Assembly: GCA_964360815.1 (NCBI GenBank)
Contig: CAYHYA010000002.1
Location: forward strand, 1,371 to 65,370
Reading direction: 5' to 3'
DNA: 64,000 nucleotides
Source: an uncultured Candidatus Saccharibacteria bacterium
GTDB lineage: Bacteria; Patescibacteriota; Minisyncoccia; Phycocordibacterales; JACOZG01
The position numbers and the translations under genes were made by a program. Shown here one piece after another: positions 1 to 64,000 of this stretch (positions within the stretch are counted from its first letter, which is position 1; the number at the start of each line of letters is the position of its first letter). Under the pieces are notes generated by a model. That model saw only the letters and a program-made list of their open reading frames with translations, did no database searches and had not been told where the DNA came from.

Positions 1-384
1 TTTTTCGATCAGAACGATCATGTGGCCGATAAATTCCGTCGCCCGTGGCCAAACGGCTGGACGAAGAATATTCAGCTTCTCAATCTCGTCAAAAAATATT
101 TGCTCATAACCGACCGCTAATTCTTTGGCCGATTGACCACGGGCGCGGCTCGTAGCAATAATCTTGTCGTCAACATCGGTAATGTTGATGACCTGCCGAA
201 CGGAAAAACCACTGCGCTCGAGCGCGCGCCGAAGCAAGTCGCCCGTGACAAAAGTTCGCAGATTGCCAAGATGTGGTGCGGCATAAACCGTCGGCCCACA
301 GGTATAGAAACTGACCAAGGGCGGCCGGGCCGGAGTAAAAACTTCTTTTTGTCCGGTTAAAGTGTTGTGAAATTTTAAAGCCAT
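1..384 (-). CDS. cysS: Cysteinyl-tRNA synthetase, N-terminal part (gene runs off the window start)
   Basis: Manual reverse translation from 384 gives MALKFHNTLTGQKEVF...YTCGPTVYAAPHLGNLRTFV (HIGH-type motif and canonical CysRS N-terminus). Start codon overlaps corA stop by about 10 nt. Confidence 0.85.
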   Translation of the reverse strand, partial: MALKFHNTLTGQKEVFTPARPPLVSFYTCGPTVYAAPHLGNLRTFVTGDLLRRALERSGFSVRQVINITDVDDKIIATSRARGQSAKELAVGYEQIFFDEIEKLNILRPAVWPRATEFIGHMIVLIEK

Positions 385-1307
385 CGGCGTTCTTTGGCCA
401 GAGCAAACATGAAGCTGATCAACAAGACCATGATGCCCAGAACGAAAAACAAATCATGCGGTTGACCCACCAGTGGCAGACTCGTATTCATGCTAAAAAA
501 TTGCGCGACGATGGTCAGTGGAAAAAAGATAAAAGCCAAAACCGCTAAAACCTTCATTGTTTCGTTGGTTTTAATTGACAACAGGGAATCGTTGGTTTGG
601 CGGAGATCAAGAAAGGTTTCGTGGTTGTTTTCGAGCATGGTCCAAATTTTTTCGTATTCGCCAAGAATTGCCGAAAGATAGTATTGGAAGTTTTGATCAA
701 AAAAATCGCGAGTGACGATAACAAGCGAGTCAAGTGTTTGTCGATGAGTTTTGAGGGTCCAGCGGAAATCAAGCAGGTCGCGGTTAACCGAAGACAAAAG
801 ACGAACCATGGCCTTCTCTTCACCGGAAAAAATTTTTTGCTCGGCCTGTTTCAGCAAGCTGTTGATATAATCAAAACCGGTCGAGAGCGAACCGTAAAGA
901 TGTTTAACCAAATAAAAGAAGAGGTGTCCGGCGTGAACGTCGTCGCGTCTTGTACTGGTCTCTTTCAGTCGCGTGGCCACAAACACGCGAGCAAATTCCG
1001 TCAGGCCTTCAATCGGTTGATAGTGAACCGTGAGTAAGAAATTTTTTCCGATGACAAAGTCAATTTCTTCGTGATCTTGACCGTTCGAAACCGGCTGACC
1101 GTAGCAAACACTGCAAATCGGAAAATGAAGAATGAGATAAATAAAATCGGCGTAGCGATCGACCCGCGAACGACGAGAGGGGAGACTCAATTCCTCGGCG
1201 ACCAATGGGTGAACACCGTACTCAGAAGCAATTTGCCCGACTTCTTCCGTGGTCGGTGTTTCGAGATCAATCCAAACCAAACCGTCGTACTCTTGCCGTC
1301 GGATCAT
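375..1307 (-). CDS. corA: CorA-family Mg2+/Co2+ transporter
   Basis: 310 aa with two C-terminal TM helices and FFSMNTSLP (GMN-type motif variant) preceding the last TMs. Size and architecture match CorA. Confidence 0.75.
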   Translation of the reverse strand: MIRRQEYDGLVWIDLETPTTEEVGQIASEYGVHPLVAEELSLPSRRSRVDRYADFIYLILHFPICSVCYGQPVSNGQDHEEIDFVIGKNFLLTVHYQPIEGLTEFARVFVATRLKETSTRRDDVHAGHLFFYLVKHLYGSLSTGFDYINSLLKQAEQKIFSGEEKAMVRLLSSVNRDLLDFRWTLKTHRQTLDSLVIVTRDFFDQNFQYYLSAILGEYEKIWTMLENNHETFLDLRQTNDSLLSIKTNETMKVLAVLAFIFFPLTIVAQFFSMNTSLPLVGQPHDLFFVLGIMVLLISFMFALAKERRWL

Positions 1308-1337
1308 ACAATCGATTATACTGTTTAATAATCAACG

Positions 1338-2540
1338 ATGCAAAAAATAAAAAAGTTAATTAGCCGTCTTGGTTGGCCCCTGCTTTTTGTTTTGGCGGTC
1401 GGTAGTTCGTTCGTGGTTGGAACCCTCGTCGGTTATGAAAAAGAAACGGCGGCCAAAGATATTAGCAATATTGATCTGGCGCCGTTTTGGCAAGTTTGGC
1501 GAGTGATTGATGATAAATTTATTGGTCAAGGAGCAACCACCACCGACGAAATGAGGGTGCGTGGCGCGATTGCCGGGTTGGTTGATTCGCTCGGCGATCC
1601 TTATACCATCTTTCTACCGCCAACCGAGAAAAAAAACTTTGAAGAAAATATCACTGGCAATTTCGGCGGTGTCGGAATTGAAATTGATTTGCGTCACCGC
1701 GTTTTGACGGTCGTATCGGCGCTCGTTGGTACGCCGGCCAAACTGGTTGGAATACTACCGAATGATCAAATTATTAAAATAGACGACACCGCGGCCGTTG
1801 GTTTGAACATTGACGAAGCCGTCGCCCTGATTCGAGGTGAAATTGGCACCGAGGTTAGGTTGCTGATCGCTCGAGAAGGCGAGACAAAGCCGCTCGAATT
1901 CAAAATCAAGCGCGCCAAAATCGTTATTCCAACCTTGGAAACCGAAACAAAAGACGGAATCTTCATCATCAAACTACACAATTTTAGCGCCAATTCACCG
2001 ACGGCTTTTCGAGGGGCTCTGCGCGAGTTTGTGACCAAGCGCGGAAATAAAATGGTCCTCGACTTGCGAGGTAACCCGGGCGGACTGTTGGAAGCGGCCG
2101 TTGATTTGGCCAGTTGGTTTTTGCCGGCCGGGCGAACCGTGGTGACCGAACGGGGTAAAGATCCAAACAAAGAAAAGGTTCATCGGAGTTACGGTTACAA
2201 CATTTTTAAGCGGAAACCCAAACTCGTTGTCTTGATTGATGGCGGGAGCGCTTCGGCGTCCGAGATTTTAGCCGGCGCTTTGGCTGAGCACGGGCTGGCC
2301 ACTCTGGTGGGGGAGAAGACTTTCGGCAAGGGATCAGTGCAGGAGTTGGTTGACCTCGCCGATGGCAGCTCACTTAAGATCACTGTGGCCAAATGGTTTA
2401 CTCCCAAGGGCGTTAGTTTGTCGGATAACGGCTTAACCCCGGAGGTGCTGGTTGAGCAAAAACCGGAAGATCGAGAGGCCGGAATCGATCGGCCGCTCGC
2501 TCGCGCAATAGAAATACTAAATGGCCGTAGTGTCAAGTAG
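1338..2540 (+). CDS. Carboxyl-terminal processing protease (S41 family, Ctp/Prc-like) with PDZ domain
   Basis: N-terminal signal/TM. GNFGGVGIEI...PDZ segment...DLRGNPGG...IDGGSASASEI...GEKTFGKG are hallmark S41 tail-specific protease motifs. Confidence 0.85.
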   Translation: MQKIKKLISRLGWPLLFVLAVGSSFVVGTLVGYEKETAAKDISNIDLAPFWQVWRVIDDKFIGQGATTTDEMRVRGAIAGLVDSLGDPYTIFLPPTEKKNFEENITGNFGGVGIEIDLRHRVLTVVSALVGTPAKLVGILPNDQIIKIDDTAAVGLNIDEAVALIRGEIGTEVRLLIAREGETKPLEFKIKRAKIVIPTLETETKDGIFIIKLHNFSANSPTAFRGALREFVTKRGNKMVLDLRGNPGGLLEAAVDLASWFLPAGRTVVTERGKDPNKEKVHRSYGYNIFKRKPKLVVLIDGGSASASEILAGALAEHGLATLVGEKTFGKGSVQELVDLADGSSLKITVAKWFTPKGVSLSDNGLTPEVLVEQKPEDREAGIDRPLARAIEILNGRSVK

Positions 2541-2574
2541 GCGGGAGCAGGGGAGTTCGCTATGATGGCAAAAT

Positions 2575-3018
2575 ATGAAAGTTTTATTGCTCAACAATGT
2601 TCCGGCTCTGGGTCAACGATTTGAACTGAAAGAGGTGGCGAGTGGCCACGCGCGTAATTTTCTTATCCCCAAGGGCTTGGCGATAATCGCTGATGTTGCA
2701 GCTCACAAACGAGTTGAGTTCTTAAAAACAAAACAATTTAACGAAGATAAGAACCAACAAACGCGCGTGGAAAATATTATTAAAAATTTGTCGGATCAAA
2801 CACTCAAGATTGAAGCCAAGGCCAACGCCCAAGGCCATCTCTTTGAGGGTTTGGACGAGAAACGAATCGTGGCGGCAATTAAGAGTCAGACCGGAATTGA
2901 GGCCGAAGAAAAATGGCTCAAATTAGACCGCCCAATTAAGGTCACCGGTGAGCACGAATTAACAATCACAGGCGGAAAATTGAGCGGTCAGATCAAATTG
3001 ATCGTCACCGCTAGTTAA
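2575..3018 (+). CDS. rplI: 50S ribosomal protein L9
   Basis: [36 protein letters not shown] matches the bL9 N-domain; 147 aa. Confidence 0.9.
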
Positions 3019-3283
3019 TCGAAACTTCTTTGACTGAACGAACTCGAGAGTCGAAGTTGGTTTTGCGGCGATCGCGAAAATGAACCCGACCGGGCTTAAG
3101 AGCAAAGATGGTATGATCAACACCCAGACCGACGTTCGACCCAGCCAAGTAGCGCGTCCCGCGCTGACGGACAATAATCGAACCGGCTTTCGCCAACTGG
3201 CCCTCGGCCAATTTAACCCCAAGAAATTTTGGCTGGGAGTCACGTAGGTTTTTCGCGGTACCACCAGCTTTTCGATGTGCCAT
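3011..3283 (-). CDS. rpmA: 50S ribosomal protein L27
   Basis: [24 protein letters not shown]...[28 protein letters not shown] is a canonical bL27. Confidence 0.92.
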
Positions 3284-3285
3284 AT

Positions 3286-3618
3286 ATGGATAATATAAAC
3301 CCTTGGTTAGAAAAAATCAAGCCCGTGATCGGGCCACTTAACTTGGTGTTGGTGGCGGCCCTAGGATTCGGTCTTGGTCGGTGGTCAAAAATAGAGGAGC
3401 AACGCGAGCCGGTTTTAATCGAAAATAGTACAACATCCGATAACGTAACAACCAAAAGTCAGGGCCAAGTGGTTGGGTCAAAAAACGGCAACAAGTATCA
3501 TTACCCGTGGTGTTCGGGAGCACAGAGAATTAAAGAAGAAAATAAAATTTGGTTCACATCAGTTGATGAAGCCAAGAAGGCCGGCTATACGCCGGCCGCC
3601 AACTGCCCGGGGTTGTAA
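3286..3618 (+). CDS. Small membrane-anchored protein with C-terminal Cys-containing YHYPWC...AANC putative metal-binding domain
   Basis: ORF 3229..3618 overlaps rpmA on the other strand, so the internal ATG at 3286 ([10 protein letters not shown]...) is more plausible. TM segment [15 protein letters not shown]-terminal [38 protein letters not shown] resembles small Cys-pair DNA/metal-binding modules. Confidence 0.4.
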
Positions 3619-3664
3619 TGTCGCACAATATATCTTTTGCGACAATGACGGCATTTGGTTTTGA

Positions 3665-4114
3665 TTATGATCGCTTCTTATCCCAACACCGCCGACTCCA
3701 ACGCCAGGCACTTTTACCCTGATTATCCATAACCCACATGGCGTACTCAATATTACCCTCAAGCGTGTAGATATCCAGACCAAGCTCGCGGCTCTTCTCT
3801 AGATGGTATTTTTCGTTGATTTGGAACGTCCCGACGTCTTGCGGGTTAACTCGGCCACGCAAAACCTCACCAGCTCGATTGTAGTGATTAAGGTTGCTTT
3901 CGCAACGGGCAATTAGCGTGGCGATTTTCGGATCAACCCCGTAATCTTGGCTAGTTTGATCAATTAGTTCGCTGACCAATTCTGATTGAGTCGCCGGAAC
4001 AACAAGCGTCGGCACGCTGGTTGAAGCCACGGAATCAATTGAGGAAACGCTACCAAGTTGGGCCACAGCCAAAAGGCCAGCCAAACCGATTTTCGTTAAG
4101 GTGTAAGTGTACAT
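3665..4114 (-). CDS. Secreted transglycosylase-like (Rpf/Transglycosylase-like domain) protein
   Basis: Signal peptide followed by IARCESNLNHYNRAGEVLRGRVNPQDVGTFQINEKYH, similar to the CESGGNxxAxNxSGYxGLFQ motif of Rpf-type transglycosylase-like domains. Confidence 0.6.
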   Translation of the reverse strand: MYTYTLTKIGLAGLLAVAQLGSVSSIDSVASTSVPTLVVPATQSELVSELIDQTSQDYGVDPKIATLIARCESNLNHYNRAGEVLRGRVNPQDVGTFQINEKYHLEKSRELGLDIYTLEGNIEYAMWVMDNQGKSAWRWSRRCWDKKRS

Positions 4115-4125
4115 AAAACCAAAAA

Positions 4126-4151
4126 TAACTAGACAATAAATTGTCTAGTTA
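4126..4151. promoter_or_regulatory. Perfect 11-4-11 palindrome (tAACTAGACAA-TAAA-TTGTCTAGTTa), candidate operator
   Basis: Seen directly: exact inverted repeat with 4-nt spacer 12 nt upstream of the Rpf-like gene start, AT-rich, not followed by a T-run. This is operator-like rather than terminator-like. Confidence 0.4.
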
Positions 4152-4354
4152 GTCAAAATTAGTATTAATCAAGCGGACCGAATCAACTGCGACTACCCTA
4201 TCCAGTCCTAGTTCTAGGATAGCATACCGGCGATTCTTTGTCCAGCGGCGAAATAATTACCCGATGAACCTGCAATCCGCATTGTAGACTCAATAAGGAG
4301 GAGGAAGCTTAACGACCGTTCGCCAGGCTTCCTCCGCGAGGGAATTAGAAGTAT

Positions 4355-4906
4355 CTAGGTTCTGATACCTCTAATCCTCGACCACACGATCCACCACCCC
4401 GGGGGAAGGATGAGGTCTGGAAATCCTTCTTGTCTGATAACCCCGCCGGTCCCCTCACAAGAAAAACAAATTTTCCCAAGCCCGCGACCCTGAAGGTCGT
4501 ACTCGGACACATAATAATGGATCGTAAGGCCTATAACTTCTACCTCCCACCCGTGACGAATTTTTTTTAGGGGAAGCCCGTCAACCCCCTTCCTCGCTTC
4601 GACGTATTCATCCGGACGCCATTGGGGGGCGTTACGGTGGCGCCACAGACGCAGTTTTCCCTGCGACAGGGTCTCCGCTGCACCGTAGGCACTCCACACC
4701 CTACGCTCACATTTCTCCGAGGAGCAATTCCAAACCTCCGCCCCGTTGGGATCACCCTCGTCGGTCCTAACGAGGAGAGACCGGCATGCCCGACACTTTC
4801 CGTTGGCGATATCCTCCGCGTCGAGCTTGTCGAACCCGTAATAGCTCCGTGCCCCCGCGGCCTCTTCATACCCGCCTCCTAAAGTCAGTGGCTCTAACCT
4901 GCCCAT
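4355..4906 (-). CDS. Hypothetical Cys-rich protein (8 Cys), GC-rich relative to flanks
   Basis: 183-aa ORF with strong RBS (AAGGAGataaaaaATG) and upstream TTGACT-17-TACCAT promoter-like elements. No recognizable domain. C-terminus ILPPGWWIVWSRIRGIRT is hydrophobic then Arg-rich. Local GC clearly higher than neighbours. Confidence 0.5.
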   Translation of the reverse strand: MGRLEPLTLGGGYEEAAGARSYYGFDKLDAEDIANGKCRACRSLLVRTDEGDPNGAEVWNCSSEKCERRVWSAYGAAETLSQGKLRLWRHRNAPQWRPDEYVEARKGVDGLPLKKIRHGWEVEVIGLTIHYYVSEYDLQGRGLGKICFSCEGTGGVIRQEGFPDLILPPGWWIVWSRIRGIRT

Positions 4907-5192
4907 TTTTTATCTCCTTTTCAATGTTCAAGACTTTGTTTACAAAACCAAACCTCTCCCTATGGTAGCATATTCAATATAAAAAGTCAAGCTTTACCAG
5001 GATTTTAACCAAACGAGAATTTGCTCAAGCCAGATGGTAACTCTATCAATTACCCCGGCGAAGATTTGCCTAACATCAATCTGAAGATAAGAAAAAATCG
5101 CGACTACCACAATGATTGTTAAAATTAACTTAATAAATCCAGCTGATTTCTGTTGCATGTTACAGCTGATTATATTACAAAACCGTTTTTAT

Positions 5193-6458
5193 TCAAAGAT
5201 AGACCAACGGATCAAGATAAGCGTTGGAACTGACTAGCGGCATGGTCACACTCGCTCCGGCGCAGGATTTGAAATTGTATTTGTCTATCTTGACTCCTTG
5301 AGTGGCCACCACGCCGAGGTGGAGATGCGGGCCGGTGGAATAACCGCTCTGGCCGCTATAAGCAATCACCTGACCCACCGCAACTTGTTGCCCCGGACTG
5401 GCCTTAATCACCGATAGGTGGCCATAGATGGTGCTTAGGCCGTTCGGATGACGCAACAAAACCCATTTGCCGTAAGAAGCCCCGCGACAAGCCGGATCAG
5501 TATCCCCGACCCCGATCACTTCGCCGCTTCCCGCCGCTTTAACCGGTGTCCCAATCGCCGCGCGGAAATCAACGCCATTGTGTGTCCCCGAGAGATAAAG
5601 ACGTTTAGCGTCAACCGTTTTACCAAATTTTTGAGTAATGAAAATTGAATCAAGCGGCCAACGCAAAACCCCGCGCCCGGCCGGTGGCAAACGGTTGGGA
5701 TCAATGATAATTTGTAATTGTGACTCGAAATCGAAAAGCTCTTTTTCGAAAGCATTTTTACGAGCGATCGTCGTGGCCAGGAGTTTCCGATAGCTGACCT
5801 CTTCTTTCTTGGTGGCCTCAAGTAGACGATCTTTTTCGGCCTGGTTATATTTAGCCACCTCGCGCTGATCGCTCAAACGTTCTTTCAGGTCGGCGAGCCG
5901 TTGGCGCTCTTTTTCGGTTTCCCCCTTTTTTTGGTTCAAGTCTTCTTTGATTAAAGACAAGGTGGAAATGTTTTGTTGTAAATCACGTTGAAAAGCCGAC
6001 AACTCACTGATCCTGGTCCAAACGTCAGACGTGCGATTATGGTCAAGCAAAATCTCAACGAGGGATTGACTTTCGGTCACTCGCCATTGCCGCAGAGCTT
6101 CGCCGATCGCGAGGCGACGATGCTTAAGGGATTGGTCTTTATCGCCGATCTCCAGGGCCAACTTTTCAAGCGTCAAATCGGTTTTAAACACTTGATTCTC
6201 GGTGACCTTGATTTCGGTTTCGAGCTTTTTCTTGGTGGTATCGAGTCGAGCAATTTCTCCGATTAGGTTTTTAGACGTTTGTTCCGTTGATTTCAACTCT
6301 TCTCGATAAACCTCGATGGTGGCTTCCAGCTTTTTAATCTCATCATTATGGTTGCTAATTTTTGACTTAAGCTCATCAATCGTAGCGGCCTGTACTGGGC
6401 CGCTCAGGAGAAAACCAAAAATAAAAAATAGCAACCTAATTCGAAGTTTTGGCGGCAT
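5193..6458 (-). CDS. M23-family peptidoglycan metalloendopeptidase with N-terminal coiled-coil (EnvC/NlpD-like)
   Basis: Signal/TM then long coiled-coil. C-terminal HNGVDF...YGHLS...GPHLHLGV M23 (LytM) motifs. Start placed at internal ATG (MPPKLRI...); the ORF-track start is an upstream TTG. Confidence 0.85.
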   Translation of the reverse strand: MPPKLRIRLLFFIFGFLLSGPVQAATIDELKSKISNHNDEIKKLEATIEVYREELKSTEQTSKNLIGEIARLDTTKKKLETEIKVTENQVFKTDLTLEKLALEIGDKDQSLKHRRLAIGEALRQWRVTESQSLVEILLDHNRTSDVWTRISELSAFQRDLQQNISTLSLIKEDLNQKKGETEKERQRLADLKERLSDQREVAKYNQAEKDRLLEATKKEEVSYRKLLATTIARKNAFEKELFDFESQLQIIIDPNRLPPAGRGVLRWPLDSIFITQKFGKTVDAKRLYLSGTHNGVDFRAAIGTPVKAAGSGEVIGVGDTDPACRGASYGKWVLLRHPNGLSTIYGHLSVIKASPGQQVAVGQVIAYSGQSGYSTGPHLHLGVVATQGVKIDKYNFKSCAGASVTMPLVSSNAYLDPLVYL

Positions 6459-7704
6459 GTTCAAGACGAAGGAGGGTTTCTTTTTTACCCAAAATATCGG
6501 CAATAGTAAACGGGTCCGGTGACTTTTCGAGACCGGTTAAAGCGACCCTAAACGGCCAAAGAACGTTACTTTTACCGTGTTGTTCGGCGTAAGGGAAAAT
6601 AGTTGCCCGCACTTTCTCGGCCGTAAAATCATCATCTGGTAGTTTTTCTAAAATTTTTTTCAATGGTTCAAGATGGTCTTGGTTTCGCAAAAGAGTTCGA
6701 GAGTAAATCGGCAGTGCTAAAAAATAACCAAACTCGCCGGTCGGTTCTAAAAAACGCGAAACATCATTTAGCGTGACCATTCGTTCACGAAGTAGCGGCA
6801 AGATTTTCCGGATTAACGGTTGATCGAACCCGGCTGGTATTTGTCGAATGATCATTTCCTCGGGCAAAAGTTTGAGATATTCGCGATTAAGCCAATTTAA
6901 TTTAGTCACATCAAACACCGCTCCCCCTTTCTGAATTTTTTCCAGTGAAAATTTTTCGATTAATTCGGTCAGAGAAAATATTTCTTGTTCCGTGCCCGGA
7001 TTCCAGCCAAGTAAGGCCAGATAGTTGATCAGAGCTTCCGGCAAATAACCGCGCTCGCGATAGTCGGTTACCGACACGGCGCCGTGGCGTTTTGATAGTT
7101 TCGAGCGATCGGGAGCGAGAATCAGCGGAATGTGAGCGTAAATTGGCCGCGGCGCGCCGAGGGCTTCTTGGATTAAAATTTGCCGCGGCGTGTTGGAAAT
7201 ATGGTCTTCGCCACGAATCACGTGGGTAAGGCCCATTTGCCAATCGTCAACCACTACGGCAAAGTGATAGAGCGGCTCATTAATATTTCGGGCGATGATA
7301 AAATCACCAAGTTCGGTGGTATCGAAGCTGATTTCACCCCGCACCAAATCGGTGAAGGTAATTACTCGACCAGGATTACGAAAACGGATTACCGGCGCTT
7401 CTGGCGAACGGTATACGGCACCGGTGACGAGCAAACGCTCGAGTTCGGTTGTGTAAACTGCCGTCCGTTCGGATTGCCGACAGGTCTCATCAAACTTAAA
7501 TTGAAGCCACTGGAGACTGTCCAAAATACTGGCCTCGTATTCTGGTTTTGATCGTTCGCGATCGGTGTCCTCAAACCGCAAAATTATTTTGCCGCCCATT
7601 TGTTTGGCGAATAAATAATTAAACAGGGCGGTCCGGGCGCCGCCAACGTGTAGCGGCCCGGTCGGACTCGGTGGAAATCGAACAATAACAGAACTACCTT
7701 TCAT
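6436..7704 (-). CDS. gltX: Glutamyl-tRNA synthetase (compact form)
   Basis: VRFPPSPTGPLHVGGARTALFNYLFA (HIGH region) and KLSKRHG (KMSKS) motifs; 422 aa. Confidence 0.85.
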   Translation of the reverse strand: MKGSSVIVRFPPSPTGPLHVGGARTALFNYLFAKQMGGKIILRFEDTDRERSKPEYEASILDSLQWLQFKFDETCRQSERTAVYTTELERLLVTGAVYRSPEAPVIRFRNPGRVITFTDLVRGEISFDTTELGDFIIARNINEPLYHFAVVVDDWQMGLTHVIRGEDHISNTPRQILIQEALGAPRPIYAHIPLILAPDRSKLSKRHGAVSVTDYRERGYLPEALINYLALLGWNPGTEQEIFSLTELIEKFSLEKIQKGGAVFDVTKLNWLNREYLKLLPEEMIIRQIPAGFDQPLIRKILPLLRERMVTLNDVSRFLEPTGEFGYFLALPIYSRTLLRNQDHLEPLKKILEKLPDDDFTAEKVRATIFPYAEQHGKSNVLWPFRVALTGLEKSPDPFTIADILGKKETLLRLEHAAKTSN

Positions 7705-8842
7705 GACTCAAAGCGATTTTGATTAGTTCTTCGGCGATCAAGCGTGCGGCGTTCGGTTTGGAAAAATTTTTGGCATTGAGGCGCATGGTTTCTAATAGCT
7801 TTTGGTTTTTGAGTAAACGATTGATTTCCGTCAGCAGGACTGACGGCAAGAGGTTATCTTGTTCAATCACCACCGCCGCGCCAGTCCGCGCGTAGGTGAA
7901 AGCATTGGTGCGTTGGTCGTGGCTAATTTTTTCCGGAATGGGAATTAGGATCGCCGGTATCCCCCACTCGGCAATTTCGAAAATAGTTGAACCAGCCCGA
8001 GAAATAACCAGATCGCTCACCCCCGCCACCATCCGCATCGCTGATTCGTTTAGGTAATCAAAAAGTTTATAGCGATCGGCCTGGGGATGACCAGCGAGAA
8101 CGGTTTGCGTTCGCTTCTTGATATCGGAAAAATTGTCTCTACCAACTTGATGGATGACGGCGTATTCTTTAAGCAACGATGGTAAAATATCTACCACCAC
8201 GTCGTTGATGGCCCGAGCACCCTGCGAGCCGCCGGTGACAAAAACGACCGGCCGGTTTGGCTCAAGTTGTAAAAATTCTCGGGCCCCCTGACGCAGGGGG
8301 TGTTTGAAGTTCATCCGCAGAGGGTTACCGGTTACGGCGATTTTTCCACGATCAGCGGGTTTAAAATAGTCCACCGCTTCCGGATAAGAAACAGCGATGC
8401 GTTTAGCGAAGCGACTGGCCCACAAGTTGGCTCGGCCGGGACGGGTGTCGGATTCGTGGATGAAGACCGGCAGGCCAAGCCAATGCGCCGCCCAAACCAC
8501 CGGCACACTGGCGTAGCCACCCTTACTGAAAACGACGTCGGGGTAAATAAAGTAGAGTTTAAACAGGGCGGTCACGAGACCGAGCCCCAACCTCACCAAG
8601 TCAAAAAGATTGCGCAGAAAATTTCTCGGCGTAAAATAGCGCCGCCATTTGCCTGAAGCCACGGCCACAAACTCGAGTCCGTTGTCGAACAGGGCCCGGT
8701 GGTCGTATGGTTGTTCCGATAAAAAATAAAGTTTAACGTTTACCAACTTGCGTTCTCGGGTAAGCGCATTGACCTCTTCGGCCACAGCGATAATTGGATA
8801 GAAGTGCCCACCCGTTCCGCCGCCAGTAAAAACTATTTTCAT
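7694..8842 (-). CDS. murG: UDP-GlcNAc:lipid I N-acetylglucosaminyltransferase MurG
   Basis: MKIVFTGGGTGGHFYPIIAV N-terminal G-loop and overall GT28 size, located next to ftsW. Confidence 0.85.
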   Translation of the reverse strand: MKIVFTGGGTGGHFYPIIAVAEEVNALTRERKLVNVKLYFLSEQPYDHRALFDNGLEFVAVASGKWRRYFTPRNFLRNLFDLVRLGLGLVTALFKLYFIYPDVVFSKGGYASVPVVWAAHWLGLPVFIHESDTRPGRANLWASRFAKRIAVSYPEAVDYFKPADRGKIAVTGNPLRMNFKHPLRQGAREFLQLEPNRPVVFVTGGSQGARAINDVVVDILPSLLKEYAVIHQVGRDNFSDIKKRTQTVLAGHPQADRYKLFDYLNESAMRMVAGVSDLVISRAGSTIFEIAEWGIPAILIPIPEKISHDQRTNAFTYARTGAAVVIEQDNLLPSVLLTEINRLLKNQKLLETMRLNAKNFSKPNAARLIAEELIKIALSHER

Positions 8843-9942
8843 ATAAGGTTTCTTCTACTCTGTTTAGCAACGCTCAGAATAATACCACAACCAATCAGGG
8901 AGAACAGAAGGGAACTACCGCCGTGGCTGATAAAAATAAGTGGGATACCGGTTAGGGGGACTAGCCCCAACATCGAAGCAATGTTGACGAAAGCGCCACT
9001 CGAGATTGACATAACCACTCCGGCAACCAACAAACGGCCAAAGTGATCCGAGGCCCGGAGAGCTAAACGGAAACCCCAGACACTAAAAATGATGAAAGAC
9101 AAAATAATCAAGATCCCACCAACCAGGCCGAATTCTTCCCCAGCCACGGCGAAAACCGAGTCGCCGATCGGTTCGGGCAGGTGCCGAAATTTTTGAAGAC
9201 TTTGACCAAACCCGCGTCCCCACAAACCACCAGAACCGATGGCGACGAGTGATTGGTTGATTTGGTAAGAACTGGTTAAAACGTTAGCTTCTGGATTAAG
9301 GAAAGTTTCAATTCTCTCTCGAGCATAGTCTTTGGAAATAATCACTGTGGTTAAACCAAAAATGGCCAAGAGGAAAATTACCAGCAGGTGCGACCAACGT
9401 CCACCAGCGACGAAAAACATGGTCACGGACGTTATCAACAAGATGAAAAAGGTGCCGAGGTCCGGTTGGAGAACCAGAACTACTCCGGCGATGGAGACCA
9501 ACAACAAAAACGGCAACAATCCGGAGCGCCAGCGAGTCAACTGCACCCCCGGTCGAGTTAGCCAGGCGGCGAGATAAATAACCAATCCAAGTTTTAAAAA
9601 TTCTGACGGTTGGAAGGTGCGCGAACCAATTAAGAGCCAGCGCCGCGCACCGCCCGACTCAAAGCCGAAACCGGGAATAAATACGAGCAAGCTAAGAACC
9701 ATGGCCGAGAGAAGAATCGGCGTCGCCAGGCGCCGCAATAAGTGGTAGTCAAACTTGGCGCCAATCAACAGGGCCACCAGCCCAGCGAGCAGGATAACGA
9801 GTTGGCCAAACGCCACTCGACCGTAACTCGCCCCGCCGCGATTTAACAAACCAAGTGAAGCTGAAGAAAAAATAAAAAATCCAAATAAAACAAAAAACAA
9901 AATGAAGATGAAAAAAGAACGATTGAGCGAGCGCGCGCGCAT
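8839..9942 (-). CDS. ftsW: SEDS-family peptidoglycan glycosyltransferase FtsW/RodA
   Basis: About 10 TM protein with SEDS motifs. ORF-track start at 10038 overlaps mraY, so internal ATG at 9942 (MRARSLN...) chosen. Confidence 0.8.
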   Translation of the reverse strand: MRARSLNRSFFIFILFFVLFGFFIFSSASLGLLNRGGASYGRVAFGQLVILLAGLVALLIGAKFDYHLLRRLATPILLSAMVLSLLVFIPGFGFESGGARRWLLIGSRTFQPSEFLKLGLVIYLAAWLTRPGVQLTRWRSGLLPFLLLVSIAGVVLVLQPDLGTFFILLITSVTMFFVAGGRWSHLLVIFLLAIFGLTTVIISKDYARERIETFLNPEANVLTSSYQINQSLVAIGSGGLWGRGFGQSLQKFRHLPEPIGDSVFAVAGEEFGLVGGILIILSFIIFSVWGFRLALRASDHFGRLLVAGVVMSISSGAFVNIASMLGLVPLTGIPLIFISHGGSSLLFSLIGCGIILSVAKQSRRNLI

Positions 9943-9950
9943 GAAGTTGG

Positions 9951-11009
9951 TTAACCGATTAAGCTGATCACCATACCAATTACCGCCATGACAATCCCGA
10001 GAATCCAGTAACGCATAACGACCTTGTACGGGGGCCAACCGAGCGCTTCAAAATGATGATGCAGGGGGGCAACCAAAAAAACCTTCTTCCCATTGCGAAA
10101 TTTTTTTGAAGCTAACTGGATGATGTTGCTGGCGACGGTGACCGTGAGGGGCAGAGCAATAATCGGCAGAACGAGTGCCGACTCGGTTAAAAAGGCCACG
10201 ATCGTCAGAGTGGTCGTTAAACCCAAAATGCCGGTTTCCGACATATAAAAGCGCGCTGGCGGAATATTAAACCAGAGAAAAGCCAAAATCCCGCCGGTCA
10301 CCACCGTTGAAAACGCCGCCAGGTCAATTTGGTGTTGGAAAAAGGCAATTCCGGCGTAAGCCGCGAAGGTTGTCGCCATCACCCCACCCGCTAGACCGTC
10401 GAGTCCGTCAATGACCCCGCTTGAAAATAAGACAATCATGATCATGACGAAAAAAGGAATGATCAACCAACCGATGGTCAACTCGCCCCAGAAAGGAATG
10501 GCGATAGTTGAGAGACCGAGTTTATAATAGAACCACCAGGCACCGATTAAGCCAAGAACCGTGACGATCAGCAGGCGTTTTTTAAATGATAGGCCACCGG
10601 ACAAGGAGCGGTTGTGATCACCAGCGATCTCGAGCACGTCGTCAATCAAACCAACCACTGATCCAACCAGTAGCGTAAAAAGTGGTAACCAGGTTTGATT
10701 TCGACTTAAAAAATTAAGTTTAACGAAGATAGAATCTGGCCAAATTTTCGCTAAAAACCAAAAAACCAAAACCGTCACCCCAACGCTGACCCAGATAATA
10801 ATCCCACCCAGCCGCGGCGTGCCGACCTCGCGAGTTTCGTGCAAGCGATTGAAAATTGGCGTTGCTCGACCGTCGGGAGCAATTTTCCCGGCTCGTTTCT
10901 TCCACATTTTGTGTTTATACAGATAGTTGGTCAAAAGCGGTGTCATGGCCAGACCGAGGAAAAAGGCCACGGTGCTCGGAGCAAAAACCTTGAAAACATC
11001 AATGATCAT
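9951..11009 (-). CDS. mraY: Phospho-N-acetylmuramoyl-pentapeptide transferase MraY
   Basis: Multi-TM protein with DGLDGLAGG motif and MraY-length (352 aa) in dcw context. Confidence 0.85.
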   Translation of the reverse strand: MIIDVFKVFAPSTVAFFLGLAMTPLLTNYLYKHKMWKKRAGKIAPDGRATPIFNRLHETREVGTPRLGGIIIWVSVGVTVLVFWFLAKIWPDSIFVKLNFLSRNQTWLPLFTLLVGSVVGLIDDVLEIAGDHNRSLSGGLSFKKRLLIVTVLGLIGAWWFYYKLGLSTIAIPFWGELTIGWLIIPFFVMIMIVLFSSGVIDGLDGLAGGVMATTFAAYAGIAFFQHQIDLAAFSTVVTGGILAFLWFNIPPARFYMSETGILGLTTTLTIVAFLTESALVLPIIALPLTVTVASNIIQLASKKFRNGKKVFLVAPLHHHFEALGWPPYKVVMRYWILGIVMAVIGMVISLIG

Positions 11010-11887
11010 GAGAAAAATTTTAACGTGGCCTCGATTAAATTTTTTATATCCGAAAAGCGGCCGGTTTCTGTTGAGGCGAGGACGACCACGACCACCGGCT
11101 GATTCAGTCCTCGATCAAAAACGATTGCTAAGTTACCTTGCGCCAAATCAGTAAAACCGGTTTTCGAGCCGAGGAGTCCAGGGATCTCGTTAGCCACGAG
11201 GTTGGTGTTGGTCAACAAATATTCGGTACCATCAAGAGCGCTGACCAGAAATTCGTGATGACGAGTGGCTTCGAGTAAACTTGGATCAACCGTTAAAATG
11301 TATTCAAACAAACCGGTCACGTCTCGGGCCGAACTAACGACGCCAACCTCGTTGGCCGACAAGTCTAAACCGGTCACACTTTTGAAAATGGTGTTGGTTA
11401 AACCGAGTTCGCGCGCCAGTCCATTCATGTCGTCAATAATTTGTCGCCCGCTTGTTGTTTCGGCGGCCGTGGCGATCGCCACCGCCGCTTGGTTGGAAGA
11501 AGAAACCAGCGTGTAGTCAATCAGTTTCTCGAGCGACCAGTCTTTTTTGTTAAATGGCACCACGGTTGCCCCGGGCAATAAGCGTTTAGCCGTGAGCGTA
11601 GTCATCACTTTGGCCACTGAAGCGATTGGTAGGGGCCGGTCGCTGTTTTTTTCAAAAATCACCGTTCGGCGGTTGAGATCGTAGACCAGGGCGGCTTCGG
11701 CTTCAAGAGTTGGTGGAACAAAATATTTGGTGACGACCATGGCTGGCGGCGTTTCCGAAACGTTCGCCGGCGTAAGTAATTGAGCGGCATCTAAAACGGC
11801 TAAGCCCAAAAAAATTATTCCGCCAGCGGTGGCCAACCACTGATAGTACGGGCTAATCGGTTTTATTGGCTGAGAGTTCATGATCAT
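11006..11887 (-). CDS. D-alanyl-D-alanine carboxypeptidase (S11, PBP5/DacA-like)
   Basis: SxxK (ASVAKVMT), SxN (SSN) and KTG motifs in correct order and spacing; N-terminal TM. Confidence 0.75.
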   Translation of the reverse strand: MIMNSQPIKPISPYYQWLATAGGIIFLGLAVLDAAQLLTPANVSETPPAMVVTKYFVPPTLEAEAALVYDLNRRTVIFEKNSDRPLPIASVAKVMTTLTAKRLLPGATVVPFNKKDWSLEKLIDYTLVSSSNQAAVAIATAAETTSGRQIIDDMNGLARELGLTNTIFKSVTGLDLSANEVGVVSSARDVTGLFEYILTVDPSLLEATRHHEFLVSALDGTEYLLTNTNLVANEIPGLLGSKTGFTDLAQGNLAIVFDRGLNQPVVVVVLASTETGRFSDIKNLIEATLKFFS

Positions 11888-12422
11888 CTTTGTCGCCGGT
11901 CAAAAAATTACTTAAACGAGTGTTGATCGTTTGATAATCCGGCAGTTCTTCAACTCGTGTTAAACCAAGCAGAGACAGCAGTTCGAAGGTTGGTTGATAA
12001 AACGGACTTCGACCGTCTCGGGGATTAGGAATTTTTTCAATCAAACCGCGGACCAATAAATGTCGAAGAATGAAGCCAGAATTAACCCCGCGAATATAAT
12101 CGACCTCGGCCTTAATTAATGGTCCGCGATAAGAAATAATGGTCAGTGTTTCGAGTCCGGCGCGGCCAAGTTCTGTGCTAAGTTCTTGCTTAGATAAACT
12201 TTGAAGAAGTTCGCCAATTTCTGGTGCCGTGCCGAGCGTGACCTCATCGTCTTTGGTGATTAACCGCAGCCCACGATCGGTTAGACGCCCCTTTAGTTCA
12301 GTGAGAGCGGCTTGAATTTCCGCTTCCCCCACTGTTAGGGTTTGAGCCAGTTTCCCCACGCTTTGCGGCTCGGCTTTCCAAAACAAAAGCGCCTCCAATT
12401 GATTGCTCAAACCTAAAGCCAT
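11853..12422 (-). CDS. scpB: Segregation and condensation protein B
   Basis: LEALLFWKAEPQSVGKLAQ... tandem winged-helix pattern typical of ScpB, adjacent to scpA. Confidence 0.8.
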   Translation of the reverse strand: MALGLSNQLEALLFWKAEPQSVGKLAQTLTVGEAEIQAALTELKGRLTDRGLRLITKDDEVTLGTAPEIGELLQSLSKQELSTELGRAGLETLTIISYRGPLIKAEVDYIRGVNSGFILRHLLVRGLIEKIPNPRDGRSPFYQPTFELLSLLGLTRVEELPDYQTINTRLSNFLTGDKDDHELSANKTD

Positions 12423-12451
12423 GGTGGACGAATTATAACTGAAGTTTCAGA

Positions 12452-12528
12452 TAAAAAAAAGCCCCGGGATGACAATGACACAATATGTCCCGGGACTAGT
12501 GTCCCCGCAGGGGGACGGCATTCTTTTT
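12452..12528. terminator. Back-to-back hairpins forming a bidirectional Rho-independent terminator between scpA and scpB
   Basis: Minus strand: stem cccggga...tcccggg (12463-12494) followed by U-run (plus-strand A-run 12452-12460). Plus strand: gtccccgcagggggac (12501-12516) followed by ttcttttt. Confidence 0.5.
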
Positions 12529-12553
12529 ACTATAAACCCTTGTCTATTTTTTG

Positions 12554-13282
12554 TCAATAGCGGGGAATACCGGCAGTGGTTGTTTCGATGTTAATTTCTT
12601 GAAAATGGTCGGTTTGCCCGACCGCGACTGCCCCCTGTTTGCAGAGTTCAAGTAAAGCCAAAAAACCAACGATAATCTCTTTTTTGTCTTTTTTATTTCT
12701 GATAAACTCGCTGAAGTTGAGGCGGAGAGCAGTTTGAACGCGCGTGGCCAGATCGCGGATCATTTCTTCCAAACTAACAATTTTCTTTAGCACCACTTTC
12801 GGTAGAGGGCTGGTTGGTATTGGGAGAACCCGGATTAAATTTTTCATTGTGACCAAAAGATTGGCCACGGTAATTTCCGGCGTTGGCGAAAAAACCACTC
12901 GCTTGTCGGAACGAGGTAACGAGAAAAAAATTGGTCGTTGTCCGCAACGCTGGCTAATTCCCACGCTCGTTTCTCTGATCAACTGATAAATTTTCAGACG
13001 CTGTTCCAGGTCGGCCACTTCCCCACTCTCGGTTTCGGTTAAGGTGAGTGTGGGAAGCAGCGAGATTGACTTAATCAACATCAGGGTTGAAGCCACGGTT
13101 AAAAACTCGGCCAGTAAACCGAGCGACGGTTGATCGAGTTGTCTAACGTAATCAAGAAAATTATCCGCCACCGTTGCCAAAGAAACTTGGCTGATACTTA
13201 ATTTTCGTTTCTCTACTAAATCAAGGAGTAGCGGTAATGGGCCCTCGAACTCCCCCACCTGAACGGAAAAAGTTTCGGTCAT
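12554..13282 (-). CDS. scpA: Segregation and condensation protein A
   Basis: FEGPLPLLLDLVEKRKLSISQVSLATVADNFLDYV is the canonical ScpA N-terminus. Confidence 0.85.
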   Translation of the reverse strand: MTETFSVQVGEFEGPLPLLLDLVEKRKLSISQVSLATVADNFLDYVRQLDQPSLGLLAEFLTVASTLMLIKSISLLPTLTLTETESGEVADLEQRLKIYQLIRETSVGISQRCGQRPIFFSLPRSDKRVVFSPTPEITVANLLVTMKNLIRVLPIPTSPLPKVVLKKIVSLEEMIRDLATRVQTALRLNFSEFIRNKKDKKEIIVGFLALLELCKQGAVAVGQTDHFQEINIETTTAGIPRY

Positions 13283-14631
13283 GCTGGCGCGTTCATCATC
13301 AAGTCTCGTCCCTCACCAGTTTTCGGAAAAGCGATGACTTCGCGAATGTTTGGTTCGTTGCCAAGAAGACTGATTAACCGATCAAGTCCCCAGGCGATTC
13401 CGCCGTGCGGTGGCGCCCCAGCCGCGAGCGCTTGCAACATGTGGCCGAAGTTGTCGTCAATCGCGCGATCGCTGTGACCAAGAATCTTAAACACCGCCCG
13501 CAAGCCGTCAGGACGATGATTACGGATACTGCCCCCACCGATCTCGAGCCCGTTCAGAGTGATGTCGTATTGAGAAGTTAAAATTTGACCAAGGTTTTTT
13601 TGGTTGAGGAGATCTTCCAGCTGTTCCGGTTTGGGCGCGGAAAAAGGGTTATGGGTAAACGTCCACTTGCCGTTGTCCTCTTTCTCAAAAAACGGAAAGT
13701 CCACCACCCAACAGAAAGCCAGCAGATTTTTGTCAGTTTTTTCCTGATCGCTTCGAAGATCGGGGCGATCGCTTTCGTATTTGGCCATAGCCGCTTCGTA
13801 GGTTAGTCGCGGAAACGGAATTTGTTTGATGGTTTTTTCCGGAGTAATTTTTTTAACTATTTCGATTAACAACTTCTCGTTTAGCGCCATGACTTCTTCC
13901 TGTTCAACAAAAGCCATTTCGAGGTCGAGTTGGGTAAATTCCGGTTGGCGATCACCGCGCGTATCTTCATCCCGAAAACAGCGGGCCATTTGGAAATATT
14001 TTTCCACACCGGCCACCATCAAGAGTTGTTTATATTGTTGGGGTGACTGGGGCAGGGCATAAAATTTCCCTGGGTAAAGTCGTGCCGGGACGAGATAATC
14101 ACGGGCGCCTTCCGGCGTGGCCTTGGTCAGGATCGGCGTTTCAATTTCCAGAAAACCCTGTTCCGAGAGGTGGTCGCGAATGAAGCGAACTAATTGATGA
14201 CGCAAATTTAAATTCTTTTGCATTCTCGGTCGCCGAAGATCTAGATAGCGATATCGCAGACGGTTCTCCTCGTCCAGTTCGTAACCGGTTGTTCCCAAAT
14301 CAAACGGCGGGGTTGTGGCTTCATTCAACACTTGGAGAGCCGTGATTTCGAGCTCGATCGCGCCATTTGGCAGTTCTGGTTTGATCATTTTTTCCGGTCG
14401 GCGGTTGACTCGCCCGATCACTTCAAGCACCCATTCCGGTCGAACAGTTTCGGCCAAGCCGTGCGCGGCGGCGTGGCTCGGCAGGGCCACGGCTTGAACT
14501 TTGCCACTGGCGTCGCGAAGATCAATAAAAATAAGTTTGCCGTGATCGCGCCGCACGTCAACCCAGCCGGCCACCGTCACCGTTTCGCCAACTTTTTCCG
14601 TTAAATCTTTTATTGCGATTCGATTTTTCAT
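13279..14631 (-). CDS. aspS: Aspartyl-tRNA synthetase (bacterial-type core lacking the GAD insertion)
   Basis: Anticodon-binding OB N-terminus (GWVDVRRDHGKLIFIDLRD), QSPQQYKQLLM, class II motifs FRDE..., EIGGGSIR, GLDR; 450 aa. Confidence 0.85.
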   Translation of the reverse strand: MKNRIAIKDLTEKVGETVTVAGWVDVRRDHGKLIFIDLRDASGKVQAVALPSHAAAHGLAETVRPEWVLEVIGRVNRRPEKMIKPELPNGAIELEITALQVLNEATTPPFDLGTTGYELDEENRLRYRYLDLRRPRMQKNLNLRHQLVRFIRDHLSEQGFLEIETPILTKATPEGARDYLVPARLYPGKFYALPQSPQQYKQLLMVAGVEKYFQMARCFRDEDTRGDRQPEFTQLDLEMAFVEQEEVMALNEKLLIEIVKKITPEKTIKQIPFPRLTYEAAMAKYESDRPDLRSDQEKTDKNLLAFCWVVDFPFFEKEDNGKWTFTHNPFSAPKPEQLEDLLNQKNLGQILTSQYDITLNGLEIGGGSIRNHRPDGLRAVFKILGHSDRAIDDNFGHMLQALAAGAPPHGGIAWGLDRLISLLGNEPNIREVIAFPKTGEGRDLMMNAPA

Positions 14632-14637
14632 TTTTGT

Positions 14638-15615
14638 TTATAAGCTCACCCCGACTGCTTGGCGGATCTTAACCATCTTCTCTTGGGCTTGCGCCTTTGC
14701 TCGACTGGCACCGTCTTGCAAAACTTCCATTACCGCCTTCTGGTCTCGAGCGATGGCCAAACGTTTTTCACGCAGAGGCACCAAGTAATCATCCAGGTTT
14801 TTGAATAAAATTTCTTTTGATTCTTTATAACCAATTTGACCCGCGCGATAACGTTCGGCTAATTCGGCTAAATTTTTAACGGAAAAAAGTTTGTGTAACG
14901 CGAAAACATTGCACTGTTCCGGATCTTTGGCTTCATTCGCTTCTCGGGAATCGGTTTTGATGCTCATGATTAGTCGTTTCAATTCGGCCGGTTCGGAAAA
15001 AATCGGAATCGTATTGCCATAACTCTTAGACATTTTTTGGCCGTCTATTCCAATAATTGTTTTGGTTTGATCAATGATCAACGCTTCCGGTAACTGGAAA
15101 ATTTCACCAAATTTACGATTGAATTTTTCGGCCGTGTCGCGAGCAATTTCAACATGTTGTTTCTGGTCAAAACCGACCGGCACCACCGCGGCATCGTAAA
15201 GTAAAATATCGGCCGCCATTAACAAGGGGTAAGTAAAGACACCAACGCTAACTTCTTGATTTTTGGCCAGGGCATCTTTGTAGGCATGGGCGCGGGCGAG
15301 ATACGGCATGGTCGTCAGACAATTAAAAATCCAAGCCAATTCGGTGTGTTCCGGAATATTGGACTGTTGGAAAATGGTGGTGCGGGTTGGGTCGAGCCCA
15401 ATGGCTAAATAATCAATGGCGATATCTAAAATGTCCTGTCGCAAAACTTCCGGATCGCTGGCGTTAGTCAGCGCGTGATAGTCGGCAATCATGATGTATG
15501 ATTCGTAATCGTTCTGTAGGTCAACGAATTGCTTCATCGCGCCAAAATAATTACCAATATGTGGTCGGCCGGTTGGCTTAACTCCAGAAAGAAGGATTTT
15601 CGGCGAATTTAGCAT
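14638..15615 (-). CDS. trpS: Tryptophanyl-tRNA synthetase
   Basis: ILLSGVKPTGRPHIGNYFGA (HIGH) and KMSKSYGN. Start set at second ATG (MLNSPK...) to match canonical TrpRS N-terminal length; the ORF extends to 15651. Confidence 0.85.
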   Translation of the reverse strand: MLNSPKILLSGVKPTGRPHIGNYFGAMKQFVDLQNDYESYIMIADYHALTNASDPEVLRQDILDIAIDYLAIGLDPTRTTIFQQSNIPEHTELAWIFNCLTTMPYLARAHAYKDALAKNQEVSVGVFTYPLLMAADILLYDAAVVPVGFDQKQHVEIARDTAEKFNRKFGEIFQLPEALIIDQTKTIIGIDGQKMSKSYGNTIPIFSEPAELKRLIMSIKTDSREANEAKDPEQCNVFALHKLFSVKNLAELAERYRAGQIGYKESKEILFKNLDDYLVPLREKRLAIARDQKAVMEVLQDGASRAKAQAQEKMVKIRQAVGVSL

Positions 15616-15652
15616 CACTGAATCATAGCAAATCCTCTGTCGCGCCCTCATA

Positions 15653-15681
15653 TTGACAAGATTCTACTAAAATGCTAGTGT
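15653..15681 (+). promoter_or_regulatory. Sigma70-like promoter (TTGACA-17-TAGTGT) for the lipoprotein gene
   Basis: Seen in sequence; weak -10. Followed by palindrome aaccaaatg-cggt-catttggtt (15700-15721) and strong RBS taaggag 6 nt before ATG 15755. Confidence 0.4.
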
Positions 15682-15754
15682 GTCTTTGGTTTACAGATTC
15701 AACCAAATGCGGTCATTTGGTTGGTTAAGAGGTCTTTGTTGTAAGGAGTAAGCT

Positions 15755-16645
15755 ATGAGGTCAATCCTACTGTTCTTGGGGCTATGGTTTTTCGGGTTTC
15801 TGGGTCTAGCGGGGTGCGGGAACTTCCCTACCCCCGAGCAGTCCGAGTTGTCGGCGACAGCAGACGAGGCGGATGCGACTGGGGTAGTCAACAAAAGTAG
15901 GGATTTTATCTTGGCGCAAACTGGTGGTGGGAGTGGGAGCGGCGGAGGAGGAAGTAATGCCCCCACGCTTCACACCGTCAGCGCCTCGGTAAACTTTGAT
16001 CCGGTAGCTGGTCACGGTGATTTTTATCTTGGCGGCAAGACGATTGTCGTGGAAAGAATTAACAGTTACGTTAATTTTTATCCGGACAAGAGCCTGCCCC
16101 GGGACGTTGGCTATTTCGAGGCAACAATCGATCTGGAAGGATCCTTCATTCCGGCCGACGGAACTGTCACTGAGGCGATGGAAAAATTGTTGGACCTCTC
16201 GCTTTTTACCGATGGATTGGTATCTTTCGACCAGTATGGCCTAATGAGAATTCCTCCTGGGTGCGAAAACGGGGAAGAGTTCAATCTGATCACGGGCGAA
16301 AAGTGCCCATGGCAGGGATGGGAGATTGAACCACGAGCCCGTTTGAGTCAAAACGGATACGCTCGACTGAGTGGATATCAGTACGATGACCAGGAAGAGG
16401 TTCAGTATTTCAGCGACTCTTCTTTCCACGTTTACATAAACGGTGGGACAATCACATCTGTCTCCGTCAACGTTTATGTTCGGGAATGGGAAGAAGAAGA
16501 GGACGCCCCGGATTACTGGCTACCCATTCAAGTTTCCGCGAGTTTTCGTGGTGTCGTTACGTTGGAGTACGAGGAATACGATGGCGGAGACGGTGGCGGT
16601 GTTGGGATTGTCCCGCCGGTTGCTGTTCCGCCGGGTAATGGCTAA
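15755..16645 (+). CDS. Hypothetical lipoprotein (lipobox LAGC) with Gly-rich linker
   Basis: MRSILLFLGLWFFGFLGLAGC lipoprotein signal. GGGSGSGGGGS linker. Acidic C-terminal region. Strong RBS. Confidence 0.6.
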   Translation: MRSILLFLGLWFFGFLGLAGCGNFPTPEQSELSATADEADATGVVNKSRDFILAQTGGGSGSGGGGSNAPTLHTVSASVNFDPVAGHGDFYLGGKTIVVERINSYVNFYPDKSLPRDVGYFEATIDLEGSFIPADGTVTEAMEKLLDLSLFTDGLVSFDQYGLMRIPPGCENGEEFNLITGEKCPWQGWEIEPRARLSQNGYARLSGYQYDDQEEVQYFSDSSFHVYINGGTITSVSVNVYVREWEEEEDAPDYWLPIQVSASFRGVVTLEYEEYDGGDGGGVGIVPPVAVPPGNG

Positions 16646-16672
16646 CGAAGGGAGGTGATCTACTAGATCTAG

Positions 16673-16716
16673 CCCCGTGATTTGCATTTTTTGTGCAAAT
16701 CGCGGGGTTTTTCTTT
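16673..16716 (+). terminator. Rho-independent terminator
   Basis: ccccgtgatttgca-ttttt-tgcaaatcgcgggg stem followed by tttttcttt. Confidence 0.7.
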
Positions 16717-16741
16717 ACCCAAATCAGTTTTTTACACCCAC

Positions 16742-16770
16742 TTGACAAAAGAAACCGTTTAGTTTAGGAT
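16742..16770 (+). promoter_or_regulatory. Sigma70-like promoter TTGACA-17-TAGGAT
   Basis: Seen in sequence upstream of the PEP-CTERM gene; the leader ends in aaggagataaaaaATG. Confidence 0.45.
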
Positions 16771-16853
16771 GGTAAGTGAACTTAATTGCCATGCAGTTAA
16801 GCCCTGTTTGGAGTCAGACAGGGATTGATTTGGTCTTTGTAAGGAGATAAAAA

Positions 16854-17486
16854 ATGAAATGGCCAAAAGTTGTTGTCGTTGTGACAACGGTGCTTTCCGG
16901 AGTTGGGGAAGGAAGAGGCGGGAACATCGATGTGGTCACAAGTCAGTCTGAAAATCAGGCAACGGTTCATTTTTCTGGACCGATCAAGGTCGGGAATGTA
17001 CTGTTTGATCTTCAAGAGGGAGTGAATGAGAATCCGGTGCCGGGAGACATCGGTTGGTTTTCCGTTTCAATGATTGCGGCCGGATCATTCATTGACATTG
17101 AAAAAACGGGAGTTGTTGGCCATGGTGGGTCGTCAAGTGCCCGTCAAACCACTTACAACATCACCTCTCCTGATAATATAAATTTTTTCTTTGATCCGAT
17201 AAACACCCTGGTTACGGCCCAATGGTTGATCGGCGTTCTTGATGGCAATGTGCTTGTCACCGGAGGAATAATTAAGGATTCCTACGCCGAAATTATTGAA
17301 AACAACTGGCTTGGTCCAGGACCAAAACCCCCCTGGTTGGATCAGTGGACTGCATTCTGGCAAATTAATGGGAAGATTACTGCCCAGAATTTCAGCATCA
17401 CGGCTCTTCCCGAACCAGCCACGCTCGTCCTGTTCGCTCTTGGTGGAGTTTCCATCATTTGGAAAGGAAGACGTCTCCTGGTCTAA
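16854..17486 (+). CDS. Secreted protein with C-terminal PEP-CTERM sorting signal
   Basis: N-terminal signal-like hydrophobic stretch. C-terminus ITALPEPATLVLFALGGVSIIWKGRRLLV is the PEP motif, then TM helix, then basic cluster, the canonical exosortase substrate tail. Confidence 0.7.
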   Translation: MKWPKVVVVVTTVLSGVGEGRGGNIDVVTSQSENQATVHFSGPIKVGNVLFDLQEGVNENPVPGDIGWFSVSMIAAGSFIDIEKTGVVGHGGSSSARQTTYNITSPDNINFFFDPINTLVTAQWLIGVLDGNVLVTGGIIKDSYAEIIENNWLGPGPKPPWLDQWTAFWQINGKITAQNFSITALPEPATLVLFALGGVSIIWKGRRLLV

Positions 17487-17556
17487 GGTTTGACAATAGT
17501 TTTCCCCCGCCGAGACTTCGGTTATCATTGGGGAGATATCGCCGGAGTCAAAGCAG

Positions 17557-17596
17557 CCCCGTTGTAGTCGTGAGATTACGGCGGGGTCTTTTTTTA
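17557..17596. terminator. Bidirectional Rho-independent terminator between the convergent PEP-CTERM and histidine-kinase genes
   Basis: ccccg...cggcgggg stem followed by tcttttttt on plus; A-run upstream gives U-run on minus. Confidence 0.55.
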
Positions 17597-17604
17597 CTCG
17601 AACC

Positions 17605-19311
17605 CTACTTTTTCGATAATTCGACAATAAAACTACTCCCCTGCCCCGCACCGGCTGATTCAACCCAAATCCGACCATGGTGGGCCTCAACGATCTGTTT
17701 GGCCACATAGAGTCCGAGGCCGGTGCCGGTGATGTTGATCTTACCGGCGTCGTCAGCCCGAATAAATTTTTGAAAAAGTTTCGGAATCACTTCGGCTGGA
17801 ATCCCCACGCCATTATCGCTAACGCTTAAATGAATCTTCTGGTCAACCAAGTTCAAAGCAATCTTTATTTGACCCCTAGCTCCGCTCGTTGTTTGGGCCG
17901 GGGTATACTTGATCGCGTTATCAATTAAATTACCGACCACTTGTGATAACTTACCCGAGTCGCCAGTCAGTTTATAATCAACCGCTTGATCTATTTCCAA
18001 CAGGAATTGCAAGCCAGCTTTTTCCACGTTCACCCGCAATTCCCGGCCAACGCTCTCGACTAAATCTTTAAAATTAAATTCGCTCTGGTCATATTTCATG
18101 GTCCCGAGTTCAATCCGGGTAATGTTTAGGAAATCCTCAATCACCCGGACCAGTTTTTGGCTGGACTGGAAAATGATATCAACCGCCCCCCGGACGCGGT
18201 CGTCAATTTGACCGAAAGAATTTTCCAAAACCATCGAGGCATAACCCTTGATCGCCGTCAGTGGACTCCGCAGTTGATGGGTGGCCATAGAGACGAATTC
18301 GGTTTTCATTCGATCCAACTCCTTTAATTTCTCATTGGCCGTCCAGAGTTTGTCATTTGACTTGCCAAGCTCTTGCAACAACCCCTCAATTCGTTCACGT
18401 TGATTAACCTCTTTTTTTACACTCCTGATTAAGATGAGACCAAAAAGTACGGCAATGGTTTCCGTTGCGGCAACAACGATTTTTGTTAGATTGGATTGGA
18501 CAACAAAAATTAACGATCCGATCATTATCCACAACACAATTACCAACGCTTGCGCTCCAAGTACCCGAATGTTGAAGGTTTTATAGCGTACGATCATATA
18601 GCTCAAAAACCCAAGAAATGACAGCAGACCCAACGAGCCAATGAAACTAATTTCTTGTATTTCAAAAATCTCTCCAAAGACGTTAGACAAAGCAAAAAGA
18701 ACAAGGAACGACACTACCCCGATACCAGCATGAAGAATGCGTGCCAGATATTCATCATTTTGAGCCATGTTATTATAACGCTTTAAACATAGTCCAATAA
18801 TCCAAGCTATTGTGATGAACTCAAAAATATACATCAAGTCCCACATAGGACCCAAAACCCCCTCACAGGTTGTTATGTTGTAGGAAACAACATTGTACTT
18901 CGTGGGTAAAAAAATAAAAACCATTCCCATTATAAAAAAAGATACTATTTTTAATTTCTTATTCATAGGTTGAACACCCTCTTTTCTTGTGAAAATCTCT
19001 ATGAAATAAATCGCCAAAAGAAACACCGGCACTTCTAGTGCCGGTGTTATTTGCCAACCAAACATTATGGCGTCGTTGTATGCAGCTACCCACAAAATAA
19101 ATATGTCCAAAACCCAAAGGGAAAAAAACAATGTTATATAAAATAATGTTCTACTAATTACTGACCCCCTGTCTTTTATGAGAACAAAAATACCAAGAAA
19201 TAAAGAAATTATTATTGTTGGTACGTAAGTATAAAATAATAATCTTGGAGCGATTGATAAATCGAAAAAATTTAAAAAGCTCGGTAATGAGTCCGGGCAC
19301 AATATTTCCAT
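17605..19311 (-). CDS. Sensor histidine kinase with large N-terminal multi-TM sensor domain
   Basis: About 300-aa AT-rich N-terminal region with about 7-8 TM helices. HisKA H-box SMATHQLRSPLTAIKGY. HATPase_c N, G1 (DNGVGIP) and G2 (GTGLGLYVAKQIVEAHHGRIWVES) boxes. Confidence 0.85.
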   Translation of the reverse strand: MEILCPDSLPSFLNFFDLSIAPRLLFYTYVPTIIISLFLGIFVLIKDRGSVISRTLFYITLFFSLWVLDIFILWVAAYNDAIMFGWQITPALEVPVFLLAIYFIEIFTRKEGVQPMNKKLKIVSFFIMGMVFIFLPTKYNVVSYNITTCEGVLGPMWDLMYIFEFITIAWIIGLCLKRYNNMAQNDEYLARILHAGIGVVSFLVLFALSNVFGEIFEIQEISFIGSLGLLSFLGFLSYMIVRYKTFNIRVLGAQALVIVLWIMIGSLIFVVQSNLTKIVVAATETIAVLFGLILIRSVKKEVNQRERIEGLLQELGKSNDKLWTANEKLKELDRMKTEFVSMATHQLRSPLTAIKGYASMVLENSFGQIDDRVRGAVDIIFQSSQKLVRVIEDFLNITRIELGTMKYDQSEFNFKDLVESVGRELRVNVEKAGLQFLLEIDQAVDYKLTGDSGKLSQVVGNLIDNAIKYTPAQTTSGARGQIKIALNLVDQKIHLSVSDNGVGIPAEVIPKLFQKFIRADDAGKINITGTGLGLYVAKQIVEAHHGRIWVESAGAGQGSSFIVELSKK

Positions 19312-19326
19312 AGGAGTTATTATAGC

Positions 19327-20658
19327 CTATCTTAAAAATGGCCACCACGTAGATACGTAACCAAGTTTTTTGAGTTTACGCAAATTGTTTTTAATAAAAT
19401 TTAAGCCAATATCGTTGCGGTAGAACATCTTGGGTATGTAGATGAATTTTAAAGTATTTTCTATTTTCCGTCGTGCAGATTTGACACTCAATTCGACCGC
19501 AGTCACATACAGAACGTATCCCTGATCATCAGAGACATAATATTGTTTTTTTTTGTTATCGTTTTTAAGGGCTATCCCCTCAAAATAAACATGTTTAAAA
19601 TTTTTTCTTTCCAAAGATTTATTGAAATAAATGTTTACACCACGAGAGGAAAGATCTTTAAGTTTTTTAGCATAGGGAAACGGGGGAACTGTAACTAGAA
19701 CCACTATTCCGTAACCTCTTTTGTATTTTAACTTGAAATCTTGACCCATGGCGATTGCTTTTAAAAATTTTCCCCAAGAGGATTTATGAAGTTCCATTTG
19801 CAAATAAATAATTGGTGAACCAAAGCGAGGTGTTGCCTCAAGGGGGTAAGCACCAGTATCATTGACAATGCAATTGATTTCTATATCTCCTCGATAATTT
19901 ATTTTTTTAAGGTGTGGTTTTAATCTAGCAAGTGTTTCTCTGAATAACTTATTGTTCTCATTGTTTGAGTACCAAGCCAAAGTCCCCATTTCGCTAGTTG
20001 TTGGCCCAAGATCACCTGGAAAAAATTTCTTATGTTCTATGTTTAATTCTATAGGTCCTACCCAATCGTGACCATTAAAAAACCTGCCCACACCAATTTC
20101 GACACCCTCAATTCTCTGCTGAAGTGTTATTGTTCTAGTCTGCCATTTTGGTTTTAGGGAATAATTTTCTAGTAAATTTATAACATCGCGACTATCATCA
20201 AATCTGGCTACGTAATTTAAACTTTTCGAGGCCATGCCGTTTTGTTTTATTACCCAAGCACCGCTATTTTGTTTTATAAAGTATATGGCATCAGGAATAC
20301 TCTTGAAATCTTTTATTGGCACGGTCTTAATGCCACACTCAGCGAAAACTTCTTGTGCGTACTGTCTGTTAGATTCTAATTTATCTCCTTTAACACAGCC
20401 GCCAAAAACACAGAAACCATCTTTTCTTAATTCGTCTTGTTCTAAACCATACCCAACATCATCAAAAACAATAAGACCCTCTTTACCAACCCAGTCAATA
20501 TCTTTTTTCCAATCCGTCGTCTTTTCTACTAATCCATCGAAGTTTTCTTTTCGATCATCATCATCTATGAATAACCTGACCTCGTTGCCCTCGATTTTGA
20601 GTTGATAGGCCATATGTGTGGCAATCATATTATTGGAAGAGACAAAAAGAATTTTCAT
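19327..20658 (-). CDS. ATP-grasp enzyme, PurD (GAR synthetase)-like fold, function unknown
   Basis: EVFAECGIKTVP...AWVIKQNGMASKS resembles the PurD A/B-domain boundary (GIPTA...VIKADGLAAGKG) but lacks the G-rich N-loop. Very low GC. Confidence 0.45.
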   Translation of the reverse strand: MKILFVSSNNMIATHMAYQLKIEGNEVRLFIDDDDRKENFDGLVEKTTDWKKDIDWVGKEGLIVFDDVGYGLEQDELRKDGFCVFGGCVKGDKLESNRQYAQEVFAECGIKTVPIKDFKSIPDAIYFIKQNSGAWVIKQNGMASKSLNYVARFDDSRDVINLLENYSLKPKWQTRTITLQQRIEGVEIGVGRFFNGHDWVGPIELNIEHKKFFPGDLGPTTSEMGTLAWYSNNENNKLFRETLARLKPHLKKINYRGDIEINCIVNDTGAYPLEATPRFGSPIIYLQMELHKSSWGKFLKAIAMGQDFKLKYKRGYGIVVLVTVPPFPYAKKLKDLSSRGVNIYFNKSLERKNFKHVYFEGIALKNDNKKKQYYVSDDQGYVLYVTAVELSVKSARRKIENTLKFIYIPKMFYRNDIGLNFIKNNLRKLKKLGYVSTWWPFLR

Positions 20659-20805
20659 GATATAATCAAGTCGTGGACAAAAAATTAATTGTTGTCGAAA
20701 CCCTGTTGGTTATTCTGGCAGTTTTATCATTGTCCATAACTTTTTACAAAACAGTTATTCTGAGGGATTATCAGATTCTTGAAATACCGGAGTGATCATG
20801 ATTGA

Positions 20806-21213
20806 TTAATTGGTATCATTGTATTTTGTGCCTCTCTCAATGAAACACATCTCAATTTCTTTGGCTGAAAAATAATTTTGAATAAAATCTTTTAAATTTG
20901 TGGACGAGAAGTAGCGACAAGAATAAATATCGATTGAAATAAAATTCTTCAGACTTATTGTGTGTATCTGGACACCACTCTCTATGAGCGGTATCCAGCC
21001 GCTTAATCCTGCCTTATCCGGATATATGCTGGCGTCACTTTTAAATATGAATGGGGGGGATTGTTTTTTCATTTTTAACTCAATTACCATATCCTCAAGA
21101 AATTTATAGTTTAAATTTAAATCATCACAAACCCCACTCCTACAAGCATATAGATCAACGGCCAAAAGATAACCAAAAGGTTTTATTTCCGATTCTTTAG
21201 GAGTTTGTTCCAT
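20806..21213 (-). CDS. Pyruvoyl-dependent decarboxylase, class I S-adenosylmethionine decarboxylase (SpeH)-like
   Basis: GYLLAVDLYAC (compare GRHLVAEFYEC) and LSGWIPLIESGVQIHT (compare VSGVVVISESHLTIHTWPE) align to SpeH including the E-S self-cleavage site; 135 aa. Confidence 0.55.
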   Translation of the reverse strand: MEQTPKESEIKPFGYLLAVDLYACRSGVCDDLNLNYKFLEDMVIELKMKKQSPPFIFKSDASIYPDKAGLSGWIPLIESGVQIHTISLKNFISIDIYSCRYFSSTNLKDFIQNYFSAKEIEMCFIERGTKYNDTN

Positions 21214-21252
21214 GATGTTTTAAATATAGCACAAGTATTTAAATAAATCAAT

Positions 21253-22161
21253 TTATCCCAACCAGTAACCACCCAGGACGACCAGGCCGATACCGACTAG
21301 TTTCTGAGTGATTATTTTGGGAGTGATAATTTCCTGACTGATCCGTGGGAAAAAGAGTGTTAGGCCCAATCCGATGATAAAAACAAAAAATGGTTGAAGG
21401 GAATTAGCCAAGAGAACCAAGGCTAGCGGGGCTAACAAACTGGCATATTGTATGATTCCGTCAGCGACAATAGTGATAGTTTCATTTAAAGAATTTAGGC
21501 CGAGGATTTTTGGACCGGAATTTTTTAGAACGTCAAAAAATTGTCGACGATAGTTAGTGATAAAAAGCAGAAATAATCCACCCAAAATTAGCTTACCAAT
21601 CAAAGACCAGAAAACCGACACCCAAAAACCTTCTGTTTGGGCAACTAATTTAAAAACAACACCACTTACAGCATAACCCAGAGAAGCTAGAAGCATCAAC
21701 CAAACTACCTCTTTTTTAAAACGTGGTCGAGGACCAACCAAATCGAAAGATAAAATCAAGGCCCCACACAAAATGATTAGTGAGGCATAAATTTGATGCT
21801 TGGTTAATTGTTCATTCAGCAAGAAATAACCTAGGATATAACCGAAAATCGGGACGGTCTGATAAAACGGGACGACAAAGGTCGCTTCATCTTTTTGGAT
21901 GGAGTAAAAATAACAAAGTAGACTCATGACGACGATCGCGCCACTGAAGGAAAGCAACAATCCCTGACCCAGGGAAACAGACAACAGTGTTGGCTGGATA
22001 AGCCAAACCACCGGCAAGGCCACAACGGCAAAAACTGAAGAAAAAATAATCAGCGATCCGGCCTGATTATCGTGTAGGTGTTTAGAGATTAGATATTTGT
22101 CGATGTGGTTGGTCGTGGCATACAAGAGTGGGCTTAAAAAAACGACGAACAATTTGATCAT
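21253..22161 (-). CDS. EamA/DMT-superfamily transporter (10 TM)
   Basis: 302 aa, two tandem 5-TM halves with typical EamA hydropathy. Confidence 0.6.
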   Translation of the reverse strand: MIKLFVVFLSPLLYATTNHIDKYLISKHLHDNQAGSLIIFSSVFAVVALPVVWLIQPTLLSVSLGQGLLLSFSGAIVVMSLLCYFYSIQKDEATFVVPFYQTVPIFGYILGYFLLNEQLTKHQIYASLIILCGALILSFDLVGPRPRFKKEVVWLMLLASLGYAVSGVVFKLVAQTEGFWVSVFWSLIGKLILGGLFLLFITNYRRQFFDVLKNSGPKILGLNSLNETITIVADGIIQYASLLAPLALVLLANSLQPFFVFIIGLGLTLFFPRISQEIITPKIITQKLVGIGLVVLGGYWLG

Positions 22162-22167
22162 TTTAAA

Positions 22168-23241
22168 TTATAGTCCCTCTCCCCCTAATTCCTCAACGAG
22201 TTTGCGGGCTTTTTTGGATAATTTGTCCGGGGTTTTGACTTTGATGTGCACGTAGAGATCCCCGCGGCGATTGGTGCCGATCGGCACACCACGACCCTTT
22301 ACTCGCAAAATTTCCCCACTGGAAATACCGGCCGGGATCTTAATTTTAAGTTGTCCATCGAGCGTCTTCAGGTCATATTCCGTGCCCAAAATCGCTTCGG
22401 TTAGCTTGACCGCCAAATCGGTAACTAAATTATCACCCTCGCGCCGAAAAATCGGGTGTTTTTCAACGTGGACTTTAATGTAAAGATCGCCGGGCGTGCC
22501 CCGAGGCGCGGCTTCGCCGCGCCCGGACAGCCGGATCATTTCACCATCATTGATGCCGGTCGGAATCGAAACCTTGATCTCCTCATTTCGTCGGGCCACT
22601 CCTTGACCATGACATTCGGGGCAACGTTTGTCTGGCACCTCGCCCGTTCCGTTACAATTTTCGCAATCACGAACCGTGGCGAAAGAACCGAGTAGCGAAC
22701 GGCGATTTTCGTGGATCTTACCTTGACCGTTACAATTTGTGCACTTAACTTTACTTGAACCGACGGCCGCTCCCGAACCACTACATTGAGTACAGACGCC
22801 GATTTTGGTGATCAAAATCGTTCGTTCGTTGCCGAAAATCGCCTCGACAAAAGGAATTTGAATATCCACCGAAATATCCCGTCCACGCCGACGCCCTGGT
22901 TGACGACGGTTGCCACCGAAAAATTCGCCAAATAGATCGCCCAAATCAAACTGGAAACCTTGACCATTATTTTCCCCGCCAAAATCAAAATTCCAAGCCC
23001 CATTGGCCCCGCCACCCATACCGGCACCAGTCGCGCCGGCTTCTCCGTAAGTATCGTAAGCTTGGCGTTTTCGCTGATCAGACAAAATCTGATATGCTTC
23101 GTTAACTTCTTTAAATTTAGCTTCATCCCCGCCTTTTTTGTCGGGGTGATATTTATGGGCCAACCGATGAAAGGCCTTCTTTATGTCTTCGGTACTGGCT
23201 TCTCGTCCCAGTCCTAAAACCTGATAATAGTCTCGGGCCAT
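22168..23241 (-). CDS. dnaJ: Chaperone DnaJ
   Basis: J-domain with HPD (KYHPDKK), G/F-rich linker, four CxxCxGxG zinc-finger repeats. Confidence 0.92.
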   Translation of the reverse strand: MARDYYQVLGLGREASTEDIKKAFHRLAHKYHPDKKGGDEAKFKEVNEAYQILSDQRKRQAYDTYGEAGATGAGMGGGANGAWNFDFGGENNGQGFQFDLGDLFGEFFGGNRRQPGRRRGRDISVDIQIPFVEAIFGNERTILITKIGVCTQCSGSGAAVGSSKVKCTNCNGQGKIHENRRSLLGSFATVRDCENCNGTGEVPDKRCPECHGQGVARRNEEIKVSIPTGINDGEMIRLSGRGEAAPRGTPGDLYIKVHVEKHPIFRREGDNLVTDLAVKLTEAILGTEYDLKTLDGQLKIKIPAGISSGEILRVKGRGVPIGTNRRGDLYVHIKVKTPDKLSKKARKLVEELGGEGL

Positions 23242-23243
23242 AA

Positions 23244-25100
23244 TTATTTGGTTTCCGCGTCGCGAACGTTTTCGCCGCCCGGACCGGCGGTGTTCCGCAG
23301 GGCTTCGCCAATTTTCATCATTACTGACGACAGTTCTTCGCTGGCCCGCTTAATTTCTTCGCTGGTACCACTGTCGCGCAATTTTTTCAGGTTGGCGATT
23401 TTTTCTTCAACTTCCTTTTTTAAGTCAGCAGAAATTTTATCCCCGGCATCTTTAATCGCTTTTTCGGCGGTGTAGGTTAGTTGATCAGCCGAGTTTCTGG
23501 TTTCAATTTCATCTTTCTTTTTTTTGTCTTCTTCGGCGTGGAGCTCGGCTTCTTTTTTCATACGCTCGATATCTTCGGCGGTTAAGCTAGAGCGAGCTTC
23601 AATCCTAATTGATTGTTCTCGTCCGGTCGTTTTATCTTTAGCTTTGACGCTTAAAATTCCGTTGGCGTCAACGTCAAAAGACACTTCCACCTGCGGTAAG
23701 CCGCGTGGTGACGGCGGTAAACCGTCCAAAATGAACCGGCCGAGACTTTTGTTGTCGGCGGCCAAAGGTCGCTCACCCTGAATGACGTGGATCTCAACGG
23801 AAGTTTGGTTGTCCGCCGCGGTTGAAAAAATTTGTGATTTCGAGGCCGGGATGGTGACATTGCGTTCAATAATTTTGGTACTAACACCGCCCATTGTTTC
23901 GATTCCGAGCGAGAGCGGAATCACATCAAGAAGCAGAACATCTTTAACATCACCCTGAAAGATGCCGGCCTGAATCGCCGCTCCGATCGCCACCACTTCA
24001 TCAGGATTAATCGAACGGTTTGGTTCCTTGCCGAAGAATTTCCTGACCGCCCCAATGATTGCCGGCATGCGCGTTTGTCCGCCGACCAAAATTAGTTCAT
24101 CAATTTCGGAAATTTTATAGCCCGAAGCGTCCAGAGCCCGACGAGTGATCTCGATTGATCGTTCGATAAACTCCCTAGCTAGTTCTTCCAGTTTGGCGCG
24201 GGTCAGTTTAAGCAGAAGATGTTTCGGGCCATTCTGATCAGAAGTGACAAACGGGATGTTGATCTCGGTTTCTAAAGTTTCTGATAGTTCGTGTTTGGCT
24301 TTTTCGGCAGCTTCCTTCAGACGTTGCAGGGCGAGAGAGTCTTTAGTGATATCAATGCCGGAATCCTTTTTAAATTCATCAGCCACCCAGCGAATAATTT
24401 TTTGGTCAATATCGTCACCGCCCATGTGCGAGTCACCGTCGGTTGATTTAACTTGAATACTTTGTTCTCCTTCTTCCCCGGTAATATCGAGAACCGAGAT
24501 ATCGAAGGTGCCACCACCAAAATCGTAAACCACAATCTTCTCGTCTTTCTTTTTGTTAAAACCATAGGCCAAGGCGGCCGCCGTAGGTTCATTGATAATC
24601 CGTTTAACTTTGAAACCGGCGATCTCGCCGGCGTCGCGCGTCGCCTTGCGTTGTGAATCGTCGAAATAGGCCGGAACGGTGATTACCGCTTCCTCGATTT
24701 TTTCACCCAGCTTTGCTTCGGCGTCACGCTTCAATTTCTGAAGAATCATCGCCGAAATTTCTTCCGGGCGGTTATACTTTTCTCCCAGTTTGACCTTAAC
24801 TCCCCCATCGCTCGATTGCTCAATCGTAAAGGGCACAATCTCGCGATCGCGTTTAACGTGGGGATCATCAAAACGATGACCCATTAAGCGTTTGATCCCA
24901 AAAATCGTGTTGGCCGGATTAGTCACCGCCTGTCGTTTGGCCAACAAACCAACCAATCTTTCGCCAGATTTGGAAAAAGAAACAATTGACGGGGTTGTTC
25001 GCGCGCCCTCACTGTTTTCGATAATTTTCGGTGCGCCACCCTCGATATAGGCCATGGCTGAATAGGTGGTGCCGAGATCAATACCAAGAATTTTTGCCAT
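23244..25100 (-). CDS. dnaK: Chaperone DnaK (Hsp70)
   Basis: [22 protein letters not shown], canonical Hsp70 throughout; 618 aa. Confidence 0.95.
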
Positions 25101-25130
25101 AGTAAAAATTTTTAACTTATTATTAAAAAA

Positions 25131-25682
25131 TTAGATCGTGCCAACTCTCACTTGGGCAGGTCGAATTACTCGTCCATGCAAGCAATAACCCTTTTGCACC
25201 ACTTCCAGCACCCGATTGACCGATTTTTCGTCAGTTGTTTTAACCAACTCTAAGGCGTGATGCTTTAAAGGATCAAAATTTTCTCCGGCTGAGCTGATTT
25301 CCGTCAATCCATACTGCTTTAAGATTCCGGAGAGTTTAGCATAAATGTATTCTATGCCCGTTCGCCAGTTTTTGTCAACCGCTTCCCAGGCCGAACGATT
25401 AGCGAACGCTAACTCAAAACTGTCGGCCAAGCCAATCAATTCGTTCAGGAGTGGCTCATTGGCAAATTTGACCGCCGCCGCCTGATTCGACTCATTTTCT
25501 CTTTTCAAATTTAGGTAGTCGGCTTTCAGGCGTTGCGACATGGCCAAATATTCTTGTTTTTCCGTTTGGCACTGCTTCAATTCTGCCCGCAATTGTTTTA
25601 TTTTGGGCAAAAAGTTTTCGGGTAAATCGTCCTCGGGAACAATTTCTTCCTCGTCGTTGATTGGTTCTCCTGTTGTCTCCAT
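25131..25682 (-). CDS. grpE: Nucleotide exchange factor GrpE
   Basis: Coiled-coil N-terminus and C-terminal beta-domain GYCLHGRVIRPAQVRV typical of GrpE; operon with dnaK and dnaJ. Confidence 0.85.
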   Translation of the reverse strand: METTGEPINDEEEIVPEDDLPENFLPKIKQLRAELKQCQTEKQEYLAMSQRLKADYLNLKRENESNQAAAVKFANEPLLNELIGLADSFELAFANRSAWEAVDKNWRTGIEYIYAKLSGILKQYGLTEISSAGENFDPLKHHALELVKTTDEKSVNRVLEVVQKGYCLHGRVIRPAQVRVGTI

Positions 25683-25686
25683 TCGT

Positions 25687-26106
25687 TTAACGTTTACTCC
25701 ACTGTGGTGCCTTGCGTGCTTTTTTTAGGCCGAATTTGCGCCGCTCCTTCATCCTGGAATCACGACGCAAGAGTAGTAATTTTTTAAGCCCCGAACGGAG
25801 TCCGCCATCTTGAAGACAGAGCGCTCGAGCCAGACCGTGCGAAACGGCTCCCGCTTGAGAAGACAGGCCACTACCGATCACTTTTATCTTAATCTCCACC
25901 GGCGTGGCTTCGGGACGAGCCGCGAGTGGCGCCAGTGCCACCTGTTTTAATTCGAGGGTAGGAAAATATATTTCGAGTGGACGACCATTGATCACCACTG
26001 AATTTTTGGTGGCAGAAAATAAACGCACTCGAGCAATCGCCGTTTTTCGTCGGCCAACCGCTTCAATATACCGCTCCTCGGAAAGTTTTTTGCTTTTTTT
26101 AATCAT
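25687..26106 (-). CDS. rpsI: 30S ribosomal protein S9
   Basis: GRRKTAIARVRL...GGLRSGLKKLLLLRRDSRMKERRKFGLKKARKAPQWSKR is the uS9 C-terminal signature. Confidence 0.92.
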   Translation of the reverse strand: MIKKSKKLSEERYIEAVGRRKTAIARVRLFSATKNSVVINGRPLEIYFPTLELKQVALAPLAARPEATPVEIKIKVIGSGLSSQAGAVSHGLARALCLQDGGLRSGLKKLLLLRRDSRMKERRKFGLKKARKAPQWSKR

Positions 26107-26453
26107 TCTTCAACCGTTAAATTTTTAAGCATCTGATCGCGCAGTTTGTTGTTCGGCAGCATCCCCTTAATGGTCGAACGAAACACGCCGTCATAGCCAC
26201 CCTTCTTGAGTCGTTGATCAAGGGTGACAAATTTCAAACCACCCGGGTAACCGCTGTAACGAGCCGTCCGATCAGTTAGTCTTTTCTTGGCCGACCACCG
26301 CACGCGCGCGGCATTGATGATTTTAACCCTGATCGTCGGCAACTGGTTCCGCTCGAAAGTCGGACTGGTTTTACCACGCAAATTAGCGGCGGCTTGACTC
26401 GCCACCCGACCGAAGAATTTTTCCGTTGCGTCAATAATTACGGGCATGATCAA
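26103..26453 (-). CDS. rplM: 50S ribosomal protein L13 (short form)
   Basis: GRVASQAAANLRGK...YSGYPGGLK core uL13 motifs; 116 aa. Confidence 0.85.
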   Translation of the reverse strand: MIMPVIIDATEKFFGRVASQAAANLRGKTSPTFERNQLPTIRVKIINAARVRWSAKKRLTDRTARYSGYPGGLKFVTLDQRLKKGGYDGVFRSTIKGMLPNNKLRDQMLKNLTVEE

Positions 26454-26804
26454 TTAAACAAATTCAATAATCGCCAACCGACTACCATCACTTAAGCGCG
26501 GTGGTAACTTGCTAATCCGCGTGTATCCACCCGGGCGATTAGCATAGCGCGGCGCAATCTCGCGAGTAAGTTTCTGCACGGCGCTGGTTCTCCCCAAACG
26601 AGCGATCAACAATCGCTGACTCGCGAGATCACCGCGCCGAGCGCGGGTAACCAGCTTTTCCACAAACGGCCGCAGGGACTTGGCGCGGGCTTCGGTGGTC
26701 TTAATCTTCCCCCGCCCAATCATGGCCACGGCTAAAGACCTTATCAGGGCACGCCGCGCGCCGGCTTCTCGACCAAATTTTCTATTTTGATTGTGGTGTC
26801 TCAC
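26454..26804 (-). CDS. rplQ: 50S ribosomal protein L17
   Basis: MRHHNQNRKFGREAGARRALIRSLAVAM matches the bL17 N-terminus; follows rpoA. Confidence 0.9.
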   Translation of the reverse strand: MRHHNQNRKFGREAGARRALIRSLAVAMIGRGKIKTTEARAKSLRPFVEKLVTRARRGDLASQRLLIARLGRTSAVQKLTREIAPRYANRPGGYTRISKLPPRLSDGSRLAIIEFV

Positions 26805-27805
26805 GGTTTTAATTCTAAATTCTCACGCCGCAAAAGCTTTTTTATTTCTTCTATCGCTTTCTGTCCAAGTCCTTCGATTTCGAGCAGGTCGGCTTCGCGT
26901 TTTCTGGTTAGACCGCCAATTGTCCGGATCCCAGAGTTTGAAAGCGCGCGAATCACGCGTGGCGGAAGCTCCAGATCTTCAACACGAGTTTTCAATAAAT
27001 CGACGTCTTGAGGACGGCGCTCCGTTGATCTTTCGGCTGAATCAACGATCTCTTTGTCGTCAGACAGTCGTTTGGCCGAAACGGCTTCAATTTCACTGAC
27101 GATGGGCTCTTCTTCCTTGAAGCCGACGATGGCTCGCAACTGGCTGATCATAATTTCAATTGATTTTTCCAGGGCCTCGCGCGGATTCATACTACCGTCA
27201 GTTTCGATATTTAGTCGCAAACGATTATAGTCAGTCCGATCGCCAACTCGCATGTTTTCCACCTCGTAACTAACCCGACGAATCGGGGTGAACGAAACGT
27301 CCAAGATAATCGTACCAATCGCCGCCGGTCGAGTTAACTGTAAAACCTCTTTGGGAATGTAGCCAATCCCTTTTTCGATAGTCAGCTCGATTTCCAAAAC
27401 CGCCTCTTTGTCGGTGAGAGTGGCAACGATCTGGTCAGGATTAACCACCTCGATCTGGCCGCCCACCACAATATCACCGGCCGTGACCGTCTTCGCGCCT
27501 TTAACCTTAATTGTGGCGGTTTGAGTTTCATCACCGGCCTGCTTAAAACGCACCTTTTTTAAATTAAGAATGATGGAAATAACGTCTTCCTTAACCCCCG
27601 GAAGCGTTGAGAATTCGTGTGGCGCGCCGGTGACCTTAAGCGAGGTTACGGCGGTGCCAATAATCGAGGATAAAATAATTCTTCGCAAAGAATTGCCGAG
27701 GGTTTGTCCATAACCGGGATAGAGACCCTCGATTTCATAAGTGCCACGGTTGTTATCCTCGGCGACGATTCTCGGTTTAGACGGTAAAATAATGTTTAGT
27801 TCCAT
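26801..27805 (-). CDS. rpoA: DNA-directed RNA polymerase subunit alpha
   Basis: N-terminal dimerization domain and C-terminal alpha-CTD (RVIRALSNSGIRTIGGL); 334 aa; canonical operon position. Confidence 0.92.
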   Translation of the reverse strand: MELNIILPSKPRIVAEDNNRGTYEIEGLYPGYGQTLGNSLRRIILSSIIGTAVTSLKVTGAPHEFSTLPGVKEDVISIILNLKKVRFKQAGDETQTATIKVKGAKTVTAGDIVVGGQIEVVNPDQIVATLTDKEAVLEIELTIEKGIGYIPKEVLQLTRPAAIGTIILDVSFTPIRRVSYEVENMRVGDRTDYNRLRLNIETDGSMNPREALEKSIEIMISQLRAIVGFKEEEPIVSEIEAVSAKRLSDDKEIVDSAERSTERRPQDVDLLKTRVEDLELPPRVIRALSNSGIRTIGGLTRKREADLLEIEGLGQKAIEEIKKLLRRENLELKP

Positions 27806-27844
27806 GGTTTTATTTTTAAAAAATTATTAATTAATGCTCAAAAT

Positions 27845-28438
27845 CTAAACTCGGCTATAAAAATCCATGATGGCATCGAAATTCAAATTAACTTCAGCTT
27901 CGCCCATTGTCGCCAGGGCTTTGATCATGCCCTCGCCGGTTCCGGTGATGTTCACCCAGGTCGGTGATTGGTAATCCTTCAAACGTTCGGCCAAATTTCG
28001 AAAAGGACCTTTTTCCCGACTGCCGGAGCGAATACTAATTCGATCGCCAACTTGCACGGCGTAAGATGGAATGTTCACCCGACGATCATTAACCATAATG
28101 TGGCCGTGCGTGAGGGCTTGCCGTGCCGCCGCGCGAGACGGGGCGAAACCCAAACGAAAGATGACGTTGTCCAAACGTGACTCTAGGGCTCGATACAAAT
28201 TTTCTCTGACTCGGCTCTTTTTTACATACAAGGAAAACTGCCTCTCGTTGATGCCGTAAGTGTAACGGGCTTTCTGTTTCTCGCGTAGTTGACTGCTATA
28301 TTCGGAGCTGTTTCGACGGGGTTGATTGGAGTTCGGACGGTTTTGACTGCCGGAAATACTAAACTTGGTAGTTTGACACTTAGGAAAAACTTGCTCACCT
28401 AGGCGCCGACAGATCTTATATTTTGGGCCAATTTTCAT
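27845..28438 (-). CDS. rpsD: 30S ribosomal protein S4
   Basis: MKIGPKYKICRRLGEQVF...RLDNVIFRLGFAPSRAAARQALTHGHIMVNDRRVNIPSY is uS4 with its S4 RNA-binding domain. Confidence 0.92.
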   Translation of the reverse strand: MKIGPKYKICRRLGEQVFPKCQTTKFSISGSQNRPNSNQPRRNSSEYSSQLREKQKARYTYGINERQFSLYVKKSRVRENLYRALESRLDNVIFRLGFAPSRAAARQALTHGHIMVNDRRVNIPSYAVQVGDRISIRSGSREKGPFRNLAERLKDYQSPTWVNITGTGEGMIKALATMGEAEVNLNFDAIMDFYSRV

Positions 28439-28470
28439 GTTTAATACTTTTTTGTTCTGGTTGATTAAAA

Positions 28471-28896
28471 CTAAACTCGGCGCGGTTTGCGCGGTTTGGG
28501 ACCATTAAACGGAATCGGGGTGGCGTCTTTGATGGAATTCAAGTTAATCCCCTTAGCGGCGAAAGCCCTTAAGGCCGCTTCGCGGCCAGCCCCGACCCCC
28601 TTAATAATAATATCCACTTCTTTGATCCCGAGGTCAAGGGCCTGATCGGCCAAGCGCTCCCCCACCTTGCCGGCGGCAAAAGTTGTCCCCTTTTTTGCTC
28701 CAGAGAAGCCGAGTGCGCCGCTCGATGTCCAAAGAACCAAGTTTCCTTCGCCATCGTGTAGAGCAAGTTTGGTGTTGTTGTAGGTGGCCTGGATATGGAG
28801 CAATCCGTGAGTGAGTTTGCGCTTCGCCGCCGCTCGACCACCAGCCGTTGGCGTGATGGTGGTACCCGATTGAGCGACGATTCGTTTTTTCCCCAT
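28471..28896 (-). CDS. rpsK: 30S ribosomal protein S11
   Basis: GLLHIQATYNNTKLALHD...GFSGAKKGTTFAA...KGVGAGREAALRA is canonical uS11. Confidence 0.92.
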   Translation of the reverse strand: MGKKRIVAQSGTTITPTAGGRAAAKRKLTHGLLHIQATYNNTKLALHDGEGNLVLWTSSGALGFSGAKKGTTFAAGKVGERLADQALDLGIKEVDIIIKGVGAGREAALRAFAAKGINLNSIKDATPIPFNGPKPRKPRRV

Positions 28897-28920
28897 GTTC
28901 GATTAATTAAGTACACTAAC

Positions 28921-29301
28921 TTATTTCTTCTCCAGTTTTTTTCGTCCCGAGCCCATGGTTTTTCGAACATTGCCGCGCCGGGTTCGCGAATTGGTTTTAG
29001 TCCGCTGACCGCGAACCGGTAAATGTCGCGCGTGACGTTGGCCGCGATAAGATTTAATGTCAACCAGCCGTTTAATGTTTGAAGAAATTTCCCGTTTGAG
29101 GGCCCCTTCAATTTTTTGTTCTTCGACCAATTTCCTAATTCGATTTTCTTCCTCGGTGTTTAGTTTGGCCGAACTGATCCCGAAATCAACCTTGGCCGCC
29201 GTGAGAATGGTTTGCGCCCGGCGCCGACCAACGCCGTAAATCGCCGTCAGGGCAATTTCGAGACGTTTGTTTTCGGGCAAAGTGACGCCGGCAATTCTCA
29301 T
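28921..29301 (-). CDS. rpsM: 30S ribosomal protein S13
   Basis: MRIAGVTLPENKRLEIALTAIYGVGRRRAQ...YRGQRHARHLPVRGQRTKTNSRTRRG is canonical uS13. Confidence 0.92.
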   Translation of the reverse strand: MRIAGVTLPENKRLEIALTAIYGVGRRRAQTILTAAKVDFGISSAKLNTEEENRIRKLVEEQKIEGALKREISSNIKRLVDIKSYRGQRHARHLPVRGQRTKTNSRTRRGNVRKTMGSGRKKLEKK

Positions 29302-29310
29302 GGAATAAAA

Positions 29311-29427
29311 TTAGGCCTGCTTCTGCTTGTGCCGAGGTTTACTTCGGCACACCACATAAAGATGGCCACGACGTCGAACCATCTGGCATTTAGCGCAACG
29401 TTTTTTAATTGTTGATTGAACATGCAT
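29311..29427 (-). CDS. rpmJ: 50S ribosomal protein L36 (not in supplied ORF track, found by manual translation)
   Basis: Reverse translation gives MHVQSTIKKRCAKCQMVRRRGHLYVVCRSKPRHKQKQA (38 aa) with the C-x2-C-x12-C-x4-H zinc ribbon of bL36, sited between infA and rpsM as in the conserved operon. Confidence 0.88.
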   Translation of the reverse strand: MHVQSTIKKRCAKCQMVRRRGHLYVVCRSKPRHKQKQA

Positions 29428-29457
29428 TTAAATATAAATAAAAAATTGTTTTATGGT

Positions 29458-29691
29458 TTATAGTCTTTTGATGATTCGGGCGCGCCCACCGTAGGGGTCA
29501 AGCCAGAGTTCGACTCGATCACCAACCAAAACCTTAATTCGATGCCAACGCATTTTACCAGCCAAATAAGCTAAAATTTCTTGACCGGTTCCCTCTAAAG
29601 AAACACGAAATAAAACGTTAGGCAAGGCCTCAATGACCACGCCGATCACTGGCTCATTCGTCTTTTGCTCGGTCGCCTCAATCGCTTTCAA
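29458..29691 (-). CDS. infA: Translation initiation factor IF-1
   Basis: [62 protein letters not shown] is the S1-like OB fold of IF-1. Confidence 0.9.
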
Positions 29692-29724
29692 TTTGCCTGT
29701 GTTTTTATCCTAACAAACATTGCT

Positions 29725-30975
29725 TCACCGGTCAACCGCCTTAACTATCTCGACCTCGATTCGATCAAGGGCGCGAGGAAAACGATTAATCCACGGTGGT
29801 CGAAAGTTAATTTCGGCGCTCGCGATACTGGGATAGTCAATTAAAACTTTTTGATAATCAACGCTTTTTATACCGCCCAACGAGCGCTTCAGTTCTAATG
29901 GATCAAACTGCCAAACTAATTTGGCCTGACCGTTCAACTTAAAACTGACTTCGCTCGCGGCCGCAGGGTCAAAATTAGCGCGGTCGGTAATTATAAATTC
30001 TAATTCAGCAAAGTTAACCACTAACGCTTCTTCAGATTCCTTGAAGTCGGTTACGTGGTTTTCGGCCAACCGCTGACTTAATTCACGCTCGGGAAAAATC
30101 AAGGTGGTCAATTCGCCCTCAACGGTGAAGACGAGTTCATTCGACGTTTGGTTGTCGTCGGTGTGACTTTTAAACCTAAAAAATCCGGTTTCGGGATAAG
30201 TAACCAATCCGGCCGGCAGGCCAGCGCGCGCCTCGTCAATTAATTTAGTGGTTAATTGGTCTGTCAAAGTTTTTTCGGTTTCGGCGCGGACTTCGGCCGA
30301 AACTTCCAACCGTTCACCGATGAAGCCGCCAGTCATCGCGGTTTTCCCTCGCGCGGTGATTTTCCCGGCGCGAGGATCATTTTTGAAACCGGGAATGGTC
30401 AATTCAGCGAGTTCACCGTTGTAGTCGGGGCCGGGTTGATCAGCAAAAACCATTGCATTGATCTCGCCCGGAGTAATTTTTCCGCCAGTAGAAACGTAGC
30501 CGGGCACGGACAAGTCATCCTTGATTCGGTAGATCTTCCCCGCCGCCGTCTGAAAACGCGTGTTGGCCACTAACCGTTGCGCTTGAGAACTATAACGATT
30601 AGTGACAATGATTTGACCGCTGGCGCGATCGGAAACTGATTTCTTTTCCGCACCAACGATCGTTTTCTCGGTCGTCGCGCGAATCGTCATTGTTTCAAAA
30701 GGCATTTTCAAGCTATCGTCAACGCTCAAAACCAGCTGTTTGGGCGTAACCTTAATAACGGCCGTGGCCAGTGCTTGAGAAGCAAAATAGGCAACCGGTA
30801 AAGCAATCAAAATTAAAACAATTACCACTCCACCAACCACTCGAGACCGGCGACGGCGCGGTTTGACGTTTGGATCAAGCGGATCATCGGAGATTTTGGT
30901 TTCTGGTGCTTTGGGTAAAACATCAGACAGTCGCCGTTTTGGTTGTTTGATATCTTGAATCAATTCTTTGTTCAT
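29725..30975 (-). CDS. Hypothetical bitopic membrane protein (basic cytoplasmic N-terminus, one TM, about 350-aa extracytoplasmic domain); possible PilN/PilO-like partner of upstream ATPase
   Basis: Topology inferred from KPRRRRSRVVGGVVIVLILIALPVAYF. No recognizable catalytic motifs. 4-nt overlap with upstream ASKHA gene suggests co-translation. Confidence 0.35.
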   Translation of the reverse strand: MNKELIQDIKQPKRRLSDVLPKAPETKISDDPLDPNVKPRRRRSRVVGGVVIVLILIALPVAYFASQALATAVIKVTPKQLVLSVDDSLKMPFETMTIRATTEKTIVGAEKKSVSDRASGQIIVTNRYSSQAQRLVANTRFQTAAGKIYRIKDDLSVPGYVSTGGKITPGEINAMVFADQPGPDYNGELAELTIPGFKNDPRAGKITARGKTAMTGGFIGERLEVSAEVRAETEKTLTDQLTTKLIDEARAGLPAGLVTYPETGFFRFKSHTDDNQTSNELVFTVEGELTTLIFPERELSQRLAENHVTDFKESEEALVVNFAELEFIITDRANFDPAAASEVSFKLNGQAKLVWQFDPLELKRSLGGIKSVDYQKVLIDYPSIASAEINFRPPWINRFPRALDRIEVEIVKAVDR

Positions 30976-32114
30976 AACGACATTAATCTATCATGGAAAA
31001 TATTCTCGAGCAACAAATGGGAATCTGTGGTTAAACTAATCTTTCGTTCGGCACAAGGATCTTTCAAAATCTCGTTATTCAAGAGAGAGGTTTTGAACGC
31101 TCTTTGGGCGATGAGGAGGTCGTCGTAGGAAGTTTGTTTAATCCAGTCGAGAAGAATTGACAAAATTAAGGGATCACCAACGGCCCAAAGTTGACTTGAT
31201 CCGAAGTGTGACTCCGACAGAGCCACGAGGGCTTGCTTGAAAGCGGCCAACCACTCACGACGACATTCGGTTAACGCGTCGTTAATTCGTTCGGTGGTCA
31301 ACTTATTGTGGCCGCCGCGTTGGTAAATTTTTAACGCCGAGATGACCTCTTCCGGCACAGTTTTAAGTTCGATGGCCAGACGACGCAACAAAAAATTACG
31401 CCCGAACGGAAAAGAAACTGTTTCCCATAAAACCTCGTTGGCAACGAGTGACAGCTCGGTCACTTCCCCGCCAACATCAAGCAGTAGGGCACTGTGTTGA
31501 TTTAACAAATCACGACTGATTGTGAAAAAAACAAACGGAAAAGAATGAAAAACGAGTGTTCGGCCAGACAAATACGGGGTAAATGTTTCGCGCAGGCGGT
31601 TTAAAACGCGCTCCGTCCCAACGCTAGCATAGTGGCTGATCTCAATTTCGGTGGCGTGTTGGCCGTATGGTGCGTTGGTCACATAGCGATTGAGTTTGAT
31701 CTGCATTACTTTGTGCTCAATCAATTCGTGGTCGGCGGTTTTAAAATTTCTTAAATCTTGGTTGATTAAATCGGCCACTAAACGCCGACTGACCACGATC
31801 GGCGTGTCTCTCGTTTGCTTGATGATACGAGTTTGCGAGGCATAAAATGGCGCCGACAAGAAACAGGTTATTTCGGCTGGCCGCTCGCGCGCGGAAGAAA
31901 CCAAGTCATCAAGAACCTGCTTGGTCGCCGTGTTCAAGTCAGCCAGAAGCCGTTCCGGATTTAATTCCGACTGAAACGGCAGATCGCGCCGACTTAATTT
32001 TAACAACTGCGAACAGTAAGTTTTTGGTTTTGAACTTGCTGGCGGCGTGAGCAAGGCGCCGCCCACACTATCGCTTCGCACATCAATTATTGCTACTGGT
32101 CCCGATTTACGCAT
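30972..32114 (-). CDS. Actin-like (ASKHA) ATPase, FtsA/PilM-like
   Basis: Phosphate-1 VAIIDVRSDSVGGALL and phosphate-2 LLLDVGGEVTELSLV motifs with spacing typical of FtsA/PilM/Ppx-type ASKHA proteins. Confidence 0.45.
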   Translation of the reverse strand: MRKSGPVAIIDVRSDSVGGALLTPPASSKPKTYCSQLLKLSRRDLPFQSELNPERLLADLNTATKQVLDDLVSSARERPAEITCFLSAPFYASQTRIIKQTRDTPIVVSRRLVADLINQDLRNFKTADHELIEHKVMQIKLNRYVTNAPYGQHATEIEISHYASVGTERVLNRLRETFTPYLSGRTLVFHSFPFVFFTISRDLLNQHSALLLDVGGEVTELSLVANEVLWETVSFPFGRNFLLRRLAIELKTVPEEVISALKIYQRGGHNKLTTERINDALTECRREWLAAFKQALVALSESHFGSSQLWAVGDPLILSILLDWIKQTSYDDLLIAQRAFKTSLLNNEILKDPCAERKISLTTDSHLLLENIFHDRLMSL

Positions 32115-32125
32115 CGCTTTTTATT

Positions 32126-32165
32126 ATAGCAAAAACCCACCGGCGAAGTATAACTTCGTGGTGGG
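32126..32165 (-). terminator. Rho-independent terminator (minus strand)
   Basis: Long hairpin cccaccggcgaagt-ata-acttcgtggtggg followed on the minus strand by UUUUU. The next gene's ATG is preceded by TATAAT 8 nt upstream. Confidence 0.55.
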
Positions 32166-32184
32166 TTGTGTTGTACTCCGTAAT

Positions 32185-32688
32185 CTAATCATGGTGCGCG
32201 GGTGACGGAAAAGGTTCAAAGAACCATTTTTCGGCTGGCCTGTCGCCGTTATATCGAGTGATCAAATAAGGAGAGGTGGTTGGAAAATCGGATTCGTTTT
32301 TCGTTTGCCAAAGACCGATTTCATTTCCGTCCAAATCAGACAAGAGACAGAGTTTCCTGTCAGCAACCTGCCCACAACCGTTAACCTTGACGACGGTATT
32401 CTCACCCAGAAGTTCTACCTTGTTTAGCTGTATGGCTTGGCCGTCCTTGGACTCAACAAAGGGTTGATACATCAACCAGAAAAAAAGTAAGCCCATCGAC
32501 AGGAAAACGACTCCGATAATAAAACATGGCCCGAAAGAACGATCTATTAGTCTGTCTAAAAGATCTATTCTTACTTCCTCTTGCTTGTCCGCTTTTTTTA
32601 ATCGGGCCACAACAGGATAAAAACAAAACAACGCCAGTAAAACAGACACGATTGCCAGAAGCAGACACCAAACATTAATCGTTTCCAC
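32185..32688 (-). CDS. Hypothetical membrane protein (2 TM)
   Basis: Hydropathy only; no recognizable motif. Confidence 0.35.
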   Translation of the reverse strand: METINVWCLLLAIVSVLLALFCFYPVVARLKKADKQEEVRIDLLDRLIDRSFGPCFIIGVVFLSMGLLFFWLMYQPFVESKDGQAIQLNKVELLGENTVVKVNGCGQVADRKLCLLSDLDGNEIGLWQTKNESDFPTTSPYLITRYNGDRPAEKWFFEPFPSPAHHD

Positions 32689-32759
32689 ACGATCCTCCTT
32701 TTTTAAAGTACCGTTTCCACACTAAACACTCCAATCTACAGCTAGCACATGATGGTTAT

Positions 32760-34379
32760 TTAGTCAAGCATGGCTTTAATTCGACGAATTCCTTGGGCCA
32801 CGGCTTCGTCTTTAAGAATTTTAAAACGCCCGAGTTCACCAGTGCGGGTGGCATGCGGCCCACCGCAAAATTCTTGGCTAAAAATATTCCCAGCGTGATC
32901 TTGAATAAAATAAACCGAAACAATCTCGCCGTATTTTTGTCCAAACTCCCTTTCGGCGCCCAGTTTCTCGGCTTCGGCTTTCGGCATTTCTCGTTTAACC
33001 ACCGTCAAGTTTTCTTGGATTTTCTGATTAACCAGCGCTTCAACTTTTTGGCGTTCATCGTCCGTTAGTTTACGCGAAAAAGAAAAATCTAATCGCAAAC
33101 GTTCTTGGTTAATATTTGATCCGCGCTGTTTAATTTCTTTGCCGAGAATTTGTTGCAGGGCGGCGAGAAGCAGATGGTGAGCGGTATGCAGTTTGATCGT
33201 TTGCGGTTCGTGGTCGGCTAAACCGCCGGCGAATTTCTGCTCCGTCCCCACCCGTGACACTTCTTGATGCCGTGCGAATTCTCGGTCAAACTCGGTTCGT
33301 TGCAGGTTTGGATAACGGTCTTTCATCACCTCAAACGGCAGACCGTATGTTTCGTAAAGCTTGAACGCCGTTCGCTCGTCTGGTGGCCCAACTTTTTCCA
33401 GTTCCTTAAGGCCGAGTTTGAGCGCCGCGCCAAACTGTTTGTTTTCCAATTCAACGATCCCGAAAATGTTTGTCTCGTGGAGTTCTGGATAACGCTCGTC
33501 GTATTTGGCAATCATCCAGTCGGTGGTTGATTTTAATTTCTCTAAATTAAATTTTACCAACAAGCGCCGAAGCAGTCGGCGCAAAATGTATCCGGCCCCC
33601 TTACTGTCTGGCCGGACGCCCTCGGCGATGAGGAAAGTGATCGCCCGCGCGTGGTCAGCGAGCACGCGCTCGTGGCCAAATTCTCCAAAGAGATCCGTAT
33701 CAAAAACATTTTTTTTACCTTGCACCACCATCGTCAATCGCTCAAGCCCCATACCGGTATCCACGCCGGGCGTTGCCAGTTTGGTTAATACTCCTTCTGC
33801 CGAAGAATAATATTCGTTGAAAACCAAATTCCAAATCTCGATTCCCTGAACATAAATTTCCGTTGTGGGACCGCATGGCCCGGAGGCGCCAGTTGGACCC
33901 CAAAAGTTATCGGCGCGGCCACATTCGCGGATATCTTTAATGCCAAGTTGTTGCCAAAATTTTCTTGATTCTTCGTCTTGGGCAACGCGATCATCGCCGC
34001 CAAAAATAGTGACATAATCAATTCTTAATCCCAGTTCTTGCGTGATGAATTCGTGGGCCAAAGCAATTGCCCGATCTTTAAAATAACCACCAAAAGAGAA
34101 GTTCCCGAGCATTTCAAAAAAAGTCAGATGGCGTTCGTCACCGATCTCATCAATGTCGGAGGTGCGGAAACATTTCTGAAGCGAGGTTAAATTCCGCGTG
34201 CCAAAATCCCGCTCGGCCGCTTCGGGTTGGAGATAATAATCTTTGAACGGCTGCATCCCGGCGGTGGTTAAAAGCACGGATGGGTCGCTCGGAATAAGGG
34301 ATGAGGACGGCACAATTTTGTGCTCGTGGACGGCAAAAAACTGGAGAAACTTAACCCTAATTTCTTCGCTCGTCAGCAT
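32760..34379 (-). CDS. alaS: Alanyl-tRNA synthetase, compact form (catalytic, tRNA-recognition and editing HxxxH/CxxxH regions; no C-Ala domain)
   Basis: MLTSEEIRVKFLQFFAVHEHKIVPSSSLIPSDPSVLLTTAGMQPF canonical AlaRS N-terminus. Later HTAHHLLLAAL and CGGPHATRTGELG editing-site motifs. Start set at the internal ATG matching the canonical N-terminus; the ORF-track start at 34565 adds a non-homologous extension. Confidence 0.85.
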   Translation of the reverse strand: MLTSEEIRVKFLQFFAVHEHKIVPSSSLIPSDPSVLLTTAGMQPFKDYYLQPEAAERDFGTRNLTSLQKCFRTSDIDEIGDERHLTFFEMLGNFSFGGYFKDRAIALAHEFITQELGLRIDYVTIFGGDDRVAQDEESRKFWQQLGIKDIRECGRADNFWGPTGASGPCGPTTEIYVQGIEIWNLVFNEYYSSAEGVLTKLATPGVDTGMGLERLTMVVQGKKNVFDTDLFGEFGHERVLADHARAITFLIAEGVRPDSKGAGYILRRLLRRLLVKFNLEKLKSTTDWMIAKYDERYPELHETNIFGIVELENKQFGAALKLGLKELEKVGPPDERTAFKLYETYGLPFEVMKDRYPNLQRTEFDREFARHQEVSRVGTEQKFAGGLADHEPQTIKLHTAHHLLLAALQQILGKEIKQRGSNINQERLRLDFSFSRKLTDDERQKVEALVNQKIQENLTVVKREMPKAEAEKLGAEREFGQKYGEIVSVYFIQDHAGNIFSQEFCGGPHATRTGELGRFKILKDEAVAQGIRRIKAMLD

Positions 34380-34465
34380 TCGAGAATCGTAACACGAAAT
34401 CCCGCCCAAAGAAAAAGCCCACGGATAACCGTGGGGCTTTGTTTGACCCGATGTTTTCTTGGTTT

Positions 34466-35014
34466 CTAACCCTCTGGTCCGTCTCGTTGACCAAGGAATC
34501 TCTCCACCAGGGGACATTTTGGAGCGAGGTATGATGTTGGGTTGTGAGGAAGGTTCTCGTTCCACGTTTTTGAAGTGATGTCTAAAAGCTCAACCGTTCT
34601 ACCAACCATCAAACTGCAAAATTCGTGAAAGAACAGGTGGCCTTCCCTCGGGACAACCAGAGTTTTTGTCTCTGCGTGCTGGTCAGTTTCTACCTCCAGA
34701 AGTCCGTGAACTTCCGTGGACTTTTTTACTTCCGTAATATCAATGGTGATCCCCGACAGTTCGACCAAGACTTTTTCCACCAACCAGGTCTTCCCGGAAA
34801 TCCTCATGGCTTCATCGTGAGCCGCGGGGTCATCGGGACAATCAGAAACAGCGTGCTGAACCAGATCTTTTGGTGCTATAAAACAAAAGACTGGAACAAG
34901 AACAATCACAGAAAAAAACAAACCGACCAAAATAATTTCCCAAATCGATCTTTTCACAACAAATTCTCCTTTCAAGAAGACGGTCTCGAGTTTCTCAAGG
35001 TTCACACGAACCAA
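34466..35014 (-). CDS. Hypothetical membrane protein
   Basis: N-terminal TM (IWEIILVGLFFSVIVLVPVFCFIA). No recognizable domain. Confidence 0.35.
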   Translation of the reverse strand: MVRVNLEKLETVFLKGEFVVKRSIWEIILVGLFFSVIVLVPVFCFIAPKDLVQHAVSDCPDDPAAHDEAMRISGKTWLVEKVLVELSGITIDITEVKKSTEVHGLLEVETDQHAETKTLVVPREGHLFFHEFCSLMVGRTVELLDITSKTWNENLPHNPTSYLAPKCPLVERFLGQRDGPEG

Positions 35015-35069
35015 CTTTCTAAAACCTAAACCTAAATGTTGCCGATGTCAATTTTTTCTTATTTTTGAT

Positions 35070-36125
35070 TTATAAAATCACTCCCCCACCAAGACAAGTT
35101 TCGCCATCATAAATAACGCCCGATTGGCCGGGCGCGACGATTTGCCCGGACTTAAAAACGACTTTTATTTGATTCGTCCCCGTTGATTCTAGTTGGCATG
35201 GGATGACCGGCGCGCGATAACGTATCCGCGCTTGATAGGTTTGATTAAAATTTGGCGGCTGACCGGCTAACCAGTTTACTTGGGTTAAAACGAGCTCACT
35301 TTTACCCAGTTCTTCGGATCGTTTCGCTGGGGCGATAGTTAAAGTGTTGCGTTCGTGGTCTTTGGCCACAACATACTGCGGTGAATCGGTGTGGCTTGGG
35401 CGAGTTAACTTAAAACCATGACGTTCGCCAATCGTGTAGAAGTGACTGCCGTCGTGTTCGCCGACCACTTCTCCGGTCTCGTTTAAAACTACACCATTAA
35501 TCTGGGGCAAGTGTTGACGAAGAAAATCTTTGAAATCAATCGGTCCCACAAAACACAAACCCTGGCTATCTGGCTTGCTCGCATTGGGCAACCCGAACCG
35601 TTTGGCCAGTTGCCGCACTTCCGATTTTTGATAATCACCAATTGGAAAAAGGCAGCGATCCAAAACAGCGGGGGTGAGCGTCCAGAGAAAATAACTCTGA
35701 TCTTTGTCTTGGTCTTTGGCCACCAGCAGAGTTTGGCCGCGGCGACGAACGTAGTGGCCGGTGGCCACGAAATCAGCTCCGGTACTGATGGCTCGGCGGA
35801 AAAACTCGCCAAATTTAATTTGCTGATTACACATGACATCCGGATTCGGCGTCCGACCCAAACGATACTCGTTAATTAAATAATCCAAAACCGTTCGGCG
35901 GTACGCCTCCGACAAATCATAAGTCAACAACGGGCAGCCAAGTTTCGCCGCCACGCGGATGGCCTCCCGCCGCTCTTCCCGCCAAGCACAATTTTCCAAG
36001 CCGCCCAAACCGAGATCGGAAATTTTAATGAACCCACCGATCACTTCATACCCCGCCTTCTTCAATAGAGCGGCCGCCACGGCCGAATCAACCCCGCCCG
36101 ACAAGCCAACAAAAACCTTTTTCAT
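35070..36125 (-). CDS. mnmA: tRNA-specific 2-thiouridylase MnmA
   Basis: PP-loop VGLSGGVDSAV, RTPNPDVMCNQQIKF catalytic Cys region, C-terminal beta-barrel; 351 aa. Confidence 0.88.
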   Translation of the reverse strand: MKKVFVGLSGGVDSAVAAALLKKAGYEVIGGFIKISDLGLGGLENCAWREERREAIRVAAKLGCPLLTYDLSEAYRRTVLDYLINEYRLGRTPNPDVMCNQQIKFGEFFRRAISTGADFVATGHYVRRRGQTLLVAKDQDKDQSYFLWTLTPAVLDRCLFPIGDYQKSEVRQLAKRFGLPNASKPDSQGLCFVGPIDFKDFLRQHLPQINGVVLNETGEVVGEHDGSHFYTIGERHGFKLTRPSHTDSPQYVVAKDHERNTLTIAPAKRSEELGKSELVLTQVNWLAGQPPNFNQTYQARIRYRAPVIPCQLESTGTNQIKVVFKSGQIVAPGQSGVIYDGETCLGGGVIL

Positions 36126-36129
36126 ATAT

Positions 36130-38457
36130 TTATTGCCTCACAGCGCTGTATAAATCTCTCTGAAAATCAAAGAAAACCTCTCTAATGGTGTCGACTTCAC
36201 CGAGTGCGCTCACTGCATCAGCAATGGCGTGATACTTCAAATTCAAAAGAACAGGTAGCTTTTCCTCATCCAACTCCTCAACTCCTTTCTCCTCGTACTT
36301 CGCCAAAACGAAATCCAAAAACTCTTTCTGCTTGTCATTCAGCCCTTCAAATATCTTTCCTTTTGCCTGCTCCACACGCTCTACTCTTGAAATGGTCGGC
36401 CTCAAGAATGAAACATAATTCAAAACATCAAACAAATCGCTCTGTTCTGCGTCAATCATCTTCTGTAGCATCTCCAACTCGTCCTTGCCATATCCAATCA
36501 CGGCAATTTTTTCGAGGAACACTTTTCTCGTCACGGGATCAGACCATATCTTTCGCAACTCCTCCTCACTCTTAAAGAACTCAGGCATTGCTCCAAACAT
36601 GTTGTCCATAAACTCCTGCACTGATACGGGCTTGCCATCAGCACTCCAAAAAGACGTAGAGATCATGTGCTGAATCTCACGCTCCTTCCCATCACAAAGC
36701 TTGATCTTGAGCTTCCTCTTTGGCTCATCAGGTGTCTCTGGTGGAGGGTCTCCACCGGTTGTACCAGATGGATCTTTTGGCCCTGTAGGGGGTGTCTCTG
36801 TTGTCTCGTCTATGGGGTCGCCATCCCATTCAGGGTCAGCAAAGTGGTGATAAGCATCTACAAAGTCATAGATAGTGAAGTATTCTTTACCATCAAAAAG
36901 TCGTGTGCCACGTCCGATAATCTGCTTGAACTCGATCATCGAATTCACGGGACGCATCAGCACGATATTGCGTACATTCCTCGCGTCAACGCCGGTAGAG
37001 AGCTTCTGTGATGTAGTCAAAACAGTTGGGATAGTTTTTTCATTATCCTGAAACTCACGCAAATATTGTTCCCCTCGAGCACCATCATTGGCCGTCACTC
37101 GAGCGCAGTAGTTGGGCTCTTTGCTTATCTTGTATTGGTTGACCAAATCCCGCACTGCGAGCGCATGGTCTTGTGTCGCACAGAAAATAATAGTTTTCTC
37201 GTTTTGATTGATCTCGTCCATCACCACACGCACACGTTTTGCTTCACGCTCTTTAATAACAATTATTTTATTGAAGTCTGCTTCCTCATATATCTTGCCC
37301 TCCTCAACCTCTCCCTCGATAATCTGGTCGTCAGAAGTATAAATATAATCATCAAGAGTCGTCTTCACCCGTCTGATCTTAAATGGCGTAAGAAATCCAT
37401 CGTTTACACCCTCCTTAAGTGAGTAGACATAAACAGGTTCACCGAAATACTTGTAGGTGTCTACGTTATCTTTTCGCTTTGGAGTAGCCGTGAGACCGAG
37501 TTGCACAGCAGGAGAAAAGTATTCCAAAATCCCTCGCCAGTTGCCCTCATCATTCGCTCCACCACGATGACATTCGTCGATAACAACGAAATCAAAAAAG
37601 TCTGGTGGGTATTCTCCGAAATACGGTGTTCCATCCGGGCCACTCATGAAGGTCTGGAATATAGTAAAGAAAATACTTCCACCCATTGGCACGCCTCCTT
37701 TCTTTCGTATATCAAGCGGATTTATCCGCACTCTGGCATCATTCGGGAAGATCGAGAAATCGTTACCAAAAGCTTGATCAGCGAGAATGTTTCTATCGGC
37801 CAAGAAAAGAATGCGTGGTCTCCTTGTGCCATCTCGCTTGAGATTCCATCGTGCTTGAAATAGTTTCCATGCAATCTGCGCCGCCACAGCGGTCTTGCCG
37901 GTGCCTGTTGCCATAGTAATCAATATCCGTGACTTTTCTTCGGCAATGGCATCCAGTGCGTTATTGATTGCTAACTCTTGGTAGTAACGCATACTTTTAC
38001 CCCCCTCTGTAGGAATACTCGCAAACTTTTCTTTCCATTCGTTTTGACCTGCCTGTCCGGTAGGCAGGTCTGAATAGGTCTTATTCCACAACTCGTCAGG
38101 TGTAGGGAATTTATCTATCGGTCCCTCCTGTCCGGATTTCATTGAGATCTGATAAATTTCTTTGCCATTGGTGGAGTAGGTGTAGTTGATACGAAGCTTT
38201 TCAGCATACGACTTGGCCTGTACTACGCCTTCAGTTGCCGGTAACTCCGCCTGCTTTGCTTCAATGACAGCGATCTTGCGGTTCTTATAGACGAGAACGT
38301 AGTCAGCAATTTCCGGCTTGCTTCGTTTACCACCCACCTGAATTTTTCCATCTGTTATGCGAAACTCACGAAGGACTCGTGATCCCTCTACGTCGCCCCA
38401 TCCGCTCGCTTTGAGCATGGGATCAACATATTCCGCGCGTGTTTCTGATTCGTTCAT
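36130..38457 (-). CDS. hsdR: Type I restriction enzyme R subunit (HsdR)
   Basis: N-terminal MNESETRAEYVDPMLKASGWG (HSDR_N nuclease domain), SF2 helicase motifs (TGTGKT, DECHRG), C-terminal domain; 775 aa. Confidence 0.88.
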   Translation of the reverse strand: MNESETRAEYVDPMLKASGWGDVEGSRVLREFRITDGKIQVGGKRSKPEIADYVLVYKNRKIAVIEAKQAELPATEGVVQAKSYAEKLRINYTYSTNGKEIYQISMKSGQEGPIDKFPTPDELWNKTYSDLPTGQAGQNEWKEKFASIPTEGGKSMRYYQELAINNALDAIAEEKSRILITMATGTGKTAVAAQIAWKLFQARWNLKRDGTRRPRILFLADRNILADQAFGNDFSIFPNDARVRINPLDIRKKGGVPMGGSIFFTIFQTFMSGPDGTPYFGEYPPDFFDFVVIDECHRGGANDEGNWRGILEYFSPAVQLGLTATPKRKDNVDTYKYFGEPVYVYSLKEGVNDGFLTPFKIRRVKTTLDDYIYTSDDQIIEGEVEEGKIYEEADFNKIIVIKEREAKRVRVVMDEINQNEKTIIFCATQDHALAVRDLVNQYKISKEPNYCARVTANDGARGEQYLREFQDNEKTIPTVLTTSQKLSTGVDARNVRNIVLMRPVNSMIEFKQIIGRGTRLFDGKEYFTIYDFVDAYHHFADPEWDGDPIDETTETPPTGPKDPSGTTGGDPPPETPDEPKRKLKIKLCDGKEREIQHMISTSFWSADGKPVSVQEFMDNMFGAMPEFFKSEEELRKIWSDPVTRKVFLEKIAVIGYGKDELEMLQKMIDAEQSDLFDVLNYVSFLRPTISRVERVEQAKGKIFEGLNDKQKEFLDFVLAKYEEKGVEELDEEKLPVLLNLKYHAIADAVSALGEVDTIREVFFDFQRDLYSAVRQ

Positions 38458-38462
38458 AATAA

Positions 38463-39446
38463 TTATTTTGAAATTAAATTCAAAATGAGCTTTATTATTT
38501 TTCCTTTGTGTTCAGGATTGCTTTCAGCGACCATTATTGTAAGTGCGGTTAAAGCGGACGGAGTAAGTTTATTAACATTTAAAATATTTGCTTCTCTTAA
38601 AAACCACACGAATGCGAAAGCCCCGCTTCTTTTATTACCATCAATAAATGGATGATTTTTGACCATAAAATATAAGAGATAAGCCGCTTTTTCTTCGGCT
38701 GTCGGATAAAGTTCCTTGCCACCAAATGTCTGCATCACATTACCAATAATCCCAGAGATATTCCCTGTATTTCTTTCTATGCCGAAAATATCTGTTGCTT
38801 CTGATTTTTCTAAAAGATTTTGTTTTAATTGAATAAGATTTTTAGTAATTCTTTCCATCGTCAATTCAACTTTTTTCTTTGTCAGTTTTCCTTTCGGCAA
38901 AAGCTCTTTGTCATACGCATCAAGTGAAAGCCATGTGTCAGCAAAAAGTGATACGAGTTCAACGGCGTCAGACACATTCACCGCCGACCCCGAGGGAAGA
39001 AGTTTCTTTATGTCGTCAACCACGCCCAAGAACTGCGTGTAATTTTTTGCAATGCGTTTACGATTTATAGTGAAGCCCTTTACGATATGTTCCCGAAGCG
39101 TTTTAGTAGCCCACTGGCGAAACAGAGTAGCGGTCTTACTGTTTACTCTATATCCAACCGAAAGGATCATATCCAGGTTATAGTGCTTAATTTCACGCTC
39201 AATTTTGCGTTTTCCCTCATTTTGAACTATCCGGAAATTCCGGATAGTTGCATTTTCTGAAAGTTCTCCCGTTTTAAAAATGTTTTGGATGTGTTCGTTT
39301 ATTGTCCTTACATCAACACTAAAGGCTGTGGCTATCTGCGCTTGAGTCGCCCATACTGTCTCACGTGAAGTATCTCCACGAAGCTCGATGGCTCCATTTT
39401 TTGCCTGATAGATAACAATACTATTTTGTTCTTGCTTTTTTCCCAC
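38463..39446 (-). CDS. RhuM-domain / Fic-DOC family protein embedded in the type I RM operon
   Basis: N-terminal RhuM-like region. C-terminal HPFIDGNKRSGAFAF is the Fic motif HPFx[DE]GN[GK]R. Confidence 0.7.
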   Translation of the reverse strand: MGKKQEQNSIVIYQAKNGAIELRGDTSRETVWATQAQIATAFSVDVRTINEHIQNIFKTGELSENATIRNFRIVQNEGKRKIEREIKHYNLDMILSVGYRVNSKTATLFRQWATKTLREHIVKGFTINRKRIAKNYTQFLGVVDDIKKLLPSGSAVNVSDAVELVSLFADTWLSLDAYDKELLPKGKLTKKKVELTMERITKNLIQLKQNLLEKSEATDIFGIERNTGNISGIIGNVMQTFGGKELYPTAEEKAAYLLYFMVKNHPFIDGNKRSGAFAFVWFLREANILNVNKLTPSALTALTIMVAESNPEHKGKIIKLILNLISK

Positions 39447-39464
39447 AAAATTATTTATACCACA

Positions 39465-39995
39465 TTACAGCTCACCCGTAAATGCTTTGCTCAAGATCGA
39501 CTTCTTAAGTTCTTCCAAATCCGCCAGCTTCTGCTCGTATATTTCTTCTAGTTTTTTTGTTTCTGTTGAAAGGGCATCCAGCTTTTTCACAATCCGCTTT
39601 TGTTCGGATAGAATCGGAATATCGACCTCAATCGAATAGACCTCATTTCTATTCAATCCAGGCTTTACCCCTTTTGCTAATCTAGGTAGCTCCAGTGTTA
39701 TTAATAAGTCGTATAGAAATTTTAAATCGTATTTCCTTTCATCAAAGGTTACAAAATACGTGACATCAAGAGGCCAGAATTTTTCTTCCGTCAAATTTAA
39801 TTCGCCAGCGGAACCTTTACGACCAACTATTATGCTTGGCTTATTATAAAAATAGTCATTTGATCTTGTTTTCTCTCCATTGGCGCCATAGACAGGATAT
39901 TTTCCGCCCATGATTCGTTTTGATTTTGGTAATGGTTTCCCGTATTCCAACTTCAGAACATCACCAAGTTTTTTTGTTTGCCACTCAGTTTTCAT
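39465..39995 (-). CDS. hsdS: Type I restriction-modification specificity subunit, half-size (single target-recognition domain)
   Basis: MKTEWQTKKLGDVLKLEYGKPLPK typical HsdS TRD start, followed by a conserved coiled-coil region; about 176 aa. ORF-track start (40085) overlaps the OLD-like gene, so the internal ATG at 39995 was chosen. Confidence 0.7.
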   Translation of the reverse strand: MKTEWQTKKLGDVLKLEYGKPLPKSKRIMGGKYPVYGANGEKTRSNDYFYNKPSIIVGRKGSAGELNLTEEKFWPLDVTYFVTFDERKYDLKFLYDLLITLELPRLAKGVKPGLNRNEVYSIEVDIPILSEQKRIVKKLDALSTETKKLEEIYEQKLADLEELKKSILSKAFTGEL

Positions 39996-41781
39996 TGTTT
40001 TGTACCTCGTCGTTACTCTCATCGGCACAAAAATCTTCCAAAGTTTTAAATATTGGTTTAAAATTTTCGAAGGCTGATGGTCCAATTTTTATCGCTGCAT
40101 TTATTAACAGGTCTGTATCGCCTTTGGGGCAGATTTTCATTCCTCCTCCAGGAGTATTTTTTTCTTCAAAAAATTGTTCGAGACTGGTGACTCCATAAAA
40201 GAGGTGCTCCATCTCTAGTCTTGATTCACCCCCAAAATGATCTCCGGTCGCAGGGTTGATTACTTGCGCTTTTATTTTTGAATTATTTGATAATGGCAAT
40301 AATAATGCATAAAAATTACACTTCTTTTTTTTGAGAGTCAAACAGGTACCTATAGTATTTAACTTTTTTGTATAGTCATGATTAGTCAAACCATTCCATC
40401 TTTGAAAACCCTCTCCATCAAAATCAAATAATCCAAGAACGAATTGCTTTTCAAAAATCTCTGCATTTTCTAGTGCATAAGACACTCCTTGTGCATTGTT
40501 TTTCGCCTTTATTACGTAAGGATTAGATATACTTGGAAAAAGTAGCTTCCACGCTTCTTTTAGTACTCTTTCATCAGTTGGACCTTCAACGAACACAATC
40601 GGAGAATTTTCTAATTTTTTTAGATCTTCCAACTCCTGTGTTTGCTCATCTAGTTTTTTTATACTCAATGAGTAGTTTTTTTGAACCTCAAGAAATGATC
40701 CGTAGTTATAACCAAACACTTTTTCAAGATTGTTTGATTCGCTTATTTTATTAAAAATCGTATTCCCGGGTTTATCTTGATTTGAAATAAAAATAGAGTA
40801 GGCCTCGGGATTGTTTTGAGGGAATATGAAAGATGGTGAATGCGTAGAAAGAAAAATTTGTGCAGCTTTAGAATATTCGACAAATTTTACAAATAAATTA
40901 TCCGCTCTTAATGCTTCAAGCGCGTTCTCTGGCTCATCAATTCCCCAAATCCAATGATCGTCTTTTGCTTTCCTCGCCAACCAACCCAAAACTACTGGCA
41001 CAAAAAGACTTTTTATACCCTCGCCACGAGACGTGAATTTAATCTTATAGTCGTCTCTACTGCCACGAGTAATTGTCTCGGGCGTATCCTCAAACTGACT
41101 GTTAACTTCAAGACTTGACCAAAATGATTCCAAAGAAATGGGCAGAGTAACAGATGTATCCACTCCAGTAATATCCTGAAAATCCTTTGAAAAATCTTTT
41201 GTGGTCTTATCGATATTGGCATCGAGCTCGTCCTTTGCAGTAGTACTTAAAAACAACCCTTTGTTTCTGGCAGATAATTTCAAAATATATGAAAAAACCT
41301 CAGTACTCTTAAAAGCTGGAATATAAACAAATTTGATTGATTTCAGAAAAACAGAAAAAGATCTTTTTATTCCTTGGGAGGCTGTTCCTATATAATCGGG
41401 CTCTGTTTGTTCGTAGGTCTCAGTATAAGCCCACCACCTACGCTCAACCCATAAATCACCATTCTGATTGATGAGTTTTACAAGCTCATTCTTATTCCCC
41501 TTTATCTCATTTACATCAAAATAAATCTTGATGGATATAAACTGTCTTCCCTTTTTGCTCTCACGAGCTTTTACTTTCGATGACATTGAGAAATCATCAA
41601 AAAAGTTGAACTCCTCTAGAAACGAGGTCTGCCCATTGAAGAAGAGATTTAATGCTCTTAGGACATTTGATTTACCACTATCATTTTGGCCGCCGAATAT
41701 CACTATGTGATTCAGCTCTTCTATGGATTGATCAAAAATGGAGCGAAAATGCTTTATTTCAATTTTTTTAATTATTTTCAT
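39985..41781 (-). CDS. OLD-family (ABC-ATPase + Toprim) nuclease; alternatively GajA-like or fused PARIS AriA-AriB-like defense protein
   Basis: N-terminal Walker A FGGQNDSGKSNVLRAL of AAA_15/21 ABC ATPases. C-terminal Toprim signatures IVFVEGPTDERVL (invariant E) and LGLFDFDGEG (DxD). 598 aa, class 1 OLD size. ATGA start/stop overlap with hsdM. Confidence 0.55.
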   Translation of the reverse strand: MKIIKKIEIKHFRSIFDQSIEELNHIVIFGGQNDSGKSNVLRALNLFFNGQTSFLEEFNFFDDFSMSSKVKARESKKGRQFISIKIYFDVNEIKGNKNELVKLINQNGDLWVERRWWAYTETYEQTEPDYIGTASQGIKRSFSVFLKSIKFVYIPAFKSTEVFSYILKLSARNKGLFLSTTAKDELDANIDKTTKDFSKDFQDITGVDTSVTLPISLESFWSSLEVNSQFEDTPETITRGSRDDYKIKFTSRGEGIKSLFVPVVLGWLARKAKDDHWIWGIDEPENALEALRADNLFVKFVEYSKAAQIFLSTHSPSFIFPQNNPEAYSIFISNQDKPGNTIFNKISESNNLEKVFGYNYGSFLEVQKNYSLSIKKLDEQTQELEDLKKLENSPIVFVEGPTDERVLKEAWKLLFPSISNPYVIKAKNNAQGVSYALENAEIFEKQFVLGLFDFDGEGFQRWNGLTNHDYTKKLNTIGTCLTLKKKKCNFYALLLPLSNNSKIKAQVINPATGDHFGGESRLEMEHLFYGVTSLEQFFEEKNTPGGGMKICPKGDTDLLINAAIKIGPSAFENFKPIFKTLEDFCADESNDEVQNNEN

Positions 41782-43259
41782 AGCAATTTTTGAATACCAG
41801 TTAAACTGCTCTTGATTTCTGTATCAAGTTTTTGCATTTCGGAGATGATTTCTTCCGGTGTACGCAACGCAGTTTCATCCTTTTTGTTAGGATTCTTTAC
41901 TGATAAATCAAAAGTCTCTTGATCAACACTTGAGACATCAATACTCCATGAGTTATCACTCTCTGCTTTCGTCTTTTGTAGTTTTACGAATTCAGATAAG
42001 TCCGCCTCGTTCAGAGGATTACCTTTGCCTAGATTTCGACCAAGATTGAGCTGGTAGAACCACACCTTTTTTGTAGGTTTTCCTCCCGACGCTGCGGTCG
42101 GGACAGGTTTCTCAAAGAACAGCACCGCTGTCTTCACTCCTGCACCAGCAAACACTCCTCCAGGCAGATCGAGGACTGTGTGTAAATTACAACTCTCAAG
42201 AAGCAATTTGCGAAGACTTATCGAAGCATTGTCTGTGTTTGATAGAAATGTGTTCTTGATAACAATACCTGCTCTACCACCAGCCTTGAGAATCTTTATA
42301 AAGTGTTGAAGAAAAAGAAAAGCTGTCTCACCAGTCTTAATGGGAAAATTCTGCTGAATCTCTCGCCCTATGCCTGCTCCAAAAGGGGGGTTTGCCAAAA
42401 TTACGTTATAACGATCCTTTTCCTGAATGTCGTTGATGTTCTGTGCGAGCGTATCTGTGTGTCTGATGTTTGGCGCCTCAATACCATGTAGGATCATGTT
42501 CATTATGCCGATGATGTAGGCGAGGGATTTTATTTCCTTTCCGTAGAAAGTTTTATTCTGTAGTGTTGCCATTTGTGCCGATGACAGCTTGGCTTGATTT
42601 TGAGTAAGAAAATTATATGACTCCACTAAGAATCCTGCGGAGCCGCACGCGCCGTCATAGATCGTCTCGCCAATTGTCGGTGCTACCACTTTGACGATCG
42701 TTTTAATCAAAGGGCGTGGGGTGTAGTATTCGCCACCATTCCTGCCCGCATTTCCCATGTTCTTGATCTTGTTCTCATAGAGATGCGACAGCTCGTGCTT
42801 CTCCTCATACTTTCGGAAATGCATTGCGTCCACAACGTTCAGGATATCTCGAAGCTTGTAGCCACTGACTATTTTATTTTTTAGCTCGCTGAAGATCTCA
42901 CCGATTTTATATTCGATAGTGTTCGCATCCGCATCAGGATTCTTAAACTTCTTCAGATACGGAAATAACTTCTGATTCACGAAGTCATTCAGGTCGTCCT
43001 CAGTCATTGTTTTGTGGTGATCTATTTTTCCGTCTTTCCCTTTAGGGCACGCCCACGCATCCCAGCGGTATTGCGGATCAAGAATGTAATTGTATTTCTT
43101 GCCAGCAAGTTGAGCTTCAGTCTTCTTTATCTCATCCAAATCATCTAGATACTTCAAAAAAAGAATCCACGATGTCTGTTCTACATAATCTAGTTCCGTT
43201 GCTGAACCAGAATCTGTATGAAGAATGTTGTCTATATTTTTGAATGAGTTTTCAAACAT
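41778..43259 (-). CDS. hsdM: Type I restriction-modification N6-adenine DNA methyltransferase subunit (HsdM)
   Basis: HsdM N-terminal domain, AdoMet motif I (DGACGSAGFL), catalytic NPPFG motif IV; 493 aa. Confidence 0.88.
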   Translation of the reverse strand: MFENSFKNIDNILHTDSGSATELDYVEQTSWILFLKYLDDLDEIKKTEAQLAGKKYNYILDPQYRWDAWACPKGKDGKIDHHKTMTEDDLNDFVNQKLFPYLKKFKNPDADANTIEYKIGEIFSELKNKIVSGYKLRDILNVVDAMHFRKYEEKHELSHLYENKIKNMGNAGRNGGEYYTPRPLIKTIVKVVAPTIGETIYDGACGSAGFLVESYNFLTQNQAKLSSAQMATLQNKTFYGKEIKSLAYIIGIMNMILHGIEAPNIRHTDTLAQNINDIQEKDRYNVILANPPFGAGIGREIQQNFPIKTGETAFLFLQHFIKILKAGGRAGIVIKNTFLSNTDNASISLRKLLLESCNLHTVLDLPGGVFAGAGVKTAVLFFEKPVPTAASGGKPTKKVWFYQLNLGRNLGKGNPLNEADLSEFVKLQKTKAESDNSWSIDVSSVDQETFDLSVKNPNKKDETALRTPEEIISEMQKLDTEIKSSLTGIQKLL

Positions 43260-43302
43260 ATTAATTATCCACGACTTTCAGATTCCAATCTTCCAAACTC
43301 GA

Positions 43303-43331
43303 AGTATAGTGAGATTAACTCTTATTGTCAA
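43303..43331 (-). promoter_or_regulatory. Sigma70-type promoter for the hsdM operon (TTGACA-17-TATACT on minus strand)
   Basis: Seen in sequence: near-consensus hexamers with 17-nt spacer about 45 nt upstream of hsdM ATG. Confidence 0.55.
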
Positions 43332-43398
43332 ATAACCGTGAATTACGCTAAAAAATCTTGTTATTTCACGGTATATAATCCCCTTTTTAGTTTTTTCA

Positions 43399-44337
43399 TC
43401 ATGGTAAATACTTCACTCGATTTAATTTGTGACCGGCAAAATCGGTGGCGTAATGCATTTGACCATTTCGGTCGGAAAGATAAAACCAGTACGGCGTTTC
43501 AATAGGATTCAAGGCGGCCTCGATGGCCGCAAGTCCGGGATTGCCTATCGGCCCAATCGGTAAGCCGCGATAGCGATAGGTGTTGTAGGGCGAAGAAGTA
43601 GCCAGGTCTTTCAAACTAACTTCAAAAGTGTTTTTACCAATGATGTACGGGAAAACGGCGTCAACCTGAAGGGGCATACCGGCGTCTAGCCGCTTCCACA
43701 AAATGCCAGCGATCGTTTGCCGCACCTCGCTTGTGGCGGCCTCTTTTTCAAGCAGAGAGGCCATAATGATAATCTGTTCAAGAGTTCGACCAGAGTCGGC
43801 AATCACCGGCGCCAAATGTTTGGTCGAATTTTTAAAGTTTTTCTGTAAACGTTCGAGGATCTTCTCTGGCGACAAGGTTGGAAGAAAAAAATAAGTATCC
43901 GGAAAAAGATAGCCCTCGTTTTCTTCACCGAGAACGATGAAATTCACCAAATCAAAGTTCGGTATTGCTTGAGCGATAAGCTGGGCCATTTCTCGAACAG
44001 TTATTCCCTCCGGCAAGGTCACCTTGACCAACGACTGTCCGTAGTGACCACGAGTTAGGCGGCCGGCCAATCGCCAAACGTTAATCGGTCGGTCGAAAAA
44101 ATAGTCACCCGCCACAACAACATCCTCTCGACCGAATTCGAGCGCCAAAGCCAAACGGAAAATGGTTGGCCACTTGATTAAATTATCGTTGGCCAAAAGT
44201 TTTGCCACCGCCATCACCGACTGGCCGTCAGCAATGCTAAAAATTTTTCCGGTCGGAAACTTGGTCGGCGGAGCCGATAAACCAATCCCGAGAACCAGCA
44301 CCGCCGAAATTAAATAAATCAATCGCCGTCGGTTCAT
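43399..44337 (-). CDS. mltG: Endolytic murein transglycosylase MltG (YceG family)
   Basis: N-terminal TM, YceG-like domain with SSPYNTYRYRGLPIGPIGNPG signature. Confidence 0.85.
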   Translation of the reverse strand: MNRRRLIYLISAVLVLGIGLSAPPTKFPTGKIFSIADGQSVMAVAKLLANDNLIKWPTIFRLALALEFGREDVVVAGDYFFDRPINVWRLAGRLTRGHYGQSLVKVTLPEGITVREMAQLIAQAIPNFDLVNFIVLGEENEGYLFPDTYFFLPTLSPEKILERLQKNFKNSTKHLAPVIADSGRTLEQIIIMASLLEKEAATSEVRQTIAGILWKRLDAGMPLQVDAVFPYIIGKNTFEVSLKDLATSSPYNTYRYRGLPIGPIGNPGLAAIEAALNPIETPYWFYLSDRNGQMHYATDFAGHKLNRVKYLP

Positions 44338-44342
44338 TTAAA

Positions 44343-45584
44343 CTAAATTGGCAAATCAATTGGCGGCTCCGCCTTTTTGGATTCGATTTTCTTTAACGTC
44401 GGGGTGGTTGCGACCTGGCCGGGGAAGTGGTAAATCGTGGCCAGTTCTTCAGCATTTAAAACAAAAGGTTTGCGCGCGTGGGGTGGGTGGAACCACGAGC
44501 GACGGCGATAGGCGTCAAACATTTTCCGTTTCGCCCATTCCAGCCGATGGCCACGGAAATCTTGCCAGGGGTAATCGTAACCAGTTTTCTTGTTAATGGA
44601 AAAACCGTTTAGATGTAGTGAGCCGTATTGTTTAACACTGTTAATTAACCCCACCTGCCGCGCGGCGTCGTAAAAACCCTGTTTGGCCAAATAAATTACC
44701 CGTAGCCCGCAATCAAAACCAGTTTTGGAGACGCTTCGCTCGATGGCCTTAACCACTTCTTCTTCGCCGGGCGACAGACGTTCGGGGAATTTCCCCACCT
44801 CGGGCGGACGATCTCGCTTCATCAGTTCATTAACCAGTGTCGTCGCTTCGCCGCGCCAATCTTGTTTATCAAACCAGGTGCCCGGCTTTTTAAAGCGCTT
44901 GGTTGTAGACATAACTAAAATCTGGATCCAAGCTTGTTCGGAAGGACCAATCGAGCCAAGAAATTCGATCACCGGAGTAATCGGATCAATTTTATGTTCT
45001 TCTTTGGGGTTGTCTTCGAGTCCGTAGTCTACATAAGTTTTGATCGGGTAGGCGTCTGACTTACTTAACTTAAATTCTCCGCCCCACATCAACCACTCCG
45101 AACCCGAGGTGCCGTAGGGCGGGATTTCATTGACGTAATCTTCAACCTCATAAATTTCCACCTCGGGATATTGGGAGTAAACTTGCGTTTGAACCAGATT
45201 TTTAAAAAATTTTGGCACGCGGAGATAGAAATGGATATCCCCACCGAGCGAAACAATTTCAAGTGAAAACCATGAGCGCACAAAACCTTGAAAAATTTCG
45301 TTAATTTTATTACCGGCGTAGGTTTGATAAAAAACTCCGTTAACCACCTCCATCGCCCGTGGCGACTTGGTGATTTCTCGGGGAATCCGAACGTCGAGAA
45401 GCACCCACTGCATCTTTTTTATAAACTTGGCCCGCGTGTAGTAGCGCCACAAACGGGCGATAAAATAAAACAAAACTACCGGCGACCAATAGGGAGCCAG
45501 CTTGACCGTCATGGCGATGACTAGAAAAAAGGTCTGATTAGCAAATTTAGCCAGGGTGATCAGCACACCCTGATTATACACCAA
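44343..45584 (-). CDS. Hypothetical membrane-anchored protein
   Basis: N-terminal TM helices then about 330-aa soluble domain; no recognizable motif. Confidence 0.35.
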   Translation of the reverse strand: MVYNQGVLITLAKFANQTFFLVIAMTVKLAPYWSPVVLFYFIARLWRYYTRAKFIKKMQWVLLDVRIPREITKSPRAMEVVNGVFYQTYAGNKINEIFQGFVRSWFSLEIVSLGGDIHFYLRVPKFFKNLVQTQVYSQYPEVEIYEVEDYVNEIPPYGTSGSEWLMWGGEFKLSKSDAYPIKTYVDYGLEDNPKEEHKIDPITPVIEFLGSIGPSEQAWIQILVMSTTKRFKKPGTWFDKQDWRGEATTLVNELMKRDRPPEVGKFPERLSPGEEEVVKAIERSVSKTGFDCGLRVIYLAKQGFYDAARQVGLINSVKQYGSLHLNGFSINKKTGYDYPWQDFRGHRLEWAKRKMFDAYRRRSWFHPPHARKPFVLNAEELATIYHFPGQVATTPTLKKIESKKAEPPIDLPI

Positions 45585-45591
45585 GAAATGT

Positions 45592-46623
45592 TCAGGCGGC
45601 TAGATAGCGACCCTGTTTGTCTTGTCGAAAGTGCCGCGGATTTTTTAAATTGACCAAAATTGTGTTGGGTTTAACGTAACGCTCCTTAAGCACGCTTGAG
45701 AGAATGTCTTTTTCCGTCAACGGACCGTGCTCAAGCAAAATGTTTCGGATCACATCACGCACCACCCCCGGGCGATAGCCCCATTCGGTGAGAGCGTACA
45801 TCCCCCGACCAACCAAAACGAAACGACGATCTTTAATTAGTTCATTATGACAAGTTGCCGGATTAGCCGAACGGCTAAACAGATCAGTAATCGCCTTGGC
45901 GACTTCCATGAAATGCATCGGTGAGCCGTGCTTGCGCAAGACCAGGAAAGCGTAGTCGCGCACGCCACGAACCCGAACGTTTGACGAACGGGCCAGTCCC
46001 CACTCCCCAACCGGATTCAACCCGAGATGTTTGGAGATAAAAAGCCAACGGCGAGCTTGGTCTGGAGCAACCGCTCGCCGGACTTCAGCCCCGCTCGCGC
46101 CGAGCAACCGCTCAACCATCTCCGGTTCGGAAAGTAAATCATCTTCGCTTAAACTGGCGCAAACCTGGCGCAGTGATTCTTGAACTTGTTCCGCCTGTTT
46201 TTCGTCAATCGTCCAACGATGATGAAATTCGTCGTTCTCTTTTAGTTTAGTGAACTCGCTACCGAGAACCAGAAGAAAGTGGATGTTATTTTGATTGGTC
46301 CGATTGTCGTCGAGATGCTTCAAAAATTCTTGTTCGTGGGCCACCCCGCCATAGTTATACAGGGCTTCTCGCAATTCGGAGAAAGTGGTTTCGGCGGCAA
46401 CGAACTCGGCCGAACGACGAATCGCTCGAATCGAGAAATCCTCGATCTGGCGAACCCGTTCACGGGTAATGCCATACTTTTTACCAATGGCGTCGAGGGT
46501 TAAACGTTCTTCGGTTTCGAGGCCAAACCGTCGTTTTAAAATATCCTGGGCGCGTTCAGGTAGGGATGATAGCAGGGCCCTCGCCACGGCCTTGGGTTTG
46601 AATGAAATAGCATCTTTGATCAT
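45592..46623 (-). CDS. Sigma-70 region-4 (HTH) domain protein, probable transcription regulator
   Basis: LTLDAIGKKYGITRERVRQIEDFSIRAIRR is a textbook sigma70 region 4.2 HTH; rest of protein unrelated to sigma region 2. Confidence 0.55.
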   Translation of the reverse strand: MIKDAISFKPKAVARALLSSLPERAQDILKRRFGLETEERLTLDAIGKKYGITRERVRQIEDFSIRAIRRSAEFVAAETTFSELREALYNYGGVAHEQEFLKHLDDNRTNQNNIHFLLVLGSEFTKLKENDEFHHRWTIDEKQAEQVQESLRQVCASLSEDDLLSEPEMVERLLGASGAEVRRAVAPDQARRWLFISKHLGLNPVGEWGLARSSNVRVRGVRDYAFLVLRKHGSPMHFMEVAKAITDLFSRSANPATCHNELIKDRRFVLVGRGMYALTEWGYRPGVVRDVIRNILLEHGPLTEKDILSSVLKERYVKPNTILVNLKNPRHFRQDKQGRYLAA

Positions 46624-46675
46624 GTTTATTAAGTTATCTTATTTAGAGCACCTTGTCAAATGAACGTCAACTGTG

Positions 46676-46713
46676 GACAAAAAACAACCGCCCCGACAGT
46701 TGCCTGTCGAGGC
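46676..46713 (-). terminator. Rho-independent terminator (minus strand) downstream of leuS/small ORF
   Basis: cgcctcgacag-gcaa-ctgtcggggcg stem followed on the minus strand by gUUgUUUUUUg. Confidence 0.6.
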
Positions 46714-46736
46714 GATTTGTGAGCGTCTTGTTTTTC

Positions 46737-46901
46737 CTATGAGAGCTTTGTAACAACGTTGTTCTTGCTGTGTTCTTTTGCATCAAGGGCCAACTGAACC
46801 CGGGAAGAAGCCCTCTCGCTTTCTTTGTTGGGCCGGGACACTGTCCTCGCCCTGCGATACCGGAGACCACCAGGTTCGTTTTTGTGTTTGAACTTCGCCA
46901 T
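46737..46901 (-). CDS. Small highly basic protein (54 aa), function unknown
   Basis: MAKFKHKNEPGGLRYRRARTVSRPNKESERASSRVQLALDAKEHSKNNVVTKLS. Strong RBS GGAGG 7 nt upstream of ATG. Sits between leuS and the terminator. Confidence 0.4.
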   Translation of the reverse strand: MAKFKHKNEPGGLRYRRARTVSRPNKESERASSRVQLALDAKEHSKNNVVTKLS

Positions 46902-46990
46902 AATCCTTCCTCCAGAGAAAAGAAACAAAAAAACAGGGATCCAAACCAAAGCACATAATAGTCTGTTGATCTGAATTGGTCAACTAAAAA

Positions 46991-49159
46991 TTAGACCACG
47001 AGGTTGATAAGTCGGTTCGGCACAATCACCCACTTCTTGATTGTTTGGCTGGTGAGCCAAGTTTTAATTTTTTCACGAGCTAAAACCAGATTTTTTAATT
47101 CCTCTTCGCTCAAACCCGGTTCAATTTCTAGAATTTCTCGGGTCTTACCATTAACCTGAATCACGATTTTGGTTTTGGAATTTTTTATGGCGCCAGGCCG
47201 CGGCCAGGCCGCGGTATGGATTGAACCTCGTCCACCAAGCTGAACCCATAATTCTTCGGTCACATGCGGCGCAAACGGCGACAAGAGCTGGAGAAAAGTT
47301 TTGGCCGCGGCGGCTGGTATCGCCGGTATTGATTCAAACTGGTTCAACAAGATCATTAAAGACGAGATGGCCGTATTAAATTTAAGCGCTTCGATGTCGG
47401 AGCCGACTTTACTAATAGTGAGATTGAGACTATTTCCGACTTCGTCGGTAAGTTTTAGTTTCCCGGGTTTAACTTTGTCGCTAACTAATCGCCAAACTCG
47501 CTCAATGAATCGCCGCGCCCCGACCAAACCATCCTCGCTCCAACTAATCGCTTGATCAAACGGCCCCATGAACATTTCATAAACTCGCAAACTGTCGGCA
47601 CCAAAACGACGAACGATTTCGTCCGGACTAACCACGTTGCCCCGCGACTTAGACATTTTTTCGCCATTAGCGGCCAAAATTAAGCCGTGGGCCGTGCGTT
47701 TGGCGTATGGTTCCCGGCTCGAGACCAACCCCAAATCATACAAGGCCATTTGCCAAAAACGGGAATAAAGCAGGTGCAGAGTCACATGCTCCATGCCGCC
47801 GTTATACCAATTAACCGGTAACCAGGATTTTATTTTTTGGGGTGAGCAAAATTCTTTTTGGTTTTTAGGATCAAGATACCGGAGATAGTACCACGATGAA
47901 CCGGCCCAGTTTGGCATGGTGTCGGTTTCGCGTCGGGCTGGACCGCCACAAATTGGACAGACCGTTTGCACCCACGACCGAATCGCCGCGAGTGGCGAGT
48001 CGCCGGTTTCCGTCGGGCGGTAATTTTTAACCGGCGGTAACTTAACCGGCAAGTCCTTGTCTGGCACCGGCACCCAGCCATGCTCGTCACAAAAGATAAG
48101 TGGAATTGGTTCACCCCAATAACGTTGACGCGAAAAAATCCAGTCCCGAAGTTTGTAGGTGACGACTGGTCTAGCATTAATTTTTTTGAGCGTGTCCGGT
48201 TCGGCAAGAGGCGCATCTTTAATCGGTAAATTGTGTTTCTGGGCAAATTCTCGATCTCGTTCATCATGCGCCGGCACGCCCATAATTGCGCCGGTGCCAA
48301 CTTCTTTCATGACATATTCGGCTTCCCACACCGGCAGCTTTTCGCCGGTCGCCGGATTGGTGACCTCTTGACCGGTAAAGCGGTCGCCTTGACCCGCTAC
48401 GGCGATAAAGGTGGCGCCAAAAATTGTTTCCGGCCGTGTGGTAAAAATTTCAATCTCATCAAATTTGATCCGTGCGCCCGAGCGCCGACCGATCCAGTTT
48501 TCCTGTTGCGTTTTTATTTCTGGCAAGTAATCAACCTCCTTGAGTCCGGCCAGGAGCTTGTCGGCGTAGCTAGTAATTTTGAGTAACCATTGATCCTTTT
48601 CTTTCTGTTCAACCGCCCCGCCACAACGCTCACATTTCCCGTCAATCACCTCTTCGTTAGCCAAACCAATCTTATCCTGCGGGCACCAGTTGATTGCTAG
48701 CTTTTTTTTATAAGCCAATCCCGCTTTGAAAAATTGAAGAAACAGCCATTGGGTCCAACGATAATAATTTGGATCAGAAGTATTAATTTCCCGCGTCCAA
48801 TCGAACGAAAAACCGAGTGCCTGCAGTTGGCGGCGATAACGATCGGTGTTTCGTTTAGTGATTAAACTCGGAGCGAGGCCGGTCTTAAGCGCGTAATTTT
48901 CGGTCGGCAAACCAAAAGCATCCCAACCCATTGGATAAAGCACCGCAAAGCCCTCGGCGCGCCGCTTGCGCGCCAGCGCATCCATGGCGGTGTAGCTGCG
49001 AATGTGGCCAACGTGCAAACCCTCACCAGACGGGTATGGAAACTCCACCAACAAATAATATTTTTTTCGGCGCGAGCGATCGTTGGTTTGATAAAATTTT
49101 TTCTGCTTCCACCACTTTTGCCATTTTTTTTCGATCGCTTGATGATTATATTTTTTCAT
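46991..49159 (-). CDS. leuS: Leucyl-tRNA synthetase (compact, 722 aa)
   Basis: HVGHIRSYTAMDALARKRR (HIGH), KMSKSRGN, Zn-binding CPICGG; canonical LeuRS N- and C-terminal regions. Confidence 0.9.
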   Translation of the reverse strand: MKKYNHQAIEKKWQKWWKQKKFYQTNDRSRRKKYYLLVEFPYPSGEGLHVGHIRSYTAMDALARKRRAEGFAVLYPMGWDAFGLPTENYALKTGLAPSLITKRNTDRYRRQLQALGFSFDWTREINTSDPNYYRWTQWLFLQFFKAGLAYKKKLAINWCPQDKIGLANEEVIDGKCERCGGAVEQKEKDQWLLKITSYADKLLAGLKEVDYLPEIKTQQENWIGRRSGARIKFDEIEIFTTRPETIFGATFIAVAGQGDRFTGQEVTNPATGEKLPVWEAEYVMKEVGTGAIMGVPAHDERDREFAQKHNLPIKDAPLAEPDTLKKINARPVVTYKLRDWIFSRQRYWGEPIPLIFCDEHGWVPVPDKDLPVKLPPVKNYRPTETGDSPLAAIRSWVQTVCPICGGPARRETDTMPNWAGSSWYYLRYLDPKNQKEFCSPQKIKSWLPVNWYNGGMEHVTLHLLYSRFWQMALYDLGLVSSREPYAKRTAHGLILAANGEKMSKSRGNVVSPDEIVRRFGADSLRVYEMFMGPFDQAISWSEDGLVGARRFIERVWRLVSDKVKPGKLKLTDEVGNSLNLTISKVGSDIEALKFNTAISSLMILLNQFESIPAIPAAAAKTFLQLLSPFAPHVTEELWVQLGGRGSIHTAAWPRPGAIKNSKTKIVIQVNGKTREILEIEPGLSEEELKNLVLAREKIKTWLTSQTIKKWVIVPNRLINLVV

Positions 49160-50160
49160 CCTTTTCTTTTGACCACCCGCTTCACTGCTTCGATAATTCC
49201 TCCGATTCCTAGCCCATAATGCTCCACCAGTTCGGTTGGCGTGCCCGATTGGCCAAAACGATCATCCACGCCAATAAACTCGATTGGCGCAGGCAGTTGG
49301 GCGGCCAAGAGTTCGGCCACCGCGCCGCCGAGGCCGCCAGCGCGTTGATGTTCTTCCACGGTTACCACCGCGCCGGCCCGTTTAACCATTTTTAAAATTG
49401 TTTCCGCGTCAAGCGGTTTGATCGTGTGGCTATTGATTACCGCCACCTCGATCTTTTCGTTCAACAGTTTTTTGGCGGCAATCAGGGCATTGTAAACTAG
49501 CGGGCCACAAGCGATGATCACGGCGACTGGCACGATTGGGTCAATCAGAACATTGGCTTGACCGATTACCAACGGCGACTCGTCAGTGGTGATGACCGGC
49601 GTTTTCTCACGCGTTAGTCGCAAGTAGGCCGGGCCGTTCAGATTGGCCAAGGCCAGAGTTGCCTTCTTCGCCTCGATCGTGTCGGCTGGCACCACCACCG
49701 TCATCCGAGGAATTACTCGCATGATGGCAATGTCTTCAACGGCTTGGTGGGTGCCGCCGTCTGGACCGACCGAGACGCCAGCGTGCGAACCGACAATCTT
49801 CACCGGCCGATCATTGTAACAAATCGTGGTGCGGATTTGCTCCCAATTTCGCCCCGGACTAAACATGGCGTAAGAAGTCAGAAACGGGATTTTCCCCATC
49901 GCGGCTAGACCAGAAGCCACGGTTGCTAGATTCTGTTCGGCCACGCCGATTTGCACGTAGCGATTCGGGAACTTATTCTTGAACAAATGCATTTGCGTGG
50001 ACTCGGTTAGGTCGGCACACAAACCAACAATTCGTTCGTCTTTTTCCGCCGCCTCAAGCAGGCCTTCGCCAAAACCCTTCCGCACCGGCACCTGCTCGAT
50101 GTTCAGATCGTAAAGTTTCGGATTAAGTTTTTGGGTGGAGTTAAGCACAGTGGATACCAT
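49156..50160 (-). CDS. Transketolase C-terminal subunit (pyrimidine-binding plus C-terminal domains of a split transketolase)
   Basis: GVAEQNLATVASGLAAMGKIPFLTSYAMF...GPDGGTHQAVEDIAIMRVIP matches the transketolase Pyr domain; 334 aa is split-Tkt subunit B size. Confidence 0.8.
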   Translation of the reverse strand: MVSTVLNSTQKLNPKLYDLNIEQVPVRKGFGEGLLEAAEKDERIVGLCADLTESTQMHLFKNKFPNRYVQIGVAEQNLATVASGLAAMGKIPFLTSYAMFSPGRNWEQIRTTICYNDRPVKIVGSHAGVSVGPDGGTHQAVEDIAIMRVIPRMTVVVPADTIEAKKATLALANLNGPAYLRLTREKTPVITTDESPLVIGQANVLIDPIVPVAVIIACGPLVYNALIAAKKLLNEKIEVAVINSHTIKPLDAETILKMVKRAGAVVTVEEHQRAGGLGGAVAELLAAQLPAPIEFIGVDDRFGQSGTPTELVEHYGLGIGGIIEAVKRVVKRKG

Positions 50161-50182
50161 TATTTTAGCACAAATCGTTCAC

Positions 50183-52116
50183 TCACCTTAATTTGGTGTA
50201 CACATTTACATTTGTCAGATTGGTGTCGGCGGTGGTGTATTTGGTTAGATAACTTTCATAACGTGGATCGGCGAGACGAGCGTAGCCCGTGCCCCACGGC
50301 ACCTGATTTTGGAGGAAATCGCCGTTTTCATTAGTTTGCGATGCGGTGGCGGGATTAACTCCGACTACCGTCACGTCGGCGAGAATACTCCCGTCAACAG
50401 ATTTTACTTTACCGGCGACCGATCCATTGGTATAAACACTAGCAACGTCACTCACCTTAACCCTGGAGATGCCCCCGCCGCTGAAAAAATAAGTGTTGCC
50501 AGACTGATCAGAGGTGCCGAGCGTGGCTTCGTAAACAACGTTGTTCACAAGACCCCCGACCGTGGCGCTTGAGGTTGTGGTTGTGGCACTCACATTTGCC
50601 CCCGACCAACTACTACTACCTTCAAGCCGCCACATGAGCACAATTTTATTAAGATTGGGGTCAAACTTAATTGGCCAGCGCCAGGTAATCGCTGGGGCAC
50701 CGGCACTGGAGACATTCTTGTAACCGACATAATAAAGCGGCAAGCCGGGATGATGGCTTGGATCAGCCAGGTAAATAAATGCTTCTTCGTAATTTGAGTT
50801 AGCATAAATTACGCCATTTTCTCCCTCAATAAACACTTTGAGGGCGACATCGCCTTGGAAATTTCTCGTGTTACTTATCCCTAACGCCAGATCAACGGTC
50901 GAACCGGCATTAACGACGATTTGATTCTGTTCAAAATCAAACGAGGCCAGATGATAATCATCAATAATGAGATGTAGGGCCCCGCGATCAATGGCCACCG
51001 TTCCCGGATTGACCAGGCGGACATTAAAAGTGCTGACCGCTCCCGTTTGCAAACTAGAAGTTGGGGTAATGTCGGTGATAAGCAACTCGTTTGCGCCAAG
51101 ACCAACCGAGAGCGCGGTGACAACTTTGGCCGTAAGATAAACGTTATCATCAAAGCTTCCATTCTTTTTTTGTTTGTCCTCGAAGTAGGTGATGGTTTCC
51201 GCTGGATAAATCGGATTCGCCGTGGCGGCTTTGATCGCGTGGTGGGCCAGCACGGTGTCTAAAAGATTGTTACCCCAAGTGCCGTTTGGTTTCTGGGTGT
51301 TGATTAAAGAAGTCACGGCTGGATCAAGCGTGTCGTCCACGGCAATTTTACCGAGCAGGCGATGCTTCCACGGAAGCAGGGCCTCGATAACCTCACTGGT
51401 TACCGGCAACATGCTCGCGCCGTCTGCCAACACACTCCAGCCGTGGCCGGGTCGTTCCATATTGATGAGATAATGCAAACCGAGCGAAGCGGTGACATTT
51501 GGTTCCTCGCCTCGTCTCGATAATTGGCGGCGTGAAGGGCCTGGAGTGCCTTGGCTGTGGTTAATGGGTCGGATTCATAATCACGATTGAAGCTGAAGCC
51601 GCCCGTCGCCTCGTCGAGACCGCGAGCTAAATCTTCGGCGGTTGAAGTACTAACACCGGCTCGCGCCCACACTGCCAACTGCTCGGCCAAATAATCATTA
51701 TTTTCAGGAATATAATATTCCAACCAGTCGAGACCGCGATCGAGAACCGCGGCGGTGACGCCGCGCGCTTGCAAGGCCTCGAGCGCGGCGACGGTGGTAA
51801 TAAACTTAGTGGGCACATTACTCCCCCATGAGCCATCTTTGTTTTGTTCACCAACAAGATATTCAACCGCCCGATCGATAATCACCGAAACCGCCGGAAC
51901 GCCCCGCGCCCGACTAGACGGCTTGATCTCTATCACCTTAAGACCCAAGATTTTGGCCACCGGCTCGGCCGGTGTTAGTTTGGCTGGATTTAATACCTGG
52001 GCAGTGTTGGCATTTATCACGACCGGTTCAACCATCGCGCTCTCGGCAATGGCGAGTGGCAAATAAAAAAACCAAGCGGCAACTCCCACCACCCAAAACC
52101 CAGTGAGTATCTTCAT
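50183..52116 (-). pseudogene. Secreted QW-repeat (prenyltransferase/terpene-cyclase-like alpha-toroid) protein with C-terminal beta domain, interrupted by a frameshift near 51470-51490
   Basis: Two ORFs (51400..52116 with signal peptide and EQNKDGSWGSN repeat; 50183..51478 with QKPNGTWGNN and KQKKNGSFDDN repeats) overlap by 79 nt in different frames. The downstream frame stays open upstream of its TTG. Same repeat family on both sides implies one gene. Confidence 0.55.
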
Positions 52117-52184
52117 AAAAATTATTCTACAATCTTAAAACCATTTTAACGAAAAAGCAAACCGCCTGACGAGTAATTTTTGAA

Positions 52185-52224
52185 TAAGAAAAAAGCGGCC
52201 GGGGTTTGTAAACCCAAGCCGCCC
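52185..52224 (-). terminator. Rho-independent terminator (minus strand)
   Basis: gcggc-ttgggtttacaaacccc-gccgc stem followed by UUUUUUcUU on the minus strand. Confidence 0.6.
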
Positions 52225-52242
52225 CAAAGTCGATTTTTCTGC

Positions 52243-52605
52243 CTACGTCATCGCATAGAAAATACGAGAACGGTCTTTTTTCCATGCGTCAATTTCTCCC
52301 TTGACGAGATTCGGGACCCGGCAGAAAGACGGCTCACCGAAACGATCGAGCATCTCATCTTTAGTGAGTCCTCGCACGCCAACACGACTCATGGCTTCGA
52401 CAACGACACGCAACGTGCAGGGTTTGGCAAGAGCGATAACATCACCACCATTCACGTGCTTTTCCGCAACCCGTAATGCGCGCCGGGGGTTACACTCGGT
52501 TGCACTGATAGCTGCTGGACGGCGGCCACGAACACGACGGTACTGGGCGTGGAGAACGATGTACATCGGGCTTCCCTGTGGAAAGTAATTAAAGAGCTTC
52601 TTCAT
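52243..52605 (-). CDS. Hypothetical protein (120 aa), GC-rich relative to the adjacent island
   Basis: ORF with its own terminator; no motif recognized. Confidence 0.4.
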   Translation of the reverse strand: MKKLFNYFPQGSPMYIVLHAQYRRVRGRRPAAISATECNPRRALRVAEKHVNGGDVIALAKPCTLRVVVEAMSRVGVRGLTKDEMLDRFGEPSFCRVPNLVKGEIDAWKKDRSRIFYAMT

Positions 52606-52726
52606 TGGTATTTCTCCAGAAAAGGTTGGTTTTTCGGTATTAGCCAGACTATCTAGCTTCTATTTTGATTGTACACCCAACGCCACACACTTGTCAAGCG
52701 GTCAAGACGAGTTGAAAAATATGGCT

Positions 52727-54421
52727 TTAATTTGGGGTATTTGGGAGTATTTCTATAGAATTAATAACCTTGTCGGTATCCTGCCATCTCTCCAAAGTAT
52801 TTTGATAAAGCAATCCTTTTATTTCTGCTTTCTTTTCGTCGGGCATAGAGATTAGGAAATAATTAGAATCGTCAAAAAGTTTTTCTATTTTCAGGGTTTT
52901 TGAATTATTGATCGGGATAAAAACGGTTTCTTGGCCACAACCCTCGACTCCAGAGTAAAAAGTGACGCCAGCTTGAGATTTAAATTTTTCTTCATCAATT
53001 AGTGCGTCCTTTTCCATGGTCTTAATCGCTTCTCTTAAACCGGTGTCGAGATACTCTATGGAGAGATAGAAATCCGTTAATTCACCTAGTGGGATAACGG
53101 GTCCGGGGCCCTCCCCACAATATCTAGGGACAATGAGAGAAATAGAATGTTTTAGTTCTATTAATTTATCCGATTCTGTAATTGAAATTGCCGTAGATGG
53201 ATATGAAAATTTAATTCCAAGATTTTTGCTTTCATATGTTGGCCATGCCTGGGAATATATTAGTTCTCCTCCTTCATAATTTCCGTCACACTCCCATTTG
53301 GCAGTATACTTCTGCAATATTAATTGACGATCTATGAGTTTGTATACTCCAGTTGTCCAGCAATCTCCCAACCCCCGACCCTTCGTTGCAGACACAAAAA
53401 CATCTTTTACGGAATCATAAAACATTTCAACAACTCTATAGTTAAAAATTGACTCACCTTCTCTGTTTATTTCTTCGACGAGAAGAGGGGTATAAGTTTT
53501 TCCGTCATCTAATACGACCATGTAAGAGTATTGATAGGCGTGGGCCATACAGAACAAGATCAACACCTTGGTGCCATCGGGCATGATTTTCTCTGGTTTA
53601 ATCGCCTGAACAAATGATCGAAACGGTAATTCGTCAGGAATCCCCGTCATTTCATATGGATAACACTCTTCTTTGTACTGAGCCGCTAACGGTGCCCACC
53701 TCGGATCAGAAGCGGCCAAACTTAAATCTTCTTTAAAATTTTTTTCCTTTTCTTGTTGTTCCAATTGGTTTTCAGAAATTAAAGTATCGTCTATGAGTAT
53801 ATAATTGTGGTTAGATAGGTAATCTTTTTCTTTACGAGACATGGTGATAATTCCTTCTTTATATTCCACAAAATCAATGTCTGACCAGTTATCTTCATTG
53901 TTAATAAATTTAATTGGCACCAGTAACCCCCCTACTTCACGTAGAATTTGATAGGAACTAAAACCTTTTTCATTCTTCGTTCGAATTAACGCTTCGCTGA
54001 CCCCATCTCCGCTTATATCTTTTTGAAAAATATTTGTTTCAAAAGCTTCGGTACTGTTTTGAACCTTCTGTGCCGACTTGATCACAATGACAGGTTCGGG
54101 ATGTAAGCCAATCGAAAAAAATTGATAGATACTTCTTTCTTTTGGTTTGTTTTCAACGACTAGAAAGAATGGGGTATTGCCGATCTTTATTTCTTTCGCA
54201 TAGAAGTCGTACTCGAACGATTCATGATTTCCGAAACTATAATGATAATTACCAGGGAGGGTTTTTATTCTAAAATAAGGATAGATGGCTCTCAGGATTG
54301 GTGGGGCAGAATATTTTAATATCGCTTCCCTGTAACCAATGACCACAACGACCACAACCAAAACCGTCCCTAAAATTATAATTAAACGCTTCTTGTATTT
54401 TGAATTCTGACTTCTCAACAT
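52727..54421 (-). CDS. Membrane-anchored FG-GAP-like repeat protein, paralog 1 (long form)
   Basis: N-terminal TM (LIIILGTVLVVVVVVIGY) and DISGDGVSEALI Ca-binding-type DxxxDGxxE repeat. Shares family with four downstream paralogs. Start set at internal ATG after the upstream gene stop. Confidence 0.55.
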   Translation of the reverse strand: MLRSQNSKYKKRLIIILGTVLVVVVVVIGYREAILKYSAPPILRAIYPYFRIKTLPGNYHYSFGNHESFEYDFYAKEIKIGNTPFFLVVENKPKERSIYQFFSIGLHPEPVIVIKSAQKVQNSTEAFETNIFQKDISGDGVSEALIRTKNEKGFSSYQILREVGGLLVPIKFINNEDNWSDIDFVEYKEGIITMSRKEKDYLSNHNYILIDDTLISENQLEQQEKEKNFKEDLSLAASDPRWAPLAAQYKEECYPYEMTGIPDELPFRSFVQAIKPEKIMPDGTKVLILFCMAHAYQYSYMVVLDDGKTYTPLLVEEINREGESIFNYRVVEMFYDSVKDVFVSATKGRGLGDCWTTGVYKLIDRQLILQKYTAKWECDGNYEGGELIYSQAWPTYESKNLGIKFSYPSTAISITESDKLIELKHSISLIVPRYCGEGPGPVIPLGELTDFYLSIEYLDTGLREAIKTMEKDALIDEEKFKSQAGVTFYSGVEGCGQETVFIPINNSKTLKIEKLFDDSNYFLISMPDEKKAEIKGLLYQNTLERWQDTDKVINSIEILPNTPN

Positions 54422-54431
54422 CTTCTTATTT

Positions 54432-55316
54432 TTATTTGAACAACTCCTTAAATTCTGGTGATGTTTCTGCCACCTCTTTCCAGAGGTAGTATTCGACACC
54501 GCTCCATTTATAGATTTGAGTGTATCGCCCCTTACCCACCATGTCTGGAGAGGTTGGAATAAGACCGAGGTTTTCTAAAGCGGGATCAATGATTATGACT
54601 TCCAAGATTCCATCACCATCTTTATCTTGAAACAAATCAGGAAATTTATCATAGCGTTTCATTAAAAAATAAAATCTATTCCATGAAGTTACATCTGAAT
54701 CTGTGTGCTCAAAATTAAAATCTCTGGTTGAATCTTTTTTCTTACCGACAATCGGATTTAGCACTTTGTATGTTTTGATTTTTGGATCAAGAGATATTAT
54801 CCAAAACTCTTTATCGTTGTATTCTTCCTCTATGTTTCTATACAGAGCACCTCCCTCCGAATATATGACCAACTCTTTTAGTCCATCGTTGTTTATATCC
54901 CTGACCTCTTTTATAAGTTGTTCCGGCTTCCATAAAAAAGGAGAGTTTATTTCCCAATAGATATAGTACTGGTTATTGGTTAGGTGTTTTAACATAATAA
55001 TTCCGCCTTTTTCTCCATAATCATCGGCCTTATAAACTCCAATGGTTACTCTTGTAGGTGGATTATTGTCGTCCAAAAGATATGTTTGGTTCTTTTCATA
55101 AAAATCACGTTTGGTTTCGGTCATACTTTTTAAGAGACGGTATCTATTACTACGTTTCTCTGGTGGTATATTTGAAAGATCAACAATTCTATTAGTAAAA
55201 GTATTAACTTCGACCGGTGTCAGTGTCTTGTTGTTTATTTGGTATATAAATATCCCGACTATTATAATCAAAACTGTCGCTTGGGCTATTTCGTATATTA
55301 ATTTTTTATTTTTCAT
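54432..55316 (-). CDS. Membrane-anchored FG-GAP-like repeat protein, paralog 2 (carries conserved YYLWKEVAETSPEFKELFK tail)
   Basis: N-terminal TM. RDINNDGLKELVIY and DKDGDGILEVII repeats. 3'-terminal 57 nt near-identical to paralogs 4 and 5. Confidence 0.6.
   Translation of the reverse strand: MKNKKLIYEIAQATVLIIIVGIFIYQINNKTLTPVEVNTFTNRIVDLSNIPPEKRSNRYRLLKSMTETKRDFYEKNQTYLLDDNNPPTRVTIGVYKADDYGEKGGIIMLKHLTNNQYYIYWEINSPFLWKPEQLIKEVRDINNDGLKELVIYSEGGALYRNIEEEYNDKEFWIISLDPKIKTYKVLNPIVGKKKDSTRDFNFEHTDSDVTSWNRFYFLMKRYDKFPDLFQDKDGDGILEVIIIDPALENLGLIPTSPDMVGKGRYTQIYKWSGVEYYLWKEVAETSPEFKELFK
54439..54495. repeat. 57-nt conserved segment (3' end of FG-GAP paralog 2), copy 1 of 3
   Basis: aacaactccttaaattctggtgatgtttctgccacctctttccagaggtagtattcg; 3 variable positions among copies at 54439, 56418 and 59741. 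Confidence 0.8.
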
Positions 55317-55324
55317 TTTCGGTA

Positions 55325-55595
55325 TCACTGGTCCTGTTCATGATATGTCCCGCATACATTATTTGCATACTGAATCGTTGATGGAGCTCTGCCATTATAA
55401 TAACGAACAGCCCACCACAAACGATCTTTATCATTATCTAATAATTGAGTTACCCCTTGCCACAACAAAGTATTGTTATTATAGTCCTGTTTTAAAGCTT
55501 CGACCCAATTACTGCCGTAGGTGCTGATAAAATATTGGTTATTGTACGGTTCAACCTTAATAAAATTCCGATGAACGCATAGATTTTCTTGCTGT
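55325..55595 (-). pseudogene. Start-less remnant of a lysozyme-like (SLT/GH23-like) C-terminal cassette
   Basis: Open frame beginning immediately after the stop of paralog 3, with no start codon. Translation ...QYFISTYGSNW...RYYNGRAPSTIQYANNVCGTYH aligns with the ...SSYGLMQ...LLQYNRDPQYAIDVYKIY end of the orphan cassette at 57195..58166. Confidence 0.4.
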
Positions 55596-55610
55596 GTGAG
55601 CTATGCATGG

Positions 55611-56390
55611 TTATGGAGGATACAACACGTTGCCAACCGAATACTGATCTTCCCCTGTGGATGGAGTGAGGGAATCTTTTTGTTCTCTCCAAAGAAAATA
55701 TTTTGAACCATCCCATTTATAGGCCCGATAGACTTTCTTATTGATCACATCAAGCCGATTTTCTGCTAATCCAAGAAAAATGTTGTAGGGTTGAACAATT
55801 TCTGGAATACCGTCTTTGTCCACATCAAAAATTTTCGTCATGCTTTCCTCGCCACCAAAACCTACATAGTTGGATTCTTTTCCGTCTGGTCTTATGTGTA
55901 TGAGATATGGGGTAATCATATCAAAACCGTCACTATTCCATTTGTAGATATACAGGGTTTCGCCCTTGTCATTATCCCATAGAGCAAGGATCTCGTTTAC
56001 ACCATCACCAGTAAGATCAGACACGCCCACCTTTGATCTTGGGTCAGAAATATCTTCTGTGCTTTCCCATATAAGTTTTATTTTTTCAAATTCTTTTTCC
56101 TCAAAAACCAATATTCCTTGCTGGTGGTGGGTAATAATAAGATTCTTTGCCCCAGTTTTAGTTAAAGAAAATCTCTGGTAATCTTTCCCTTTCGTAGCAA
56201 TCACGTGGTCAATCCGATTTTGTCTGTCTATTGGGTAATATAGTTCAGGTTCTCCCACCACGGGGGTGAACATGGCCGTAGAGGTTGCTGTGTCTTGCAC
56301 GTCTGGTTTTCTTGAATCAAACAAAAAATATAGACCAGCACCCAAGAGAATTATTATTCCCCACGATACGGCTATTTTGATTTTTGACAT
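55611..56390 (-). CDS. Membrane-anchored FG-GAP-like repeat protein, paralog 3
   Basis: N-terminal TM. SDLTGDGVNEILAL and FDVDKDGIPEIVQ repeats. Diverged C-terminus KYFLWREQKDS... Confidence 0.55.
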   Translation of the reverse strand: MSKIKIAVSWGIIILLGAGLYFLFDSRKPDVQDTATSTAMFTPVVGEPELYYPIDRQNRIDHVIATKGKDYQRFSLTKTGAKNLIITHHQQGILVFEEKEFEKIKLIWESTEDISDPRSKVGVSDLTGDGVNEILALWDNDKGETLYIYKWNSDGFDMITPYLIHIRPDGKESNYVGFGGEESMTKIFDVDKDGIPEIVQPYNIFLGLAENRLDVINKKVYRAYKWDGSKYFLWREQKDSLTPSTGEDQYSVGNVLYPP

Positions 56391-56410
56391 GTTATTTTTT
56401 TACTCAATAA

Positions 56411-57211
56411 TCACCTAAACAACTCCTTAAATTCTGGTGATGTTTCTGCCACCTCTTTCCAGAGATAGTATTCGGAGCCGTTGAATTTGAAAACACTGGC
56501 GGACTGATGAATATCTTCGTAATCACCACTTTCATTTAGTGTAAGAACCTCTAAATTGCCATCATTTTCAAGATCAATGAATTTAACATCGGTGCCTGCC
56601 ATCCAACGATCGGATTCAGTCTCGGCCCCTGGATTTGGATTTATTAATTTAAATTCATCGTTATTCCATTGATAAATCCAGAATGTGGGAACAAGACGCA
56701 CTCCTTGCCACGCAATAAGCACGAGTTCATCAATTCCATCATTATTAATATCTTTGAATTCAGTGGTGCCCTTCATTGCTGAAAAATATTCTTTGCTTTC
56801 CCAAATAATTGAAAAGTGGTTATCCTTTTTTATAAAAACCAGTATGCCTCCTCTGTATGTTCCGCGTTCATCTTCGGGATGATTAGAATCTTGTCTCGAC
56901 TTATTTATGACCGTATCAGGACTATTCGGCATATAATAAACTGCGTACTTTTTTTCGCCATTTAATGTCGGGACTTTACTTGAAGAAAAAGCTGAATTAT
57001 ATTCAGAAAGGGGAACGGATTCTATGTAATTTAGCATATACTGTCTGGGGTGTTGCCAGTAGGACTTCTCGTCAAAACTGACCGACCAATGATTATTTGG
57101 AATTTCGGTTATCTCCTGTTTTACTTTAGTTAAGTAAAAAATCACCGCGATTATACAAAAAACAATAATAACAGCGGTCATACTTTTTCTCTTGTTAATC
57201 ATATATGCCAC
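56411..57211 (-). CDS. Membrane-anchored FG-GAP-like repeat protein, paralog 4 (conserved tail ...EYYLWKEVAETSPEFKELFR)
   Basis: N-terminal TM. FKDINNDGIDELVL and FIDLENDGNLEVLT repeats. Conserved 57-nt 3' end. Confidence 0.6.
   Translation of the reverse strand: MAYMINKRKSMTAVIIVFCIIAVIFYLTKVKQEITEIPNNHWSVSFDEKSYWQHPRQYMLNYIESVPLSEYNSAFSSSKVPTLNGEKKYAVYYMPNSPDTVINKSRQDSNHPEDERGTYRGGILVFIKKDNHFSIIWESKEYFSAMKGTTEFKDINNDGIDELVLIAWQGVRLVPTFWIYQWNNDEFKLINPNPGAETESDRWMAGTDVKFIDLENDGNLEVLTLNESGDYEDIHQSASVFKFNGSEYYLWKEVAETSPEFKELFR
56418..56474. repeat. 57-nt conserved segment, copy 2 (3' end of FG-GAP paralog 4)
   Basis: Near-identical to copies at 54439 and 59741, including synonymous positions. 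Confidence 0.8.
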
Positions 57212-58477
57212 TTAAATAAATTTTATAAACATCAATTGCATACTGCGGGTCACGATTGTACTGGAGGAGTGCCTCTTTTATTTTTTGTTCGTACGACCAG
57301 GCAGGATGTTGATTTTCAGCGACTCCATAGTAAAAGTTCAAGGTATGTACCCCCACTTTAATGTTTACGGATGGAATAAACAAATCTTCGACGGGTCTAG
57401 CCGGACTGGAGACGTCCTCGAAACCATTCCATCTAGCGGTCTCATAGAGTATTTGCATCAAACCATAACTAGAAGCCAGAATTAACTGGGCGGTATAGTT
57501 TAGATTGGGAGGTAAAGAGGTCCAATCGCGATTTGGGTTAGCCTTAACTATCTCTTGGGCGGTAGGATTAGAATTTGTGTTCGCAATATTGAGTTTAGGG
57601 AACGCATCTTCACGATGCCTCATAAAAATACTTGTGCTCATGTCCGACACTTGATCCCCATTTATAAAAGTTTCTCCTGGGACATTATGCCCTCCGAGTC
57701 GCCAGTGTTTTTCCGGAAACCCATGCAATCCACGCCAACCTTGCTCTTGTGGCAGCGTAGAATCAAGTTTTGAATACCAATTGTAATCAGTATGAATTTC
57801 ATATCTTATGGCTTTTGGTTTGAAATTACTCTCTTTTTTGATCACCGCCTTTATCAGGGCGGCGGGAATATCTTTTGTCGCGTTATCCATGATAATACCA
57901 TCAACATCATTGTTATTTCCCCTATCTCCCAGCGTGGTCTCTTCTATTCGCACCCCGACGCTAGCGTTCGTGCCGTAACCGGACCGAAGTAAGATGGGGC
58001 CGGTGACTTGGTCGAGCGGCGGGCGATCCGTTCTCACAATACCAGTTTCGTCCCACTCATGAATCGTGGTACCGGCGAGAGTGGAAGTATAGCGCGCGTG
58101 CCAATTTATAGATTGTCCGCGGATAAATGACTGATTTTTATTCGGCAAAATAATGTTGGCTATCAAATTCGGAAGAAGATGCTGCCGCCAAAAATTCTCC
58201 CAACCGTTCGGCCATTCTTCGACCGTATAGCCACCGTTCAGACCCTCACCAATAGCGTACGTCGCATCACCACCGGCAAAGTCAATGGCGAGATAAAATA
58301 AACCTTGCCAGTCGTTATAAGTGAGCGGCGCCGTCGGCGTGTAAATAATTTTACCGGCGGCGACGGCGTTATGGAAAGCGGTTTTGAGGGCTGATGAAAT
58401 AACCAGAGAATCGATCTCGCTATCATTCGCGGCGGTAATCTTTTTAGAATCGCCAAAAAGTTTTTCTATTCCGATTT
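57195..58477 (-). other. Promoter-less, start-less orphan C-terminal cassette: 503-bp segment identical to the large gene followed by an alternative lysozyme-like (SLT/GH23-like) C-terminal domain
   Basis: Frame is open from the TAA at about 58478 through 57195 with no ATG/GTG in the first about 110 codons. Residues ...KITAANDSEIDS...GTNASVGVRI are nucleotide-identical to 61309..61811. Downstream domain has IKAVIKKESNFKPKA (ES motif), SSYGLMQILYETA and YNRDPQY motifs. Confidence 0.6.
57944..58446. repeat. 503-bp direct repeat, copy B (identical to 61309..61811)
   Basis: Base-by-base comparison in the window. Identity starts at ...cgcaccccgacgctagcg and ends at ...cggcggtaatcttttta in both copies (offset 3365 bp). 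Confidence 0.85.
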
Positions 58478-59005
58478 AAATTTTTTGATCAAGTTTTCCT
58501 TTATGGCATATAGTTCATTACTTTTCTCTCTATCTTTCTCGGTATTATTGTCACAAAGTTCTTCATTAACTATCTGATTGTTGTTTCTGTAGGAAAAAGA
58601 GACAAAACTTGTGCAATTGGGATGGCTTATATCCCATATCTTCATTGCTATCTCATGTTCTGTTGTTATAGCAGAAAACGGCTTAATAGAGTATTCGAAG
58701 CTTAGTATAAATTCACTATTCACCATATCAAAAACATACTCATGTGATATGAGTGGTGGGTTAGGGTTAAAATCGTGAACAATTAAAAGACAAGTATTAA
58801 GTTTCGGACTATACCTGACAATTTTGTACTCCTTAGTGTTGGATAAACCTTTTTTATCATATAATTCATTGCACAAAATTGCCTGACGTATTAAATTGTT
58901 TTTTGGCAAGTAAAAAATAAAATAATAACTTAGGCCAATACCACTTAAGAAAATTCCCAGTACCATTAGAGAATAAACAAACTTTTTTATATTTAAATAA
59001 TTCAT
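58466..59005 (-). CDS. Hypothetical small membrane protein, very AT-rich
   Basis: 179 aa, N-terminal TM (LMVLGIFLSGIGLSYYFIFYL); about 30 % GC. Confidence 0.4.
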   Translation of the reverse strand: MNYLNIKKFVYSLMVLGIFLSGIGLSYYFIFYLPKNNLIRQAILCNELYDKKGLSNTKEYKIVRYSPKLNTCLLIVHDFNPNPPLISHEYVFDMVNSEFILSFEYSIKPFSAITTEHEIAMKIWDISHPNCTSFVSFSYRNNNQIVNEELCDNNTEKDREKSNELYAIKENLIKKFKSE

Positions 59006-59038
59006 GTTTAGGTTGGGTAATTAGTGAAAAACATGATC

Positions 59039-59710
59039 TCAATCCAATAATGACTTGATGTTTTCAATAGCAGTTCTCACAACTATATCTCTAAACTCAT
59101 CATAGGTTATTTTGAGGCTGAGAGCAATTTGGCGCTTTTTGTATGGTTTTCCTAAATATCCGAAGGTCATAAAACTCCAACTATTATAACCTTGATTCTC
59201 AAATTCGTTTTTCTGTTTTTTATCAAGGAAGCTAAAACTAAAATAATCTTCTCCGTGAACTGCTTTATTTCTTACTTCATAAAGTATCTTAATAATTGAA
59301 GAAAAAAGGAGTGTATGATGTCCTGGTTTTGTTAATGCTCTTTGGAAATCACACATCATTATTTTCTTGTCTTCAGGGAGAACAAGATCAAAAAATTTCT
59401 TTAGAGATTCAGAGGACTTAATCTTATTAATTCCAATCCGTTGTTTAGCAATAGATTCCGCTAAAGCCACCAAAAAAATAATTTTAAGAGCAGGTCTGTT
59501 GTTTCTCACTTTTTCCTGATCATCAGCTATTTGTGTATACCATTGAGCACAAAGAAGCATTCTACGAGTTTTTAATTTCCTTAAGCAATTTTTTATAAAA
59601 TCAGTCCTTTTGAATACTTCAGGAAAAACTATCTCTAAAAAAGTATTTAGTTCTGGATCCTCTAAAATGTCCTGTTTAATTTGGTTATCTAGTTTTTTCC
59701 AATCATTCAT
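59039..59710 (-). CDS. Hypothetical cytoplasmic protein with Rx4H (HEPN-like) motif, very AT-rich
   Basis: 223 aa. EVRNKAVHGEDY matches the HEPN Rx4-6H signature; otherwise no motif. Confidence 0.35.
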   Translation of the reverse strand: MNDWKKLDNQIKQDILEDPELNTFLEIVFPEVFKRTDFIKNCLRKLKTRRMLLCAQWYTQIADDQEKVRNNRPALKIIFLVALAESIAKQRIGINKIKSSESLKKFFDLVLPEDKKIMMCDFQRALTKPGHHTLLFSSIIKILYEVRNKAVHGEDYFSFSFLDKKQKNEFENQGYNSWSFMTFGYLGKPYKKRQIALSLKITYDEFRDIVVRTAIENIKSLLD

Positions 59711-59733
59711 TTTGTTTTTAAAAAATAATTAAA

Positions 59734-60489
59734 CTACTTAAACAACTCCTTAAATTCTGGCGATGTTTCTGCCACCTCTTTCCAAAGATAGTATTCGGTG
59801 CCGTTGAATTTATAAATAAACACCAGTGCTTTTTCGTTTTCATCTCTATAACCAACAGCAATTTCCTGGATTTTGTCATCATCAATATCTCTAATATAAG
59901 CAAGTTCGGCATCGCCAACCAAAATAGTCCATCCGTATTTAATTTTTATTGAAGATACTGTTGATTCTTGAATTTCAATTGGTGTAATAATTTTGAATTT
60001 ATCACTCGTAAATTTATAGACATAGAAGGCACCACTTCTTCCTGTCACTCCTAGATCTCCGGCCCAAACAATTTCATCAATTCCATCGTTGTCAATGTCT
60101 AAAAAACTCACATATGGACTATCGATGTAATCTTCACTTTCCCAGAATAAGACGGGTTGGTTGTTGACAAGCTTAAATACAAGAATTCCACCAAACATCC
60201 GTCCAGGTTTATTGTTTAATGAACCATCAAGTCGGTATGTTTCGCTGTATCCAGTTAATAAGTATGTTTCGCCATTAATTTTTGTTGTTCTTAATTTGTC
60301 AGGATGTTCCATCGCATCCTGTATCGCTATCTCTCTATTACTTAATTCTTCTTTTTCTATTATTGGTTGGGGAATATTGTCGGGATCCTTAATGGTTGGA
60401 GAGACTTGTGAGTGATTAAAAAATATCAAAACTAATAAAATTATAATTCCGCCGGCGTAAATAATATTTTTGAGTGTTAGATATTTCAT
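59734..60489 (-). CDS. Membrane-anchored FG-GAP-like repeat protein, paralog 5 (conserved tail ...EYYLWKEVAETSPEFKELFK), immediately downstream of the large effector-like gene
   Basis: N-terminal TM. FLDIDNDGIDEIVW and IRDIDDDKIQEIAV repeats. Conserved 57-nt 3' end. Start set at internal ATG (MKYLTLKN...) to avoid overlap with the upstream gene. Confidence 0.6.
   Translation of the reverse strand: MKYLTLKNIIYAGGIIILLVLIFFNHSQVSPTIKDPDNIPQPIIEKEELSNREIAIQDAMEHPDKLRTTKINGETYLLTGYSETYRLDGSLNNKPGRMFGGILVFKLVNNQPVLFWESEDYIDSPYVSFLDIDNDGIDEIVWAGDLGVTGRSGAFYVYKFTSDKFKIITPIEIQESTVSSIKIKYGWTILVGDAELAYIRDIDDDKIQEIAVGYRDENEKALVFIYKFNGTEYYLWKEVAETSPEFKELFK
59741..59797. repeat. 57-nt conserved segment, copy 3 (3' end of FG-GAP paralog 5)
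   Basis: Near-identical to copies at 54439 and 56418. Confidence 0.8.
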
Positions 60490-60493
60490 ATGA

Positions 60494-63400
60494 TTATTTA
60501 TAATTACTCGTATAAATTCGACATACATCTGGTCTATACAGTGGGCCAGAATTATAACGCCTCAAGGCTTCACTCCACCCAGCACAATTATCATTGGGGA
60601 CGAGCTGTCCACCACTCCTAATAAATTTACTTTTCAAAATAGCGGCCGCCGCCTCTACACCCAACTCGACATCATCAACAAGACTGTGGGGACTATGATA
60701 GTCTTTCATAACCAAATTACCTTCTGGATCCTCCACTTCGGTTGCTTCGGCATACATCACATGACCCAATCCATAACTGGAAGAGATCAAGAATTGAGGT
60801 GTGAAATTACCGGTAAAGCCCGCAGGGTTACCAAAAGCTGGCCAACCTTGGCTCGTACGTCCGTTATCAATATCGCGGTCGTTCGCATAAAGTTCGGCTA
60901 CAGTAATGGGAATTTTATCATGGGGTGTTCGATCCGTCATTATAATTCCTCGATATTGCCAGCCCCCGTTTCTTGTATTCTTAAGAGTGGTGCGATAATC
61001 TCTCGGTAAAGAACTCACTCGTGGTCCATCCAAAAGGGTTGACCCTTGGGAGTTTTTCCCAGCCAGAACGTAGTAAGAAAATGGTAAATTATCCATACCA
61101 ATTGATGGATTGGGACCTGAAAAATTTTCATAATCCCTCTTGGGTTCATAACGAGAGGTTCTGGGATCAAATATTCTATCTGTTTGCGTTTCTTTGTGAA
61201 TAATTGCCTTAAGTATTCCAGGGGGAATACCATATTTGTTAGCATTATTAGTAATTTCTACATCATACATGTTGTATACATTTCCAATCTTCATCTCTTC
61301 ATCCTCAACTATCCGCACCCCGACGCTAGCGTTCGTGCCGTAACCGGACCGAAGTAAGATGGGGCCGGTGACTTGGTCGAGCGGCGGGCGATCCGTTCTC
61401 ACAATACCAGTTTCGTCCCACTCATGAATCGTGGTACCGGCGAGAGTGGAAGTATAGCGCGCGTGCCAATTTATAGATTGTCCGCGGATAAATGACTGAT
61501 TTTTATTCGGCAAAATAATGTTGGCTATCAAATTCGGAAGAAGATGCTGCCGCCAAAAATTCTCCCAACCGTTCGGCCATTCTTCGACCGTATAGCCACC
61601 GTTCAGACCCTCACCAATAGCGTACGTCGCATCACCACCGGCAAAGTCAATGGCGAGATAAAATAAACCTTGCCAGTCGTTATAAGTGAGCGGCGCCGTC
61701 GGCGTGTAAATAATTTTACCGGCGGCGACGGCGTTATGGAAAGCGGTTTTGAGGGCTGATGAAATAACCAGAGAATCGATCTCGCTATCATTCGCGGCGG
61801 TAATCTTTTTAAGCGTTACGCCCGGAAACTCGCCGGCCGCGACCAGCTTCAAGCCCTTCACCGTGGCCACCGCTTCAACGTCAAAATCATTTTCAAAAAT
61901 ATCGGACTCGTCTTGGGAGGCCTGAAGACCGAACAACGCCGCAAATTCTTCAAGATGAGCGTTGGCCTCTTCGTCGAAACGATTGAAATATCGCACCTTG
62001 GCAAAAGAATCTATGCGTAAACCTTGCCAGTCGAAAGAATAGGGTTCGCTCTCATCAAACACCACTTCGAGCCCGTTAGACACCGTGGCTCGAGTGGCGG
62101 TGTGGGTGAAAGCGCCACCGATGATGTCGGTGAGTTCCTGTTGCGTTTCGGCTAGTCGGTATAAATAATCCACGGCCGTCCGATAAAGTTTCTGATCTCT
62201 CACCAAGCTCGTACTGCCGCCGTCTTCGGCCGATCTTTGATCGGGCGATACCACCCGGTCAGTATTGAAGGCGAGCGCGTCCGTACTGCCGGCAATAATT
62301 TTCTGCTCGTGCGTGGCGGGAATTTCCGTCCTCATGTCACCCTCTTCATCTCGAACCGGAACGGCAAACTCTATCGAATACGACTCCGCGCGGCCGAGCG
62401 TGGAGGCGGCGCGGCCGAGAGCCACGACTCGACCGTTGATTTTCAGGGTTGGTTTAACCTCAACTAGCGCGAGTGGCACAACGTCATAGATGGTGTCAAA
62501 ACTATCAATGATCGTCTGGTCTTCAGGTGTCGCCGGATCGTGAGTCACTAATATCTCGTTATCAGCTAGATCAGAAACATAGGCCCGGTGATCAAGGATT
62601 ACATTTTCTTGCTCGTTTTTGATGGTGAATCTGATCGAATGACGGAAGGGAGTCGGAACGTAGGCGTCAACACCTAAAACGGTAACGATTTTATACGGCA
62701 ACGAGCCGGGAATAAAATCAAGATTTTGCAATTTAGGATATGAACGCGTCAGTGCTTCGGTATAGGTTAAGTCAGGATAATACTCCGGGCGAGCCGAGGT
62801 GAGAGATAGTTCTACTTCTCTTTTGAATGCTTCTAGTGGTTCCAGATCGCCGTAGTCGCCCGCAAGATAACGATCAAAAAATTCTTCCGTGATAAAACCC
62901 TGGCCCTTCAGGTGTTCGACGACATCAATAAAACGCTCGTAATAATATGCATTGATGCTCGGCTCTAGTGGCACCCACTGGGCGATGCCGCCGTCATTCG
63001 GATCAGCTCCGCGACTGTAGCCGTAGGGTATATGCGCCTCGACATAAGTATGTTCAACCACGAAAAAATACGGTTCGTCATTGAGAGTGTAAAGGGTGTA
63101 GGGAATTTTTTCGAGTGACAGAATCCGAGCGGCGGCAATGGGCGAGTCAACGCCCAACCAATCAGTCATCGTTCTCAAGTTAACTTTGATGTCGGCGCGA
63201 CGATAACGAGCCGGGACCCCGCTCGAGCGAAGCATGGCCACCAGCAACGAGGCTTTGTCCATGTCGTTGCCCGCCCGCTCGAGCAGGGTGGCATGAGCCC
63301 CCTTCTTTGATCCAAAATACGGCACGTGGCTAACTTCGTTTCGGACAAAATTGAGCATTGCAAGCGGATCGTGGTTAAGCTCGTCAGCTTTGTTTTGAAT

Positions 63401-63898
63401 GGCTGGCGTAAATTTGATCTCATCGCCTTCCCCGAGATAATTGAGCGGATCACCGACCGAATCGATTGGCCGAGCTGATGAATTTACCATGCTTTCTGTT
63501 TCTTGAAACACGGCCACCGGCCTCGTGTTGATTCGGCCGGAAAAAGTTTCGACTCTAAACGGCTCCTGTTCAGTGAGCCGGCCGATGGTCGGTTGAACCG
63601 GAACTTTTTTCTGACGGGCGCTTGGCTGGCGCGCTTCATACGCATTAAGCCGATCAAGGGCCACCGACGGCAGATGGCTAGCCAAAAGATGTTGCCTAAC
63701 CGCCGCGAGTTGTGCTGCCTTAGAGAGGTTGGGATTTTTCTTGAATTTGGCATTGCCACCGACAGTCTGTGAAGATGAAATATTTTTAATTACCGGGTTC
63801 TCAATCAGGGGCAAGGCCTCCATCACGGGGGCCACCGGTGTTAGAGCAAACGAAAAAAGCAAAAGGGCTGACGGAATCTTTATGTCTAATCCCCTCAT
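60494..63898 (-). CDS. Large secreted multidomain protein: transglutaminase-like fold (Cys replaced) plus C-terminal lysozyme-like (SLT/GH23-like) domain, putative peptidoglycan-targeting effector
   Basis: Probable signal peptide MRGLDIKIPSALLLFSFALTPVAPVMEA (start chosen at 63898; an upstream in-frame ATG at 63988 exists near the window edge). ATLLERAGNDMDKASLLVAMLRSSGVPARY resembles the transglutaminase-like core with Cys replaced by Asp. C-terminal IPPGILKAIIHKETQ...SSSYGLGHVMYAEA...YNSGPLY parallels SLT motifs. Confidence 0.6.
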   Translation of the reverse strand: MRGLDIKIPSALLLFSFALTPVAPVMEALPLIENPVIKNISSSQTVGGNAKFKKNPNLSKAAQLAAVRQHLLASHLPSVALDRLNAYEARQPSARQKKVPVQPTIGRLTEQEPFRVETFSGRINTRPVAVFQETESMVNSSARPIDSVGDPLNYLGEGDEIKFTPAIQNKADELNHDPLAMLNFVRNEVSHVPYFGSKKGAHATLLERAGNDMDKASLLVAMLRSSGVPARYRRADIKVNLRTMTDWLGVDSPIAAARILSLEKIPYTLYTLNDEPYFFVVEHTYVEAHIPYGYSRGADPNDGGIAQWVPLEPSINAYYYERFIDVVEHLKGQGFITEEFFDRYLAGDYGDLEPLEAFKREVELSLTSARPEYYPDLTYTEALTRSYPKLQNLDFIPGSLPYKIVTVLGVDAYVPTPFRHSIRFTIKNEQENVILDHRAYVSDLADNEILVTHDPATPEDQTIIDSFDTIYDVVPLALVEVKPTLKINGRVVALGRAASTLGRAESYSIEFAVPVRDEEGDMRTEIPATHEQKIIAGSTDALAFNTDRVVSPDQRSAEDGGSTSLVRDQKLYRTAVDYLYRLAETQQELTDIIGGAFTHTATRATVSNGLEVVFDESEPYSFDWQGLRIDSFAKVRYFNRFDEEANAHLEEFAALFGLQASQDESDIFENDFDVEAVATVKGLKLVAAGEFPGVTLKKITAANDSEIDSLVISSALKTAFHNAVAAGKIIYTPTAPLTYNDWQGLFYLAIDFAGGDATYAIGEGLNGGYTVEEWPNGWENFWRQHLLPNLIANIILPNKNQSFIRGQSINWHARYTSTLAGTTIHEWDETGIVRTDRPPLDQVTGPILLRSGYGTNASVGVRIVEDEEMKIGNVYNMYDVEITNNANKYGIPPGILKAIIHKETQTDRIFDPRTSRYEPKRDYENFSGPNPSIGMDNLPFSYYVLAGKNSQGSTLLDGPRVSSLPRDYRTTLKNTRNGGWQYRGIIMTDRTPHDKIPITVAELYANDRDIDNGRTSQGWPAFGNPAGFTGNFTPQFLISSSYGLGHVMYAEATEVEDPEGNLVMKDYHSPHSLVDDVELGVEAAAAILKSKFIRSGGQLVPNDNCAGWSEALRRYNSGPLYRPDVCRIYTSNYK
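61309..61811. repeat. 503-bp direct repeat, copy A (inside the large gene, at the trunk/C-terminal-domain junction)
   Basis: Identical to 57944..58446. Confidence 0.85.
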
Positions 63899-64000
63899 TC
63901 GTGTTCGCTTTGGATGCGGCCCCAGAGGGTGCGGAGTTCGTTGATCGCCATTCCCCCCTCGTCTTTGTTTGGCGGTTTGCCGTGCCACTCATAACGCCGT

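What the first reader, a model, noticed from the sequence alone, without database searches (positions are those of the whole stretch)
16742..19311. Canonical PEP-CTERM protein adjacent to a multi-TM sensor histidine kinase in a reduced genome
The 210-aa secreted protein ends in LPEPATLVLFALGGVSIIWKGRR, a textbook exosortase sorting tail. PEP-CTERM systems are usually tied to an exosortase and EPS loci and often to the PrsK/PrsR two-component system. Convergently adjacent is a histidine kinase with a large polytopic N-terminal domain (PrsK-like architecture). Presence in an apparently CPR-like genome is unusual.
Basis: partly seen in the sequence, partly recalled or inferred. Interest (0 to 1): 0.55.

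Follow-up and report, generated by a model that had tools for sequence, protein, structure and literature searches.

The report
PEP-CTERM surface-protein family in Patescibacteria
A small secreted protein in a groundwater ultra-small (CPR) bacterium carries a genuine, evolutionarily conserved PEP-CTERM sorting tail, a signal so far tied to double-membraned bacteria, but the neighbouring sensor kinase is an unrelated, common CPR kinase and not the PEP-CTERM regulator PrsK.

Summary
Window 16854-17486 (+) encodes a 210-aa protein ending LPEPATLVLFALGGVSIIWKGRRLLV. It narrowly passes both curated PEP-CTERM models. Window 17605-19311 (-) encodes a convergent 568-aa kinase with about nine membrane helices.

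The tail is not a coincidence. A full HMMER search found about 17 distant homologues (25-35% identity). The named ones are from Candidatus Vogelbacteria or Patescibacteria. P-E-P are the only invariant columns in the alignment.

The gene has native composition and its own promoter and terminator. In five related genomes it sits at the same position, beside trpS. The upstream 296-aa gene is a divergent paralogue that carries a lipoprotein box and no tail.

The PrsK reading fails. There is no TIGR02916 match, no GAF domain, no response regulator and no sigma-54 site. The kinase family is widespread in Patescibacteria that lack a PEP-CTERM gene nearby. Its membrane half lies in a low-GC block that is closest to a different lineage.

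I found no exosortase in the window or in the parts of about 140 kb of related CPR loci that I screened. The rest of the genome could not be searched, so the key question stays open. NCBI already annotates the protein as PEP-CTERM. I found no paper that discusses this system in CPR.

The parts
16742..16770 (+). Sigma-70-like promoter (TTGACA-17-TAGGAT) of the PEP-CTERM gene.
   Evidence: 10 of 12 consensus matches. It lies just downstream of the upstream gene's terminator (16671-16709). This is a consensus match only. The number of promoter-like sites in the region is no higher than in shuffled sequence.
16854..17486 (+). 210-aa secreted protein with a PEP-CTERM tail. Signal-peptide-like N-terminus MKWPKVVVVVTTVLSGVG, a beta-rich body of about 150 aa, PEP at 186-188, a TM helix at 189-203, then KGRR.
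   Evidence: ORF and AGGAG ribosome-binding site. PF07589 and TIGR02595 above their cut-offs. Homologue family with invariant PEP. AlphaFold model with a 6-sequence alignment: pLDDT 72.9, all-beta plus a C-terminal helix at 188-209. GC3 0.47, native composition.
17556..17587 (+). Terminator-like hairpin with a T-run, between the convergent PEP-CTERM and kinase genes.
   Evidence: 14-bp stem, 7 GC pairs, followed by CTTTTTTT.
15755..16645 (+). Divergent paralogue of the same family, 296 aa. It has an N-terminal lipoprotein box (LAGC) and no TM tail; it ends GIVPPVAVPPGNG.
   Evidence: A local HMM built from alignment A1 scores it 41.9 bits, E 2.5e-11, with HMM positions 47-213 aligned to residues 84-271. 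BLASTP against the 210-aa protein gives E 0.003. No Pfam or NCBIfam hit. It has its own terminator at 16671-16709.
17605..19311 (-). Sensor histidine kinase, 568 aa: about 9 TM helices, then HisKA and HATPase_c. It is not PrsK and is not part of the sorting signal. The gene is chimeric: codons 1-300 are low-GC and closest to another lineage.
14638..15651 (-). trpS (tryptophan-tRNA ligase). It is the conserved syntenic anchor, transcribed divergently from the family gene(s).
   Evidence: The same trpS / PEP-CTERM-gene arrangement occurs in L011, L012, L078 and L080.

Best explanation
The 210-aa ORF is a genuine, vertically inherited member of a small, fast-evolving family of cell-surface proteins. 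As far as these searches see, the family is confined to a clade of groundwater Patescibacteria (Vogelbacteria-like Parcubacteria).

Shown:
- The gene is native in composition and monocistronic.
- It is conserved beside trpS in related genomes.
- Every tailed member keeps the PEP / TM helix / Arg-Lys tripartite signal, while the rest of the protein diverges to 25-35% identity.

Inferred mechanism:
- The N-terminal signal peptide sends the protein through Sec.
- The C-terminal helix and basic cluster hold it in the cytoplasmic membrane, with the beta-rich domain outside.
- The invariant PEP is then read by an exosortase-family (or functionally equivalent) transpeptidase encoded elsewhere in the genome. 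That enzyme would cleave the tail and attach or release the domain at the cell surface.
- The upstream paralogue reaches the same surface by a lipoprotein anchor instead.

The adjacent histidine kinase is a common Patescibacteria kinase that shares the neighbourhood by descent. It is not a PrsK-type regulator of the system.
For: - The tail passes both curated models.
- The HMMER search of 1.84e9 representative proteins found 14 other proteins at E<=0.001. Twelve of them are family members, whose alignments run through the tail. A profile search added two more.
- P186, E187 and P188 are the only invariant columns in alignment A1. Further members also carry PEP tails.
- Named members are PEP-CTERM proteins of Candidatus Vogelbacteria or Patescibacteria.
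- The gene lies beside trpS inside the block murG-ftsW-mraY-...-aspS-trpS in L011, L012, L078 and L080. Tandem tailed paralogues occur in L035 and L038.
- GC3 matches the housekeeping genes.
- The gene has its own promoter, Shine-Dalgarno sequence and terminator.
- The AlphaFold model is all-beta with a C-terminal helix.
- The upstream gene is a family paralogue with a lipobox.
- Kinase: no PrsK match; a large family whose named members are from Patescibacteria; orthologous position without a PEP-CTERM gene in L008, L009 and L077.
Against: - I found no exosortase in the window. No ORF hit PF09721, and the only polytopic proteins are the kinase, EamA, FtsW and MraY.
- I found none in about 140 kb of related CPR loci either. 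That check covered precomputed Pfam hits on the called genes, plus direct scans of two unassigned membrane proteins. Polytopic ORFs in L077 were not screened.
- Only one tailed protein lies in 64 kb, against a median of 8 per genome in classical systems (PMC1569441).
- CPR bacteria are generally held to lack an outer membrane, which classical PEP-CTERM systems have. This rests on established knowledge and was not tested here.
- The HMM scores are only marginally above the cut-offs, and the basic cluster (KGRR) is weaker than in the homologues (RRRR).
- The signal peptide was judged by eye and by alignment only.
Confidence: 0.55

Rival explanations
1. The tail is only a C-terminal membrane anchor. 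These CPR genomes have no exosortase. PEP is kept for a structural reason (a helix cap or hinge at the membrane surface), or is left over from an ancestral transfer from a double-membraned bacterium.
For: No exosortase in the window or in the parts of the related loci that were screened. Only 1-2 copies at each locus examined. The upstream paralogue replaced the tail with a lipid anchor, so tethering may be the only requirement. Extended tail similarity to Armatimonadota and Planctomycetota PEP-CTERM proteins hints at an origin outside CPR.
Against: A plain anchor does not need three invariant residues in sequences that are otherwise 25-35% identical. Degenerate systems are expected to lose the motif. 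The flanking 'SGxITAxNFxIVPEPATL' is the most conserved stretch of the family.
Confidence: 0.3
2. The kinase and the PEP-CTERM gene form a functional PrsK-like sensing and regulation module.
For: A histidine kinase lies convergent to, or within two genes of, the family gene in four related genomes: the window, L012, L078 and L011. In L078 the arrangement is a polytopic protein, a 100-aa ORF, then a kinase with a weak GAF match.
Against: No TIGR02916 similarity in any of these sensor regions at E<=10. No response regulator, no sigma-54 site and no TPR protein. The four genomes are syntenic over 20-40 kb, so shared ancestry explains the proximity. L080, L035 and L038 have the family without a kinase. 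L008, L009 and L077 have the kinase without the family. The genes are convergent, each on its own side of a terminator-like hairpin. The sensor half in this genome lies in a block closest to another lineage.
Confidence: 0.07
3. Artefact: a chance motif on a spurious ORF, or contamination or mis-assembly from a Gram-negative organism.
For: HMM scores are close to the cut-offs. The word-indexed search found no homologue. Source contigs have only about 3x coverage.
Against: Four independent assemblies give the same gene and the same neighbours. Homologues lie at the same syntenic position in other CPR contigs. Composition is native. Ribosome-binding site, promoter and terminator are present.
Confidence: 0.03

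Closest known systems
PEP-CTERM / exosortase (EpsH, XrtA) protein-sorting system (Haft et al. 2006, PMC1569441; TIGR02595, PF07589)
   Same: C-terminal tripartite signal: invariant Pro-Glu-Pro, a hydrophobic helix and a basic cluster, within a few residues of the stop codon. N-terminal signal peptide. Body without known homology. Single-gene transcription unit after a sizeable intergenic region.
   Different: The host is a CPR/Patescibacteria genome, not a double-membraned EPS producer. Only one or two copies were seen per locus, against a median of 8 per genome. The gene is embedded in housekeeping synteny beside trpS, not in an EPS locus. No exosortase has been found yet. The promoter is sigma-70-like rather than sigma-54. 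Some members have an extra conserved ...ERNPIG end after the Arg cluster.
PrsK/PrsR/PrsT regulatory set of proteobacterial PEP-CTERM systems (TIGR02916, TIGR02915)
   Same: A polytopic membrane histidine kinase near a PEP-CTERM gene.
   Different: No sequence similarity to TIGR02916, no GAF domain, no sigma-54-dependent regulator, no TPR protein and no sigma-54 site. According to Haft 2006 the PrsK set is confined to Proteobacteria. Here the kinase is of the type common in Patescibacteria; orthologues carry HisKA_7TM (PF16927).
LPXTG / sortase and PGF-CTERM / archaeosortase A systems of single-membrane cells
   Same: The same logic of motif, TM helix and basic tail at the C-terminus of surface proteins in cells without an outer membrane. 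A plausible functional analogue for a CPR cell.
   Different: The motif here is PEP, not LPXTG or PGF. No sortase or archaeosortase gene is in the window. What the protein would be attached to is unknown.
Bacterial lipoproteins (Lgt/LspA pathway)
   Same: The upstream paralogue carries an LAGC lipobox after a hydrophobic signal sequence, which is an alternative way to tether the same domain.
   Different: This applies to the paralogue at 15755-16645 only. The 210-aa protein has no lipobox.

Membership tests
PEP-CTERM sorting domain (TIGR02595 / PF07589) | Score at or above the curated HMM cut-off | tested here: met
   PF07589: 21.9 bits against 20.7. TIGR02595: 17.4 bits against 16. Both passes are marginal.
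PEP-CTERM sorting domain (TIGR02595 / PF07589) | Pro-Glu-Pro, then a hydrophobic helix of about 13-15 residues, then a basic cluster, ending within about 9 residues of the C-terminus | tested here: met
   PEP at 186-188, ATLVLFALGGVSIIW at 189-203, KGRR at 204-207, stop after residue 210. The AlphaFold model shows a helix at 188-209.
PEP-CTERM sorting domain (TIGR02595 / PF07589) | Motif conserved among homologues (under selection, not chance) | tested here: met
   PEP are the only invariant columns in 14 sequences. The motif is also present in P0137, P0138 and the upstream paralogues of L035 and L038.
PEP-CTERM sorting domain (TIGR02595 / PF07589) | N-terminal signal peptide | tested here: inconclusive
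   No signal-peptide predictor was available. MKWPK plus a 12-residue hydrophobic run aligns with the clearer signal peptides of the homologues, which end ...AQAG.
PEP-CTERM / exosortase system | A cognate exosortase (EpsH/Xrt family; PF09721, TIGR02602, TIGR04178) in the same genome | not testable with these tools
   Only 64 kb of the genome is available. None in the window, and none among the proteins screened in about 140 kb of related CPR loci. The complete MAGs could not be fetched.
PEP-CTERM / exosortase system | Several PEP-CTERM proteins per genome (more than 2 in Haft 2006; median 8) | tested here: inconclusive
   One tail in a six-frame scan of the window. One or two per related locus. 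The rest of the genomes was not seen.
PEP-CTERM / exosortase system | Host with an outer membrane and an EPS biosynthesis locus | not testable with these tools
   No EPS genes or outer-membrane biogenesis genes in the window. That CPR bacteria lack an outer membrane is general knowledge, not tested here.
PrsK, PEP-CTERM system histidine kinase (TIGR02916) | Match to TIGR02916 across the membrane/GAF/kinase architecture | tested here: not met
   Not among the 25 best NCBIfam models, all of which scored at least 102 bits on the catalytic half only. Residues 1-330 alone give no NCBIfam hit at E<=10. The same holds for the sensor regions of the kinases in L011, L012 and L078.
PrsK, PEP-CTERM system histidine kinase (TIGR02916) | Partner genes PrsR (sigma-54-dependent response regulator) and PrsT (TPR protein), and a sigma-54 site upstream of PEP-CTERM genes | tested here: not met
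   No Response_reg, Sigma54 or TPR hit in any of the 60 window ORFs scanned against Pfam. No TGGCAC-N5-TTGCW match on the + strand in the 16646-16853 intergenic region at up to 2 mismatches.
HisKA_7TM-type Patescibacteria sensor kinases (PF16927 + PF00512 + PF02518) | Full-length homology to the family, plus HisKA and HATPase_c | tested here: met
   3015 hits at E<=1e-10; most of the 120 listed cover about 99% of the query at 40-56% identity. HisKA and HATPase_c are present. PF16927 itself is detected in orthologues (P0068, P0090) but not in this protein's replaced N-half.

The most novel reading that the evidence does not exclude
A clade of Patescibacteria, organisms thought to have a single membrane and no EPS machinery, runs a minimal PEP-CTERM sorting pathway. 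It would have a dedicated and so far undescribed exosortase-like enzyme (or a non-homologous one) and one or two fast-evolving surface proteins encoded beside trpS. These proteins might be used for attachment to host cells. That would extend exosortase-type sorting beyond double-membraned bacteria and give a tractable surface marker for episymbiosis.
Probability: 0.35. Interest if true: 0.7.

Novelty: new member of a known kind. Interest (0 to 1): 0.45.

Why it matters
PEP-CTERM/exosortase sorting was defined as a trait of bacteria with an outer membrane and exopolysaccharide production. Here a family keeps the motif invariant and is inherited vertically at one fixed chromosomal position in a clade of CPR bacteria. 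That points to one of three things: these cells carry an unrecognised exosortase-type enzyme, their envelope is not what is assumed, or the motif has a second function. CPR surface proteins are prime candidates for host attachment, and almost none have been characterised. The practical correction is that the kinase next door should not be annotated or interpreted as PrsK.

Tried and rejected
- The word-indexed homologue search with the 210-aa protein returned only the protein itself. The full HMMER search was needed to find the family.
- A profile search with A1 was swamped by generic PEP-CTERM words and gave only 5 hits.
- A genome-contig scan with A1 failed because it had no conserved stretch. 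With A2 it gave one true family locus (L012) and 22 tail-only matches in Armatimonadota, Planctomycetota, Verrucomicrobiae and Anaerolineales.
- The metagenome scan gave almost only tail-only matches.
- I looked for exosortase seeds among polytopic ORFs near those non-CPR PEP-CTERM genes. They turned out to be RodA, permeases and MraY-like proteins.
- I tested the unassigned 281-aa polytopic protein next to the L078 kinase as a possible exosortase or PrsK N-domain. It has no Pfam or NCBIfam hit.
- The single-sequence AlphaFold model was useless (pLDDT 39.6). The 6-sequence model (pLDDT 72.9) had no significant Foldseek match in the PDB (best E 0.015, TM below 0.2).
- An Rfam scan of the window found nothing.
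- Literature searches for exosortase or PEP-CTERM together with CPR, Patescibacteria or Parcubacteria found nothing relevant.
- I first took the low-GC block to mean that the whole kinase was a foreign island. Synteny and the per-gene identities show instead a replacement within a conserved block, with one junction inside the kinase gene.
Full report
**1. What is there**

Window 16854-17486 (+) encodes a 210-aa protein. No in-frame start lies further upstream. An AGGAG ribosome-binding site sits 5 nt before the ATG.

The gene lies between two hairpin-plus-T-run terminators, at 16671-16709 and 17556-17587. It is therefore its own transcription unit.

The protein ends ...ITALPEPATLVLFALGGVSIIWKGRRLLV. 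It scores 21.9 bits against PF07589 (cut-off 20.7) and 17.4 bits against TIGR02595 (cut-off 16). Both passes are marginal. A six-frame scan found no other PEP-type tail in the 64 kb.

Convergent with it, 17605-19311 (-) encodes a 568-aa histidine kinase. It has about nine hydrophobic helices in residues 1-300, followed by HisKA and HATPase_c.

**2. Where it comes from**

The protein is NCBI MEK7552490.1, 'MAG: PEP-CTERM sorting domain-containing protein [Patescibacteria group bacterium]'. Four independent assemblies carry the same gene with the same neighbours. All are from Hainich groundwater well H51, 0.1-um filter fraction (study PMC8672522).

The rest of the window is typical reduced-genome housekeeping. 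It holds dnaK-dnaJ-grpE, ribosomal proteins, rpoA, murG-ftsW-mraY, scpAB and short aminoacyl-tRNA synthetases.

**3. The tail is not a coincidence**

The word-indexed search found only the protein itself. A full HMMER search of 1.84 billion representative proteins found 14 other proteins at E<=0.001. The best is P0122 (E 3e-14, 35% identity, full length). Twelve of the fourteen are family members.

The full-length members are 229-263 aa with a signal peptide, and three are shorter fragments. All share ...NEWTGxGPPPxWF...SGxITAxNFxIVPEPATL...RRRR.

In the 14-sequence alignment the only invariant columns are P186, E187 and P188. Further members also carry PEP tails: P0137, P0138 and the upstream paralogues in L035 and L038. 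The named members are PEP-CTERM proteins of Candidatus Vogelbacteria and 'Patescibacteria group bacterium'.

**4. Conserved position**

In L011, L012, L078 and L080 the family gene sits next to trpS and is transcribed divergently from it. It lies inside the same block as in the window: murG-ftsW-mraY-S11 peptidase-scpB-scpA-aspS-trpS.

A second clade (L035-L038) has two tandem tailed paralogues between yebC/ruvC and ruvB.

The window gene has native composition (GC3 0.47, against about 0.5 for housekeeping genes). It is an inherited gene of this lineage, not a contaminant or a recent import.

**5. The upstream gene is a paralogue**

The 296-aa ORF at 15755-16645 matches a local HMM built from the family at 41.9 bits, E 2.5e-11. 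HMM positions 47-213 align to residues 84-271.

It has a lipoprotein box (LAGC) after its signal sequence and no TM tail; it ends GIVPPVAVPPGNG. The same domain is thus apparently tethered in two different ways.

**6. Fold**

With a 6-sequence alignment AlphaFold gives pLDDT 72.9 and pTM 0.61. The model is an all-beta body of long hairpins plus a C-terminal helix at 188-209. Foldseek against the PDB gives nothing significant. Pfam and NCBIfam have no model for the body.

**7. The kinase is not PrsK**

- TIGR02916 is not among the 25 best NCBIfam models for the full protein. All 25 match the catalytic half only.
- Residues 1-330 alone give no NCBIfam hit at E<=10 and nothing meaningful in Pfam.
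- The window has no GAF domain, response regulator, sigma-54 factor or TPR protein. No sigma-54 promoter lies upstream of the PEP-CTERM gene.
- Haft et al. 2006 tie PrsK/PrsR/PrsT to the sigma-54 upstream site shared by proteobacterial PEP-CTERM genes (PMC1569441).
- The kinase belongs to a family of more than 3000 proteins; the named ones are from Patescibacteria. Most of the 120 listed cover about 99% of the query at 40-56% identity, and some carry HisKA_7TM.
- In L008 and L009 the orthologue sits in dnaK-dnaJ-...-EamA-AdoMetDC-ATP-grasp-HK-...-trpS with no family gene. L077 has the kinase without the family. L080, L035 and L038 have the family without a kinase.
- A kinase is close to the family gene in the window, L012, L078 and L011. 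These four are syntenic over tens of kilobases, so descent explains the proximity. Their sensor regions show no TIGR02916 similarity either.

**8. The kinase gene is chimeric**

GC3 drops from 0.53 (codons 301-568) to 0.37 (codons 1-300). It stays at 0.31-0.43 through the ATP-grasp, AdoMetDC-like and EamA genes.

The catalytic half and the surrounding housekeeping genes are closest to the high-GC relatives L011, L012 and L078 (63-77% identity). The sensor half and the three downstream genes are closest to the low-GC Parcubacteria loci L008 and L009 (57-70%).

It is not an old partner of the PEP-CTERM gene.

**9. The open point: the sorting enzyme**

No ORF in the window hits an exosortase model. 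The only polytopic proteins are the kinase, EamA, FtsW and MraY.

I found none in about 140 kb of related CPR loci either. That check rests on precomputed Pfam hits for the called genes, plus direct scans of two unassigned membrane proteins.

The complete MAGs could not be retrieved with these tools, so the defining co-occurrence test remains undone. I found no paper that discusses exosortase or PEP-CTERM in CPR bacteria.

**10. Verdict**

The PrsK inference is rejected.

The most likely mechanism is Sec export, C-terminal membrane retention, and recognition of the invariant PEP by a still-unlocated exosortase-type enzyme. The plain membrane-anchor reading is the main rival.

The tail itself is already annotated by NCBI. 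The new points are the family, its fixed position beside trpS, the lipoprotein paralogue and the chimeric kinase. Interest is moderate. It would rise substantially if a cognate enzyme were found in these genomes.

Noticed in passing
window 18400-21900: A low-GC block (GC3 0.31-0.43, against about 0.5 elsewhere) covers the kinase's membrane half, a PurD-like ATP-grasp gene, an AdoMet-decarboxylase-like gene and an EamA transporter. These genes are closest to low-GC Parcubacteria (L008, L009), while the flanking genes and the kinase catalytic half are closest to high-GC relatives. This looks like a homologous block replacement with one junction inside the kinase gene, which makes the kinase chimeric.
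   Followed up: partly
window 19327-22161; L008 3200-7659; L009 1088-5547; L010 2139-4404: EamA, an AdoMetDC-like gene, a PurD-like ATP-grasp gene and the kinase form a gene cluster conserved in L008 and L009. L010 keeps the ATP-grasp gene, EamA and the kinase nearby but shows no AdoMetDC hit. The ATP-grasp protein scores far below the purD cut-off (109 against 288 bits). This may be a small unknown biosynthesis or export module.
   Followed up: no
window 38463-41781: A low-GC insert sits between hsdR and hsdM of a type I restriction-modification system. It contains a RhuM/Fic protein, HsdS and a 598-aa AAA_15/AAA_21 ATPase.
   Followed up: no
window 52727-60528: A low-GC island holds small N-terminally anchored paralogues. 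Three of them (54432-55328, 56411-57211, 59734-60528) end in the identical C-terminus YYLWKEVAETSPEFKELF[K/R]. Two of those three, plus a fourth paralogue at 55611-56390, have FG-GAP repeat hits. The island also holds an SLT transglycosylase and is followed by a 1164-aa transglutaminase-like protein.
   Followed up: no
P0122, P0124, P0128, P0133, P0135 (family members in related CPR contigs): Several family members carry a short conserved extension after the Arg cluster at the very C-terminus (..RLERNPIG, RLEHNPIG, RLRLNPIG, ERNRVA, ERNLIA). As far as I recall this is not part of the standard PEP-CTERM domain. The window protein lacks it.
   Followed up: no
L078 11149-13686: In this relative, the kinase next to the family gene is split. 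A 281-aa polytopic protein with no family hit is followed by a 100-aa ORF and a 449-aa soluble kinase with a weak GAF match.
   Followed up: partly
L080 10933-11535: A 200-aa gene immediately after the family gene has a type II secretion pseudopilin-like N-terminus (TIGR01710, E 7.6e-6). A surface-filament protein thus sits next to the PEP-CTERM protein.
   Followed up: no
L013-L034 (Armatimonadota, Planctomycetota, Verrucomicrobiae, Anaerolineales): PEP-CTERM proteins of these phyla match the CPR family beyond the 24-residue tail; some alignments cover up to about 50 residues upstream of and including the NFxIVPEPA motif. This hints at where the CPR tail module came from.
   Followed up: no
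window 13279-14631, 32760-34565, 46991-49159: The aminoacyl-tRNA synthetases look short for their families: AspRS 450 aa (matched in two stretches, so the insertion domain appears to be missing), AlaRS 601 aa and LeuRS 722 aa. This is consistent with a reduced CPR genome.
   Followed up: no

Follow-up and report, generated by a model that had tools for sequence, protein, structure and literature searches.

It is already known that defence genes can be embedded in type I restriction-modification (RM) operons (PrrC; Payne et al. 2024). PrrC is a latent nuclease of the ABC-ATPase type, located almost exclusively in type I RM and activated by Stp, and a PrrC-like logic has been proposed for embedded ABC-ATPase systems (Payne et al. 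2024). The candidates of that survey lie within Hma, BREX, DISARM or type I RM systems and are encoded on the same strand, an arrangement like that described below; they include the RhuM-type families PDC-S23 and PDC-S05. Of the embedded genes of this type that have been tested, most proved antiviral, and HEC-04, an ABC-ATPase-Toprim fusion inside another defence system, is antiviral with both domains required (10.1101/2024.01.29.577857). Type I core genes with RhuM and Fic/DOC genes between them are also documented (PMC9881135). Single polypeptides in which an ABC ATPase is joined to a Toprim domain are represented by the class 1 OLDs (P2 Old, Thermus scotoductus (Ts) OLD and Vibrio cholerae OLD). 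These are described as solitary, and a class 1 OLD by itself protects Vibrio cholerae (PMC12392090). PARIS is detected as an AAA_15/AAA_21 ATPase plus DUF4435 (PF14491), separate or fused; it senses Ocr itself and needs no cellular type I RM, guarding of EcoKI having been excluded by the authors (PMC9122126). Both AriB of PARIS (PMC12392090) and the Toprim of retron Eco2 (PMC12916289) cut tRNA.

Here, a five-gene type I RM operon was analyzed, located at 36130-43331 on the minus strand of the window, that is, the whole stretch of 64,000 nucleotides under study. The host is an uncultured groundwater bacterium of the candidate-phyla-radiation type (CPR, ultra-small). The locus is read, with reasonable probability, as a complete operon of type IB (EcoAI family) that carries two acquired, self-contained genes of the abortive-infection type, probably under one promoter. 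All five open reading frames were found at the coordinates listed in Table 1. Together with the family matches, these coordinates bear out the gene order proposed in the initial annotation: behind a promoter-like site follow hsdM, a 598-aa ATPase-nuclease (X), a half-size hsdS, a RhuM-Doc gene (there RhuM/Fic) and hsdR. The ATGA by which X overlaps hsdM, also claimed there, was recovered at 41781-41778. The claim that X ends 9 nt before hsdS was mistaken. The X stop codon occupies 39987-39985 and the hsdS ATG lies at 39995, giving the N-terminus MKTEWQTKKLGDV and an 11-nt overlap; the same start is used by an independent gene call in a second assembly (L002, 4066-4596). There is therefore no 9-nt gap, and the coupling is tighter than first stated. 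Further downstream, 18 nt separate hsdS from rhuM, 5 nt separate rhuM from hsdR, and 4 nt separate hsdR from the housekeeping gene mnmA, such that neighbouring genes within the operon either overlap or lie at most 18 nt apart. The initial annotation had left room for an arrangement unique to this contig through misassembly. This was rejected on the grounds of replicate assemblies with identical junctions and a layout repeated in related genomes: the mltG-hsdM-X junctions are identical in two assemblies obtained independently from replicate groundwater samples of the Hainich, and the hsdS and rhuM start junctions were confirmed in one of the two.

Table 1. Features of the operon, in window positions
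Feature	Position	Strand	Basis or remark
Promoter-like site TTGACA-17-TATACT	43303-43331	-	11/12 consensus matches; 139-nt mltG-hsdM spacer
hsdM, type I methyltransferase subunit, 493 aa	41778-43259	-	Pfam N6_Mtase, HsdM_N; PADLOC MTase_I
X, OLD-family-type protein, 598 aa	39985-41781	-	AAA_15, AAA_21; motifs; fold
X, ABC ATPase, ~residues 1-357	40711-41781	-	AAA_15, motifs
X, predicted divergent Toprim domain, ~residues 390-598	39988-40614	-	Invariant acidic residues; family homology
hsdS, half-size specificity subunit, 176 aa	39465-39995	-	Methylase_S, single domain
RhuM-Doc (RhuM-Fic), 327 aa	38463-39446	-	N-terminal RhuM, C-terminal Doc-type Fic
Doc-type Fic domain, ~residues 200-327	38463-38849	-	Motif HPFIDGNKRSG
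hsdR, type I restriction subunit, EcoAI/FtnUII (type IB) family, 775 aa	36130-38457	-	NF046051

The consensus promoter assigned earlier is upheld as an individual site, the best match in the region and 44 nt upstream of the hsdM ATG, to a consensus whose use is not established for this uncultured lineage. It is not upheld by the number of such sites in the region, which does not exceed chance (14 vs a shuffle expectation of 15.0, sd 3.5). On the basis of the consensus match, a single upstream promoter probably drives all five genes, and an additional internal promoter may be present within the operon.

Regarding the type I core, HsdM is matched by Pfam N6_Mtase (9.4e-62) and HsdM_N (6e-9) and, over its full length, by PADLOC MTase_I (5.7e-157). 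HsdR matches NCBIfam NF046051 along profile positions 1-768 of 768 (6.5e-247; 821.7 bits, cut-off 550) and contains the Pfam domains ResIII, EcoEI_R_C and HSDR_N_2. An HsdR above the curated equivalog cut-off, accompanied in its operon by HsdM and HsdS, places the system in family IB (EcoAI-like). HsdS comprises one target-recognition domain and one conserved region (Methylase_S, 8e-21) and covers half of the 360-460-position Specificity_I profiles of PADLOC (3e-36); the HsdS of relatives measures 376-406 aa. Since the subunit is of half size, we infer that it works as a homodimer, by analogy with engineered half-S systems as far as these are outlined in PMC3320862. HsdM2 and a dimer of half-size HsdS would thereby constitute the methyltransferase, implying a symmetric target, which together with HsdR would provide first-line restriction of unmodified DNA.

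X consists of an ABC ATPase, a linker helix and a C-terminal domain (CTD) assigned to Toprim. The ATPase half was matched by Pfam AAA_15 (72.5 bits vs a cut-off of 32.1; 6.6e-20) and also by AAA_21, and the Walker A, Walker B and H-loop that define the ATPase of the OLD superfamily are present: Walker A GGQNDSGKS at 30, RGEG at 252, Walker B WIWGIDEPE at 277 and STHS at 312. G36, K37, S38, E283 and H314 are invariant in 34/34 homologues, and D282 is invariant within the close clade of 15 sequences. The structure predicted by AF2 has a pLDDT of 82 overall and 93 within the CTD. Its top Foldseek matches are retron Eco8 OLD, GajA and Ts OLD (E 1e-17 to 1e-13, 520-560 aligned columns), and ABC-type heads (SMC, Rad50, PtuA, GajA) predominate among the matches as a whole. 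At the N-terminus, SMC_N (29.4 bits, cut-off 40), RecF (27 bits, cut-off 172) and the Rad50 and SMC heads in the PDB are matched weakly, as would be expected if X were a repair ATPase of the SMC/RecF/Rad50 type merely located beside RM genes. However, all of these matches are confined to the P-loop region and lie below the family cut-offs, the C-terminus is assigned to Toprim rather than coiled coils, the GC content of X is foreign to the genome, and its distribution is patchy, from Patescibacteria to Archaeoglobus, with variable neighbourhoods. A housekeeping paralog, the possibility which the initial annotation had reserved, is thus effectively refuted and extremely improbable.

The assignment of the CTD required more indirect evidence. 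All 34 homologues share E399, D453, D455 and E525 without exception, and conservation of G400 and D403 in the same set is 90% or higher. The metal-binding set of a glutamate and DxD that characterizes the Toprim of the OLD superfamily is therefore present, and the catalytic residues foreseen earlier were found on alignment. The catalytic E374, D378, D460 and D462 of Eco2 align to E399, D403, D453 and D455 of X. A CTD profile matched the Ec67/Eco2 Toprim over the whole domain with an hmmsearch E of 0.011 and an hhalign probability of 94.6%, the close clade alone reaching 17% in hhalign against Ec67. The CTD of P0101, which bears Pfam OLD-like_TOPRIM, was aligned with that of X at 99.8% (hhalign). 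Among 22 family CTDs, the sub-threshold Pfam matches are exclusively Toprim families or DUF3226, and 13 of the 22 match the PADLOC models of retron I-C RT-Toprim, the best at 4e-19. The top Foldseek matches of the X CTD are weak and enriched in Toprim proteins. For the CTD of X itself, no Pfam Toprim match was obtained, the domain being too divergent for the OLD-like_TOPRIM model, and the CTD of its clade has no significant direct match to solved Toprims (best Foldseek E 0.05). The Toprim call is therefore based on conserved motifs and transitive homology. As predicted from sequence, the CTD is a divergent Toprim nuclease domain, and the intact motifs predict a metal-dependent nuclease and ATPase activity for X. 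The closest characterised relative of the CTD family is the Eco2 Toprim, a link which runs via distant family members. This family affinity slightly favours RNA as the substrate, and tRNA is a testable prediction for X.

When compared with described systems, X has features in common with the class 1 OLDs. Both are single polypeptides with an ABC ATPase and a Toprim domain, both have a helical insert in the ATPase and an acidic metal-binding set in the Toprim, and both are without a helicase or reverse-transcriptase partner. Ts OLD (6p74) is matched by X over the full length in Foldseek (E 1.3e-13) and is also the best sequence match in the PDB (6.5e-8). However, the PADLOC model Old matches only residues 2-348 of X, the ATPase half, the Toprim family is closer to the retron I-C Toprims, and X sits inside an hsd operon to which it is coupled by translation, whereas class 1 OLDs are described as solitary. 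X is OLD-like in architecture only. Of the likeness to OLD, Gabija and PARIS suggested in the initial annotation, the OLD architecture is retained and the other two affiliations are not. Gabija GajA, a class 2 OLD with a helical insert in its Toprim, was rejected on the grounds that the neighbours are hsdM and hsdS rather than a GajB helicase of the UvrD/PcrA-like type; the GajA models of PADLOC match only approximately the first 50-110 residues of X, and they match 1 of the 22 family CTDs, at 0.064. PARIS (AriAB, class 4 OLD) likewise pairs an AAA_15/AAA_21-type ABC ATPase with a Toprim effector, and AriA is the best PADLOC match of the X N-terminus among the matches listed (8.4e-20); AriA also aligns to residues 271-342. 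PARIS was nevertheless rejected for X, where the ATPase half agrees and DUF4435 is absent: none was detected in the CTD of X (E up to 10) or in the 22 family CTDs (E up to 5), alignment to the fused AriAB model is confined to residues 4-104, and AriB gives a weak fold match to the X CTD (E 0.078, probability 0.2). Moreover, the statement that PARIS fires when type I RM is blocked was loosely worded, given that PARIS responds to Ocr and requires no RM (PMC9122126).

Retron Eco2 (Ec67, type I-C) carries its Toprim as a fusion with a reverse transcriptase, and msDNA cages it, while that of X is joined to an ABC ATPase; tRNA cutting, demonstrated for Eco2, can be proposed for X. Retron OLD (class 3) and retron I-C RT-Toprim were rejected since the operon has no RT domain, and no Rfam family (msr/msd ncRNA) was matched in the 64 kb; what X has in common with them is the Toprim domain family alone. 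PrrC/RloC and rloA-rloB (Campylobacter jejuni rloAB) also place latent ABC-ATPase nucleases, or pairs of an ATPase and a Toprim-like protein, inside type I operons. Their differences from X are clear: the effectors of PrrC/RloC are anticodon-nuclease domains and that of X is assigned to Toprim, and PrrC occupies the slot between hsdS and hsdR, X that between hsdM and hsdS. PrrC/RloC was thus rejected despite the shared embedding, and no PrrC or RloC model is found among the best 25 of the 87 PADLOC matches of X. The AbiLi model of PADLOC spans the entire ATPase of X (9.3e-15, residues 3-319), but AbiL/RloA-RloB was rejected since RloA and RloB are two separate genes, the nuclease of X is fused to its ATPase, and RloB/AbiLii is matched by 1 of the 22 CTDs (0.006). 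HEC-04 does not occur among the listed PADLOC matches of X, nor do HEC models among those of the CTD. The X family, approximately 2,200 clusters at 50% identity, is without a full-length PADLOC v2 model or a Pfam Toprim model, and adding X would close a small gap in defence-finding tools.

The genomic context of X in relatives bears on its relation to the RM enzyme. Of 13 close relatives with context, 8 carry X inside an RM operon, as does the window, and in 7 of the 13 hsdS is the gene directly after X. Overlapping start and stop codons with X between hsdM and hsdS were observed in the window and in five relatives (P0002, P0010, P0012, P0013 and P0011), and P0006 and P0009 are likewise linked to hsdS. 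Upstream of X, HsdM is 72-88% identical in four related loci; the same slot is occupied in L009, of which the type I backbone is 33% identical. Such a steady position upstream of hsdS is more regular than that of random cargo and leaves room for a functional tie to RM. X could then be wired to the type I enzyme as PrrC is, coupled to HsdM/HsdS, held latent by the RM complex and freed when a protein like Ocr, Stp or ArdA disables that complex, upon which the Toprim would cut tRNA or DNA and abort the infection. The slot and its overlapping codons, its recurrence in the 33%-identical backbone, the Stp-activated PrrC and the logic of Payne et al. (2024), and tRNA cutting by the Toprim relatives Eco2 and AriB all favour such a guard. 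On the other hand, type I genes are absent near X in 5 of the 13 close relatives, including the full-length P0004, P0015 and P0018, while P0008 and P0005 lie beside type II or type III-like RM. Furthermore, type I genes adjoin only about 10 of the 56 wider-family loci (about 15-20%), X remains approximately 62% identical across HsdM backbones of 79% and 33% identity and so does not track HsdM, and PARIS, the precedent first invoked, is independent of any RM. A guard of this kind is consequently rather unlikely, and the functional tie to type I RM suggested in the initial annotation loses ground against these counts. A more specific proposal is improbable: that X is a new OLD clade in which an ATPase of the AriA/OLD type drives an RNase of the retron-Eco2 Toprim type, kept stoichiometric by coupling, inactive under HsdM2S and freed by phage anti-restriction proteins to cut tRNA, thereby watching over the type I complex in the manner of PrrC. 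If true, guarding of type I RM would have evolved a second time, independently and from different parts. The presence of X between hsdM and hsdS in two unrelated hsd backbones represents a test case for co-inheritance versus PrrC-like monitoring. Since X also occurs without type I genes, it is probably autonomous. Under the preferred reading of self-contained embedded genes, X would act without needing the RM complex; as in other OLD-family proteins, its ABC ATPase would sense or gate, and its Toprim would be a two-metal nuclease unleashed during infection.

The three central genes are compositionally distinct: GC3 is 27-37% in X, hsdS and rhuM-doc, 45-48% in hsdM and hsdR, and 52-53% in the flanks. 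In an 83%-related operon, the slot between hsdS and hsdR holds a Fic_N/Fic/SoFic_C gene instead of RhuM-Doc. Such low GC3 and cassette exchange, the integrases frequent at X loci of the wider family, and the status of Doc as a classical addiction toxin (NCBIfam DOC_P1, 43.2 bits for RhuM-Doc, cut-off 38.65) would suit a selfish or stabilising cargo, in which the toxin-like X and RhuM-Doc would travel with, or help to maintain, a mobile RM island through post-segregational killing or addiction and would have no direct antiviral role. Nevertheless, the ORF list of the locus contains no antitoxin-like partner beside X or RhuM-Doc, and no integrase, transposase or flanking repeats were found at the locus. 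Genes flanking the relatives of X chiefly belong to RM or defence systems (Mrr, TIR, HpaII, N6_N4 methyltransferase), consistent with defence islands, and the mostly antiviral outcome for tested embedded genes points the same way. This cargo role is judged quite improbable.

In the preferred reading, RhuM-Doc would provide another effector, in which a Doc-type kinase domain blocks translation in a manner like that of P1 Doc. P1 Doc blocks translation by phosphorylating EF-Tu. Embedding would confer co-expression and co-inheritance with RM, and phages that escape restriction would face a second layer. The operon would thereby be a natural example of layered immunity in one transcription unit, restriction being combined with two putative abortive-infection effectors. 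RhuM-Doc is matched by Pfam Virulence_RhuM (1.2e-26) and Fic (1.8e-13), and by PADLOC PDC-S23 (PDLC04965) with 4.6e-112 over residues 6-326 and profile positions 3-324 of 327. By these matches it is assigned to PDC-S23, a family which, like the other PDC families, is a phage defence candidate only. The catalytic motif of its Doc domain is intact.

Five closely packed ORFs occupy positions 36130-43331 on the minus strand of the window, as identified by ORF calling and family scans, and are read as a type IB restriction-modification (RM) system with two embedded, putatively self-contained defence modules. The gene order and families proposed in the initial annotation (hsdM, an ATPase-Toprim gene termed X here, a half-sized hsdS, RhuM/Fic and hsdR) were borne out by these scans. 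One promoter-like site upstream of hsdM is the top match of the region, but such sites as a class occur no more often than shuffling of the sequence produces. hsdM and X overlap by the ATGA that had been claimed. The 9-nt gap proposed between X and hsdS is wrong, although the coupling itself is real: hsdS starts at an ATG at 39995, the choice that fits its relatives and was also made by an independent gene call, and this places 11 nt of overlap at the X stop. The other intergenic gaps are 18, 5 and 4 nt, the final one (36125-36132) separating the hsdR stop from the ATG of the housekeeping gene mnmA (tRNA 2-thiouridylase), which is co-oriented with hsdR; the spacer holds no terminator-like site. 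Identical junctions were observed in two replicate Hainich groundwater assemblies (0.1 um fraction), and misassembly is therefore ruled out.

Genes and promoter-like site of the operon, with supporting matches
Feature	Position	Strand	Evidence
hsdM	41778-43259	-	N6_Mtase 9e-62; PADLOC MTase_I 5.7e-157
X	39985-41781	-	598-aa AAA_15/AAA_21 ATPase
hsdS	39465-39995	-	176 aa, one Methylase_S domain
RhuM-Fic (RhuM-Doc)	38463-39446	-	PADLOC PDC-S23 4.6e-112; NCBIfam DOC_P1 over cut-off
hsdR	36130-38457	-	NCBIfam EcoAI/FtnUII equivalog, 821.7 bits vs cut-off 550, whole profile
Promoter-like TTGACA-17-TATACT	44 nt upstream of hsdM		top match of region

For the ATPase half, 34 full-length homologues sharing 26-83% identity with X were aligned. 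The invariant positions include G36, K37 and S38 of Walker A, E283, P284 and E285 (Walker B/D-loop) and H314; an RG.G signature-like motif is present, and D282 is invariant within the 15-sequence close clade. The AlphaFold model is of good confidence, with a pLDDT of 82 at full length and of 93 for the C-terminal domain (CTD) modelled alone. The top Foldseek matches of X in the PDB were retron Eco8 OLD (1.2e-17), GajA (7e-17) and Thermus scotoductus OLD (1.3e-13), and the OLD-family matches span 520-560 columns, that is, both domains. Matches to SMC/RecF proteins were all sub-threshold and confined to the P-loop, so that the reading of X as a housekeeping paralog of this kind is rejected. Among close relatives, the ATPase half (40711-41781) is 67-91% identical and the Toprim half (39988-40614) only 38-70%; judged by these identities, the domain presumed to be the effector changes more rapidly than the one presumed to be the sensor.

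Direct scans of the window CTD returned no Toprim family, either in Pfam (DUF3226 at 0.06 only) or in PADLOC (RT-Toprim_I-C at 0.013 only), and family-level tests were therefore run. Foldseek searches of the high-confidence CTD model gave nothing significant in the PDB (best E 0.05) or BFVD (0.03); the weak matches were enriched in Toprim proteins, including Bp/Xcc OLD Toprims, AriB, topoisomerases and DnaG Toprims. The motif pattern VEGxTD ... FDxD ... E is retained: the catalytic residues expected of a Toprim are conserved, with E399, D453, D455 and E525 invariant in the 34-sequence alignment and G400 and D403 at least 90% conserved. The CTD profile aligned along its entire length with the Toprim of Ec67 (retron Eco2, type I-C; hmmsearch E 0.011, hhalign 94.6%), whose catalytic E374, D378, D460 and D462 correspond to E399, D403, D453 and D455 of X, and reached 99.8% in hhalign against the CTD of homologue P0101, which bears Pfam OLD-like_TOPRIM. 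Across 22 CTDs of the family, the sub-threshold Pfam matches that recurred were to DUF3226, OLD-like_TOPRIM, Toprim and Toprim_2, whereas none was to DUF4435; PADLOC retron I-C RT-Toprim models were matched by 13 members (best 4e-19), and the AriAB, GajA, AbiLii and ATPase-Toprim_I-B models by one each. These family-level comparisons settle the identity of the CTD as a divergent Toprim. The Eco2 link is transitive, because the close-clade profile alone reaches a probability of only 17% against the Ec67 Toprim; homology of the close clade with the distant members carrying that link is unambiguous (100%, E 5e-44). The CTD family comprises 2,185 representatives at 50% identity (E up to 1e-3), and among the 150 matches listed most are proteins of 550-680 aa that end in this domain.

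The initial annotation had described X as OLD/Gabija/PARIS-like, of which the OLD superfamily stands and the other two labels are unsupported. PARIS combines AAA_15/AAA_21 with DUF4435 and is not a guard of an RM system (PMC9122126), which leaves the guard logic drawn from it unsupported; X fails the DUF4435 test. Gabija requires GajB and retron OLD systems an RT, both absent here. Membership of the PrrC and AbiL groups is rejected as well: the C-terminal domain is a Toprim and not an anticodon nuclease as in PrrC, and the nuclease is fused, not a separate RloB/AbiLii protein as in AbiL. In layout, X is nearest to class 1 OLD. Because the defining features of PARIS, Gabija and retrons are absent, X is assigned to a divergent OLD-superfamily clade that carries no name, within a genomic arrangement of a known kind. 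That type I RM operons can harbour nested genes is long established, as for PrrC and the rloA/rloB genes of Campylobacter jejuni (PMC2928727), and X is likewise embedded; the literature also documents type I core genes separated by RhuM and Fic/DOC genes (PMC9881135). Payne et al. made "guilt by embedding" systematic, validated the ABC-ATPase-Toprim fusion HEC-04 and released PDC models (10.1101/2024.01.29.577857), one of which (PDC-S23) is matched over its full length by the window RhuM-Doc.

Readable neighbourhoods were available for 13 close relatives of X (44-83% identity), the window itself counted. The hsdS gene lies directly 3' of X, mostly with overlapping codons, in 7 of them (the window, P0002, P0006, P0010, P0011, P0012 and P0013) and two genes downstream in P0009; the upstream gene is hsdM wherever visible in the hsdS-linked loci. 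This regular placement keeps alive the reading in which X guards the RM complex as PrrC does, which is nevertheless unlikely, since X persists without type I genes in the other five relatives. There, the neighbours are an N6_N4 methyltransferase and a ResIII gene (P0005), an HpaII system with Vsr (P0008), a LexA-fused methyltransferase (P0015) or unrelated genes (P0004, P0018). For the same reason, we rank higher the reading of X as an autonomous second-line defence embedded in the RM operon, which is probably correct. The wider family was covered by 56 loci at 27-83% identity to X, only five of them above the 27-33% range; type I genes occur at most two genes away in only about 10, and integrases, TIR and Mrr genes are also carried. 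A single-protein metagenome scan for relatives of X gave no matches, and an alignment-based scan no new close relative, L095 and L096 repeating the contexts of L009 and L087 (the P0015 contig).

Gene identities, motifs, coupling and recurrence are established here, and the mechanism beyond them is modelled on characterised relatives. In OLD-family proteins the ABC ATPase has a sensing or regulatory role and the Toprim is a nuclease of the two-metal type, and X would work likewise. Eco2 nicks tRNA acceptor stems (PMC12916289), and RNA is the more specific substrate prediction because the Toprim family is akin to that of Eco2, although this analogy points only weakly to RNA; the link being transitive, a tRNase function is not claimed as shown.

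The sought five-gene arrangement is present in an 83%-related Magasanikiibacteriota operon (L003, the P0002 ENA contig), in which a 360-aa Fic_N/Fic/SoFic_C gene replaces RhuM-Doc between hsdS and hsdR. These differing Fic-fold genes point to cassette exchange at one slot. HsdM identity is 72-88% in most hsdS-linked loci and only 33% in a Bdellovibrionales locus (L009 2220-11891; RhuM-Fic, RadC, hsdR, hsdM, X, hsdS, Mrr), where HsdR is also 33% identical and both cargo genes are 62-64% identical to their window counterparts (ATPase of X 70%, RhuM-Fic 64%). In Kaiserbacteria (L010 1797-2983), two small ORFs (168 and 227 aa) separate X from hsdS, the longer with a weak CdiA C-terminal tRNase match (4.5e-4, under the cut-off). 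More distant AAA_15 ATPases (L124, L132-L136; ATPase half 33% identical, no detectable match to the window CTD) accompany hsdM and RhuM-family genes, and the ATPase gene is immediately preceded by hsdS in L133, L134 and L135, the last with no hsdM or RhuM match found. The pairing of RhuM with an ABC ATPase in type I loci thus recurs outside the X family.

The window hsdS encodes a single target-recognition domain, whereas all relatives of the same operon type have 376-406 aa; the best alignment of its product (43-53%) is with their C-terminal half, which suggests a deletion derivative that would recognize symmetric sites as a homodimer. RhuM-Doc retains the Doc motif HPFIDGNKRSG. P1 Doc arrests translation, and RhuM-Doc would do so by analogy; in a literature search, no experiment on a phage-defence role of RhuM-type proteins was found.

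In base composition the operon is mosaic: GC3 is 27-37% in X, hsdS and rhuM-doc, 45-48% in hsdM and hsdR, and 52-53% in flanking housekeeping genes, so that the first three look like exchangeable cassettes. No convincing direct or inverted flanking repeats, integrase or tRNA were found in the island-boundary search, and scans of the entire 64 kb returned neither a tRNA gene nor an Rfam family. Two low-GC stretches (17605-22161 and 52727-60528) gave no defence families on scanning and encode a histidine kinase, GARS-like ATP-grasp, EamA transporter, FG-GAP repeat proteins and SLT transglycosylase. In Kaiserbacteria, a 47-aa remnant of a RhuM N-terminus (L010 7366-7503; 54% identity, E 5e-7) is located directly upstream of an mnmA 49% identical to that of the window, and the position upstream of mnmA therefore seems to have received an island of this sort on two occasions. 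The tRNAs targeted by anticodon nucleases are those whose wobble base MnmA modifies; the position of the island beside mnmA is probably a coincidence.

Follow-up and report, generated by a model that had tools for sequence, protein, structure and literature searches.

Polymorphic toxin loci of the CdiA, Rhs and MafB types contain silent cassettes that lack a start and have one or more immunity genes behind each of them (PMC4287609; PMC4927057). An in silico catalogue of 2012 (PMC3482391) includes inactive-transglutaminase N-terminal domains in Sec-dependent polymorphic toxins, and propeller-like immunity proteins acting against peptidoglycan hydrolase effectors are exemplified by XAC2610, Tsi1 and PliI (PMC10933484). 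The locus described here, from a tiny groundwater bacterium of the Patescibacteria (CPR), has the grammar of the CdiA, Rhs and MafB orphan arrays, but differs from known polymorphic toxins in its lack of RHS repeats, its Patescibacterial host and its partial-propeller immunity candidates. An earlier note on this DNA knew of no characterized system with this combination of domains; this is correct in part, as the inactive-transglutaminase N-termini and propeller-like immunity proteins have the precedents above. In the literature, we did not find the scaffold and antidote family described for Patescibacteria/CPR. We consider it likely that the locus is a Patescibacterial polymorphic toxin-immunity system of the Sec-dependent kind.

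Main gene, C-termini and FG-GAP-like partners

Throughout, the window denotes the whole stretch of DNA analysed (64,000 nucleotides). Every gene of the locus lies on the - strand (ORF listing), beginning with a large gene and three C-terminal domains:
60494..63898, - strand: main gene, 1134 aa from ATG 63898 (ORF listing)
63203..63394, - strand: transglutaminase-like core with Cys changed to Asp (GNDMDKASLL), aa 199-262 of the 1164-aa ORF (Pfam)
60494..61308, - strand: main C-terminal domain, SLT type A, lytic-transglycosylase/g-type-lysozyme-like fold
57195..57943, - strand: orphan C-terminal domain, SLT type B, in frame with trunk-end repeat copy B
55325..55600, - strand: degenerate 3' remnant of an SLT C-terminus (P0005-like type C)

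The main-gene ORF reaches GTG 63988 (1164 aa), and the protein begins with a signal-peptide-like N-terminus (hydrophobic segment, aa 10-29), continues as a trunk that contains the Cys-less transglutaminase-like domain and ends, after an Ig-like linker, in an SLT/GH23 C-terminus. The transglutaminase-like domain matches PF01841 at 32.6 bits, and its GNDMDKA aligns to GVCRDFA of PDB 3isr, with Asp occupying the position of the catalytic Cys; little or no variation is seen at N350, D351 and D353 among 31 homologues. Apart from this dead fold, profile searches of the trunk found no known delivery or processing domain. GC content falls from 0.51 (trunk and repeat) to 0.42 (C-termini) and 0.30-0.40 (partner genes), and a promoter scan returned 37 sites against 28.7 +/- 5.3 expected.

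The orphan C-terminus matches Pfam SLT (PF01464) at 41.7 bits (cut-off 21.3), while the match of the main C-terminus is weak when taken alone (14.2 bits). The two are homologous (tblastn E 2.7e-19), a joint profile of both types matches MltC at 3.4e-5, and type A has an invariant Glu within a K..I..E[ST] motif. The remnant was detected with an HMM built here from SLT C-termini (match 55334-55498, E 3e-5), and over its final 28 residues it matches the C-terminus of homologue P0005 at 57% identity; the frame that holds it covers 55328-55600, with a stop codon at 55325-55327 where a 298-aa gene starts. The same-strand array, the Cys-less transglutaminase-like fold, the lysozyme-like assignment of both C-termini and the degenerate remnant had all been proposed in the earlier note and are borne out by these results; the identity of about 35% that it gave for the two C-termini is too high, 27-29% being measured.

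The C-termini are interspersed with four FG-GAP-like genes, three of which share a 3' tail:
59734..60489, - strand: FG-GAP-like protein 1, 251 aa from ATG 60489
56411..57181, - strand: FG-GAP-like protein 2, 256 aa from ATG 57181
55611..56390, - strand: FG-GAP-like protein 3, 259 aa
54432..55328, - strand: FG-GAP-like protein 4, 298 aa, likely start ATG 55316, with shared tail
59736..59816, - strand: shared 3' tail copy 1, encoding ...YYLWKEVAETSPEFKELFK (repeat family D2, BLAST)
56413..56493, - strand: shared 3' tail copy 2 (repeat search, BLAST, sequence comparison)
54434..54514, - strand: shared 3' tail copy 3 (same three methods)

These genes are mutually homologous, and all four products have an N-terminal hydrophobic anchor. 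With Pfam FG-GAP_3 (cut-off 26.9 bits), proteins 1, 2 and 3 score 27.3 bits (264-aa ORF), 30.2 bits (266-aa ORF) and 24.7 bits, respectively. Protein 4 has no match to this Pfam profile; it is related to the other paralogues at E 1e-14 to 1e-17 and reaches 2e-68 with a family HMM built here, of whose seed alignment it is itself a part. ATG 60489 of gene 1 lies 4 nt past the main gene's stop (sequence), and, as had been noticed from the sequence, a membrane-anchored FG-GAP-like gene follows every C-terminus, whether main, orphan or remnant. Tail copies are 84-93% identical across 81 nt and 98% identical in a 57-nt core. They are indeed limited to the three paralogues linked to a C-terminus; gene 3 has neither a C-terminal cassette of its own nor the tail.

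Relatives in other loci point to candidate roles for three of these proteins. Protein 1 is 48% identical to the product of the gene after homologue P0001 and 59% and 52% identical to those of two genes of locus L028; the P0001 and L028 loci both have a type-A C-terminus, and on these sequence relationships protein 1 is a putative cognate antidote to SLT type A. Protein 2, for which an AF2 model predicts a membrane helix and a partial beta-propeller, is likewise a candidate antidote to SLT type B (46% identity to the gene after a type-B cassette in L010), and gene 3 is a candidate stand-alone (orphan) immunity gene (50% identity to the gene after a P0012-type C-terminus in L001).

The orphan cassette and its edges

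The orphan C-terminus is joined to a second copy of the trunk end:
61309..61811, - strand: trunk-end repeat copy A, 503 bp, 99.8% identical to 57944-58446
57944..58446, - strand: trunk-end repeat copy B, 5' homology arm of the orphan cassette (BLAST)
58444..58470, - strand: junction scar of 27 nt, a 26/27-nt copy of 52863-52889 (BLAST E 1.6e-5)
58466..59005, - strand: 179-aa protein (p179) with an N-terminal membrane anchor (hydrophobic segment, aa 12-31)
59039..59710, - strand: 223-aa protein without signal peptide or membrane segment
52727..54421, - strand: membrane-anchored protein, 564 aa from ATG 54421, C-terminal DUF1176 (47.2 bits)

Copy A, with a trunk-like GC of 0.51, encodes KKITAANDSE...GEGLNGGYTVE and the Ig-like linker up to ...GVRI. 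The copies match at BLAST E = 0, with 498 bp perfectly identical and a sole mismatch 5 nt from the 3' edge (61313 G / 57948 A). Translation of the open frame from 58475 to 57195, which begins 20 nt past the preceding gene's stop, takes the trunk peptide directly into the different C-terminus, which is 61% identical to the L010 truncated cassette and 56% identical to the L097 cassette. No ATG, GTG or TTG lies in this frame ahead of TTG 58166, and no hydrophobic N-terminus was found downstream of that TTG. The earlier description of a start-less orphan that re-uses 503 bp of the large gene is therefore accurate.

RecA-type recombination at the 503-bp direct repeats could join the spare C-terminus to the trunk in frame, with the loss of 3365 bp. 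Such a simple exchange would also remove the current immunity gene, which counts against switching, and no recombined contig joining the trunk to the orphan C-terminus was found among the contigs searched.

The earlier note did not mention the 27-nt copy at the 5' boundary of copy B, nor two unrelated genes, of 223 aa and 179 aa, that lie between FG-GAP-like gene 1 and the orphan. The 27-nt copy directly adjoins the repeat; it duplicates 3' sequence of the 590-aa gene and reads IEKLFGDS in frame, where that gene has IEKLFDDS. In that 590-aa ORF, the 26 residues upstream of ATG 54421 come from translating the tail in a different frame; residues 1-215 of the 564-aa protein, which form its N-terminal domain, are about 27-30% identical to a family found directly after another, unassigned C-terminus class (L021, L016, L025). 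The 223-aa gene occupies the lowest-GC part of the island (0.31); its product had no match in Pfam, NCBIfam or PADLOC and no homologue among the fetched loci, and p179 had no profile match in the same searches.

Variation of C-termini and partners among Patescibacteria

The 31 homologues have trunks of 28-52% identity, at a query coverage of only 52-99%. C-termini on homologous trunks include SLT types, Amidase_2, Hydrolase_2, a barnase-type Ribonuclease (25.3 bits, cut-off 24), a CdiA-type RNAse_A_bac (1.5e-11) and PT-TG (29.1 bits, cut-off 23.5), and wider relatives add Amidase_3 and phospholipase A2-like domains. The downstream gene differs with the type of C-terminus: a cytoplasmic SUKH-1 protein (26.5 bits, cut-off 25.4) after the RNase, other membrane-anchored proteins after amidases, and a membrane-anchored protein directly after all nine intact trunk-borne SLT C-termini outside the window (one each in L001, L013, L017, L022 and L098, two each in L012 and L028). 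A membrane-anchored protein also directly follows the truncated cassette of L010 and two C-termini on a different scaffold (L097). The FG-GAP-like HMM detects the SLT partner everywhere but in L022, where it resembles the weakly scoring partner of L012. The RNase with SUKH-1, the CdiA-type RNase A and PT-TG are bona fide toxin C-termini paired with canonical immunity genes and support the polymorphic-toxin reading.

Across ten SLT/FG-GAP-like modules, Mantel tests related C-terminus to partner (rho 0.73, p 0.0008) and gave -0.26 for C-terminus versus trunk and -0.12 for partner versus trunk; this co-variation could stem from linkage in a mobile cassette rather than from physical interaction. 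Orphan cassettes with trunk repeats occur in at least three other genomes: L012 has two orphans, one SLT and one RNase, with trunk repeats of 199 bp (100%) and 99 bp (99%); in L028 the trunk repeat is 85 bp long, and three FG-GAP-like genes have tails in common; and L022 has a trunk repeat of 286 bp. The truncated cassette of L010 is a further displaced example. The genomic hallmarks of a polymorphic-toxin and orphan C-terminus-immunity array that could be tested, namely a conserved trunk, varying C-termini, co-varying partners and recurring orphans, are all present, in agreement with the reading first proposed.

We propose that the large gene specifies a surface or secreted protein whose conserved trunk (signal peptide, dead transglutaminase-like module, Ig-like linker) would display an exchangeable C-terminal toxin. 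The SLT/GH23 toxin would cut peptidoglycan glycan strands wherever neighbouring or host cells expose their wall. Genes for handling peptidoglycan (MltG at 43399-44337 in the window) occur in the organism itself, so self-protection would be needed, and the membrane-anchored, extracytoplasmic partial beta-propeller most likely binds and blocks its cognate SLT domain at the producer's wall. Displaced downstream are an intact but start-less SLT C-terminus with 503 bp of trunk and its partner, a stand-alone FG-GAP-like gene, and a decayed C-terminus with its partner, spare cassettes that may preserve immunity against the toxins of relatives. Low-GC cassettes would move between trunks, bounded by the trunk repeat (5') and a homogenised immunity-gene tail (3'). 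The interruption of the array by the 223-aa and 179-aa genes counts against this scheme, and how the RNase-type C-termini of relatives might enter a target's cytoplasm is a difficulty for it, because the trunk is without a known delivery domain.

Alternative readings of the locus

The same architecture might instead be an epibiont's tool for breaching the host-cell wall during attachment or feeding, with the FG-GAP-like proteins guarding the producer's wall and the cassettes fitting the enzyme to varied host wall chemistries. The Patescibacteria brought into culture so far grow as epibionts of other bacteria. In the sample examined, the close subfamily occurs in Patescibacteria alone, its assigned C-termini are mostly peptidoglycan hydrolases (SLT, Amidase_2, Hydrolase_2), and a conserved large Ig-rich surface protein adjoins in every Patescibacterial locus with downstream sequence. 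Yet RNase C-termini with SUKH-type immunity and orphan immunity genes point to conflict between relatives, and a host-directed effector would have no need of an array of extra immunity genes. We regard this role as possible but doubtful as a replacement for a weapon against competitors; the two are not mutually exclusive.

Silent-cassette antigenic variation, in which gene conversion would alter a surface C-terminus to evade host defences or phages and enzyme activity would be secondary, appears improbable. It has been raised as a possibility for similar cassettes of MafB (PMC4287609), and the start-less, in-frame orphan, with its 498 bp of perfect identity to the main gene and the 3' tail as a second shared arm, would suit it. 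There is, however, a single intact donor cassette, the C-termini are enzymes with catalytic motifs conserved across 27-50% divergence, relatives have nucleases, and such variation does not require a co-varying partner gene with each C-terminus.

SLT enzymes are ordinary agents of cell-wall remodelling and membrane-bound autolysin regulators exist, and the remnant and the start-less copy are pseudogene-like, as expected if a housekeeping autolysin with regulatory partners had left decaying duplicates with no role in conflict. We give this reading very little weight: swaps of the catalytic domain for amidases, RNases and PT-TG between close relatives would be unexpected, the cassette-like drops in GC and the inheritance of C-terminus and partner decoupled from the trunk speak against it, and the window has a separate MltG. 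Mis-joining of strain variants in the metagenome assembly is hardly credible despite the low coverage of related contigs (2.7-4x) and a contig (L008) starting at 57942, exactly at the repeat edge, because the contig L007, assembled separately from a different replicate of that well, runs at 99.9% identity through p179, the whole repeat, the orphan C-terminus and both FG-GAP-like genes, and unrelated assemblies show the same architecture.

Beyond the proposed toxin-immunity array lie remains of the conserved downstream surface protein:
50183..52116, - strand: two overlapping ORFs (238 aa and 431 aa), fragments of the conserved downstream large surface protein

A frameshift near 51511-51514 separates the two, and both ends are shorter than in homologues of about 1030 aa. 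With the homologues of L013, L016 and L017 as queries, tblastn recovers 40-55% identity in frames -2 and -1 of this stretch, which also gives a weak SQHop_cyclase match.

Gene order and domains of the probable toxin locus

All genes between 50 and 64 kb of the window lie on the minus strand, and the toxin locus devotes about 11 kb of a very small genome to a wall-cutting protein (predicted to be secreted), its exchangeable tips and a probable antidote bank. From upstream to downstream, the features are as follows.

63898 (ATG) to 60494 (stop), minus: main gene, 1134 aa (trunk, Ig-like linker and C-terminus)
59734-60489, minus: FG-GAP-like gene 1, membrane-anchored, 251 aa, starting 4 nt past the main gene stop
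59039-59710, minus: 223-aa gene
58466-59005, minus: 179-aa gene
58475-57195, minus: orphan, a start-less open frame
56411-57181 and 55611-56390, minus: FG-GAP-like genes 2 and 3
55325-55600, minus: short decayed frame (remnant)
54432-55328, minus: FG-GAP-like gene 4
52727-54421, minus: 564-aa membrane-anchored gene

GC content is 30-42% in the island at 52.7-61.3 kb versus 47-52% in the main-gene trunk and most of the remaining window; Rhs toxins classically show such a fall in GC at the C-terminus. No ribosome-binding site is obvious in the ~100 nt available upstream of ATG 63898, and no CdiB-like gene is evident among the annotated neighbours of the main gene. The lowest GC of the island (0.30-0.31) belongs to the 223-aa and 179-aa genes, which sit inside the cassette array and whose proteins have no match in Pfam, NCBIfam or PADLOC and no homologue among the related loci fetched. 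The string 'RNKAVH' in the 223-aa protein (59039-59710) was considered as a HEPN Rx4H motif and set aside, as no profile supports it.

The orphan re-uses part of the main gene, as the earlier note had claimed, namely the end of the trunk: 61309-61811 (copy A) and 57944-58446 (copy B) are the same 503 bp with one mismatch, located 5 nt from the downstream edge. Because copy B shares the reading frame of copy A, the trunk peptide (KKITAANDSE...GEGLNGGYTVEE...GVRI) reads straight into a different C-terminus. The orphan is indeed start-less, its first start codon being TTG 58166, which is not followed by a hydrophobic leader; on the further claim that it is promoterless, the promoter and terminator scan is silent, with 37 sites against 28.7 +/- 5.3 expected, that is, background. 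The arrangement is not a mis-assembly, since a contig from a separate replicate of the same groundwater well, 99.9% identical, runs from the 179-aa gene through the full repeat and the orphan C-terminus to the two genes beyond. The 5' edge of the orphan repeat adjoins 27 nt copied from the 3' part of the 564-aa gene. Entry into the orphan frame by read-through or frameshifting from the 179-aa gene was rejected on a by-eye reading: a canonical slippery heptamer is missing, the required -1 shift would have to fall within 9 nt, and a stop codon at 58476-58478 stands in the orphan frame. Further downstream, a profile made from the C-termini matches 55334-55498 (E 3e-5), which bears out the degenerate remnant; its end (...DRLWWAVRYYNGRAPSTIQYANNVCGTYHEQDQ*) is 57% identical to the final 28 residues of the homologous protein P0005. 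The 298-aa gene that follows would then be expected to be kin of the P0005 partner (281 aa, in the related locus L012), and BLAST gave no link between them at E < 0.01, which leaves the pairing of remnant and 298-aa partner by P0005 likeness uncertain.

Several lines of evidence agree on the lysozyme-like identity proposed for the C-termini. Specifically, the orphan C-terminus matches Pfam SLT well over threshold (41.7 bits) and the main C-terminus, on its own a weak SLT match, is homologous to it (E 2.7e-19), at 27-29% identity instead of the ~35% first estimated. An alignment of 15 C-termini has invariant E40, Q172, S178-Y179-G180 and Y252-N253, in the motifs K..I..E[ST] (the Glu), RYE, Q....SSYG and YN, so that the catalytic Glu (E-S/T) and motifs of the G-L-x-Q and A-Y-N-x-G types that define SLT domains are present throughout. 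The profile of this alignment matches Escherichia coli MltC (3.4e-5), the Glu aligning with the catalytic 'TES' of 'AIMQTES'. Single-sequence PDB searches with the main or the orphan C-terminus returned nothing significant; the profile and fold searches were the informative ones. Taken together, the SLT match, the mutual homology, the invariant motifs and the MltC alignment indicate that the main and orphan C-termini are GH23-type glycan-strand cleaving domains, with a ~130-residue insertion between the SLT motifs that is unusual for the SLT/GH23 superfamily.

The transglutaminase-like fold without its Cys was also recognized correctly. The trunk contains a PF01841 core with Asp at the catalytic position (GNDMDKA versus GVCRDFA of PDB 3isr); this replacement is kept in 31 aligned close homologues of the main protein, and the consensus of 38 wider relatives likewise has Asp for Cys (GNDYDQ). 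PF01841 is the sole Pfam and NCBIfam match of the main protein (no TPS, FHA or RHS/YD), and the RHS/YD profile has no match in the window protein or among the family matches for 69 relatives scanned. A hydrophobic segment (aa 10-29) stands behind a basic start, and the homologues are alike in this. Within the ~770-aa trunk, a conserved module of ~620 aa occurs in 937 representative clusters at E <= 1e-30 and at at least 556 loci in GTDB species genomes; the close subfamily belongs to Patescibacteria, and relatives at ~30% identity are found in Zixibacteria, Geobacter, Verrucomicrobiota, Nitrospirota, Bacillota and others. A Cys-less transglutaminase-like module thus extends over hundreds of species in many phyla, tipped with amidase, lytic transglycosylase, phospholipase-like or nuclease domains, and points to a large, little-studied class of Sec-dependent polymorphic toxins without RHS repeats.

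The FG-GAP-like proteins combine an N-terminal membrane helix with two D-x-D-x-D-G-x-x-E loops. Two paralogues exceed the FG-GAP_3 cut-off of 26.9 bits (27.3 and 30.2), the third scores 24.7 and the fourth has no match. A closed seven-bladed propeller is lacking, and Foldseek and sequence profiles gave generic propeller matches and no more. A scan of the genome collection with a narrower FG-GAP-like alignment returned no confirmed relatives. As candidates, these partial propellers would be a new family among the few known protein inhibitors of enzymes of lytic transglycosylase or lysozyme type.

Variable C-termini, co-varying partners and orphan cassettes in related genomes

The 31 homologues found by word index come from Patescibacteria wherever a source is named, save P0031, a distant protein from Myxococcus. 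Their trunks are 28-52% identical, and they are alike up to a conserved YAIGEGLNGGYTVE motif and the Ig-like linker, beyond which they diverge. A Pfam census of the C-termini of 31 close relatives, pooled from two protein searches, counted SLT six times (more by our own profile), Amidase_2 four times, and Hydrolase_2, a barnase-type Ribonuclease, a CdiA-CT RNase A domain and PT-TG once each. The identity of the next gene depends on the C-terminus. Only 2 nt behind the RNase C-terminus of P0019 comes the gene of a cytoplasmic SUKH-1 (SMI1/KNR4) protein, a member of the commonest immunity family in polymorphic toxins; amidase C-termini are followed by other membrane-anchored proteins; and C-termini of the unassigned P0013/P0022 type by a membrane-anchored family homologous to residues 1-215 of the window's 564-aa gene. 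Outside the window, a membrane-anchored protein comes directly next in nine of nine intact SLT C-termini examined on the trunk, as it does after an incomplete cassette in locus L010 and two C-termini on another scaffold in L097. The FG-GAP-like profile finds this SLT-adjacent protein everywhere but in L022, where the partner resembles the weakly scoring one of L012.

Individual pairs correspond as well. The nearest counterparts of the window's main C-terminus and of its partner are in L013 and L028 (partners 48-59% identical), and those of the orphan C-terminus and its partner in the incomplete L010 cassette (C-termini 61%, partners 46% identical). The 259-aa paralogue lacks a C-terminus of its own; with 50% identity to the partner of a P0012-type C-terminus, it is a candidate stand-alone immunity gene. 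Across 10 modules, a Mantel test of this genomic association gave rho 0.73 (p 0.0008) for C-terminus versus partner, against -0.26 for C-terminus versus trunk and -0.12 for partner versus trunk; C-terminus and partner thus travel as one unit, uncoupled from the trunk. At L097:1-5640 (JGI metagenome contig Ga0213870_1004479), two SLT/FG-GAP-like units of the same kinds form the C-terminal ends of Ig/FN3-rich scaffold proteins; since this scaffold lacks the transglutaminase-like trunk, the cassette is common to more than one trunk family.

Orphans recur in other genomes. L012 (GCA_964367135.1) has two short genes behind the main gene and its partner that begin as copies of the trunk end, matching the main gene over 199 bp (100%) and 99 bp (99%). 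Of the two, one goes on as an SLT C-terminus with an FG-GAP-like gene behind it; the other becomes an RNase, and a small cytoplasmic protein comes next. L028, from Liptonbacteria, has an 85-bp trunk repeat before a second SLT C-terminus, L022 a 286-bp trunk repeat downstream of the immunity candidate, and L010 a fusion of half an SLT C-terminus with the N-terminal end of a protein homologous to the 564-aa one of the window. Such junctions, in the window as in its relatives, point to repeated recombination of the toxin gene with the conserved genes downstream of it. Direct traces of an exchange within the window's own population are another matter: the metagenome scan, whose matches were the same sample and one unrelated scaffold, contained no junction of a complete trunk with the orphan C-terminus, and the break of the replicate contig L008 at the repeat edge is no sign of exchange, as short-read assemblers break at any repeat.

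L028 also carries a 181-bp duplication at its orphan SLT cassette (L028:3017-4276 and 7754-7862; Candidatus Liptonbacteria, JACQBP010000031.1), through which the orphan gained a start codon and a signal peptide (MKNRSIKIINIITLASILIGGFWPLAATHSALTS) from the large gene downstream of it. With start and leader captured, this orphan may yield a short secreted toxin; the donor large gene is apparently frameshifted right after the leader.

The 3' ends of the immunity candidates provide a second shared element. The near-identical tails that the earlier note had seen in three FG-GAP-like genes are 84-93% identical over 81 nt and 98% identical within a 57-nt core. The encoded peptide, EVAE[T/S]SPEFKELF[K/R], also closes a 51%-identical partner gene in L098, from an unrelated sample, and there differs by eight synonymous and two conservative changes; this mostly synonymous divergence indicates that the peptide itself is under selection. 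The closest relatives elsewhere (L013 and L028) of the paralogues that bear the tail in the window have other endings, and the three FG-GAP-like genes of L028 have a common tail of their own (...LWKEEKIKG). Since the core is 98% identical on paralogues whose relatives end differently, the tail probably spread within this genome by recombination and would mark the 3' edge of the cassette. Shared 3' tails in two unrelated genomes hint at the way in which whole toxin-antidote units move.

Known polymorphic toxin systems and a proposed model of cassette exchange

The grammar of the locus is that of known polymorphic toxin systems, and the earlier reading of it in those terms holds: a shared N-terminal region carries unrelated C-termini, the next gene tracks the C-terminus, and downstream orphans retain homology. 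One close parallel is MafB/MafI of Neisseria, which is Sec-dependent and combines a conserved N-terminal region, a variable C-terminus and an immunity gene directly downstream, with arrays of alternative C-termini, some of them lacking an initiation codon and all with one or more immunity genes behind them, and with co-variation of C-terminus and immunity between strains (PMC4287609). The locus shares the conserved N-terminal region, variable tip, adjacent candidate immunity gene, start-less cassettes and co-variation, the last here from sequence comparison, and its main protein has a putative signal peptide. Unlike MafB, the main protein lacks the N-terminal DUF1020 (Pfam) and has the ~770-aa dead-transglutaminase trunk instead, its C-termini are predicted to be directed at the wall and not at cytoplasmic targets, and its host is a monoderm-type Patescibacterium.

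Orphans of CdiA and Rhs are displaced C-terminus/immunity pairs that lie downstream in the same orientation and keep homology to the main gene (PMC4927057; Koskiniemi et al. 2014, as cited there); the retained homology permits recombination that deploys the orphan toxin, and incoming modules displace old ones, hence the arrays. The window resembles CdiA-CT/CdiI and Rhs-CT/RhsI in its same-strand downstream pairs that retain a stretch of the main gene. It differs from them in lacking a TPS/FHA or RHS/YD trunk, CdiB and the demarcation motifs VENN and PxxxxDPxGL; in place of these motifs, the conserved boundary is formed by YAIGEGLNGGYTVE and the Ig-like linker.

The claim that no characterized system has this combination stands in part. 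The lack of RHS repeats and the SLT/FG-GAP-like pairs set the locus apart; toxins with an inactive transglutaminase were already listed by Zhang et al. 2012, who placed the domain at the N-terminus of Sec-dependent toxins, invariably ahead of RHS repeats, and suggested a role in surface anchoring (PMC3482391). The window protein shares with that class a catalysis-lost transglutaminase-like domain right behind an N-terminal signal-peptide-like segment and differs in its trunk family, which has the ~620-aa conserved module in place of RHS repeats. The Myxococcus protein P0031, with PF01841 and an Rhs-associated domain, bridges the two. The terms 'FG-GAP' and 'lytic transglycosylase' do not occur in PMC3482391, nor does it mention Patescibacteria, SLT C-termini or FG-GAP-like immunity. 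In the full-text literature, which leaves most subscription journals outside its coverage, neither the trunk family nor any Patescibacterial array of polymorphic toxins was found described, the sole exception being a passing mention of an RHS-type toxin in a Saccharibacterium.

For the putative immunity proteins, a precedent is XAC2610, a periplasmic immunity protein against a lysozyme-like Xanthomonas effector, with a propeller-like topology reportedly common to Tsi1 and PliI (PMC10933484). The resemblance of the FG-GAP-like proteins to XAC2610, Tsi1 and PliI is at fold-class level only: no kinship to XAC2610 was detected by sequence, and the best PDB profile matches (PL11 lyases and integrins) had E ~0.04. 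Effectors of the XAC2609/XAC2610 and Tse1/Tsi1 type are moreover T4SS or T6SS substrates of diderm bacteria and lack a trunk-plus-cassette build.

Set beside CdiA, Rhs and MafB (PMC4287609, PMC4927057), the observed architecture, domain identities, family polymorphism, co-variation and recurrence of orphans would fit the following course of events. The large protein would be exported by Sec and display the wall-cutting C-terminus, the adjacent FG-GAP-like protein would shield the producer's own wall, and displaced cassettes would be retained for the immunity genes they carry. The spare C-terminus could be brought into use, in frame, by recombination across the 503-bp repeats; as the current immunity gene would be lost in the process, a duplication would probably come first, as proposed for cdi/rhs.

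A bolder model holds that the trunk family is the main contact weapon with which Patescibacterial epibionts open the wall of the cell that carries them and that its cassettes are swapped whole by a two-arm double crossover, the arms being the trunk-end repeat (5') and the homogenised immunity-gene tail (3'). We regard this as unlikely. If true, a lineage would retune its wall-cutting enzyme together with its own protection to a new host or rival while keeping the rest of the array, by a two-armed exchange device; in CdiA, Rhs and MafB, orphan recombination is described as one-armed. To our knowledge, no second arm of homology at immunity-gene 3' ends has been described for CdiA/Rhs systems. 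Patescibacteria (CPR) account for much of bacterial diversity, and the same trunk-and-cassette design recurs across several of their lineages; the locus provides concrete, testable candidates for the weapon and the self-protection with which this group may attack, feed or compete around its host cells.

Other genes of the window and its relatives

A large surface protein of SQHop-cyclase-like/Ig type (50183-52116, minus) lies downstream of the toxin locus here and in every Patescibacterial locus with downstream sequence. The window copy has a frameshift near 51511-51514 that splits it into ORFs of 238 and 431 aa, and it is short by ~180 N-terminal and ~220 C-terminal residues relative to its ~1030-aa homologues; it is either a pseudogene or the product of a sequencing error.

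No recombinase is present among the annotated window genes. Large serine recombinase genes (Resolvase/Recombinase/Zn_ribbon_recom) occur a few kb from the toxin locus in three relatives.

L005:23364-23678: recombinase gene
L010:23717-23840: recombinase gene
L014:5521-7158: recombinase gene

A defence island of low GC (35-40%) occupies 36130-43259 on the minus strand.

36130-38457, minus: EcoAI-type type I restriction R subunit
38463-39446, minus: RhuM/Fic-domain protein
39465-40085, minus: type I S subunit
39985-41781, minus: AAA ATPase with weak retron-effector/RecF-like N-terminal similarity
41778-43259, minus: type I M subunit

A second low-GC stretch (37%), at 17605-22161 on the minus strand, has no evident link to the toxin locus.

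17605-19311, minus: histidine kinase
19327-20658, minus: GARS-like ATP-grasp protein
21253-22161, minus: EamA transporter

Finally, the sole matches of a 343-aa protein (45592-46623, minus) are to sigma-70 region 4 (aa 6-73) and, weakly, to the RNA polymerase delta subunit (aa 223-281), an unusual pairing in one protein.
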